A DNA stretch of 40,158 bases from positions 1 to 40,158 of the forward strand of contig JBJONS010000191.1 in assembly GCA_046051725.1 (NCBI GenBank), given 5' to 3'. This document shows positions 1 to 40,158 of this stretch, one piece after another; position 1 is the first letter of the stretch, and each line of letters begins with the position of its first letter. This stretch comes from Pseudomonadota bacterium. GTDB lineage: Bacteria > Myxococcota_A > UBA796 > UBA2385. The translations under genes were made by a program, and so were the position numbers. Below the pieces are notes generated by a model. The model was not told the origin of the DNA, made no database searches, and worked only from the letters and a program-made list of their open reading frames with translations.

Positions 1-1
1 G

Positions 2-286
2 ATGATCGGCGCCGGGCTCGGGCAGCTCCGCGCGACCTGCGGCGACTGCCTCGCCGGGCTTGGCGAGGTGGACCGGCGCGGCATCGGCACGGCCTGGCTG
101 GGGATCCGCCTCGACCAGCGCCCCAAGCCTGCGCCTCCCCCCGCCGCCGCGCCGCCTCCGCCGGCGGCTGCGCCCGCGCCGCCCGACCCGGCGCCGCCTC
201 CTCCAGCGCCCGCCCCGGCCCCGGCGGAGCCCGCCCCACCCGCGCCCGCCTCCCCCACCGACGCATCCCCTCCGGAGGCCCCATGA
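2..286 (+). CDS. 3' end of a CDS that probably starts left of the window; C-terminal Pro/Ala-rich tail, function unknown
   Basis: Open frame from the window edge with GC3-rich codons. Its TGA stop overlaps the ATG of the next gene (ATGA at 283-286). The last ~55 residues are almost only P/A. No recognisable domain. Confidence 0.4.
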   Translation: MIGAGLGQLRATCGDCLAGLGEVDRRGIGTAWLGIRLDQRPKPAPPPAAAPPPPAAAPAPPDPAPPPPAPAPAPAEPAPPAPASPTDASPPEAP

Positions 287-1470
287 GCACCGCGCTCCTC
301 GCTCCCCTGCTCGTCGGCGCTGCCGCGGCCTCGGGCGCGTTCATCTGGCCGACCGGCGGGCTCTTCTCCGACGGCGGCGAGGGGGTCGAGGGCATCTCGG
401 CCGTCCGGGCGCTCATCGTCGAGGACGACGATGAGCACGTCATCGTGCTCCAGGTGAGCGCAGATGCGGTGGGCGGCGGGGCCGCCTGGCTGGTGCCCCT
501 GCCCGGGGCGCCGACCCGCGCGCCGGCCTCGATCGACCCGGCGGGCCTCGAGCCCCTGCTGCGGGCGACCGACCCGCTGTTCCCGATGGACCCCGGCTGC
601 GGGGGCTGCAAAGGCGGCTGCGACCAGACCCGCACCTTCGACAGCGGCGCGCTGGTCGATGTCCGCAGCTTCGGCGCCCAGACCGCGGCCGGCAACCGGG
701 CCTGGTTCGGCCCCGAGCACACCGCAGCGATGATCGACGAGCTGCGCTGGAACGGCATGACCGTCGACCCCGCGCTCGAGGCCGCGCTGCTGGACTACAG
801 CGCGCAGGGCTGGGGCACCCTGGTCGTCCAGCTGGACGGCAGCGGCTGGGACAGCACCGCCACCCCGATGGTCGCGGTCCGGGTCGCCGGCGGAACGCCC
901 ATGCTCCCGATGCTGTTGACCGCCCGCACGGCCGCCGAGACCGTCCACGCGCTGGTCGTGACCGCGGGCCCCTCCCCGACCCGGCCCGAGGGCGCCCAGA
1001 CCACCACCCCGACGCTGGGCGAGGCCCTGTACACCCTCGAGTGGACCCCGGTCTTCTACGAGGCGCGGGTCAAGGTGGCCATCGAAGAGGCCGGCGGCGC
1101 GGCCTGGGTGCTCGAGTACAGCGGCGACGGCGCCGCCCTCATTGAGCGCCAGGGCGGCCGCGGCGACGAGGGCCTGGTGCTCTTCGGCGCCGACACCGCC
1201 GAGGTGGCCGAGGCGCCCTTCGCCATCCTCGACGACCTCGCCCTGCGCGGCCTGCTGCCCGACGACCTCGATCCGGCCACGCTGCACTACACCCGCTGGC
1301 GCAGCTACCTGCCCGTCTCGGCCCTCACCGACCAGCGCTTCGGCGGCGCCCCGGGCCTCGAGGACTACGAGGTCACCTTCTCGAACGATGACTACAACGG
1401 CAGGCTGCAGCTCGTCTGGCCGGCCCTGGTGGGCATCGCCGCCCTGCGCCGCCGCCGCCGCCGGGCCTGA
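283..1470 (+). CDS. Hypothetical exported or membrane-anchored protein (395 aa); possibly DUF2330-like
   Basis: N-terminal hydrophobic signal-like segment (LLAPLLVGAAAASGAF). Cys cluster DPGCGGCKGGCDQ. C-terminal hydrophobic segment followed by poly-Arg (LVWPALVGIAALRRRRRRA). GC3-rich codon usage. The DUF2330 resemblance is from memory only. Confidence 0.6.
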   Translation: MSTALLAPLLVGAAAASGAFIWPTGGLFSDGGEGVEGISAVRALIVEDDDEHVIVLQVSADAVGGGAAWLVPLPGAPTRAPASIDPAGLEPLLRATDPLFPMDPGCGGCKGGCDQTRTFDSGALVDVRSFGAQTAAGNRAWFGPEHTAAMIDELRWNGMTVDPALEAALLDYSAQGWGTLVVQLDGSGWDSTATPMVAVRVAGGTPMLPMLLTARTAAETVHALVVTAGPSPTRPEGAQTTTPTLGEALYTLEWTPVFYEARVKVAIEEAGGAAWVLEYSGDGAALIERQGGRGDEGLVLFGADTAEVAEAPFAILDDLALRGLLPDDLDPATLHYTRWRSYLPVSALTDQRFGGAPGLEDYEVTFSNDDYNGRLQLVWPALVGIAALRRRRRRA

Positions 1471-1507
1471 CCCCCCCGACAGAGCCGGGGTCGGGGCCGC
1501 GCCGCCC

Positions 1508-1532
1508 GCCGGCCGGGTCCAGGCCGGCCGGC
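1508..1532. terminator. GC-rich hairpin between convergent genes; candidate bidirectional terminator
   Basis: GCCGGCCGG (1508-1516) pairs perfectly with CCGGCCGGC (1524-1532) around a 7-nt loop. It lies 38 nt after the stop at 1470 and 5 nt from the stop of the minus-strand gene (1537). There is no clear U-tract. Confidence 0.35.
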
Positions 1533-1536
1533 TGCT

Positions 1537-3120
1537 TCACATCACCTTCTTCCACACCGCGCTCAGACCGCCGCTGTTGTAGGTCGAGAGCAGGTTGGTC
1601 GCGGTGTTGCCCCACTTGGGGTGGTACTCGAAGTGCGGAAAGTCCCAGCCCGCGTCGCCCATCCACCGGGTGAAGCCGGCCGCCTTGCCCGCCTTGCCGA
1701 GCGACTGCCAGTGTTTGCTCGGCGCGTCCCAGCTCGGGCCCGAGTGGCTGCGGTTCCAGAACACGATGTCGACGGCGAGGCCGTAGTTGTGCCAAGACCC
1801 GCCACCCTTGACGTAGGTGACGACCGACCCGGGCTTGGTGCGACCCTTGGCGTAGAGCGCGTTCTGCGTCTCCATCGTGCGGTGGCCTTCGAAGAGGTAG
1901 GGCGAGAGGCCCTGGCCCTGCAGGGTCTGCAGCGTCTTCGCCGCCATCTTCCGGACGGTCGGGTTGACCTTGGCGCTGTTGAGGATGCCCTTGGGGTCGG
2001 CGTCGTCGACGTCGAGCTCGGCGGAGGTGGGCGCCGAGGGGTCGCCACCGCCGTCGCTGTCCTCACCGCCGCCTGTGGCCGGCGCGGCCTTGGCGGGCAC
2101 GGCCTTGGCGGTCTCTCCCGACAGCGCCGCGGCGGTGGTCGGGCCGACGATGCCATCGACCGCGAAGCCGTTGGCGCGCTGGAAGGCCTTGACCGCCTTG
2201 TCGGTGGCCGCGCCGAACTCACCGTCGAGGCCGAGGCTGGCGCCGTAGCGGTTCAGCCGCCGCTGCAGCTGCTTGACGATGACGCCCTCGCTGCCGATCC
2301 GGATCGGCGGCCGGCCGGTCAGCGCGGTGCTCTCGACCCGGTCGCCCGCGCCCGCGCCCCCGGTGCCCACCGGCGCCGCGCCCGCGCCCGCGTTGAGGGC
2401 CGCGAGGGTCCGCGGCCCGACCACGCCGTCGACCCCCAGCTTGCGGCTGGCTTGGAAGGCCGAGACCGCTGCCTCGGTGCGGGGCCCGAAGATCCCCGGC
2501 CCGGTGTCGAAGTCGCGCCGCGACAAGAAGCCGAGGGCCAGCAGCCGCTCTTGCACGTGCCGCACCTCGGGCCCCTCGGACCCGCGCTTGAGCTCGGCCG
2601 CCCCGGTGCGCTTGAGGCGCGTGGGCTGGCCGGCGTCGGCGTGCCCGAGCGCGACGTGGGCCAGCTCGTGGGCGAGCAGGTGCTCTGCGCTGGCCTGCCC
2701 CGGGCGCCACGCGGCGCTGGAGAGGTGGGCCTCGCCGTCCTCGGCGAAGCCGGCCGCGCCGAGCTGCTGGGCGCGCCGGTCGGCCTCTCCGCCCACCGCC
2801 ACGCGCACCCCGCTCACGTCGGCGCCGATGACGTCGTCAAACGCGGCGATCAGCGCGGCGCTCACCAGCCCGCCGCCCGCGCCCGTCGCCGGGGCCTCGG
2901 CGCCCGCGCCATCGCCCCGGGCCTGGGCGGCGCGGCGCACCACTTGGTCGGCCACCGCGTCGGCCTTGGCCTCGGCCGGGTCTTCGGCGCGCCCGACCTT
3001 CCCGGCCCGCGCCGCGTTGCCGCGCCCGGCCGGCTGCTGGGACGCGCCTTGGGCTGCACCGGGGGCTGCCCCCTGCTGCGAACCACCGCCCTGGGGGGCC
3101 TTCTGCTGCGCCTTGACCAT
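1537..3120 (-). CDS. Multidomain cell-wall hydrolase: DUF4157 (HExxH) domain + two PG_binding_1 repeats + C-terminal peptidase M15 (VanY / L-Ala-D-Glu endolysin-like) domain
   Basis: DUF4157-type block: IGADVSGVRVAVGGEADRRAQQLGAAGFAEDGEAHL...LLAHELAHVALG. Two peptidoglycan-binding repeats: VQERLLALGF...FGPRTEAAVSAFQ...GVDGVVGPRTLAAL and LQRRLNRYGASLGLDGEFGAATDKAVKAFQRANGFAVDGIVGPTTAAAL. M15 zinc-ligand pattern: EGHRTMETQNALYAKGRT...SWHNYGLAVD...WDFPHFEY. The N-terminus is Gly/Gln/Ala-rich with no signal peptide. Confidence 0.85.
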   Translation of the reverse strand: MVKAQQKAPQGGGSQQGAAPGAAQGASQQPAGRGNAARAGKVGRAEDPAEAKADAVADQVVRRAAQARGDGAGAEAPATGAGGGLVSAALIAAFDDVIGADVSGVRVAVGGEADRRAQQLGAAGFAEDGEAHLSSAAWRPGQASAEHLLAHELAHVALGHADAGQPTRLKRTGAAELKRGSEGPEVRHVQERLLALGFLSRRDFDTGPGIFGPRTEAAVSAFQASRKLGVDGVVGPRTLAALNAGAGAAPVGTGGAGAGDRVESTALTGRPPIRIGSEGVIVKQLQRRLNRYGASLGLDGEFGAATDKAVKAFQRANGFAVDGIVGPTTAAALSGETAKAVPAKAAPATGGGEDSDGGGDPSAPTSAELDVDDADPKGILNSAKVNPTVRKMAAKTLQTLQGQGLSPYLFEGHRTMETQNALYAKGRTKPGSVVTYVKGGGSWHNYGLAVDIVFWNRSHSGPSWDAPSKHWQSLGKAGKAAGFTRWMGDAGWDFPHFEYHPKWGNTATNLLSTYNSGGLSAVWKKVM

Positions 3121-3313
3121 GTGCTGCTCCGGGGGACCCGGTCGCTGGGGGCGTGGGCGACCGCGCCCTCATCCTCCCGCAGGCGGGGCCCCGGCGTCAA
3201 CGCGGACCGGCCCGGGGGGCCCCGCGGGGACACCGCCGGGTCATCGACCCGCGCCCCGCCGACACCCGCCTGCGCACCTGCCGGCCCGCGGTTAGCCCGC
3301 CTGCGAGGTGGCC

Positions 3314-3961
3314 ATGCCGGACCAAAACACTCCCCTGCTGCTCATCCTCAACGGCTCGCTGCGCGGCGCCGACGGCAACACCGGCTGGCTCTGCGCCGAG
3401 GCCGCCCGCCAGCTCGAGGGCCGGGCCGCCGTCGAGGTCCTCGCCGTGGCCGAGGGCGGGTTCAGCCTCGAGGCGCTCGAGGCCGCCCTGACCCGGGCCG
3501 ACGCGCTGCTGCTGGCGACGGGGACCTACTGGCACTCGTGGGGCTCGCCGATGCAGCGCCTCATCGAGGTGCTCACGCCGCTCGAGAACCTGCCCGCCCT
3601 GTTCGGCAAGCCGGTCGGCGCGCTCGTGACCATGGACAGCGTCGGCGGCGCCGAGCTCAGCGCGCGCCTGCTCAGCGTCTTCGGCCAGCTCGGCTGCCTC
3701 GTGCCCCCCTGCACCAGCCTCGTGCTCAGCCGCCTCGCGGTGGCCGCCACCCAAAACGGCGCCCAGGACCCCCACGACGACGACATCTGGCAGCTCGGCG
3801 ATCTGCCGGTGGTGCTCGACAACCTGCTCGCCTCCGCAGAGGGCCGGCCCTACCGCCCCTGGCCGGCGCGCAGCTTCGTGCGCCTGCGCGGGCCGTTCCC
3901 CGCGGCGGGCCCGCTCGAGCTCGGCGCGCCCCGCTTCCTGCCGCCCCCGGGGGTCAGGTGA
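3314..3961 (+). CDS. NAD(P)H-dependent FMN reductase-like flavoprotein (flavodoxin fold)
   Basis: LLLILNGSLRGADGNT... / ADALLLATGTYWHSWGSPMQRLIEVL / GKPVGALVTMDSVGG fits the FMN_red pattern (GS-loop, xPxY-type middle motif, GKP...sGG). GAGG lies 5 nt before the ATG at 3314. An in-frame GTG at 3308 is an alternative start. Confidence 0.7.
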   Translation: MPDQNTPLLLILNGSLRGADGNTGWLCAEAARQLEGRAAVEVLAVAEGGFSLEALEAALTRADALLLATGTYWHSWGSPMQRLIEVLTPLENLPALFGKPVGALVTMDSVGGAELSARLLSVFGQLGCLVPPCTSLVLSRLAVAATQNGAQDPHDDDIWQLGDLPVVLDNLLASAEGRPYRPWPARSFVRLRGPFPAAGPLELGAPRFLPPPGVR

Positions 3962-4578
3962 CGGGCGCCCCAAGCGCGGACGGCCCCCACCTGCGGACGC
4001 CGCGCCTGCTGCTGCGGCCGCCGACACCACACGACCTGCCCGCGCTCTGCGTACTGAACGCCGACCCCGCGGTCATGCGGTACTTCCCCGCCCCGATGCA
4101 GCCCGACGAGGTCGAGGCGATGCGCCAGCGCATCGAGGACCACTTCCGCCGCTGCGGCTTTGGGTTCTGGGCGGTCGAGCGCACCGCCGACGCCGCGCTG
4201 ATCGGCCTCATCGGCCTCGCCGAGGTCCACTTCGCGCTGCGTGGCCGCCCTTGGCCCCCGCCCGAGGGCGCGCGCCCAGCCGTCGAGATCGGCTGGCGGC
4301 TCATCCCCAGCGCCTGGGGGCAGGGCTACGCCAGTGAGGCCGCCGCCGAGGCGCTGCGCTTCGGCTTCGAGGCGCTCGACCTCGACGAGCTGTTCAGCTT
4401 CACCGTGCCGATGAACACGCGCAGCTGGGGCTTGATGGAGCGGCTCGGCCTCCGCCGCGATCCCGGGGGCGACTTCGACCACCCGCGGCTCCCCGTCGGC
4501 CACCCGCTGCGCCCGCACGTGCTGTACCGCCTCGGCCGGGCGGACTGGACAGCCCGGGCGGGCGCTGCGCGCACCTGA
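3958..4578 (+). CDS. GNAT family N-acetyltransferase (RimJ/RimL-like)
   Basis: Only the last 206 codons of the 985-aa ORF 1621..4578 look real. LRTPRLLLRPPTPHDLPALCVLNADPAVMRYF and EIGWRLIPSAWGQGYASEAAAEALRFGFEALDLDELFSFTVPMNTRSWGLMERLG are classic RimJ-type GNAT motifs. The GTG start overlaps the upstream stop (GTGA). Confidence 0.85.
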   Translation: MTGAPSADGPHLRTPRLLLRPPTPHDLPALCVLNADPAVMRYFPAPMQPDEVEAMRQRIEDHFRRCGFGFWAVERTADAALIGLIGLAEVHFALRGRPWPPPEGARPAVEIGWRLIPSAWGQGYASEAAAEALRFGFEALDLDELFSFTVPMNTRSWGLMERLGLRRDPGGDFDHPRLPVGHPLRPHVLYRLGRADWTARAGAART

Positions 4579-4697
4579 GGGCGCTGCGTCCCGGATCCGA
4601 AACCTGAGTCGTATAACACCCTTGTTTGAGCATGTTGCACCATCAACGCCGTGGACGCGCAGCGCCCCGGCCCTGGCCGTGCACCGCCGAGGTCCCC

Positions 4698-5246
4698 ATG
4701 CCGCTCCGCGCCGCCGCTCTCCCCCTCCTGCTGCTCGGCGTCACCGGCTGCAGCCGGCTCCTGACCATCGAGGTCGAGGGCGAGTCCACGGCGACCATCG
4801 ACGGGGGCACCATCCTCGAGCAGCTGGTGGGCGACCTGGGCTTCTCCAGCTTCTTGTCGATGGACATCACCGAAGAAGAGGAGCTGCAGAATCAAGGCGT
4901 CGAGCCCGGCGATCTGGTGCGCGTCGAGCTCACCGCCCTGACCCTTGAGGTCGTCGAGGGCGACCCAGACCTGCGCTTCATCGACAGCCTCCTCGTCTCG
5001 GCCGAGGCGCCCGCGCTCCCGACCATCGCCGTGGCGGGCGCCGACGACTTCCCCGAAGGCGAGGCGCTGGTCGCTCTTGACGTGATTGGCGTCGATCTCG
5101 TCGACTACGCCACCTCGACCCAGATGACGCTGCGCACCGACGCCGAGGCCCGGCGGCCCGATCAGACCAGCCGCCTGGTCGCCCGCTACACCCGCGAGGT
5201 CGAGGCCACCGTCCGCGGGGCGGCCAAACAAGCAACGGGCGACTGA
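4698..5246 (+). CDS. Lipoprotein, function unknown
   Basis: MPLRAAALPLLLLGVTGC has a canonical lipobox (L-G-V-T-G-C). The mature part is acidic. The ORF-track start at 4626 adds 24 non-signal residues, so I prefer the internal ATG at 4698. Confidence 0.65.
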   Translation: MPLRAAALPLLLLGVTGCSRLLTIEVEGESTATIDGGTILEQLVGDLGFSSFLSMDITEEEELQNQGVEPGDLVRVELTALTLEVVEGDPDLRFIDSLLVSAEAPALPTIAVAGADDFPEGEALVALDVIGVDLVDYATSTQMTLRTDAEARRPDQTSRLVARYTREVEATVRGAAKQATGD

Positions 5247-5257
5247 GCCCCGCGCCC

Positions 5258-5295
5258 GACCTGCAGAACCTGCAGCCGACCTGCACCATCTGCAG
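5258..5295. repeat. Four tandem 9-bp repeats built on the CTGCAG palindrome; candidate activator-binding (UAS) array
   Basis: GACCTGCAG|AACCTGCAG|cc|GACCTGCAC|CATCTGCAG read directly at 5258-5295. The block lies 12 nt after the stop at 5246 and about 100-135 bp upstream of the sigma-54-like element at 5394. Confidence 0.5.
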
Positions 5296-5393
5296 GCCGC
5301 GCCGCCGCGCCGGGGCCGCGGTCAAGACGGCCGGGACGCTGAGAGTGATGTCCATGCGGTCGATGTCGCCGCGCGAGGGCCCGGGCCCCCCGC

Positions 5394-5409
5394 TGGCACG
5401 GCGCATGCT
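5394..5409 (+). promoter_or_regulatory. Candidate sigma-54 (-24/-12) promoter for the YHYH/kinase/NtrC operon
   Basis: TGGCAC-GGCGC-ATGCT compared with consensus TGGCAC-N5-TTGCW. The GG and GC dinucleotides have the correct 10-nt separation, with one mismatch in the -12 box. It ends about 52 nt upstream of the ATG at 5461. The operon encodes a GAFTGA sigma-54 activator. Confidence 0.4.
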
Positions 5410-5460
5410 GAGGCGCGCTCCACGGGCGCCCTGCCCGCCACCTCCCGAGGAGCCCGCCCG

Positions 5461-6534
5461 ATGTCCCTCCGCCGCCCGACCGCCCTGCCCGCCGCCGCCC
5501 CCGCGCGGCGCGCTCCCCTGTGGCTGCTCAGCGCCGCGCTCACCGCCTGCGGCGCGGGCAGCGCGAAGGTCGCCGACAGCGGCGGTTCGACCGACGACGG
5601 CGCCGCAGCCGACGGCGGAGACGACGGCGCCAGCGCCGACTGCCCCGAGGCCGACGCCTTCCCCACCCTCACCGCCGACCCAGCGAACAGCGCCTACCCC
5701 GACCCCGAGCTGCGCGTGCGCTGCGAGGACGACCTGCTCATCGTCGAGAGCAACGGCATCCCCGCCTACGCGTACGTCGACATGACGCCGAACGGCCTCG
5801 AGGCGCAGGCCCACGCCTGGTCGATAACCCGCAGCCCGGCCGTGGCCGCCGCCCCCACCGAGATCCCGCTGCTCGGCACCGCCGCCTTCGCGCTGAACGG
5901 CATGCCCATCTACGGCCCCAACGAGGCCCAGGTCCCCGACCCCTACGGTGACCCCATCTACAATGAGCTGGTCGACACCTGCCTCGGCCACACCGGCGCC
6001 GCCGCCGACTACCACTACCACGCCCTGCTCGTCGCCTGCGTGCTGATGGGCCTCGACGTCAGCGCCGACGCGCCCGACCCGATCATCGGCTACGCGCTGG
6101 ACGGCTTCCCGATCTATGGCCCCCGGGGCTGCCTCGACGCCGACTGCGCCACCCCGGTGACCTTCCAGAGCGGGTGGGTGCAGACCGGCGACCCGAGCAC
6201 CTACGCCTGGGACAACCACACCTACGTCGGCGACAGCGCCGACCCGACCGTGCTCGACGCCTGCAACGGGCGGATCGGGCCCGACGGCACCTACCGCTAC
6301 CACGCCACCGCGACCTTCCCCTACATCCTCGGCTGCTATGCCGGGACCCCTTCGGCGGACGCGGCTGGGGCCGGTGATGGGGGCGCGGACGGGGGCACCG
6401 GCGGCGGCGCGGACGGCGGCGCGGGCGACCCGCCCGACTGCAGCGAGGTCGAGGCGGGCCGCCCCTGCTGCGGAGACGGCATCTGCGATGGCCCCGAGAC
6501 CGCCGACAACTGCGCGGCGGACTGCGCGGGATGA
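5461..6534 (+). CDS. YHYH-domain lipoprotein with C-terminal Cys-rich repeat
   Basis: Lipobox LSAALTAC. Two YHYH-family signatures: GHTGAAADYHYHALL and DGTYRYHATATFPYILGCY. The C-terminus CCGDGICDGPETADNCAADCAG matches the myxobacterial Cys-rich repeat pattern. Confidence 0.8.
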   Translation: MSLRRPTALPAAAPARRAPLWLLSAALTACGAGSAKVADSGGSTDDGAAADGGDDGASADCPEADAFPTLTADPANSAYPDPELRVRCEDDLLIVESNGIPAYAYVDMTPNGLEAQAHAWSITRSPAVAAAPTEIPLLGTAAFALNGMPIYGPNEAQVPDPYGDPIYNELVDTCLGHTGAAADYHYHALLVACVLMGLDVSADAPDPIIGYALDGFPIYGPRGCLDADCATPVTFQSGWVQTGDPSTYAWDNHTYVGDSADPTVLDACNGRIGPDGTYRYHATATFPYILGCYAGTPSADAAGAGDGGADGGTGGGADGGAGDPPDCSEVEAGRPCCGDGICDGPETADNCAADCAG

Positions 6535-7370
6535 GGTCCGCGGCGCGCATCGCCCAGGCGCTGACCGCGGCCGTGGCGGCGGGCTGCGGCGCGCCCGCGA
6601 CGGTAGCGCACGGACGGGGCGCGTCCATCGACACTGGCGCCGAGGACAGCGCCGGACAGGTCGCCTCCGACGCGCTCGCCCTCTCTCTCACCGGCGTCAC
6701 CTACACGCTGGACTGGGCGCTGGGCAGGGCGACCGTCACCGACGCCGGGGTGACCTGGACGACGGCCGCGGGTGACCAGATCCGCCTGCGCGAGGGCTAC
6801 CTCGTCACCTCGACCGCGACCCTGGTCCCCTGCGCCGAGCTGAGCGCCGCCCGCACAGCACCGCCGGGCCACGGCACCTTCGACGACCCGAGCTCCAGCG
6901 TGATCGCCCTCGCTGAGCCGCTGCACGCGCCGGTGACCGCCGAGCTGGCGCGGTTCACGTTTGACGAGACCGCGTACTGCCGCGCGCACCTGATGCTGTC
7001 CCCCGACCTCAACGGCGGGGGGCGCATGCCCGAGGACGTCGCCGCGATCGGCTGGAGCCTGCGCCTCTCTGCCGACTACACCACCGCGGCCGGCGCCGAG
7101 GGCCAGCTCGAGGTCTCCACTGCAGCGGCCTGGGGCGAGCTCTGGTCGCTGGGCGCGCTGGACGGGGCCGCCGCGCTGGCCGCCGCGCCCGCCGGACCGG
7201 TCGAGCTGGTGCTGACCCGCCGGCTCGACACGCTCTTCGACGGGCTGGCCGCCGAGGGCGCCGATCTCGACGCGCTGGCCGCCGACGGCGGCGCCACCCT
7301 GGGCGGCCCGCTGCTCGCACAGCTCATCGCCGACACCACCGCGCGCCTCCGCCCGGGGCCCGCCCTGTGA
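6531..7370 (+). CDS. Lipoprotein, function unknown
   Basis: ATGA overlap with the upstream gene. Lipobox LTAAVAAGC. GC3-rich codons. No recognised domain. Confidence 0.65.
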   Translation: MRSAARIAQALTAAVAAGCGAPATVAHGRGASIDTGAEDSAGQVASDALALSLTGVTYTLDWALGRATVTDAGVTWTTAAGDQIRLREGYLVTSTATLVPCAELSAARTAPPGHGTFDDPSSSVIALAEPLHAPVTAELARFTFDETAYCRAHLMLSPDLNGGGRMPEDVAAIGWSLRLSADYTTAAGAEGQLEVSTAAAWGELWSLGALDGAAALAAAPAGPVELVLTRRLDTLFDGLAAEGADLDALAADGGATLGGPLLAQLIADTTARLRPGPAL

Positions 7371-8845
7371 GCGCCCGGCCGCCCGCCGCCGTCGCCCTGC
7401 CCGCCGGGGGCTGGTCCCGCGCCCGCGCCGCCGGGCCGCGGATCTTGGCCGGCGTCGCGGCGGCGGCCCTGCTCGTCCTCGCCGCCTGGAACCTGCACCA
7501 GGCCCACGCTTGGTCGGACACGCTCACGGTGGCCGAAGCCGACCGCATGGGCCGCGCGCTGCGCCCGCACCTGCACCCTGAGCCCGGCGGTCCCCGCCCC
7601 GAGGGCGCAGAGGCCCAGGCCGCGCTGGACGCCGCGGTGCTGGCGCTCTGGCCCGATGGCCTGCGGGCGGTGCTGGTGGTCGACCCCATGGGTCAACCCG
7701 CGCTGGTGGCCGGCGCTCCGGTGCTGCCGCCCCACCTGCTGCCGGCGGGCCTGGACCAGCCGCTGCGCGGGGACGGCGGCGCGCGGGCCCAGCTCCCGCC
7801 GCCAGGGGGCCCGAGGGGCGGCCCCGAGGGCGACGACGCGGAGACCGAGGGACCGGACATCGAGACGGAGGACGGCGGGCCTGGCGAGCCGGCCGCCGCG
7901 CCCCGGGGCGCAAAGGGCAAGGGGAAAGGAAAAGGCAAGGGCAAGGGAAAGGCCGGAGAGCATGGGTCCATGCCCCGGATCTACGTCGACGTGGCCGCAC
8001 CCGAGGCCGCCGCCCTGGTCGCCGGGGCGCAGCGCCAGCTCGCCCTGAGCGCGCTGGTGGGCGCCGGGCTGGTCGGGCTGGGCCTGCTGCTCGGGCGCGC
8101 CGAGAGCGCCCGCCGCGCCGCCGATCAGGCCCTGGTCGAGGCGCAGCACCTCGCCAGCCTCGGGCAGGTCGCCGGGGTGATGGCGCACGAGCTGCGGACC
8201 CCCCTCGCCGCGCTCAAGGGCCACGCCCAGCTGCTCGAAGAGCTGAGCGAGGGCCGGGCGCGGGACCGGGCCGCGCGGGTGGTCGCCGAGGCCCAGCGCC
8301 TTGAGCGGGTGACCGAGGACCTGCTCTCCTTCGCGCGCATGGCGTCGATCAGCCGCAGCCTGCAGGACCCCGCCGCGCTCGTGAAGGAGGTCGCCGCCCG
8401 GGCCCCCGACCGGGTCCGCGTGCAGGACGCCGGCGCCCCGCGGCGCTTCCCGCTCGACCCTGAGCGCTTCACCCAGCTGGTCGAGAACCTCGTGAACAAC
8501 GCGCTGGTCATCGATGAGGACGGGGGAGAGGTCCGGGTCCAGCTCAGCGCGGCCGCGGGCGGCCTGCGCCTCGTGGTCGAGGACCACGGCCCGGGCCTGC
8601 CGCCGGGCGACCCCGAGCGGCTGTTCGCGCCCTTCTTCACGACCCGGGCGCGGGGCACCGGCCTCGGGCTCGCGGTCGCCCGCCGCTGCGCGGTGCTGCA
8701 CGGGGGCCGCCTCTGGGCCGAGCGCCGCGCCGAGGGCGGGGCGCGCTTCATCGCGGTCTTGCCTCCCGGTCCACAGGCAGATCGGCAGCATGGATCCTCC
8801 ACCAATACAGGGAGCGGAGATGGCGAGATTGCTGGTGGTCGATGA
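7367..8845 (+). CDS. Membrane sensor histidine kinase (two TM segments, ~190-aa periplasmic loop, HisKA + HATPase_c)
   Basis: GTGA overlap with the upstream gene. TM1 ILAGVAAAALLVLAAW, TM2 LALSALVGAGLVGLGLLL. H-box MAHELRTPLAALKGHAQLL. N-box LVENLVNNAL. G-boxes EDHGPGLP and GTGLGLAVARR. Confidence 0.85.
   Translation: MSARPPAAVALPAGGWSRARAAGPRILAGVAAAALLVLAAWNLHQAHAWSDTLTVAEADRMGRALRPHLHPEPGGPRPEGAEAQAALDAAVLALWPDGLRAVLVVDPMGQPALVAGAPVLPPHLLPAGLDQPLRGDGGARAQLPPPGGPRGGPEGDDAETEGPDIETEDGGPGEPAAAPRGAKGKGKGKGKGKGKAGEHGSMPRIYVDVAAPEAAALVAGAQRQLALSALVGAGLVGLGLLLGRAESARRAADQALVEAQHLASLGQVAGVMAHELRTPLAALKGHAQLLEELSEGRARDRAARVVAEAQRLERVTEDLLSFARMASISRSLQDPAALVKEVAARAPDRVRVQDAGAPRRFPLDPERFTQLVENLVNNALVIDEDGGEVRVQLSAAAGGLRLVVEDHGPGLPPGDPERLFAPFFTTRARGTGLGLAVARRCAVLHGGRLWAERRAEGGARFIAVLPPGPQADRQHGSSTNTGSGDGEIAGGR
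7913..7951 (+). repeat. In-frame (AAR-GGN)7 repeat encoding (KG)7 inside the kinase periplasmic loop
   Basis: aag ggc aag ggg aaa gga aaa ggc aag ggc aag gga aag read directly. It translates as KGKGKGKGKGKGK within GAKGKGKGKGKGKGKAGE. It is a purine-rich island in otherwise GC-saturated DNA. Confidence 0.8.
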
Positions 8846-10163
8846 TGAGGAGGGGGTCCGCAGCTTCCTCTGCGACGCGCTCTCGCTGGTGGGGCACGAG
8901 GTGACCCCGGCCAGCGGCGGGGCCGAGGCGGTGGCCCTGCTCGCCCGCCAGGCCTTCACCGGCGTGCTCACCGATCTCAAGATGCCGCGGGTCGACGGGA
9001 TGGAGGTGCTCAAGGCCGCCCGCGAGCACCAACCCGAGGCGCCAGTGGTCGTGCTGACCGCGCACGGCAGCGTGGACGCCGCCGTCGCGGCGATGAAGGC
9101 GGGGGCCTTCGACTTCCTGCAGAAGCCGCTCGAGAGCCCGCGCGCGCTGCGCGAGGTCGTCACGCGCATGGTCGAGCAGCACCAGCTGCTCTGCCGGGCC
9201 GAGCAGGCGCCCGTTGCCACCGAGGCCGCCCTGACCTGGGGCGACCCAGTGATGGCGCCGGCGGTCAGCGCCCTGCACCGGGTGGCCAGCACCGAGGCCA
9301 CCGTGCTGCTGCTCGGCGAGTCGGGCGTGGGCAAAGAGGTCGCGGCCCGGGCGGTCCACGCCCGCAGCAAGCGGTCGGCGGGCAGCTTTGTGGCGGTCAA
9401 TTGCGCGGCGCTCAGCGAGACCCTGCTCGAGAGCGAGCTGTTTGGCCACGAGAAGGGCGCGTTTACCGGCGCGGTCGCCCGCAAGCGGGGCAAGCTTGAG
9501 CTGGCCGCCGGCGGCACCTTTTTTCTCGACGAGGTGGGCGAGCTCAAGCCGGACCTGCAGGCCCGCCTGCTGCGGGTGCTCCAAGAGCGGCGCTTTGAGC
9601 GGGTGGGCGGGGTCCAGACGGTCACCGCCGACGTGCGCTGGGTGGCCGCGACCAACCGCGACCTGCGCCAGCTGGTCGCCGAGGGGCGCTTCCGCGAGGA
9701 CCTCTACTACCGGCTCGCGGTCTTCCCCATCGAGATCCCCCCGCTGCGGGCGCGCACCATGGACATCGTGCCGCTGGCCCGGGTGCTGCTGCAGCGGGTC
9801 GGCGCCGAGCTGGGGCGCCCGGCCCTGCGGCTGGGCGCGGCGGCCGAGGCCGAGCTCCTCGCCCACCCGTGGCCGGGCAACGCGCGGGAGCTGGGCAACG
9901 CGCTGGAGCGGGCGGCGATCTTGAGCGACGGGCCGCTGATCCACAGCCTGGCCCTGCCGGTCCGCGCCGGGCCCACCGGGGCTGCCGCCGCGCCCCTGGC
10001 CGCCCCGGTCGCCGCCGCCGGCGGCACGCTCGACGAGATCGAGCGGATCGCCGTGCAGCAGGCCCTTGCCGCCGAGGGGGGGCACCGCCGCCGGGCCGCA
10101 GAGCGCCTGGGCATCGCCGAGCGCACGCTCTACGACAAGCTCAAGCGCCACGGGCTCGCCTGA
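8820..10163 (+). CDS. NtrC-family sigma-54-dependent response regulator (REC + AAA+ + Fis-type HTH)
   Basis: REC domain: MARLLVVDDEEGV...LTDLKMPRVDG...LTAHGS...FLQKP. Walker A GESGVGKE. Sigma-54 contact loop GAFTGA. Walker B FFLDEVGE. Also RFREDLYYRL. C-terminal HTH: RRRAAERLGIAERTLYDKLKRHGL. GGAGCGGAG precedes the ATG at 8820; an in-frame ATG at 8790 is the alternative. Overlaps the kinase gene by 26 nt. Confidence 0.9.
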   Translation: MARLLVVDDEEGVRSFLCDALSLVGHEVTPASGGAEAVALLARQAFTGVLTDLKMPRVDGMEVLKAAREHQPEAPVVVLTAHGSVDAAVAAMKAGAFDFLQKPLESPRALREVVTRMVEQHQLLCRAEQAPVATEAALTWGDPVMAPAVSALHRVASTEATVLLLGESGVGKEVAARAVHARSKRSAGSFVAVNCAALSETLLESELFGHEKGAFTGAVARKRGKLELAAGGTFFLDEVGELKPDLQARLLRVLQERRFERVGGVQTVTADVRWVAATNRDLRQLVAEGRFREDLYYRLAVFPIEIPPLRARTMDIVPLARVLLQRVGAELGRPALRLGAAAEAELLAHPWPGNARELGNALERAAILSDGPLIHSLALPVRAGPTGAAAAPLAAPVAAAGGTLDEIERIAVQQALAAEGGHRRRAAERLGIAERTLYDKLKRHGLA

Positions 10164-10732
10164 TGGCGAGGCGGCTCCGCGGCCTCATCCTCGGGTCCCC
10201 GGCGCTGGTGACGCTGGCCACGGTCGCCTGCGCCGATCGCGCCGGCCCGGCGGCGGGTGACACCGCGGCGCGCGAGGCGCCAGCCCTGCTCCCGGTGGAC
10301 GCCTGGCGCCCGGTCGCGGCCGAAGCCGGGCCCTTCGCCGATCCGCCGACGGCCGCGGTCTACTGCAGCGAGCTGGCCTGGCGGGTCGAGCCGCAGGCCT
10401 TCACCGCGCCGATGTTCGAGGTGCGCTCGGACCTCTGCCTCTGGGGGGTCTACGCGCAGGCCCTCGACGAAGATCTCGTCGAAGGGGACGTGCTGGCGCT
10501 CACCTTCGCCTGGGGTGAGACCTGGGCCGCCGCCCCCACGGCCGCGCTGCTCGGCCTCGCGGTGGGCGACGAGCTGCTGTGGAGCGAGGCGGTGCCGGTG
10601 CCGGGCCCGGCGGGGGAGGAGGACCTGCGCCTGCCGGTCCGTGCCCCGCACGCCGCCGGAGAAGAGGTCACCCTGCTCGTGAGCAACCACGGGACCAACA
10701 CCTGGGCCTTCTCGGAAGGGGTGCGAGAGTAG
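10163..10732 (+). CDS. Lipoprotein, function unknown (last gene of the sensor operon)
   Basis: The ATG shares its A with the TGA stop of the regulator gene (TGATG). Lipobox LVTLATVAC. GC3-rich codons. No recognised domain. Confidence 0.6.
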   Translation: MARRLRGLILGSPALVTLATVACADRAGPAAGDTAAREAPALLPVDAWRPVAAEAGPFADPPTAAVYCSELAWRVEPQAFTAPMFEVRSDLCLWGVYAQALDEDLVEGDVLALTFAWGETWAAAPTAALLGLAVGDELLWSEAVPVPGPAGEEDLRLPVRAPHAAGEEVTLLVSNHGTNTWAFSEGVRE

Positions 10733-10776
10733 CCATCCGCCTGGGCCCGCGCCGCTCCGCCGCGATACGGGCGCCC

Positions 10777-11562
10777 ATGCGCCGCTCCGGTCTGTCCTCC
10801 GCCCCGCTCTCCCCTCCGCCGACCGACCCGCTGGCCGACGGGGACGCCGACCCCGAGGCCCTCGACGACGGCTGGGTCTACGCCCCGCCGCCCGGACCGG
10901 TGGTGGTCGTGCACGCCGACCGCGATCTGGTGGTGATCGACAAGCCGAGCGGGCTGCTGAGCGCGCCCGGCCGCGGGCCCGCCCAGGCCGACAGCGCCCT
11001 GCTGCGCGTGCACGAGCGCTGGCCCACCGCCGAGCCTGTCCACCGGCTCGACCTCGACACCTCGGGCCTGCTGGTCTTCGCCCTCCGCGGCAAGGCGACC
11101 CGGGCGCTGATGGCCCAGCTCCGCGACCGCAGCGTCGACAAGCGCTACCTCGCCTGGGTGGACGGTGCGCCGGCGGCCGAGGCGGGCGAGATTGACCTGC
11201 CGCTGCGGCGCTTGGTCGGCCAGCCCCGCTCGGTGGTCGATCCGAGCGGCCGGCCGAGCTGCACCCGCTGGCAGGTGATCGAGCGCCGGGCCGGCGCGAC
11301 CCTGCTCGCGCTCGAGCCGCAGACGGGCCGCAGCCACCAGCTGCGCCTGCACCTGCGGGCGATCGGGCACCCCATCCTCGGAGACCGCTTCTACGCCCCA
11401 CCCGACGTCATCTCCGCCGCGGGGCGCCTGCTGCTGCACGCCGCAGAGCTCCGCCTGCTCCACCCTTGGTCGGGGGCCCCCCTGGCGCTGCGCGCGCCTC
11501 CGGGTCCCGACTTTACCCCGAAGGTCTCGGCGGACCCCGCGATAAGCTCCGCGCGGGGATGA
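10777..11562 (+). CDS. RluA-family pseudouridine synthase
   Basis: DLVVIDKPSGLLSAPG, the catalytic HRLDLDTSGLLVFAL, then GRSHQLRLHL and LLLHAAELRLLHP are the conserved RluA/RluD family blocks. No S4 domain is present. Start taken at the ATG at 10777 within the longer ORF 10579..11562. Confidence 0.85.
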   Translation: MRRSGLSSAPLSPPPTDPLADGDADPEALDDGWVYAPPPGPVVVVHADRDLVVIDKPSGLLSAPGRGPAQADSALLRVHERWPTAEPVHRLDLDTSGLLVFALRGKATRALMAQLRDRSVDKRYLAWVDGAPAAEAGEIDLPLRRLVGQPRSVVDPSGRPSCTRWQVIERRAGATLLALEPQTGRSHQLRLHLRAIGHPILGDRFYAPPDVISAAGRLLLHAAELRLLHPWSGAPLALRAPPGPDFTPKVSADPAISSARG

Positions 11563-11675
11563 GCTCCGCCTGCGCCGCACCGGAGGGCGGGCGGGGCCGG
11601 CCAGTTGACGTGCTCCTTGCGCCCCCGGGGGTGCGCGCAGGCCCCGCGGTGGACAGAGGGACCGCAGGAGACCCC

Positions 11676-13034
11676 ATGCCCGCCGACCCAGCTGCGCCCA
11701 CCGCGCCCACCGCGCCCATCGACACCCCGGCCGCCGCGCCCCTCGCCGCCGCGCCGCCGCCGCGCACCGGCCGCCGCGTGGTCATCGTGGGCGGGGGCTT
11801 CGGCGGCCTCGCGGTCGCCCGCCGCCTCGCCGACACCGACCTGCAGGTCACCCTCATCGACCGCAGCAACCACCACCTGTTTCAGCCGCTGCTCTACCAG
11901 GTGGCCTCGGCCGCGCTCGCCCCCGCCGACATCGCCGAGCCGATCCGCAGCATCATCGGCGGGCACGACAACGTCGAGGTGCGCCTGGCCGAGGTCGAGG
12001 CGGTGCAGCCCACCGAGCGCCGCCTGATCTTGCGCGGAGGCGAAGAGGTCGGCTGGGATTGGCTGGTGCTCGCCGCCGGGGCCCGCCACGGCTACTTCGG
12101 CCGCCCCGAGTGGGAGGTCGAGGCGCCGGGCCTCAAGACCCTGCCCGACGCGCTCGAGATCCGCCGCCGGGTGCTTTTGGCGTTTGAGCAGGCCGAGTGG
12201 GAGACCGACCCCCACCGCCGGGCGGCCCTGATGACCTTCGTGGTGGTCGGCGGCGGACCCACCGGGGTCGAGCTCGCCGGCTCGATCGCCGACATCGCCT
12301 CCCAGTCCCTGCCGGGTGATTTTCGGCGGGTCGACACCCGCCAGACCAAGGTTGTGCTCATCGAGGCCGGCCCAAGCGTGCTCGGCAGCTTCGCGCCCCC
12401 GCTCCGTGAGGCCGCGGCCGAGCAGCTCCGCGCGCTGGGCGTCGAGCTGCGCCTCGGCGCGCCCGTCGAGCAGGTCGATGAGCACGGCGTTGTGGTCAAG
12501 GGTGAACGGATCTCGGCCGAGACGGTGCTGTGGGCGGCCGGCAACGAGGCGAGCCCGCTGGGCCGCTCGCTCGGCGTCCCGCTCGACCGCGCCGGCCGGG
12601 TCATCGTCGGGCCCGATCTATCGGTCGAGGGCCACCCCGATCTCTTCGTGATCGGCGATCAGGCGCACGTCGAGGGCCCGGCGGGCCTGGTGCCGGGCGT
12701 GGCGCCGGCGGCCCAGCAGATGGGGAGGCTCGTCGCCCGGAACATCCTCGCCGACCACCAGCGCCGGCCCCGCAAGGCCTTCAGCTACCGCGACAAGGGC
12801 AGCATGGCGACCATCGGCCGCAGCAAGGCCGTCGCCCAGCTCGGCCGGCTGCGCCTGCGGGGCTACCTCGCGTGGCTGCTGTGGGCGGTCGTCCACCTCG
12901 CCACCATCAGCACCTTCCGCAACCGGGCGGTGGTGTTCATCAAGTGGGGCTGGGCCTGGTTCACCTTCGACCGCAGCAGCCGCATCGTCTGGACCCAGGC
13001 GCCGGTCCGGCCGCCCCGCCCGCCCGAGGGCTGA
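11676..13034 (+). CDS. ndh: Type II NADH:quinone oxidoreductase (NDH-2)
   Basis: RRVVIVGGGFGGLAVARRL...IDRSNHHLFQPLLYQVA (first dinucleotide fold). FVVVGGGPTGVELAGSI (second fold). FVIGDQA. C-terminal membrane-association helix region. GGAG lies 6 nt before the ATG at 11676. Confidence 0.9.
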   Translation: MPADPAAPTAPTAPIDTPAAAPLAAAPPPRTGRRVVIVGGGFGGLAVARRLADTDLQVTLIDRSNHHLFQPLLYQVASAALAPADIAEPIRSIIGGHDNVEVRLAEVEAVQPTERRLILRGGEEVGWDWLVLAAGARHGYFGRPEWEVEAPGLKTLPDALEIRRRVLLAFEQAEWETDPHRRAALMTFVVVGGGPTGVELAGSIADIASQSLPGDFRRVDTRQTKVVLIEAGPSVLGSFAPPLREAAAEQLRALGVELRLGAPVEQVDEHGVVVKGERISAETVLWAAGNEASPLGRSLGVPLDRAGRVIVGPDLSVEGHPDLFVIGDQAHVEGPAGLVPGVAPAAQQMGRLVARNILADHQRRPRKAFSYRDKGSMATIGRSKAVAQLGRLRLRGYLAWLLWAVVHLATISTFRNRAVVFIKWGWAWFTFDRSSRIVWTQAPVRPPRPPEG

Positions 13035-13065
13035 GCGGCCCCGCGCGGACCACCCAGGCCCGCGC

Positions 13066-13983
13066 TCAGCGCGCCGCCGGTGCCCGAGGCGCATCGAACG
13101 GCCCGAGGCCCAAGATCGCCCGCAGCCCCGGGTGGGTGGGGCGCCGGCTGGTGGTGAGCGCGAAGACCTTGTCCTCGACGCCCTCGAGCGGGCCGATCGG
13201 CCGCAGGTTGTGGCGCTCGGCGAGCTCGGCCTCGACCGCGGTGGGCATCGCGATGCAGCCCAGCCCCGCCTGCCCGAACGACTTGAGCATGGCGCTGTCT
13301 TCGCACTCGGCCACCACCTGCGGGCGCAGCTGGCGGTCGCCGAGCCAGGCCTCGACGGCCCGGCGCCGGTCGCTGCCCTCGGCCGAGAGCAGCAGCGGCG
13401 CGCCGTCGAGGCTGGCCGGGAAGCCGGGCGCCAGCGCCGCGACCAGCGCCGGGGCGCCGTAGAGCGCCACCGGGCTGCGCAGCAGCGGGTGGGTGTGCAG
13501 CTTGAGGCCCCGGCTGATGCCCGCGGGCGCGTCGGTCAGCACCAGGTCGAGCTCGTGCAGGCCGAGCTCAGCGACGAGGCGGTCGGGGCGGCCCTGGCGG
13601 CAGAGCAGGTGCACCGGCCGGGCGAGCTGCAGGGCCGGCTGCACGAGGCGGGCGCTCAACAGCTTCGGGAGCACGTCAGCGACGCCAATCCGAAGCCTGA
13701 GCACCGCCGCGGCGCTGCCGACGTCGCGCAGGCCCGCCTGCAGCTCTTGCCCGAGCCCGAAGATCTGGTCGGCTGACTCGAGCGCGGCCCGGCCCGCCTC
13801 GGTCAGCTCCATCCCGCGGCCCCGGCGCACGAAGAGCTCGACCCCGAGCTGCTCTTCGAGCTGGCGGATCTGGGCGGACACCGTCGAGGGCGCGAGGCGC
13901 AGCTTCTCGGCGGCGGCGGTCAGCCGCCCCTCGCGGGCCACCAGCCAGAAGTAGTGGAGGTGGTGGTAATTGAGCCACTCCAT
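13066..13983 (-). CDS. LysR-family transcriptional regulator, NhaR-like subtype
   Basis: The N-terminus MEWLNYHHLHYFWLVAREGRLTAAAEKLRLAPSTVSAQIRQLEEQLGVELFVRRGRGMELTEAGR is the NhaR-type wHTH (LNYxHLxYFW). A LysR substrate-binding domain follows. Confidence 0.9.
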   Translation of the reverse strand: MEWLNYHHLHYFWLVAREGRLTAAAEKLRLAPSTVSAQIRQLEEQLGVELFVRRGRGMELTEAGRAALESADQIFGLGQELQAGLRDVGSAAAVLRLRIGVADVLPKLLSARLVQPALQLARPVHLLCRQGRPDRLVAELGLHELDLVLTDAPAGISRGLKLHTHPLLRSPVALYGAPALVAALAPGFPASLDGAPLLLSAEGSDRRRAVEAWLGDRQLRPQVVAECEDSAMLKSFGQAGLGCIAMPTAVEAELAERHNLRPIGPLEGVEDKVFALTTSRRPTHPGLRAILGLGPFDAPRAPAAR

Positions 13984-13993
13984 GCCGGTCTCC

Positions 13994-14008
13994 TTCGGTT
14001 GAACCGAA
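13994..14008. promoter_or_regulatory. Perfect 7-1-7 palindrome containing a T-N11-A LysR-type box in the divergent LysR/IDH promoter region
   Basis: TTCGGTT-G-AACCGAA read directly. The inner TCGGTTGAACCGA fits T-N11-A. It lies 11-25 nt upstream of the LysR start codon, next to its GGAG, and about 95 nt upstream of the IDH-family gene. Confidence 0.35.
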
Positions 14009-14103
14009 CGGTGTGGCCGAAACTATCTCATGGTCGGCGCGGCGCACGCACATAGAGGCACGAAGTAGAACCTGCGCCCCTCCCCTCGCCCTCGGAGCGC
14101 CCG

Positions 14104-15606
<1,503 letters not shown>

Positions 15607-15679
15607 GGACGGGAGGGGAAGGATCGAGCAGGGGCGGCTCTCGGGCGTCGGTGCGGGAGGGGTTGGGGTCGGCCGGCCC

Positions 15680-17728
15680 TCAATCCCCGCCCTCGTCCTC
15701 CCCCAGCCGCACCGGCAGCGCCACCACCTCCCCACCCTCCGCCCGCTCGACCTCCAGGCAGATCCCCAGCGCGTCCAGCCCGCCCTCGGCGCCCAGCTCC
15801 TGCGCCAGGCCCACCAAGCCCGAGATGGCCTCCAGCTCACCACCTTCGCCGAGCAGCTGGTCGAGGGGCAGCGGGGCGCCGGCCACCTGCACCCCGCGCA
15901 CCCGGTCGCCGGCCCGCAGGCCCAGGCCCGCGGCGAGGCTGTCGGGCAGCACCGCGTCGACCACGAGGCCCTCTCGGTCGACGCTCAGGGCGGCGCCGGC
16001 CTCAGCGAGCGGGTCTTGCGCATCGCCCCCGCCCAGGGTCACCAGTGTGGTGCGGCCGGCGTGGACCTCGATGGTGGCGCTGTCCCAGAGCGCGGGCAGG
16101 CGCTCGATGGTCCAGAGGCCGGGCGGGATGCCGCCCGTGATCTCGTCGCACCACAAGATCCCCCGCGCGGAGACAGAGGGATCCCCCGAGGGGCGCCAGG
16201 TCGCCAGCGGGAACCCCAGCTCGGGCACCTGACCGGTCAGCGGATCGGGGCAGCGCAGCTCCAGCGCCCCGAGCTGCGCCGGATCGAGGGTGCCCAGGTC
16301 TCGGCGCTCGCCCTGACGAAGCCCATCGACGCGAACCTGAGCCGCTATGCCATATCCCTGGTCCGAGAGGCTCCCATCGCTGCGGAGCGGGGCGAGACCG
16401 TCGACGGTCACGGACACCAACCAGTCACCCGGCGGAAGACCAATGATCTCAAAGGCCCCATCCTCCGCGATGCTGCCATAGGTTCGCACACCGGGGGTCC
16501 GCAGCATGGTGTAGAGGTCTGGCTCCCGGCGCAGCGCATTGACTGTGCCCTCCACCTCAGGCCCCCACCCGGCCACAACTCCGCGCACCGAACCACCCCC
16601 TGCGTCGAGCAGCACCTCGTCGACGTCATCTGGCACGCTCAGCTCGAGGCCTCCGCCCCGCACCACCGCACCGACGTCGGGGCAGGCACAGACCTCTGCC
16701 CGGAGCGCGCTCGCCCCGCCGTCCCCGGTCGCGCTCGGGTCGGCAGGCCCGCATCCGCCCGCTGCGAAGGCCGGGGTCAGCGCGCCGCCGCAAGCCAGGG
16801 GAGGGCAGGATCCATGCCGAAAGCCCTGACAGCGGACCACCACGCCCCGCACGTCGGCCAGCTGCAGCCGCAGCGCGGGCGGCTGCGCGGATGGGCGCAG
16901 CGCGAGATCGGCCCGCACCGGCAGGTAGCCCTCTGCCGAGGCGATCACGACGAGCTTCAGGGGATCGTCGTCGCCCTCCCAGGGGGCGGGCCCGGTCGGC
17001 GCCTCGATGGTGAAGCGCCCCGCGCGGTCGGTCCGCGCGCTGCCCCAACGCTCCACCGGTCCCCGGGGCGGCACCAGATCTCCAGCGGTCCAGGTGGGGC
17101 CCCGCTCCTCCTCGTACGGGTCGGGCGGGCCCAGACGCACCGAAGCGCCCTCCACCGCTGCGCCGTCCGGATCCAGCACGAGGCCCGACAACCAGCCCAC
17201 CGGGCGCAGGGCGAGCTCCACGCGCTCCACAGCCCCAGGTTCCAGCCACTGCGCCCGCCCCTGCCGCGCGAGACCGTTGGCCTGTGCGTCCATCGTGACC
17301 CACCCACAAGGCAGGCCGATGACCGGCTCGAGCACGCCCATCGGGAGGGTCAAGGTCAGCGGCGCGTGACCGAGCCCGAGGTCGAGCGTCACCGTCACCT
17401 CCCCGGGCGGCAGCGCGACCTCTGGATCGAAGACCAAACGGGTGCTCTCGCTGAAGGGGTCCGGCTCACGGGTGTATGCAGCGGCCGGCGCCGCGCGCAG
17501 CTCGACCGCGCAGGTGCCCACGGTCGGGCCCACCGGGACGGGGTCGGTCAGCGGTAGGGGCGCCCCCGTGACCAGCGGGAGCTCGGCGCGCAGCCCCGCG
17601 AGCAGCGCCCGCAACCCCAGCGCCGGCAGAACGACCACCAGCGCCGCGCAGCCCAGCCCCCACGCCCACCGCCGGCGGGGCGCGCCCACGGCGGATCTCG
17701 GATCGGGAGGGGTCAGTCGCGTAGGCAT
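15680..17728 (-). CDS. Membrane-anchored or secreted protein with carboxypeptidase-regulatory-like beta-sandwich repeats and a C-terminal PDZ-like domain
   Basis: N-terminal anchor WAWGLGCAALVVVLPALGL. Repeats of the type GLVLDPDGAAVEGASVRLG and GAFEIIGLPPGDWLVSV. PDZ-like GLVVDAVLPDSLAAGLGLRAGDRVRGVQVAG near the C-terminus. No catalytic motif recognised. Confidence 0.6.
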   Translation of the reverse strand: MPTRLTPPDPRSAVGAPRRRWAWGLGCAALVVVLPALGLRALLAGLRAELPLVTGAPLPLTDPVPVGPTVGTCAVELRAAPAAAYTREPDPFSESTRLVFDPEVALPPGEVTVTLDLGLGHAPLTLTLPMGVLEPVIGLPCGWVTMDAQANGLARQGRAQWLEPGAVERVELALRPVGWLSGLVLDPDGAAVEGASVRLGPPDPYEEERGPTWTAGDLVPPRGPVERWGSARTDRAGRFTIEAPTGPAPWEGDDDPLKLVVIASAEGYLPVRADLALRPSAQPPALRLQLADVRGVVVRCQGFRHGSCPPLACGGALTPAFAAGGCGPADPSATGDGGASALRAEVCACPDVGAVVRGGGLELSVPDDVDEVLLDAGGGSVRGVVAGWGPEVEGTVNALRREPDLYTMLRTPGVRTYGSIAEDGAFEIIGLPPGDWLVSVTVDGLAPLRSDGSLSDQGYGIAAQVRVDGLRQGERRDLGTLDPAQLGALELRCPDPLTGQVPELGFPLATWRPSGDPSVSARGILWCDEITGGIPPGLWTIERLPALWDSATIEVHAGRTTLVTLGGGDAQDPLAEAGAALSVDREGLVVDAVLPDSLAAGLGLRAGDRVRGVQVAGAPLPLDQLLGEGGELEAISGLVGLAQELGAEGGLDALGICLEVERAEGGEVVALPVRLGEDEGGD

Positions 17729-17881
17729 AGGCGGGCTCCATCGATGGGCGCAGGGCCGAGCCTACACCCGGCGGCTGCGCGCGGATTGGTCAAGGGCAGC
17801 GCCGCCCCGACGCGCCCCCGCGCCGGCCCGCGCCGGCCCGCGCCCGCATAAGCGAGCCGCCCGCCCGCGCCCGAGGCCCCC

Positions 17882-19669
<1,788 letters not shown>

Positions 19670-19806
19670 GTCGGCAGGGGCAGCGGGCGGCAGCGCCCCG
19701 CGCAGGCACGGACCTGTCGGGCCAGCGGACAGGAGCGGCGCGCGCCCACGGCGTCAGGCGCAGACAGCGCGCCCCGGGCCCTGACCCATGCCCTCCGGTC
19801 TGACGT

Positions 19807-21684
19807 TCAGGGCCGTGGTCCTTCCTCCTGCTGGGCCGCCGCCTGGTCCTTGCGCTCCGCGTGGACGGCCCCGCTCCGCAGCACGGGCCAGGCCCCGGTG
19901 AGCTCGTGTCGTCCCCGCAGGACGATGAGGCGAGGCTCGCCCAGCGGGATGCTCCCCGACAGCAGCTCGGCGGTCCGTGGGCCGACCAAGATCTCGTCGA
20001 CGTTCGCGCTCGACTGGATGCGCTGGGCGACGTTCACCGCGTCGCCGATGACCGTGTAGTCGCGGCGATAGTCCTGGCTGCCCACGTCCCCCACGACCAC
20101 ATCACCGCTGTTGATCCCCACGCGCAGGTGCAGGTCGTGCCCCAGCCGACCCCGCAGCGCCGGGAGCACCTCGTCGAGCAGCTCGAGCGCGCCCCGCACC
20201 GCGCCAGCCGCGCCGGTGCTCTCGCCGTCAAAAATCGCGAGGATGCAGTCCCCGATGAACTTGTCGATCGACGCCCCGTGGCGCACCAGGGCCGGCACCG
20301 TGGCGTCAAAGAACGCGTTGAGGATGCCGACCACCTCTTCGGCGGGTCGCCGCTCACACAGGCTCGTAAAACCCACCAGATCGGCGAAGAGGATGGTGCG
20401 CCGCCGCGTGGTGGGCGTCCGCAGCCCGCAGCCCGACTCCATCCACTGCTCCATCGCCGAGAGCGCCTCACCGGACAGGTAGCGCCGCAACAGCTGGCGC
20501 TGCCGCTCGATCTGCGAGGCGGCGAGCAGGCGCTCGACCTCGGCGAGCAGCCGATCCGGGTTGTAGGGCCGCGCGACGAAGCCCACCAGCGCACCGAGGC
20601 CAGCGCCCGTCACGTCCGTCGCCACGCCAGAGGCCGCGTCGCCCACGACCACCACCGGGATGGCGGCGTGGGCCCGCAGCGCCTCGAGCCCTCCCGCCGC
20701 CCCATCGGCGCGCAGCGCGTCCTGATCGACGACCAGCAGCTGCGCCCCACCGAGGCCGGACTCCGCGGGCCCCGCCCCAGCGAGGGTGGCCCGATGCGCG
20801 GTGCGGAAGCCCTGGGCGACCAGGGCCGCGCGCAGCCCGCGGGCCCGTGCGGGCACCGGATCGATGATCAGCGTGCCCTCGGGGCGCAACAGCCGCCGCG
20901 GCGAGGCGAGGCGGGCGGCGCGAGAGACCACCTCAGCCGGCACCGCCGGCTTGGTCAGGTAGTCATCGGCCCCGACCGCGTAGCCGCGGGTGATCGCGCC
21001 GAGGCTGCCGTGGCTGGTGAGCAGCATCACCGGCAGACCGCCCCACAGAGGGCTGTCCCGCAGCGCCGCGCAGAGCTCAAAACCATCGATGTGGGGCATC
21101 TCCACGTCGCTGATCACGACGTCGACCGGCGGCAGCTGCGGCAGCACGGCCAGCGCCTCGGCGCCGTCACCGGCCTCGCTCACCAGCCAGCCGTGCTCGA
21201 CCAAGGCCTTGCAGACCCAGGCGCGGTGGGCGCGGGAGTCATCGACCACCAGCGCGTGCCGCGGCGCACGCAGGCTCTGGACGACCACCCGCGCGATCTG
21301 CTCAGGCGGACAGGGCAGCGGGAGCAGCGCGTGCACGTTGGTGCCGCGCAGGTCGATCGAGGGCTCGGCGGTGGCCAGCACGTAGCGGCATCCCCGCATG
21401 CGGGGATCGGCGCGGAGCGCGTGAATCAGGCCCTTTCCGTCGTAGACGGCCAAGGTTCGGCGGACGATGACGGCGACCGGCAGCTGGTCGGCGATCCGGT
21501 CGACCAGGTCGGGGGTGCTCGCGCTGAGCGCAGACGCACGCAGGCCCCGGGCGGCGCAGACCTGCACGGTGAGGGACTCCAGCACCTCAGAGTCGAGGAC
21601 GGCGACGACGCGCTCGCCCTCCCCAGGGCTCTTCCCGCCGGGCAACGGGAGGAGGTCAGCGGGTCGCGGAGGAGAGCTGGTCAT
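19807..21684 (-). CDS. Class III adenylate/guanylate cyclase with one canonical and two degenerate receiver domains
   Basis: C-terminal cyclase core: TILFADLVGFTSL...IDKFIGDCILAIFDG...LRVGINSGDVVVGDVGS...YTVIGDAVNVAQRI. Central canonical REC: LVVDDS...VVISDVEMPHIDG...LLTSHG...YLTKP. The flanking REC-like segments lack the acidic pocket or phospho-acceptor pattern. Start is uncertain: ATG at 21684 (MTSSPP) or at 21744. Confidence 0.85.
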   Translation of the reverse strand: MTSSPPRPADLLPLPGGKSPGEGERVVAVLDSEVLESLTVQVCAARGLRASALSASTPDLVDRIADQLPVAVIVRRTLAVYDGKGLIHALRADPRMRGCRYVLATAEPSIDLRGTNVHALLPLPCPPEQIARVVVQSLRAPRHALVVDDSRAHRAWVCKALVEHGWLVSEAGDGAEALAVLPQLPPVDVVISDVEMPHIDGFELCAALRDSPLWGGLPVMLLTSHGSLGAITRGYAVGADDYLTKPAVPAEVVSRAARLASPRRLLRPEGTLIIDPVPARARGLRAALVAQGFRTAHRATLAGAGPAESGLGGAQLLVVDQDALRADGAAGGLEALRAHAAIPVVVVGDAASGVATDVTGAGLGALVGFVARPYNPDRLLAEVERLLAASQIERQRQLLRRYLSGEALSAMEQWMESGCGLRTPTTRRRTILFADLVGFTSLCERRPAEEVVGILNAFFDATVPALVRHGASIDKFIGDCILAIFDGESTGAAGAVRGALELLDEVLPALRGRLGHDLHLRVGINSGDVVVGDVGSQDYRRDYTVIGDAVNVAQRIQSSANVDEILVGPRTAELLSGSIPLGEPRLIVLRGRHELTGAWPVLRSGAVHAERKDQAAAQQEEGPRP

Positions 21685-22014
21685 GGGGGCCTGGAGGGGG
21701 GGGCGGTCCGCTGCGCAGGGGTGCGCACGGAGAGGGCGCTTCACCGCTCTTCCGGCGGAGCATCGGCCGCCGGGCGGCCGAGCTGCATCCGGGCTCCACC
21801 GGAGGAGGGTCTCTTCCCGGCGCGGACACGCGCAGCTCCGCGACCGCCCTGCGCACCCCCTCCCACCCTACGGGCTAGTCCGCACATCGCTGGCACCTGG
21901 ACGTTGATCTCCCACCACGACCACGTACTCCGCCCAGTGGACACCCCAAAGGGAGGGGAGCGGGGTTTAGCCTCTGCCACGGCCGCGCCGCCAGGACCCC
22001 CACAGGAGCCCATC

Positions 22015-22560
22015 GTGAAGACAACCACCGAACAGAACCCCGATGCGGTCTTCGAGTTTGACCGGAACACCATCCTCGTCTCCAAGACGGACACCCGTGG
22101 GGTGATCTGGTACGCGAATCCGGCGTTCTGCGCGGCCGCCAACTACTCGGCCGCCGAGCTCGTGGGGCAACCCCACCGCATGGTCCGCCACCCCAGCATG
22201 CCGCGCACTGCGTTCTCCCTGATGTGGGAGCACCTGCAGGCGGGCGAGGAGTTCTTCGCCATCGTGGTCAACGCCCGCGCCGGCGGCGGCTGCTACTGGG
22301 TCCTCGCCCACGTCGTCCCCGACGTCAACCCCGAGACGGGCGACATCATCGGCTTCCACAGCTCGCGGCGCTGGATCTCTCCCGCCGCGCGCCGGGCCGC
22401 CGCCGAGGTCTACGCCGAGCTGCTCGACGCCGAGCGCGCCGTGACCAGCAAGGCCAAGGCGGTCGCCGCCGGTCGGGCGCGCCTCGACGCGATCCTCGCC
22501 GAGGCCGGCATGTCCTACGAGCAGTGGGTGATGTCCCTCGCCCTCGACGAGCGGGCCTGA
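22015..22560 (+). CDS. Stand-alone Aer-type PAS sensor protein (181 aa)
   Basis: ILVSKTDTRGVIWYANPAFCAAANYSAAELVGQPHRMVRHPSMPRTAFSLMWEHLQAGEEFFAIVVNARAGGGCYWVLAHVVP closely follows the FAD-binding PAS of aerotaxis receptors (TD.KG.I.YAN..F...GY...EL.GQPHN.VRHPDMP..AF.DMW..L..G). AGGAG lies 6 nt before the GTG at 22015. Only the last part of the 899-aa ORF 19861..22560 is real. Confidence 0.8.
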   Translation: MKTTTEQNPDAVFEFDRNTILVSKTDTRGVIWYANPAFCAAANYSAAELVGQPHRMVRHPSMPRTAFSLMWEHLQAGEEFFAIVVNARAGGGCYWVLAHVVPDVNPETGDIIGFHSSRRWISPAARRAAAEVYAELLDAERAVTSKAKAVAAGRARLDAILAEAGMSYEQWVMSLALDERA

Positions 22561-22563
22561 GCC

Positions 22564-23850
22564 ATGGCCCGTCCCCCGCGGCGCGACGCGCCGCCGCGCA
22601 CTGACACCGCCCTTGAGCCGGAGCCTGCCGTGACCACCGCCCCCTCCACCCCCGCCTCCGGCTTCCAGCCGGAGACCGCCGCGCGCCTCGCCGCGCTCCT
22701 CCACAACGCCTCGGTGGGCGTGCTCAGCGGCCGCATCACGGACGTCGGGCCGGAAGACCCGCTGGCCGAGGTCGTCGAGGCCGCCAACGACCTGCTGGAC
22801 CGGGTCGAGACCGGCAACCGCGAGGTGCTCGGGGCCATGGGGGCCGCCCTCGAGGGGCGCTACCACCGGCGGTACGTCCGCCGCGGCATGAACGGGTCCT
22901 TCGCGACCATCGCGACGGTGGTCTCGAGCGCGCTCGAGAGCCTGGCCCAGCAAGAGAGGGTGATCGTGGGGGCGCGGTCCAGCATCTCTGGCCTCGCCCA
23001 GCAGCTGCGGGTCGAGGTCGGCGCCCGGACCCAGGCCCTCGCCGCGTCGAGCGAGGAGCTGTCTCGCACCTCGGTGGGCGTCGTGACCGCGTCACGCACC
23101 TGCTCGGCCATGTCCGACGCGGGGGTCAAGACCGCGCGGGAGGCCCTGTCCGGCTCCGAGCAGATCGCCGCGGCCACCGAAGAGCTCGCCGCCTCGATCC
23201 GCGAGATCGGCAACCAGAGCCACCAGAGCAAGGTCGTGTCCGAGCGCGCCGTGCAAGAGGTCCTGCGGGCCCAGCAGGTGATGGCCGACGTGACCACCGC
23301 GGCCGCCGCGGTGAACTCGATCATCGGGGTCATCTCTGAGATCGCCCGGCAGACCAACCTGCTCGCGCTCAACGCGGCCATCGAGGCGGCGCGCGCCGGC
23401 GACGCGGGGCGGGGCTTCGGGGTGGTCGCCGCCGAGGTCAAAGAGCTCGCCAGCCAGACCCGCGACAGCACCCAGGACATCTCGGTCCGCATCGCCGGGG
23501 TCGGCGAGGCGGTCACCCGCGGCAGCCGCGCGGTGGAGGACATCAGCGCGGCCCTCGAACAGCTGGTCGCGTTCGTGAACAACATCTCCAGCGCCATCTA
23601 CGAGCAGGACACCGTCACGACCGAGATCGCGAACGGCGCTGCACGGGGGGTGTCCTTCGCTCGAAACGTGGTGGACACCTTCAACACCATCGACCAAGCG
23701 GTGTCGGCGCTCGATGAATCTGCCCGTCACCTCGATGGTGTCTCCGAGAGTGTCAGCGCGCGGGTCGTCGAGGTCGACGGCCGTGTGCGCGACACCATTG
23801 AGAAGATTGAAGACAACGTCAAGGCGATCGAGACCGGCGCCCGGAGCTGA
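22564..23850 (+). CDS. Soluble methyl-accepting chemotaxis protein (HAMP-like + MCP signalling domain, no TM segments)
   Basis: Highly conserved hairpin tip: [51 protein letters not shown]-like [27 protein letters not shown]. No hydrophobic segment. Starts 4 nt after the PAS gene stop. Confidence 0.9.
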
Positions 23851-23906
23851 CCCCGCCGGCCCCGGCCGCGGCCCTCCTCCGCCCCACCGCCCCGCAGCGA
23901 GCGACC

Positions 23907-26267
23907 ATGTACGACTCCAGCCTCGATGACGACCTGCTCGCGGAATTTCGCGCCGAGAGCCTCGAGCATCTCCGGGCGCTCGAGGAGGGCCTGCTCCGCC
24001 TCGAGGAGGTGGGCGACGACTCCGAAGCGATCGGCGCCGCGTTCCGCGCCGCCCACAGCCTCAAGGGCGGCGCGGGCTTCATGGGACGCCCCGACATCGA
24101 GCGCCTGACCCACGCGGCCGAGGACCTGCTCGATCTCGTGCGCCAAGGCGAGGCCAAGCTCGACCGCCGCTCGACCGGCGCGCTGCTCGCCGCCGCCGAC
24201 CGGCTGCGCGGCCTGCTTGAGGAGGCGCCCGCCGGCCTCGACGACCCGAGCCTCAACCGCGCCGTCGACGCGCTGCGCGCCGAGCTGGTGCGGGCCCAGG
24301 CCCCCGCCGCCGGGGGGCTCGCCGAGGTCTTCACGCCCCCCGCGCCGCCGCCGCGCGGCCCCCGCGCCCCGGATGAGCCCCACACCGCCGACCTCTTCCC
24401 CTGGGCCCGGCCGGCCGAGGCGCCGAGCGGCGGCGCGCCGGCGCCCTCCGAGGACGTCACTGGCCGCATCGCCCCGATCACCCAGCGCCCGGCCCCCGGC
24501 GGCGCGGCGCGGCGGCGCGAGGCCACCCTGTCCTCCCTGCTGAGCCTGTCGATGGGAGACCCCCCGGCGGGCGCCGCGCCCCCGGCGCCTGCCCCGCCCA
24601 AAGCCGCGGCCCCGCCCCCGGCCGAGGCCCCCTCCCCTGTCGCCGGCCCCGCGCCGGCGCAGCCCGAGGGCGGCGCCCGCAGCGCCGACACGACGATCCG
24701 GGTCGACGTCTCGCTGCTCGACGAGCTGCTGAACCTCGTCGGTGAGCTCGTGATCGCCCGCAACCGCATGGGACGGGCGCTGCAGGGCCCGCCGGCCGGG
24801 CAGGTGACCGCGTTTAAGCGCATCGACCAGCTCACCTCCGACTTGCAAGCGCGGGCCACCAAGACCCGCATGCGGCCCATCTCCGCGGCCTGGGCGAGCC
24901 TTCCCCGCACGCTGCGCGATCTGTGCGCAGAGACCGGCAAAGAGGTCCGCCTCGAGCTGTCTGGCCAAGAGACCGAGCTCGACCGCAGCCTGCTCGAGGC
25001 GATCAAGGACCCGCTGCTCCACATCGTCCGCAACGCTGTAGACCACGGCATCGAGAGCCCCGAGGTCCGCCGGGCCGCCGGGAAGGCCCCCGCCGGCCTG
25101 CTGCGGCTGCGGGCCCGCCAGAGCGGAGGCATGGTCCTCATCGAGGCCACCGACGACGGCAAGGGCATGTCTCCCGATGCCATCCGAGACAGCGCGGTCC
25201 GAAAGGGCCTCCTCACCGAGGCCGAGGCGCGGGCCCTCTCGCCCGCCGAAGCCCTCGACCTCATCTTCCGCCCGGGCTTCTCGACCGCCGCCGCGGTGAC
25301 CCGGCTGTCGGGCCGCGGCGTCGGGATGGACGTCGTGCGGACCCAGGTGCGGCAGGTCGGCGGCACCGTCGAGCTGCAGAGCGCGCCGGGCGAGGGCACC
25401 ACGGTGCGCCTGCGGCTGCCGCTGACCCTGGCGATCGTGCCCGCCCTGGTCGTCGAGGCGGGCGGCGCGTCCTTCTGCATCCCCCAAGGCAACCTCGTCG
25501 AGATCGTCGACACGGTGCGGCTCGACCCCAAGCGGGTCTCGGTGGTCGCCGGCGCGCTCCTCCTGCGGCTGCGCGACCGGGTCCTCCCCCTGCTGCGCCT
25601 CGACGAGGCCCTCGGGCTCCGGCCGGCCGGCGGGGCCTCCCCCCTGGCGCTGCAGGGCGCGGTCGTGGTCTGCGAAGCCGAGGGCGCGACCTTCGGCCTC
25701 GTGGTCGACGCGCTCCACGACACCGAAGAGATCGTGGTGAAGCCGCTGTCGCCCGAGCTCAAGGGGCAGGGCTGCTGGGCCGGCGCGACGGTGCGCGGCG
25801 ACGGCAGCCTCACCCTGATCTTGGACCTCGCCGGGCTCGCCCGCGCCGGCCGGGTCATGCAGCCGAGCGCCGTGGCCGTGGCTGCGCCCGCCGCCGAGGT
25901 TGAGAGCCTGCTGCGGGTGCGGGTCGAGGGCGTGGGCTTCGCGCTGCTTCCCCTGGCCTCGGTGCTGCGGTGCGCCGATCTGGTCGACATCGAGCTGATG
26001 GAGCAGGCCGACGAGCGGCTGCTGCTCCACGCGGGGCGGCTCGTGCCCCTGCGCCCGCTCGGCCGCGATGTGCGGGCCGCCGTGATCTGCGCAAGGGACG
26101 GCCGCCTCATCGCGGTGGGGGTCTCGGACGTCGTCGAGGTGGTGCGCGAGCACCTCGAGCTCACGCCGGGCGTGGGCCCCCGCTGGTCGCGCGGGAGCGC
26201 GGTGGTCCGCGCGGCGCCGGCGGCGGTCATCGACCTGGACCTGATCTTCGATGGGGGTGCCGCTTGA
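23907..26267 (+). CDS. cheA: Chemotaxis histidine kinase CheA (Hpt, Pro/Ala-rich linker in place of P2, dimerisation, HATPase, CheW-like domain(s))
   Basis: P1: AFRAAHSLKGGAGFMG. P3: TIRVDVSLLDELLNLVGELVIARN. P4: HIVRNAVDHGIE, DDGKGM, SGRGVGMDVV. P5: VVEAGGASFCIPQGNLVEIV...LTLILDL. A further ~130-aa CheW-like segment follows at the C-terminus. Confidence 0.92.
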   Translation: MYDSSLDDDLLAEFRAESLEHLRALEEGLLRLEEVGDDSEAIGAAFRAAHSLKGGAGFMGRPDIERLTHAAEDLLDLVRQGEAKLDRRSTGALLAAADRLRGLLEEAPAGLDDPSLNRAVDALRAELVRAQAPAAGGLAEVFTPPAPPPRGPRAPDEPHTADLFPWARPAEAPSGGAPAPSEDVTGRIAPITQRPAPGGAARRREATLSSLLSLSMGDPPAGAAPPAPAPPKAAAPPPAEAPSPVAGPAPAQPEGGARSADTTIRVDVSLLDELLNLVGELVIARNRMGRALQGPPAGQVTAFKRIDQLTSDLQARATKTRMRPISAAWASLPRTLRDLCAETGKEVRLELSGQETELDRSLLEAIKDPLLHIVRNAVDHGIESPEVRRAAGKAPAGLLRLRARQSGGMVLIEATDDGKGMSPDAIRDSAVRKGLLTEAEARALSPAEALDLIFRPGFSTAAAVTRLSGRGVGMDVVRTQVRQVGGTVELQSAPGEGTTVRLRLPLTLAIVPALVVEAGGASFCIPQGNLVEIVDTVRLDPKRVSVVAGALLLRLRDRVLPLLRLDEALGLRPAGGASPLALQGAVVVCEAEGATFGLVVDALHDTEEIVVKPLSPELKGQGCWAGATVRGDGSLTLILDLAGLARAGRVMQPSAVAVAAPAAEVESLLRVRVEGVGFALLPLASVLRCADLVDIELMEQADERLLLHAGRLVPLRPLGRDVRAAVICARDGRLIAVGVSDVVEVVREHLELTPGVGPRWSRGSAVVRAAPAAVIDLDLIFDGGAA

Positions 26268-26767
26268 GCGCACCGTCAGTCATCGCCCGGATCGGCGACA
26301 CCACCCTCGCCTTCGCCCTCGCCGAGGTGCGCGAGGTGCTGCTCGACGTCGACGTCCGCCCGGTGCCCCTGGCCCCGCCGGTCATCGCCGGCCTCGTCAA
26401 CCTGCGCGGCGAGGTGCTCACCGCGGTGGACGGGCCGCTGCTGCTCGGCCTGCGCCCGTCGCCGCCGCCCGGCGGCCCGGCGCAGGTGGTGCTGCGCGGC
26501 CCCGGGGCCGGCCGCAGCCTGATCGTCGACGAGGTGCTCGCCGTGCGCCCGATCGACGACGCGCCGACGCAGGCGCCGCCCCCGAACCTGAACCCCGCGC
26601 TGGTCGAGGTCGCCTCCTCGTTGGTGCTGCTCGGCGACCAGCTCACCGTGCGCATCGACGGCCGCGCGCTCATCGCGCGCCTGCTCGCCGCCGTCGCCCC
26701 GCCGGCCACCGCCGCGGGCGGCCCCCATCCCACCACCGCCCAAGACGCCGCTCTGGAGCGCCGATGA
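26264..26767 (+). CDS. cheW: CheW-like coupling protein
   Basis: IARIGDTTLAFALAEVREVLLDVDVRPVPLAPPVIAGLVNLRGEVLTAVD is the CheW core pattern (f.l....yai....V.ei......pvP.ap..v.G..NlRG.v). The only in-frame start candidate I found adjacent to this domain is the TTG at 26264, which overlaps the cheA stop. The upstream part of ORF 25970..26767 overlaps cheA out of frame. Confidence 0.75.
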   Translation: MSAPSVIARIGDTTLAFALAEVREVLLDVDVRPVPLAPPVIAGLVNLRGEVLTAVDGPLLLGLRPSPPPGGPAQVVLRGPGAGRSLIVDEVLAVRPIDDAPTQAPPPNLNPALVEVASSLVLLGDQLTVRIDGRALIARLLAAVAPPATAAGGPHPTTAQDAALERR

Positions 26768-27165
26768 GCCTCAACGCCCTTGTGATCGATGACTCCCGCG
26801 CCACGCGGCTGATGCTCGGCCGCGCCCTGCGCGCGCTGGGCTTCGAGGTCGACGAGCGCGGCGACGCGGCCGAGGCGCTTGAGCTGCTGCAGGGGCAGGC
26901 CGCGGGCGGCGGTGTGCAGGTCGACCTGGCCCTGGTCGACCGCAACATGCCGGGCATGGACGGCCTCAGCTTCGCGCGTGCGGTCCGCGCCGCGCCGGCG
27001 CTGCGCGAGCTCTGCCTGCTGATGGTGAGCAGCGAGACGAACCCGGTCCGCGTGATGGAGGCCATCGAGGCGGGCTTCGACGAGTACCTCATGAAGCCGG
27101 TCTCGGCCGAGGCGCTGCGCGAGCGCCTGGTGATGCTCGGCTTCGGCGACGGGAGCGCGGCATGA
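26764..27165 (+). CDS. cheY: CheY-like single-domain response regulator
   Basis: ATGA overlap with cheW. LVIDDSRATR...LALVDRNMPGMDG...LMVSSE...YLMKP carries all the receiver active-site residues. Only the last 133 codons of ORF 26251..27165 are used. Confidence 0.88.
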   Translation: MSLNALVIDDSRATRLMLGRALRALGFEVDERGDAAEALELLQGQAAGGGVQVDLALVDRNMPGMDGLSFARAVRAAPALRELCLLMVSSETNPVRVMEAIEAGFDEYLMKPVSAEALRERLVMLGFGDGSAA

Positions 27166-28007
27166 TCGCGCCTCCCGGCCGCCCCCCACCAGACCCGAGC
27201 CAGGCGGTCGCGTCGCTGCTCAAGCGCCGCACGGGTGTCCAGATCGCGCCCGGTCGGGAAGACCTCATCCAGTCGCGCCTCGCCCCGCTGCTGCGCCAAG
27301 AGGGCCTCACCGATCTGGGGCAGCTCGTGGCCGCCCTGGAGCGCGCCGAGGCGGCCGAGCGCGCGCGCGGGCCGACCTTGATCGACCAGGTCGTGGACCT
27401 GCTGACCACCCATGAGACGAGCTTCTTCCGCGACCCGCCGGTCTTTCAGTGGCTGCGGCAGCGGGCGATCCCCCGCATGCTCGCCGGCAGAGACCCGCGC
27501 CAGCCGCTGCGGGTCTGGTCGGCGGCCTGCAGCACCGGTCAGGAGGCGCTGAGCGTGGCGATGTCGGTCCTCGAGGACCACCCTGGACAAGCGCTTGAGG
27601 TGGTCGGCACGGACATCAGCGCGCTGACCGTCGCCGAAGCCACCGCAGCGACATACGCGGTGCTGGCGGTCAACCGGGGGCTGCCCGCCCGCGCGCTGCT
27701 GCGCTGGTTTGAGCGCGACGGCGCGGGCTGGCGCGCCACCCCACCCCTCCGGGCGGTCACCCGCTTCGCCGTGGGCAACTTGGTCACCGATCGCCCGCCC
27801 GGGTCAGGCTTCGACATCGTCCTGCTCCGCAACGTGCTCATCTACTTTGACGACGCGGACCGTCAGCGCGCCCTCGACGCGGTCGCGACGGCGCTCCGCC
27901 CTGGCGGCCTGCTGATCCTGGGGACCGCCGAGGGGCTGATGCCGATCAATGGCGCCGTCCTGCGCGCCGAGCGAGAAGACATGATCGGCTACCGCGTGCG
28001 CGTGTGA
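27162..28007 (+). CDS. cheR: Chemotaxis protein methyltransferase CheR
   Basis: ATGA overlap with cheY. ETSFFRDPPVF, LRVWSAACSTGQEALSVAM (SAM-binding), FDIVLLRNVLIYFD and GGLLILG. Confidence 0.88.
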   Translation: MIAPPGRPPPDPSQAVASLLKRRTGVQIAPGREDLIQSRLAPLLRQEGLTDLGQLVAALERAEAAERARGPTLIDQVVDLLTTHETSFFRDPPVFQWLRQRAIPRMLAGRDPRQPLRVWSAACSTGQEALSVAMSVLEDHPGQALEVVGTDISALTVAEATAATYAVLAVNRGLPARALLRWFERDGAGWRATPPLRAVTRFAVGNLVTDRPPGSGFDIVLLRNVLIYFDDADRQRALDAVATALRPGGLLILGTAEGLMPINGAVLRAEREDMIGYRVRV

Positions 28008-28483
28008 CCGGGGAGGAGACGGACATGATCATCACGCTCAACCGAGCGCTCAGCGGCGCGCTGGACGCCTTCCTGCTCAGCCTCGGCGTCGAGCTCCCGC
28101 TCGGCGTCGCCGGCGCGGCGCGCGGGGGCCCGACCCTGCCCGGCACCTGGGTGCGCCTGCCCTTCGCCCACCACGAGCTGCACCGCGACGGCTCGACCGC
28201 GCTGGCGGTCGGGCTCAGCCCCAGCGCGACCGTCCGCCTGACCGAGGCGATGACCGGGATCCGCGCCGCGCAGCAAGACGCCGAGCTGCAGGGCGACACC
28301 GTGTCCGAGCTCGCCAACATCCTCGCCGGCAACGTCCAGCCGCTGGTCCCCGGGACGATCGGGCTGCGCCTGCCGGCGAAGATCGACGCAGATCAGGCAG
28401 CCAACGGCGCGGGCCTGCGGTTCGACTGCGGGCGCGACGGGGTGATCGAGGTGCGCGTGCTGGGGGACCTCGCCGCCGCATGA
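28004..28483 (+). CDS. CheX/CheC-like protein (putative CheY-P phosphatase)
   Basis: GTGA overlap with cheR and ATGA overlap with cheB. About 159 aa. GDTVSELANILAGNV resembles the CheC/CheX/FliY D/S-x3-E-x2-N motif region. Assignment rests on size, context and this one motif. Confidence 0.55.
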   Translation: MTGEETDMIITLNRALSGALDAFLLSLGVELPLGVAGAARGGPTLPGTWVRLPFAHHELHRDGSTALAVGLSPSATVRLTEAMTGIRAAQQDAELQGDTVSELANILAGNVQPLVPGTIGLRLPAKIDADQAANGAGLRFDCGRDGVIEVRVLGDLAAA

Positions 28484-29538
28484 CGCTGCGTGTCTTCGTC
28501 ATCGACGACTCGTCGGCCGTGCGGACCGTGCTCGGCTTGGCGATCAACCGGGTGCCCGACGTGCAGTGCGTCGGCTCCGCGGCCAGCGGCGAGGAGGCCC
28601 TCGCGGCGCTGTCTCGCCTCGTGGTCGACCTGGTCATCGTCGATCAGGCGCTGCCTGGCGCTGACGGCGTGACCACGCTCGGCGAGCTGCGCCGCCGGAT
28701 CCCCGCGCTGCAGGCGGTGATGCTCAGCGCGATGCCCCCCGACCGCCTGCGGGCGCGCCTCGAAGAGGCCCGCCTCGCCGATGTCGACGTGCTGCCCAAG
28801 CCCGACGCCCGGGCCGAGTTCGGCGCGTGGTTCAGCGCCGCGCTCGCGCCCCGGCTCAGCCGCGCGGCGCCGCGTCCGGGCCCGCCTGGCGCGCCTCCCC
28901 GCGCCGACCGGCGGGGCGCGCACGTCGACAGCCCGGTCGAGGTGGTGCTGATCGCCGCCTCGACCGGTGGCCCCGACGCGATCCGCCGCGTCCTCGAGCT
29001 GCTGCCCCCCTCGATCGGGGTCCCGGTCCTGGTGGTCCAGCACATGCCGGCGACCTTCACCGGGGTCTTCGCGGCGAGTCTCGACGGGCGGCTGCCCTGG
29101 ACCGTGGTCGAGGCCCGGCCCGGTGACGAGCCGGCGGCCGGCCGTGTCTACATCGCGCCGGGCGGCGCGCACCTCGAGGTGCAGCGGGCGCCGATGGGGC
29201 CGCGGCTCAGCCTCACCGACACCGCCCCCCTCCACGGTTGTCGACCGGCGGCGGACCGCCTGTTCCTCACCGCGGCCGAGGCCTATGGCCCGCTCGCAGT
29301 CGCGGCGGTGCTCACCGGCATGGGTCGAGACGGCGCCGACGGCGCGCTGGCCCTGCGCGCCCGGGGCGTGGTGGTCCTCGCGCAGGACCGCGAGTCCTCG
29401 ACCGTGTGGGGCATGCCCGGCGCCGTCGTGGGGGCGGGCGCGGCGTCCGCCGTGCTCCCGCTCGACGAGATCGGCCCGGCGCTCGAGCGCCTGGTCGTGG
29501 ACCGCCGGCGGGGGCGCGAGCGCACCCCCAGCGCCTAG
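28480..29538 (+). CDS. cheB: Protein-glutamate methylesterase/deamidase CheB (REC + methylesterase)
   Basis: VFVIDDSSAVR...LVIVDQALPGADG (REC). VVLIAASTGGPDAIRRVL (catalytic Ser), VVQHMPATFT (His), LTGMGRDGADG (Asp), and VWGMPGAV. Confidence 0.9.
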   Translation: MTLRVFVIDDSSAVRTVLGLAINRVPDVQCVGSAASGEEALAALSRLVVDLVIVDQALPGADGVTTLGELRRRIPALQAVMLSAMPPDRLRARLEEARLADVDVLPKPDARAEFGAWFSAALAPRLSRAAPRPGPPGAPPRADRRGAHVDSPVEVVLIAASTGGPDAIRRVLELLPPSIGVPVLVVQHMPATFTGVFAASLDGRLPWTVVEARPGDEPAAGRVYIAPGGAHLEVQRAPMGPRLSLTDTAPLHGCRPAADRLFLTAAEAYGPLAVAAVLTGMGRDGADGALALRARGVVVLAQDRESSTVWGMPGAVVGAGAASAVLPLDEIGPALERLVVDRRRGRERTPSA

Positions 29539-29625
29539 CCGCGGGCCAGCGACCGCAGTCGGCAGCAGCGGAGGGCCGCCCGGGCGCGGGGCCCCGGCGC
29601 CGCGCGCCGAGGGCCTGCGCCGCGC

Positions 29626-30717
29626 TCAGACGTTGAAGCGGAAGTGCATCACATCGCCGTCTTGTACGATGTATTCCTTACCCTCTACCCGCATCTTGCC
29701 CGCCGACTTCAGCGCGGCCTCGGACTTGAGCGCGAGCAGGTCGGTCACGGTGTAGACCTCGGCGCGGATGAAGCCCCGCTCGAAGTCGGTGTGGATGACG
29801 CCGGCGGCCTGGGGCGCCTTCCAGCCGCGCTCGATGGTCCAGGCGCGGATCTCTTTGGGGCCGGCCGTGAAGTAGGTCTGCAGGCCGAGCAGCGTGTAGG
29901 TCGAGCGGGCGAGGCGCGCGAGGCCCGGCTCGGCCAGACCCAGATCGGCGAGGAAGCTCGCCCGATCCGCCGGGTCGAGCTCCGAGATCTCGGCCTCGAC
30001 CTTGGCGCAGATGTTCACGCTCATCGCGCCCTGGGTGGCGGCCAGCGCCTCGACCTGGGCGGTGTACGCGTTGCCCTCGAGACCGCCCTCGTCGACGTTG
30101 CAGACGTAGAGCACCGGCTTGGCGGTGATGAGCTGGGCCTCTTTGACCGAGGCGCGCTCTTCTTCGGTCCAGTCGCCGGCGCGGGCCGGCTTGCCGTCGC
30201 CGAGCAGCGCGACCAGCTTCTCGGCCACATCGAGGTGCAGCTTGTTGGTCTTGTCGGGCGACTTGCTGAGCTTGCGGTAGCGCTCGACCCGGCGCTCGAC
30301 GCTGTCGAGGTCGGCCAAGATCAGCTCGATGTCGATGGTCTCGATGTCGCGCAGCGGGTTGACGCCGCCGTCGACGTGGACGATGTCGCCGTCGTCAAAA
30401 CACCGCACCACGTGCAGGATCGCGTCGACGCTGCGGATGTGGCCGAGGAACTGGTTGCCCAGGCCCTCGCCCTTGCTCGCCCCGCGCACGAGGCCGGCGA
30501 TGTCGACGATCTCGACGACCGCGGGCAGCAGCTGCTTGCTCTCGATGACGCCGCGGATCTGCTCGAGGCGGGGGTCGGGCACCGGCACGATGCCGGTGTT
30601 CGGCTCGATGGTGCAGAAGGGGTAGTTCGCGCTCTCGGCGCCCGCCGAGGTCAGCGCGTTGAAAAGGGTAGACTTGCCGACGTTGGGCAGGCCGACGATG
30701 CCGGCTTGGAGGGCCAT
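29626..30717 (-). CDS. ychF: Redox-regulated ribosome-binding ATPase YchF (363 aa)
   Basis: [57 protein letters not shown], and the C-terminal TGS-like [30 protein letters not shown]...[11 protein letters not shown]. The upstream 197 codons of ORF 29626..31311 are Arg/Gly-rich shadow sequence. Confidence 0.93.
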
Positions 30718-30855
30718 CTGGGGCTCCGGAGGGGTCGGGTGAGGGCAAAAACAGGGCGGGGGCGGCGCCCACCGCGGCGACCGGCGCCTATCCGCCGGCT
30801 CTGCGCGCGGGCTACCTTCGCGCGCCGCGCCCACAGCCACGCGCCCGGAGGACCC

Positions 30856-31218
30856 ATGACCCGCCTCATCCGCCCGCTCCTGCTCGCGACCACCGCCAGC
30901 CTCGCCCTCGGCCTCACCGCCTGCGGCGGCGACTGCGTCGACGAGAGCTACCTCGACATCACTGTCAGCGACAGCGTCGGGCCGGTGCTCTCGACCCTGA
31001 CCTGGCAGCACGACAACGGCGAGAGCGGCACCGTCGACTGCCCCGGCGCCTGCGAGGTGCAGCCCAGCGAGCCGGGCGTGGTCACGCTCACCGCGACCCC
31101 CACCGACACCGCCCTCAGCCCGGTGACCGACGAGGTCGAGTTCAACCAGGCGGTGGCCGAGGGCAAGGACTGCCCCGAGGCCGTCGTCAACAAGGTCGAT
31201 CTCACCGTCGAGGGCTGA
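30856..31218 (+). CDS. Small lipoprotein, function unknown
   Basis: GGAGGA lies 4 nt before the ATG at 30856. Lipobox LALGLTAC. Four further Cys residues. GC3-rich codons. Only the last 120 codons of ORF 29644..31218 are used. Confidence 0.6.
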   Translation: MTRLIRPLLLATTASLALGLTACGGDCVDESYLDITVSDSVGPVLSTLTWQHDNGESGTVDCPGACEVQPSEPGVVTLTATPTDTALSPVTDEVEFNQAVAEGKDCPEAVVNKVDLTVEG

Positions 31219-31337
31219 GCGAAAATGGCGGTGGGCGGGGCCTGCGGGCCCCGCAACGCCCCGCGGGGTCCGCGGGCCCAGCGCGGCGACGCGTGACCGC
31301 AACACCTTCAAACAAGGCTGTTACAGCCGCAGCCGAC

Positions 31338-32567
31338 TCAGCCGAGCACGACCTTGACCCCGCGGACCAGCCCGCCCAGCGCGGTGGTCACCTCGGCGGT
31401 GGTCGGCGCCGCGACGATGGCCCAGCCCTCGCCCTCGTAGCTGGTCGAGGCGGGCTGCCCGACGACCGGCAGCTTGCGGTCGACCACGTAGCGGCCGACC
31501 TCGTGCTGGGCGCGCTCGAGGCCGTCGACCGCGACGACCACCCCGCCCCGGCCCTGCCCGCGGAAGAAGGCGGTGCCGGCGGCGCGCTGGCGGGTGGCCG
31601 GCACGTCCCAGGTCCCGAGCACCATCAGGCGGCACCAGGCCTCGATCATGTCGCGGCCAAAAGCCAGGCTCATCATCGGCATGATGTTGACGCCCGGCGG
31701 CCGGGCCCCGACCTCGCCGATGACGAAGCTGCCGTCGGGCCGCTCGAACCACTCCATGTGCGAGATGCCGGTCACCAAGCCGAGCGCGCGCAGCGCCGCG
31801 TGGTTGGTCTCGCGGAAGGTGGTCCAGGGCGCGTCGATCTCGCGCGGCAAGGTCACCGTGTACTGCATCCAGGGGTGCTCGAGCACCGCGAGCGGGGTCG
31901 GGTGGTAGCGGGTGCCCGACCACCAGACCGGCTCGCCGTCGATCATCACGGTCTCAAAGGTGCGCTCGACGCCGGTGATGAACTCTTCGGCCTGCACCGG
32001 GCGGGCGGCGCTGGGCTGCAGCTGCTCGAGCGCGCTCTGCAGCGCGGCGCGGTCGGCGACGCGGAAGGTCGCCTTGGCGCCCACCCCCGCCACCGGCTTG
32101 AGGATGATCGGGAAGCCGACCTCGCCGACGAAGTCGACGCCATCCTGAACCGACTCGAGGCGCCGGTGGCGGGCCACCGGCAGACCGGCCGCGCGTAACA
32201 CCTCTTTCATTCGGTCTTTATCGCGGAAGTTCAGCGCTTGGTCGACCTTCATGCCCGGCACGCCGGTCGCGCTGCGGGCCTCGCCCAGCGGCACCTGCAG
32301 CTGCTCCAGCACGCCAAGCAGGCGATCCACCCGCCCCCAGGCCCGCTGAAAGGCGCTGACGCCCTCGGCCAGCGTGGCGCCGTCCATGGCCGGGCGCACG
32401 ACGTAGTGGCCAGCCACGAGGGCGGCGAGCGCTGGATCGACGTGCTGCAGCTTGCCCTCGGGCTCACAGCTCAGCAGCCCGAGGCGGACGCCCGGGATGG
32501 CCGCCAGCGCGCGGGCGTAGCGCAGGGTGTTTTCGAGGAAGAACGGGGCGACGAGCAGGACGTGCAT
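31338..32567 (-). CDS. Stand-alone ATP-grasp ligase (409 aa), substrate unknown
   Basis: Pre-ATP-grasp N-terminus MHVLLVAPFF. ATP-binding FPIILKPVAGVGAKATFRV. Hinge QAEEFITGVE. Mg/ATP site SHMEWFERPDGSFVIGEVGARPPG. GGAG lies 5 nt before the ATG. The upstream 433 codons of ORF 31338..33866 are antisense shadow of iadA. Confidence 0.8.
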   Translation of the reverse strand: MHVLLVAPFFLENTLRYARALAAIPGVRLGLLSCEPEGKLQHVDPALAALVAGHYVVRPAMDGATLAEGVSAFQRAWGRVDRLLGVLEQLQVPLGEARSATGVPGMKVDQALNFRDKDRMKEVLRAAGLPVARHRRLESVQDGVDFVGEVGFPIILKPVAGVGAKATFRVADRAALQSALEQLQPSAARPVQAEEFITGVERTFETVMIDGEPVWWSGTRYHPTPLAVLEHPWMQYTVTLPREIDAPWTTFRETNHAALRALGLVTGISHMEWFERPDGSFVIGEVGARPPGVNIMPMMSLAFGRDMIEAWCRLMVLGTWDVPATRQRAAGTAFFRGQGRGGVVVAVDGLERAQHEVGRYVVDRKLPVVGQPASTSYEGEGWAIVAAPTTAEVTTALGGLVRGVKVVLG

Positions 32568-32678
32568 GGGGGCTCCAACGGCGAGGGCCGGCGGCGCGCT
32601 AATCCGGCCGGCCAGCGGCCACCCCACGCCGCGGCCACCGTTCACCACACTGTCCCCTCCCCGCCCGCGGAGCCCTGC

Positions 32679-33851
32679 ATGTCGGCGCCCCCCACCCTCC
32701 ACCTGCTGCGCGGCGCGCGCGTGTTCGCGCCCGAGGACCGCGGCCGCCAAGACCTGCTCTTCGGCGGGGGCCAGCTGCTCGCCGCCGGCCCGGGGCTCGC
32801 CGCCCCGCCGCCCGGCTGGCCGGTCGAAGAGCACGACTGCAGCGATCTGGTCGCGATCCCCGGCCTCATCGACCTGCACACCCACCTCAGCGGCGGCGGC
32901 GGCGAGGGGGGCGCCCACACCCGCGTGCCGCCAGTGCAGCTCACCGACCTGAGCCTCGCCGGCGTGACCACCGCGGTCGGCCTGCTCGGCACCGACACCA
33001 CCACCCGCAGCCTCGAAGAGCTGCTGGCGACCGCCCGGGGCCTCAGCCACTTCGGCCTCACCGCCCTCTGCTACACCGGCGGCTACCGCGTGCCGCCCCG
33101 CTCGTTGCTGGCGACGGTGCGCGAAGACATCGCGCTCATCGACCGCTTCATCGCGGTCGGCGAGATCGCCATCTCGGACCACCGCAGCGGCCAGCCCACT
33201 TTTGACGAGCTGGTGCGCATCGCCGCCGACGCCCACGTGGCCGGGCTGATGACCGGCAAGGCCGGCATCCTGCACCTGCACCTCGGTGACGGCCCCCGGG
33301 GGCTCAGCCTCGTGCGCCGCGCGCTGGACGAGACCGAGCTGCCGGCGCGCGTCTTCCACCCCACCCACGTCAACCGCAACCGGCGGCTGTGGGCCGAGGC
33401 GGTCGAGCTGGGCGCGCGGGGCCTCTCGGTCGACGTGACCTGTTTTCCGCCCGCGCCGGGCGAGCCCACCGCCGCCGACGACGTGCGGGCCTGGCTCGCC
33501 GCGGGCAACCCGCTCGGGCGCCTGACGCTCAGCAGCGACGGCGGCGGCTGCTTGCCTGAGTTTGACGCAGAGGGCCGCCTGCTGCGGATGGAGGTCGGCA
33601 AAAGCAGCGCGCTGCTCGACACCCTGCGCGAGCTGGTCAGCGGCGGGCTGCCGCTGGACCAGGCCCTTCGCCCGCTGACCGCCACGCCGGCGGCCCTGCT
33701 GCGCCTCGGGCAAAAAGGCGCGCTGGCCCCGGGCGCCGACGCCGACATCGTCCTGTTGGACGCTGATCTGCGCCTGCACTCCACCATCGCCTCGGGCCGC
33801 TGGCTGGTGCGCGCCGGCCGCCCGCTGGTGCGCGGCCCCTTTGAGGCCTGA
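32679..33851 (+). CDS. iadA: Isoaspartyl (beta-aspartyl) dipeptidase
   Basis: AIPGLIDLHTHLSGGGGEGGAHTRVPPV matches the IadA signature (G.ID.HVHL.GGGGE.G...R.PE). Also FIAVGEIAISDHRS, GILHLHLGDG, HPTHVNRN and ADIVLLD. 390 aa, as for E. coli IadA. Confidence 0.85.
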   Translation: MSAPPTLHLLRGARVFAPEDRGRQDLLFGGGQLLAAGPGLAAPPPGWPVEEHDCSDLVAIPGLIDLHTHLSGGGGEGGAHTRVPPVQLTDLSLAGVTTAVGLLGTDTTTRSLEELLATARGLSHFGLTALCYTGGYRVPPRSLLATVREDIALIDRFIAVGEIAISDHRSGQPTFDELVRIAADAHVAGLMTGKAGILHLHLGDGPRGLSLVRRALDETELPARVFHPTHVNRNRRLWAEAVELGARGLSVDVTCFPPAPGEPTAADDVRAWLAAGNPLGRLTLSSDGGGCLPEFDAEGRLLRMEVGKSSALLDTLRELVSGGLPLDQALRPLTATPAALLRLGQKGALAPGADADIVLLDADLRLHSTIASGRWLVRAGRPLVRGPFEA

Positions 33852-33979
33852 GCGCGGCGCCGCCACGGAGAGGCCCGGGGGGCGTTGAAGCCATGCGCCC
33901 CCCCTTGCTACGGTCCGCGCCCCTCCGACGGACCTCGCCCGCGCGTCCGCGCCTCCGCCCCTCCCCTGGACCTCCGCCC

Positions 33980-34807
33980 ATGCCCTCCCCCGAGCAGACC
34001 CCCGGTTCCCGCGGCTTCATCATCCCGATCGGCGGGGCTGAGGACAAGATCAGCGACCGGCTGATCCTCCGCCGGTTCATCAACCTGTGCGGCGGCGCCG
34101 ACGCGCGCGTCGCCGTCATCCCCACCGCGTCTGAGCTCGACAGCACCGGCGACCGCTACCGCGAGATCTTCGGCAACCTGGGCGTGCGCCACGTCGATGT
34201 GCTCGACATCCGCGAGCGGGCCGACGCCGAGAAGGCCGAGCACGTGGACGCGCTCAACCGGGCCACCGGCATCTTCATGACCGGCGGCAACCAGCTGCGC
34301 CTCTCGACCATCCTCGGCGGCACCGCGGTCGCCCAGACCATGCGCCGGGTGAACGCGCGCGGCACCCACGTCGCCGGGACCAGCGCCGGCGCCGCCTTTG
34401 TCAGCGAGCACATGATCGCTTTTGGGCGCGAGGGCGCCACGCCGATCGCCGGCCAGGCCACGCTCTGCGCCGGCCTCGGCCTGACCAACCGGGTGATCGT
34501 CGACCAGCACTTCCGGGAGCGCGACCGCCTCGGCCGGCTGCTGACCAGCCTCGCCTACAACCCCTTCGCCATCGGGCTCGGCCTCGATGAAGACACCGCG
34601 GCCTTCATCGGCCCCGACAACGTCATCGAGGTGGCCGGCGCCGGGGCGATCACGATCGCCGACGTCAGCGATCTGGCCTACAGCGGCATGGCCAGCGTGC
34701 GCGAGGGCCGGCCGGTGCAGCTCATCGGGGTCAAGCTGCACATCCTCAGCGACGGGGGCGTGTTCCGGCTCGACAGCCGCGAGGCCAAGCCCGGCCTGCG
34801 CGACTGA
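33980..34807 (+). CDS. cphB: Cyanophycinase (peptidase S51), intracellular CphB-type
   Basis: GFIIPIGGAEDK, VAVIPTAS, GIFMTGGNQLRL, the catalytic-Ser motif VAGTSAGAAFVSEHMI, VIVDQHFRERDRLGRL and GLGLDEDTA. No signal peptide with either start (ATG 33980 preferred; ORF track 33893). Confidence 0.88.
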   Translation: MPSPEQTPGSRGFIIPIGGAEDKISDRLILRRFINLCGGADARVAVIPTASELDSTGDRYREIFGNLGVRHVDVLDIRERADAEKAEHVDALNRATGIFMTGGNQLRLSTILGGTAVAQTMRRVNARGTHVAGTSAGAAFVSEHMIAFGREGATPIAGQATLCAGLGLTNRVIVDQHFRERDRLGRLLTSLAYNPFAIGLGLDEDTAAFIGPDNVIEVAGAGAITIADVSDLAYSGMASVREGRPVQLIGVKLHILSDGGVFRLDSREAKPGLRD

Positions 34808-34978
34808 GGCGCCGGCCCGCCCGCCCGCCGCGCCGGGCACAGCGCGGGCGTGATCTTCGAGAACAACCTTCCAGAGGTCATCTTCGCAGACCCCCTTCGC
34901 GCGGCGCGCGGGGCTGGTGCAGGCTGCGGTCCCACGGTCGGGCCGCGCCCGCCTCCCCTCGCACCGCCCGGAGCACCG

Positions 34979-37774
34979 ATGCGCATCCTCGAGCAGCGCA
35001 CCTACGTCGGCCCCAACCTCTACGCGACCTTCCCGGTCATCCGGCTGACGCTGGACCTGGGGCCGCTCGAAGACCGGCCCTCGGCCACCATCCCCGGCTT
35101 CGTCGAGCAGCTCAGCGCGCTGATCCCCAGCCTCGACCAGCACGGCTGCTCCTATGGCGAGCCCGGCGGCTTCCTGCGCCGCCTCGGCGAAGACGGCGGC
35201 ACCTGGATGGGCCACGTGCTCGAGCACGTCGCCATCGAGATCCAGAACCTCTGCGGCAGCCGGGTCACCTTTGGCAAGACCCGCGGCAACGGCGAGAAGG
35301 GCCAGTACCACGTCGTGTTCGAGTACGACGAGGCCTGGGTCGGCGAGAAGGCGGGCGAGCTCGCCCTGCGCCTGCTGCACCACCTCGTGCCGGCCGAGCT
35401 GCGTCCGGGCGTGCCCGACGAAGAGGGCTTCGCGTTTCAGTCCGAGCTCGAGGACCTCATCCGCGGCGCCCAGCGCCGGGCGCTCGGGCCCTCGACCAGC
35501 AGCCTCGTGCGCGCGGCGCAGGCCCGCGACATCCCCTGGCTGCGGCTCAACCAGTACAGCCTCGTGCAGTTCGGGCACGGCAAATTCCAGAAGCGCATCC
35601 AGGCGACCGTCACCAGCGAGACCCGGCACATCGCCGTCGACATCGCCAGCGACAAAGAGCTGACCAACAAGATCCTCGGCGACGTGGGCCTGCCGGTGCC
35701 CCGCCAAGACCAGACCACCTCGGCCGAGCAGGCGGTGCGGGCCGCGCGCCGCCTCGGCTACCCCGTCGTGGTCAAGCCGCTCGACGCCAACCACGGCCGC
35801 GGCGTGTCGATCGGCATCGACAGCGACGACGGCGTGCGCACCGCCTGGGCCCAGGCCCGCGAGCACAGCCGCACCGTGCTGGTCGAGACCTTCATCAAGG
35901 GCTTCGACCACCGCATGCTGGTCGTCAACGGCGAGCTGGTCGCGGTCGCCAAGCGGGTGCCCGGCCACGTGGTCGGCGACGGCGTGCACACCATCGGGCA
36001 GCTGGTCGAGATCACCAACCAGGACCCCCGCCGGGGCATCGGCCACGAGAAGGTCCTCACCCGGCTCGAGCTCGACCACCAGGCCCAACGGCTCATCGAG
36101 GTCGCCGGCCACACGGTCGACACCGTGCTGCCGGCCGGCGAGACCTTCTTCTTGCGCAGCACCGGCAACCTGTCGACCGGCGGCACCGCGGTCGACGTGA
36201 CCGACATCTGCCACCCCGACAACCGCGAGATGGCCGTGCGGGCCACGGCGACCATCGGCCTCGACGTCTGCGGCGTCGACTTCCTCTCGCCCGACATCTC
36301 TCGATCCTACAAAGAGGTCGGGGGCGGCATCTGCGAGGTCAACGCCGCGCCGGGCTTCCGCATGCACGTCGCGCCGTCCGAGGGCCAGCCGCGCGACGTC
36401 GCCGGCAAGGTCATGGACATGCTCTTCCCGCCGGGCACGCCGAGCCGCATCCCGATCGCGGCGATCACCGGCACCAACGGCAAGACCACGACCACCCGGA
36501 TGCTCGCCCACATCCACAAGCTGGCCGGCGCCATCGTCGGTATGACCACCACCGACGGGGTCTACATCGACGGGCAGCGCACGGTCGAGGGCGACATGAC
36601 CGGTCCGCAGGCCTCGCGGATGGTGCTGCGCGACCCGACGGTCTCGGTCGCGGTGCTCGAGACGGCCCGCGGCGGCCTGCTGCGGGCGGGCATGGGCTAC
36701 CGGATCCCCGACGTGTCCTGCTGCCTCAACGTGTCGGCCGACCACCTCGGGCTGGGCGGCATCCACACCGTCGAGCAGCTCGCCGAGGTCAAGCGCATCC
36801 CCATCGAGGTCGCCCGCGACACGGTGGTGCTCAACGCCGACGACCCGCACTGCGTGCGGATGGCCTCGCACACCCGCGCCAAGCACATCTGCTACGCGAC
36901 GATGAACCCGAGCAACAGCCTCGTGCGCGAGCACATCCGCGCCGGCGGGCGGGCGGTCGCGCTCGAGGGCGGCGTCAACGGGCAGATGATCACGCTCTAC
37001 GACAAGGGGGCCCACATGCCCCTGCTGTGGACCCACCTCATCCCCGCGACCATCGAGGGCAAGGCCCTGCACAACGTGCAGAACGCCATGTTCGCCGCGG
37101 CGATGGCCTACGCGATGGGGGTGCGGCTCGACGACATCCGCCACGGCCTGCGCACCTTCGACACGAGCTTCTTCCAGACGCCCGGCCGGATGAACGTCTA
37201 CGATCAGCTCGGCTACCGCGTCATCCTCGACTACGGCCACAACCCGGCGGCCATCGAGGCCATGTGCACGCTGACCGACCGCATGGTCGAGGGCGGGGTG
37301 CTCGGCAAGGCCGGCAAGCGGGTGGTGGTCTTGGCCGCCCCCGGCGACCGGCGCGACGAGGACATCCTCGGCATCGCCCGGCGCGCGGCGGCGAGTTTTG
37401 ACCACTTCATCTGCCGGCGCGACGACAACCCGCGCGGGCGGGGCGCCGACGAGGTGCCGCGGCTGCTCGCCCGCGGCCTCGCCGAGGCGGGGGTCAGCGC
37501 GGACCAGATCCAGATCGTCGACACCGAAGAGCCGGCGGTCGACCTCGCCCTCAGCATCTGCCAGCCCGGCGACCTGCTGCTGGTCTTCGCCGACAAGGTC
37601 ACCCGCACCTGGAAGCAGATCATCTACCACGGGGGCCGCAAACCCGAGGCCGAAGCGGACGCGGCGCCGGTCGTGCAGCCCGCGGTGGCCGCCCCGACCC
37701 CCTCGGTGGACGGCCTGGTCTTCGTGCGCGATGAGCGCGGCGTCATCGCCATCACCCAAGAGGAGGCGGACTGA
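34979..37774 (+). CDS. cphA: Cyanophycin synthetase (N + ATP-grasp G + Mur-ligase-like M domains), 931 aa
   Basis: N-domain: MRILEQRTYVGPNLYATFPVIRLTLDLG...GTWMGHVLEHVAIEIQN. G-domain: DKELTNKILGDVGLPVP, GYPVVVKPLDANHGRGVSI, VLVETFIKGFDHRMLVVNGELVAV and ICEVNAAPGFRMH. M-domain: ITGTNGKTTTTRM, LETARGG, NVSADHLG and DYGHNPAA. GGAG lies 5 nt before the ATG at 34979. Confidence 0.93.
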   Translation: MRILEQRTYVGPNLYATFPVIRLTLDLGPLEDRPSATIPGFVEQLSALIPSLDQHGCSYGEPGGFLRRLGEDGGTWMGHVLEHVAIEIQNLCGSRVTFGKTRGNGEKGQYHVVFEYDEAWVGEKAGELALRLLHHLVPAELRPGVPDEEGFAFQSELEDLIRGAQRRALGPSTSSLVRAAQARDIPWLRLNQYSLVQFGHGKFQKRIQATVTSETRHIAVDIASDKELTNKILGDVGLPVPRQDQTTSAEQAVRAARRLGYPVVVKPLDANHGRGVSIGIDSDDGVRTAWAQAREHSRTVLVETFIKGFDHRMLVVNGELVAVAKRVPGHVVGDGVHTIGQLVEITNQDPRRGIGHEKVLTRLELDHQAQRLIEVAGHTVDTVLPAGETFFLRSTGNLSTGGTAVDVTDICHPDNREMAVRATATIGLDVCGVDFLSPDISRSYKEVGGGICEVNAAPGFRMHVAPSEGQPRDVAGKVMDMLFPPGTPSRIPIAAITGTNGKTTTTRMLAHIHKLAGAIVGMTTTDGVYIDGQRTVEGDMTGPQASRMVLRDPTVSVAVLETARGGLLRAGMGYRIPDVSCCLNVSADHLGLGGIHTVEQLAEVKRIPIEVARDTVVLNADDPHCVRMASHTRAKHICYATMNPSNSLVREHIRAGGRAVALEGGVNGQMITLYDKGAHMPLLWTHLIPATIEGKALHNVQNAMFAAAMAYAMGVRLDDIRHGLRTFDTSFFQTPGRMNVYDQLGYRVILDYGHNPAAIEAMCTLTDRMVEGGVLGKAGKRVVVLAAPGDRRDEDILGIARRAAASFDHFICRRDDNPRGRGADEVPRLLARGLAEAGVSADQIQIVDTEEPAVDLALSICQPGDLLLVFADKVTRTWKQIIYHGGRKPEAEADAAPVVQPAVAAPTPSVDGLVFVRDERGVIAITQEEAD

Positions 37775-39426
37775 TGCTGAGGGCCGAGGCCCGCCGGGTC
37801 ACCGGCCTGCACCCGCTGCTGCCCGCGCCTGGCGCGGCGGTGGAGCTGCTGCTGGAGGCCGACGAGCCGGCCGCGGCCCTCGACGCCGCCCTGCCCGCGA
37901 TCGCCGCGCGGGTGGCCGCGCTCTGGTCGGCGCACGGCCTCGGTGACGGCGCCCTGCACGTGCGCCGCCACGCCGCCGGCGCGAGCCTCGGCGTCTGCGC
38001 CCCGATCGACCAGCTCAGCGGCGCGGTCGACGCGCTGGAAGAGGCCATCGCGCCCGGCCTGAGCGCGCCGGGCGCCCTCGCCGACTTGCTCGAGGCCGAG
38101 CGCGCCCCGGCCCTGCGCGCGCTGTGGGCCGCCACCGCCCACCTCGACCGCTTCGTCGACGAGGACGGCTTCACGCTCGGGCTCGGCGCCGGCGCGGTCA
38201 CCTGGCCGCTGGGCGCCCTGCCCGACCCGTCGGCGCTGCCCGAGACCCGCAGCGTCCCCACCGCCTACGTCACGGGCACCAACGGCAAAACCACGACCAC
38301 ACGCATGGTCTCGGCCATCGCCACCGCGGCGGGCCTGCGGGCCGGGCACACGAGCAGCGACGGGGTGGTGGTCTGCGGCGAGTGGCGGGCGCGGGGCGAC
38401 TGGACCGGCCCCGGCGCCGCGCGCACCCTCCTGCGTGCTCCCGACCTCGATCTCGGCGTGCTCGAGACGGCCCGCGGCGGCCTGATGCGGCGGGGCCTCG
38501 TGCTCGACCGGGCCTGGGCCAGCGCCGTGACCAACATCAGCGACGACCACCTCGGCGAGTGGGGCCTCGACGACCTCGACGCGATGGCCTGGGCCAAGCT
38601 CACCGTGGCCCGCGCCACCCGCCCCGGCGGGGCCTTGGTCGTGCACGGCGACGACCCGACCCTGGCCCGCGCCCTGCCGGGGCTGCTGCGCGACCGCCCT
38701 GACCTGCGGGTGCTGCGCTTCGCCGACGGGCCCGAGCGGCCGGGCCTCGACGCCTGGGCCACCGGCGGCGCGCTCTGGTGGCGCGGCGCCGACGGCGGCC
38801 CTGCCCCGCTGCTGTCCGAGGCCGCCCTGCCCGCCTGCGTGGGCGGCGCGGTGCGCACGATGGTCGAGAACGCCCTCTGCGCGGCCCTGCTCGCGCGCGA
38901 GCTCGGCCTCGCCGACGCCGCGGTGCGCGCCGGCCTCGCCGGCTTTCGCCTCGACACCGCGATGTCCCGCGGGCGCCTCAACCGCTTCCAGCTCGAGGGC
39001 GGGGCCGAGGCGGTGCTCGACTTCGCCCACAACCCCGCCGGGATCCGCGGCCTCGCCGGGCTCGCCGCCCGCCGCCGCGGCCGCCTGCTCGTGCTGGTCG
39101 GCCAGGCCGGCGACCGCACCGACGCGCTCATCGCCGCCTACGCCGCCGAGATCGCCGCGCTGCGGCCGGATCGCGTGCTGCTCAAAGAGCTGCCCCACTA
39201 CCGCCGGGGCCGGGCCGAGGGCGAGGTCCGCGCCCTGCTGCGCCGCCAGCTCGAGGCCGACGGGGTGCCGACCGCGGCGATCGGCGACGAGCCCGACGAG
39301 CTGCTGGCCGCCCGGCGCCTGCTCGAAGAGGCGCAGGACGGCGACCTGGTGCTGCTGCTCATCCACGAAGAGCCCGACGCGGCCATGGATCTGATCGACG
39401 ACATGGGGGGAGCGGCCCTGCCGTAG
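37774..39426 (+). CDS. CphA-related Mur-ligase-type protein lacking the ATP-grasp domain (550 aa)
   Basis: The start shares its A with the cphA stop (TGATG). Residues ~170-550 repeat the CphA M-domain motifs: YVTGTNGKTTTTRM, LETARGGLMRRG, NISDDHLGEWG, DFAHNPAGIRGL and GQAGDRTD. The first ~165 residues are divergent and Ala/Leu-rich. No ATP-grasp motifs are present. Confidence 0.8.
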   Translation: MLRAEARRVTGLHPLLPAPGAAVELLLEADEPAAALDAALPAIAARVAALWSAHGLGDGALHVRRHAAGASLGVCAPIDQLSGAVDALEEAIAPGLSAPGALADLLEAERAPALRALWAATAHLDRFVDEDGFTLGLGAGAVTWPLGALPDPSALPETRSVPTAYVTGTNGKTTTTRMVSAIATAAGLRAGHTSSDGVVVCGEWRARGDWTGPGAARTLLRAPDLDLGVLETARGGLMRRGLVLDRAWASAVTNISDDHLGEWGLDDLDAMAWAKLTVARATRPGGALVVHGDDPTLARALPGLLRDRPDLRVLRFADGPERPGLDAWATGGALWWRGADGGPAPLLSEAALPACVGGAVRTMVENALCAALLARELGLADAAVRAGLAGFRLDTAMSRGRLNRFQLEGGAEAVLDFAHNPAGIRGLAGLAARRRGRLLVLVGQAGDRTDALIAAYAAEIAALRPDRVLLKELPHYRRGRAEGEVRALLRRQLEADGVPTAAIGDEPDELLAARRLLEEAQDGDLVLLLIHEEPDAAMDLIDDMGGAALP

Positions 39427-39480
39427 CCGCCGGCCGCCGCCGCGGGCAAGCTCCCTTCACCCTGCTCCCCCGAGGTCGCC

Positions 39481-40158
39481 ATGGTCCCCTCCCGCGCGCT
39501 GCCGCTGCTCCTCCCCCTGCTCGTGCTGGTCGCCTGCGATGGCGACGGCGAGAAAGATGACACCGGCGGCGGCTCGTTCAGCGACGGCGCAGACGGGACC
39601 GACGGCGCGGACGGGACCGATGGCGCCGATGGCGCGGACGGCGCGGACGGCGCGACCGACTGCGTCGACAACGGCACCTTCCAGCTCAGCGGCATCGTCC
39701 GCTTTGACGGCAGCCCCGCAGAGGGCGCGACCGTCTACCTCTGGGCTGACGACGTGTTTGAGCCCGTGACCGCCACCACCGACAGCGAGGGCGCCTACTT
39801 CGTCGAGGCGCCGGCCGGCGACTGGTACCTCGAGGTCAGCACCGCAGACGGCTGCTACTCGTCCACCGACCCGATCAGCGCCGCCGTCTGCGACGACCTG
39901 GTCGTCGACTTCAGCGTCTCGCCCGACGACTGCGTGACCGCCGACAAACCGAACCTCTACCTCTACCCCAAGCGCGACCTGCCGATGCAGGTCGAGGTGC
40001 TGCTCGGCCGCAAGCAGCGGGTGGTGGCCAGCGATCCGCAGCTTCCGCCGCAGGGCTGGCGCGGCGTCGCCCACCCCGACGGCACCTGGACCGCCCAGGG
40101 CGCCAAGGAGCGCAGCCCCTTCCTCTTCTACGAGGTGAGCCTCGCGCCCGAGCAGCTC
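39481..40158 (+). CDS. Lipoprotein (5' partial, runs off the window) with a (D-G-A/T)8 repeat and a carboxypeptidase-regulatory-like domain
   Basis: Not in the ORF track because it has no stop in the window. I translated it by hand: MVPSRALPLLLPLLVLVACDGDGEKDD...DGADGTDGADGTDGADGADGADGA...FQLSGIVRFDGSPAEGATVYLW...DSEGAYFVEAPAGDWYLEV. Lipobox LVLVAC. GC3-rich codons. The opposite-strand ORF 39457..40074 is a shadow. Confidence 0.65.
   Translation, partial: MVPSRALPLLLPLLVLVACDGDGEKDDTGGGSFSDGADGTDGADGTDGADGADGADGATDCVDNGTFQLSGIVRFDGSPAEGATVYLWADDVFEPVTATTDSEGAYFVEAPAGDWYLEVSTADGCYSSTDPISAAVCDDLVVDFSVSPDDCVTADKPNLYLYPKRDLPMQVEVLLGRKQRVVASDPQLPPQGWRGVAHPDGTWTAQGAKERSPFLFYEVSLAPEQL
39583..39654 (+). 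repeat. Eight tandem 9-nt units (GAC/T GGN RCN) encoding D-G-A/T
   Basis: gacggcgca gacgggacc gacggcgcg gacgggacc gatggcgcc gatggcgcg gacggcgcg gacggcgcg read directly. Confidence 0.8.

Follow-up and report, generated by a model that had tools for sequence, protein, structure and literature searches.

On the current view, cyanophycin metabolism relies on CphA1 (or CphA2) together with cyanophycinase and an isoaspartyl dipeptidase. The residue roles in the M domain of CphA1 have been described (PMC9427784; PMC9262961), mutation of D585/H586 in SuCphA1 kills M activity (PMC9427784; PMC9262961), and the chain end is held by parts of the N domain and Mcore (PMC9427784). CphA2 (8FXH/8FXI, 7TA5) is a CphA1-derived paralogue that shed one activity, with an N domain lacking the peptidase motif, a retained G domain and a truncated, inactive M domain (PMC10273328; PMC9262961); it is cyanobacterial and polymerises beta-Asp-Arg. 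"Two copies of cphA in series" have been reported from Betaproteobacteria and activated-sludge taxa (PMC10687191). Among the Mur-fold ligases, MurE and MurF carry a UDP-MurNAc-binding N-terminal domain and belong to the dcw cell-wall cluster, and MurT (of MurT/GatD) and CapB/PgsB are precedents for a Mur fold that activates a carboxylate on a peptide or polymer, be it for amidation or to make poly-gamma-glutamate.

The window analysed here is the whole stretch of 40,158 nucleotides (positions 1 to 40,158 of contig JBJONS010000191.1), in which a cyanophycin cluster was located with the following features.

32679 to 33851, + strand: iadA, isoaspartyl (beta-aspartyl) dipeptidase, first gene of the cluster; start approximate
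33893 to 34807, + strand: cyanophycinase, peptidase S51, CphB/CphE type; start uncertain
34979 to 37774, + strand: cphA1, full cyanophycin synthetase 1 with N, G and M domains, 931 aa
37760 to 37766, + strand: Shine-Dalgarno-like GAGGAGG of the next gene, 7-13 nt before its ATG and inside the last cphA1 codons, read from the sequence
37774 to 39426, + strand: G-domain-less CphA paralogue (the G-less protein), ATG start, 550 aa, N-(G stub)-M

The iadA gene was assigned by TIGR01975 (383.5 bits, cutoff 331, over residues 155-536 of the ORF 32238-33851) and by a Pfam match to Amidohydro_1, and the cyanophycinase gene by TIGR02069 (250 bits, cutoff 126.6) and Pfam Peptidase_S51; in the near-identical contig L081 the two are called as genes of 390 and 275 aa, respectively. 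The CphA1 of the window scores 1125 bits with TIGR02068 (cutoff 850), is matched by the Pfam models Cyanophycin_syn N, ATP-grasp, Mur_ligase_M and Mur_ligase_C, can be aligned over its whole length with TmCphA1 (7lgn, 1032 bits), carries the C..HxxEH motif in its N domain and has a C-terminal tail ending RDERGVIAITQEEAD. A cphA1 start at GTG 34850 was rejected, the true start being the ATG at 34979. The ATG of the G-less gene shares its A with the TGA stop of cphA1 (TGATG, a 1-nt overlap; the junction reads GAGGAGGCGGACTGATGCTG), so that both the 550-aa ORF and its coupling to cphA1, as put forward in an earlier sequence-only reading of this DNA, were confirmed on reading the sequence. Given this overlap, it is proposed that the G-less protein is co-expressed with CphA1 from one mRNA of an iadA-cyanophycinase-cphA1 operon.

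The G-less protein itself was divided into the following parts.

37774 to 38100, + strand: apparent CphA-type N domain, divergent, residues 1-109 (AlphaFold2, Foldseek, hhalign)
38101 to 38223, + strand: G-domain stub, a helix plus beta-hairpin, residues ~110-150, homologous to the start of the CphA1 G domain (first ~40 residues, CphA ~170-209)
38245 to 38952, + strand: Mcore, the Mur-ligase central, ATP-binding domain, residues 158-393 (Pfam Mur_ligase_M; Foldseek, 7wae_A)
38272 to 38292, + strand: P-loop TGTNGKT, in Mcore
38545 to 38550, + strand: D258-H259, in Mcore, which also holds T193, E231, K275 and N366
38953 to 39408, + strand: Mlid, the Mur-ligase C-terminal domain, residues 394-545 (Pfam Mur_ligase_C), with R401, D416 and H419
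39109 to 39123, + strand: GDR(T)D, residues 446-450, in Mlid; differs from CphA1
39187 to 39213, + strand: ELPHYRRGR, residues 472-480, in Mlid; differs from CphA1

No ATP-grasp family was detected in the G-less protein with Pfam or NCBIfam, and its alignment to CphA1 jumps from about residue 209 to about residue 486 of the latter; the protein is thus a CphA1 with residues ~210-485 deleted. Its description as a CphA paralogue without an ATP-grasp domain was supported in agreement by Pfam, NCBIfam, the PDB sequence search and Foldseek, and the view that the G core had been excised by the N-only Foldseek search and by hhalign of the N region and of the stub. The N region was modelled by AlphaFold2 with a pLDDT of 95.5, and the top 10 PDB matches of this N-only model in Foldseek were all CphA1 or CphA2 chains (the first a CphA2 chain), although the match was only moderate (TM 0.4-0.5, E = 8e-3 to 0.26). 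At the sequence level the similarity is weak: PF18921 was not detected in the G-less protein, and an HMM search of the PDB with the N domain returned nothing. In favour of the relationship, hhalign of N region plus stub against CphA1 residues 2-209 gave E = 1.9e-5 and a probability of 77.5%. The first ~165 residues, previously noted as divergent, are indeed so, but not merely so, since about 110 of them appear from Foldseek to form a remote CphA N domain. Conserved in this domain are R7, R8, T10, G11, G20 and D79, and the metallopeptidase motif (HxxEH, within Cx19HxxEH) is absent from it. In the stub, the loose likeness of residues ~110-145 to CphA ~170-205 that had been noticed by eye was upheld by profile-profile alignment (stub alone, E = 1.3e-4, score 27.8 against at best 16.3 among 20 column-shuffled controls, all of which it beat). 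It is proposed that a CphA1-like ancestor with all three domains lost its ATP-grasp core and so gave rise to this protein.

The M domain is of CphA type. Residues 161-529 align with residues 492-871 of the window CphA1 at 33% identity (BLASTP, E = 1e-32), and the five motif pairs matched between the two proteins in the sequence-only reading are all present verbatim in both translations. The NCBIfam cyanophycin synthetase model (positions 476-860) matches residues 158-543 with 257 bits (E = 3e-76), against 66 bits for the best Mur ligase model; the totals for TIGR02068 and NF010623 (257 and 221 bits) stay below the cutoffs of 850 and 877. Likewise, a PDB sequence search gave 152-189 bits for CphA1 chains and at most 38 bits for other Mur-type ligases, and in Foldseek the model of the G-less protein was matched to TeCphA1 (7wae_A) with E = 2e-33 and an rmsd of 2.3 A over 401 columns, MurE following at 1e-21. 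Pfam places the protein in the Mur ligase superfamily (PF08245, 48 bits, cutoff 24; PF02875, 41.5 bits, cutoff 28.4). Assignments as MurC/D/E/F (best MurE, 66 bits against a cutoff of 476, with no UDP-MurNAc-binding N-terminal domain), FolC (38 bits, cutoff 163) and MurT (26 bits, cutoff 800) were rejected, and no CapB match was listed for the protein in the NCBIfam model search. A place in a Mur, FolC or CapB clade, which would have refuted the CphA relationship, is not indicated.

With CphA1 (SuCphA1, 7LG5/7LGQ; TeCphA1, 7WAE; TmCphA1, 7LGN) the G-less protein has in common the Mcore/Mlid fold and catalytic residues (31-33% identity over ~385 residues), apparently the N fold, the remnant of the G start and the cyanophycinase operon; it differs in lacking the ATP-grasp core and Cx19HxxEH, in four altered motifs and in falling below the TIGR02068 cutoff. 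CphA2 is its mirror image: there G is kept and M is truncated and inactive, whereas the G-less protein keeps a complete, apparently active M domain, and its family occurs in non-cyanobacterial phyla. The sequence-only reading had described CphA2 as just this opposite arrangement, correctly according to PMC10273328. With MurE/MurF the central and C-terminal fold, P-loop, Mg-binding Glu, Lys, DxxHN and GDR motifs are common, whereas the N-terminal domain and the gene context (cell wall versus cyanophycin) differ. Similarity to MurT and CapB is only marginal, and no GatD-like glutaminase or CapA/C partner was found in the conserved neighbourhood of the G-less genes. Like the tandem cphA copies (PMC10687191), the G-less gene is a paralogue adjoining a full cphA. 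Second copies directly upstream of cphA were seen in three of our loci (L015, L016 and L018); copies of this type keep the G domain with a weak or partial M match and do not have the 550-aa N-M architecture.

Across 31 homologues (40-71% identity), TGTNGKT, D196, E231, N254, H259, K275, N366, R401, D416, H419, GDR and R480 are invariant, and conservation is no lower than 90% at T193 and D258. Counterparts in CphA1 are K499/T500, T522, E558, N497, R731 and H748 of TeCphA1 and D585/H586 of SuCphA1, and K275 is equivalent to the carbamylated Lys of MurD/E/F. The ATP/Mg site, which had looked intact from the letters alone, is borne out as such by these invariant columns and by a motif frequency table, in which ATP/Mg/catalytic residues are at least 88% conserved in both subfamilies of G-less proteins described below; no loss of catalytic residues was seen.

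Four motifs are altered relative to CphA1 in both subfamilies: GDRRD(E)D, in which CphA1 has the second R at 91% and the last D at 94%, is replaced by GDRxD; in place of D-x-x-L-RGR stands Y/H-L-RGR, with one residue inserted; GD[C/M] is changed to GD[W/Y/F]; and ARGG.L.R[E/A/S]G takes R/K at the variable position. The C-terminal domain of Mur ligases offers an example of a specificity determinant in the DNPR motif of MurE. It is by analogy with this domain that the altered motifs are read as such determinants, no biochemical data being available for any member of the family. Because both subfamilies share these pocket changes and keep the catalytic residues, the acceptor, the incoming substrate or both may differ from "(beta-Asp-Arg)n-Asp plus Arg".

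A profile search with the N domain recovered 809 cluster representatives at E <= 1e-3 (578 at E <= 1e-10), which puts the family at about 580-800 clusters at 50% identity; among the best 150 of the 809 matches, full-length members have 510-606 aa and none is CphA1-sized. Genes of the family lie beside cphA1, usually with cyanophycinase and iadA, in Proteobacteria, Myxococcota, Planctomycetota and Acidobacteriota, and Actinomycetota and Chloroflexota have a sister subfamily, the N domain of this actinobacterial type matching CphA1 N at 96.5% probability. A survey of other genomes for this architecture next to cphA, proposed together with the sequence-only reading, found the linkage: for 19 of the 21 G-less genes with usable flanks, from six phyla, cphA1 was inside the fetched locus. 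The order S51-cphA1-G-less, with overlaps or gaps of at most 15 nt, was seen in the window and in L081, L082, L083, the P0054 contig, L002, L005, L006, L008 and L035; in some Actinomycetota the gene stands 4-9 kb from cphA1 with unrelated genes between. Terrabacter versions carry a TPR protein-interaction domain. In a neighbour-joining tree of M domains, the proteobacterial-type G-less, actinobacterial-type G-less and CphA1 groups were supported by 95, 99 and 95 of 100 bootstraps, respectively, and the G-less M domain fell outside the group of all 73 sampled CphA1 M domains. The protein of the window meets the features of the family (~510-610 aa, an N-like domain with RR.TG and D79, a direct junction to TGTNGKT, GDRxD, Y/H-L-RGR and a gene beside cphA1). 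A description of the family was found neither in a paper nor among the Pfam families and NCBIfam models, so that it does not appear to be an already characterised accessory enzyme; public annotations read "UDP-N-acetylmuramyl tripeptide synthase" or "Mur ligase family protein". A split synthetase formed with the nearby ATP-grasp gene (31338-32567), one of the functions first suggested, lost ground, as no counterpart of that gene stands beside any other family member.

Without an ATP-grasp core the G-less protein cannot extend an Asp backbone, and it must therefore act as a separate enzyme on chains or precursors from CphA1. Its N domain and Mcore, both retained, would make up the cleft in which CphA1 accommodates the end of the cyanophycin chain; Mcore would bind ATP and Mg and phosphorylate a carboxylate of the bound substrate, and an amine substrate on Mlid would attack the acyl-phosphate to give an (iso)peptide bond. 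Such a ligase would modify, complete or diversify the polymer and would not duplicate the M domain of CphA1. Architecture, homology, catalytic-site conservation, family and gene linkage were established by the analyses above. That the protein is an active ligase of cyanophycin metabolism is inferred without biochemical data and is considered likely; the whole statement, that a stand-alone N-M ligase acts on CphA1-made chains or precursors with altered specificity, is our preferred reading but a tentative one that stops short of probable, as activity, action on cyanophycin and changed specificity are all inferred. The more specific idea that it installs a block CphA1 cannot, either a non-Arg residue on the Asp beta-carboxylate or an additional residue at the alpha-carboxylate that is free on the Arg side chains, is possible but rather unlikely. 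If true, a two-enzyme system (CphA1 plus N-M ligase) would give many Proteobacteria, Myxococcota, Acidobacteriota and Actinomycetota a cyanophycin-type polymer of distinct chemistry that has so far not been described. Against the preferred reading, the N (C..HxxEH), G and M sites of the partner CphA1 are apparently intact, so there is no missing function to supply, and TmCphA1 and AbCphA1, which belong to the same clade, produce cyanophycin unaided in vitro (PMC9262961), so the paralogue is not needed for basic synthesis.

The protein might instead be a redundant helper with the M chemistry of CphA1, attaching Arg to chains released from CphA1, at the beta-carboxylate of their C-terminal Asp, and so raising the rate or rescuing stalled (beta-Asp-Arg)n-Asp. 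All catalytic residues, the RGR motif and the chain-end-holding N and Mcore parts are kept, and co-translation with CphA1 fits joint action. We nevertheless regard this as unlikely: the second Arg and last Asp of GDRRD(E)D, like the conserved Asp before RGR, are consistently missing from both subfamilies, which is hard to reconcile with an unchanged Arg pocket, and a simple booster would not be expected to form a deeply separate group beside CphA1s with intact M domains.

Still less support is given to primer synthesis, in which free Asp or a very short acceptor would undergo the M reaction and yield beta-Asp-Arg, to be extended by the CphA1 G domain to (beta-Asp-Arg)-Asp, removing the de novo lag. 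That product is the minimal primer, and primer supply limits CphA1 (PMC9262961); the extra basic residues (R7, R8 and the R/K in ARGG.L.RRG) would be in keeping with an acceptor that is small and more acidic, and loss of the HxxEH primer-cutting site means that the N domain is no second cutter. However, the proteobacterial-type partner CphA1s all keep C..HxxEH and should be primer-independent, the motifs for the incoming substrate are changed as well, which the model does not require, and an enzyme making the very dipeptide that the IadA of its operon cleaves would run a futile cycle unless regulated.

A non-catalytic role, as a structural or regulatory subunit binding CphA1 or cyanophycin (for example in chain length, granule formation or oligomeric state), appears very improbable. 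Translational coupling is typical of complex subunits, CphA2 is a precedent for CphA-family domains persisting as inactive scaffolds (PMC10273328), and the TPR domain of the Terrabacter versions would fit; yet residues serving only ATP/Mg binding and catalysis are (near-)invariant in the 31 homologues down to 40% identity, which argues for catalysis, and related CphA1s work alone. An ordinary Mur-family ligase (MurC-F, MurT, FolC or CapB type) merely adjoining cphA1, or a decaying cphA1 duplicate, deserves almost no credence despite the public Mur-ligase annotations and a Pfam result of Mur_ligase_M and Mur_ligase_C only, since every Mur, FolC and MurT model in NCBIfam stays at or below 66 bits against 257 for cyanophycin synthetase, the N-terminal fold matches only CphA N domains and no Mur UDP-binding domain, linkage to cphA1 is conserved across phyla, and the large family with conserved full length and active site excludes decay.

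Should the G-less protein alter what the polymer is made of, nature would already provide a way to modified cyanophycins, for which there is demand in materials and in the production of dipeptides; should it provide primers or rescue stalled chains instead, this would explain how some bacteria start or speed synthesis. In either case it amounts to a "domain-deletion experiment" done by nature on an enzyme with three active sites. The results point to a fourth conserved enzyme, which is encoded in this operon in six phyla or more and has been annotated only as a generic Mur ligase, and the G-less protein may be an unrecognised player in the synthesis of cyanophycin, a nitrogen-storage polymer.

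Four plus-strand genes of the window make up its cyanophycin cluster, as follows.

~32679-33851, + strand: iadA, isoaspartyl dipeptidase (TIGR01975, 383 bits)
33893-34807, + strand: cyanophycinase (TIGR02069, 250 bits)
34979-37774, + strand: cphA1 (TIGR02068, 1125 bits; Pfam N domain, ATP-grasp, Mur_ligase_M and Mur_ligase_C)
37774-39426, + strand: G-less gene, with a CphA-type M domain and no ATP-grasp domain

The real start of cphA1 was placed at the ATG at 34979, giving a product of 931 aa, which was classified as a complete cyanophycin synthetase 1 by its score against TIGR02068 (cutoff, 850 bits), all four Pfam domains being present. The G-less gene encodes 550 aa. In this DNA of ~75% G+C, the first base of its ATG is the last base of the cphA1 stop codon (…GAGGAGGCGGACTGATGCTG…), as the sequence-only reading had stated in proposing that the two genes are coupled, and the sequence GAGGAGG is located 7-13 nt 5′ of the ATG. 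The CphA1s of this clade carry a low-complexity C-terminal extension of ~55-70 aa (window 37600-37774; L001, L002, L004, L005, L006, L008, L024, L035, and L056 among the comparison loci from other genomes) that terminates in a conserved [LIV][IV]RDERGV[RI].A..E..D, and its closing Glu-Glu codons in cphA1 also form the ribosome-binding site of the following gene. The extension is also found in the solved TmCphA1 (7lgn) and is absent from cyanobacterial, Bacteroidota, and betaproteobacterial CphA1s. The idea that the RDERGV tail is a docking peptide of partnered CphA1s only was not sustained, since TmCphA1 shares the tail (the presence of a partner gene in Tatumella was undetermined).

All of the motif pairs previously listed between the G-less protein and CphA were found verbatim in both translations. 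By BLASTP, residues 161-529 of the G-less protein were aligned with residues 492-871 of the window CphA (33% identity, E = 1e-32), and the NCBIfam cyanophycin synthetase model matched residues 158-543 (model 476-860) with 257 bits, versus 66 bits for the best Mur ligase model. When solved structures were scored by sequence, CphA1 chains reached 152-189 bits and no other Mur-type ligase exceeded 38 bits. No ATP-grasp domain was detected by Pfam or NCBIfam, and the protein, which has no G domain, falls below the CphA1 cutoff (257 versus 850 bits). An AlphaFold2 model built with 31 homologues as input (pLDDT 95.6, pTM 0.94) placed residues ~158-545 on the M domain of TeCphA1 (7wae_A; E = 2e-33, rmsd 2.3 Å, 401 columns), with MurE as the second-best structural family (E = 1e-21). 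By fold, the protein belongs to the Mur-ligase superfamily; it fails the MurC-F, FolC, and MurT models, which removes the alternative placement among Mur or FolC enzymes.

The first ~165 residues had been described as divergent, and indeed no Pfam family, PF18921 included, matched this region, a profile HMM of it found nothing among PDB sequences, and hhalign against CphA1 1-165 alone was weak (probability 8%, E = 0.004). Usable evidence came from a template extended into the G domain, from a structure model of the N region only, and from a second, actinobacterial-type subfamily of G-less proteins that served as a bridge. With CphA1 1-520 as template, profile-profile alignment matched family positions 2-152 to CphA1 2-209 (E = 1.9e-5, probability 77.5%). 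For residues 1-158, modelled separately (pLDDT 95.5), a search of 350,542 PDB chains gave only CphA1 or CphA2 chains in the top ten (probability 0.57-0.99, TM 0.40-0.52), and no other chain exceeded a probability of 0.25. The N domain of the actinobacterial type is clearly homologous to that of CphA1 (hhalign probability 96.5%, E = 8e-10). The segment said to mirror the stretch preceding the ATP-grasp core (family nPaL..aA..glP.f.DdD..TvGlG; CphA1 GPST..Iv.aA..R.IPw.rL..SLvQlG.G) does resemble it and corresponds to the start of the G domain, scoring 27.8 on its own (E = 1.3e-4), and none of 20 column-shuffled controls scored above 16.3. From the profile alignment, the N-only structure search, and the mirror segment, which for the proteobacterial type (that of the target) comprise structural scores that are only moderate and a profile match that is weak, the first ~150 residues appear to be a highly diverged CphA N domain followed by a G-domain remnant; the region is divergent, as had been noted, but not merely so. 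Residues R7, R8, T10, G11, G20, D79, D129, G136, and G138 are kept within the family. The target N domain lacks the HxxEH metallopeptidase motif found in that of CphA1 (PMC9262961); in the corresponding helix (residues 78-92), D79 is invariant and the pattern LE[W/E]A is seen.

The architecture is accordingly inferred to be N-(G stub)-M, equal to CphA1 minus residues ~210-485, in agreement with the impression that the G core had been excised. In the actinobacterial type, the boundary differs, CphA1 ~178 being joined to ~488 without a G stub. CphA2 consists of N, G, and a truncated, inactive M domain (PMC10273328), so that its earlier description as the opposite arrangement was correct; CphA2 keeps G with M reduced, whereas the G-less protein keeps M and has lost G. 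No description of an N-M, G-less architecture was found in the literature, and none of such a protein as a characterized cyanophycin accessory enzyme, although subscription papers were outside the scope and a mention there is not excluded; the papers examined, on bioinformatics, structures, and metagenomes relating to cyanophycin, go no further than cphA1, cyanophycinase, iadA/iaaA, or "two copies of cphA". A second cphA-like gene of another kind was seen directly 5′ of full cphA in three betaproteobacterial loci (L015 4594-5304, L016 3148-3870, and L018 1342-2061), with a G domain and a weak, partial M match (~84 bits), possibly a case of CphA2-like reduction in non-cyanobacteria.

A protein search with the target returned thousands of matches, and the best 120 were nearly all 517-582 aa, mostly with at least 95% query coverage, under the names "Mur ligase family protein", "UDP-N-acetylmuramyl tripeptide synthase", automatic "cyanophycin synthetase", and "hypothetical"; the nearest named relatives were from MAGs labelled Deltaproteobacteria or Myxococcota. 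The N-region profile matched 809 of 1.84 billion cluster representatives at E <= 1e-3 (578 at E <= 1e-10). Among the best 150, the full-length proteins were 510-606 aa and none was CphA1-sized; many matches (P0121-P0255) were just 144-400 aa and probably represent genes cut off at contig ends. Neither Pfam nor NCBIfam has a dedicated model for the family. In a taxonomic scan with one genome per species, homologues were found in Planctomycetaceae, Steroidobacteraceae, Rubrivivax, Lysobacterales, Luteimonas lutimaris JCM 16916, Nannocystis, Plesiocystis pacifica SIR-1, Acidobacteriota, and Thermoanaerobaculia. The actinobacterial type was found in Kribbella, Terrabacter, Nocardioides, other Actinomycetota, Thermomicrobiales, and Sphaerobacteraceae (Actinomycetota and Chloroflexota loci L007, L010, L013, L014, L022, L027, L036, L037, L042, L054, and L069); the Terrabacter proteins (L027 and L036) carry a fused C-terminal TPR_5 domain.

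The order cyanophycinase-cphA1-G-less gene, with a 1-nt overlap or a gap of 15 nt or less, was found in L081 (near-identical to the window), L082, L083, the P0054 contig, L002, L005, L006, L008, and L035, and with a 2-kb gap in L001. The pair is found close together on opposite strands in Acidobacteriota, Chloroflexota, and several Actinomycetota, and in Kribbella the two genes are separated by 4-5 kb containing unrelated genes. A full cphA1 was present in the fetched locus for 19 of the 21 G-less genes with usable flanks; the loci were sampled by similarity to the query, so these figures are no census. In a Thermoanaerobaculia MAG (L023 11747-13516, - strand), the adjacent cphA1 looks broken, with G-domain matches in two pieces and an M match limited to the first 248 residues; a frameshift, genuine decay of the gene, or an assembly error may be the cause.

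The proposal that the G-less protein forms a split synthetase with the stand-alone ATP-grasp protein (31338-32567, - strand) was rejected, because outside the window this gene and the 345-aa gene downstream of the G-less gene occur only in L081; no homologue of either was found in the 82 other loci, bar weak CphA1 G-domain matches. The best NCBIfam matches of the ATP-grasp gene are PRK02186- and PRK07206-type ATP-grasp proteins. It is the 3′ part (~31338-32567, 409 aa) of an 842-aa minus-strand ORF (31338-33866) that is not a single gene: the 5′ part, encoding the N-terminal half, was rejected as an antisense shadow of iadA (32679-33851), which yielded misleading "conserved" tblastn matches in other loci. 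The 345-aa product (~39481-40158, + strand, running past the window end; L081 9892-10929) has a weak CarboxypepD_reg-like domain. Upstream of the cyanophycin cluster are a chemotaxis cluster (CheA-CheW fusion, response-regulator protein, CheR, 159-aa ORF, and CheB), YchF, and a histidine kinase and sigma-54 activator pair, located jointly at 23907-29538 (+), 29626-~30720 (-), and 7367-10163 (+).

A neighbour-joining tree of 127 M domains (100 bootstrap replicates; distance-based, unrooted, no outgroup) separated 43 sequences of the proteobacterial type, the target among them (support 95), and 11 of the actinobacterial type (support 99) from the CphA1 M domains (support 95), all 73 of which formed one group although they came from Cyanobacteria, Bacteroidota, Firmicutes, Proteobacteria, and Actinomycetota. 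Partner-bearing CphA1s grouped together. Judged from this split between sequences, the target is no recent copy of the neighbouring cphA1. Since a piece of the ATP-grasp N-terminal subdomain is retained, an N-G-M ancestor is suggested by inference, rather than an N-M protein that preceded the fusion.

The ATP/Mg site, which had looked intact, proved to be so: TGTNGKT, D196, E231, N254, H259, K275, N366, R401, D416, H419, G446-D447-R448, and R480 are invariant in the homologues, the most distant of which share 40% identity. In the same set, T193 and D258 are conserved to 90% or more, and within each of the two subfamilies every listed ATP, Mg, and catalytic position is conserved to 88% or more. 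Mur ligases bind the incoming amino acid with the C-terminal domain. The CphA1 D-x-x-L-RGR segment, which reads DDNPRGR in the window CphA1, is presumably the equivalent of the MurE DNPR specificity motif. Four motifs differ between CphA1 and both G-less subfamilies.

Motifs of CphA1 and of both G-less subfamilies
CphA1 GDRRD(E)D (second R 91%, last D 94%); G-less GDRxD
CphA1 [D84%]-x-x-L-R-G-R; G-less one extra residue, Y/H-L-R-G-R
CphA1 GD[C/M][T/S]GP.S; G-less GD[W/Y/F]..GP.[G/A]
CphA1 ARGG.L.R[E/A/S]G; G-less R/K at the variable position

Overall, acidic residues are lost and basic ones gained relative to CphA1, and the catalytic core that they surround is preserved. Target positions map to the TeCphA1 ATP/Mg ligands K499/T500, T522, E558, N497, R731, and H748 (PMC9427784), and D585/H586 of SuCphA1, the double mutation of which inactivates the M domain (PMC9262961), are also matched. 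The adenine-stacking F692 of TeCphA1 is replaced by His in partner-bearing CphA1s and most G-less proteins ("HNV.NA") and by Thr in the target itself (target 358-366; window CphA1 ~697-705).

Of the alternatives for its function, a redundant helper that adds Arg as CphA1 does ranked first; the preserved catalytic core fits it, and the altered motifs around that core do not favour it. Second came a primer synthase, which would use free Asp to make beta-Asp-Arg. Any essential role in basic synthesis is opposed by the intact N (C..HxxEH), G, and M motifs of the partner CphA1, together with the ability of its close relative TmCphA1 (1032 bits versus the window CphA1) to make cyanophycin unaided in vitro (PMC9262961). 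The idea that the partner CphA1 is missing some function was rejected, no loss being found in these motifs. A non-catalytic partner came third, with the coupling to cphA1 on its side and the conservation of the catalytic positions against it. An unrelated Mur ligase, despite the shared fold, and a decaying copy were both effectively excluded.

The best reading, for which activity and substrates are inferred only from sequence, predicted structure, and gene linkage, is that the G-less protein is an active ATP-dependent ligase on CphA1 products, with the acceptor and/or the incoming substrate altered relative to Arg addition. It keeps the N and Mcore parts, which in CphA1 hold the end of the chain (PMC9427784), and the Mlid. 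Cyanophycin or a precursor would be bound in the N/Mcore cleft, one of its carboxylates would be phosphorylated, and an amine would then be coupled to the activated carboxylate; the G-less protein would act as an enzyme separate from CphA1.
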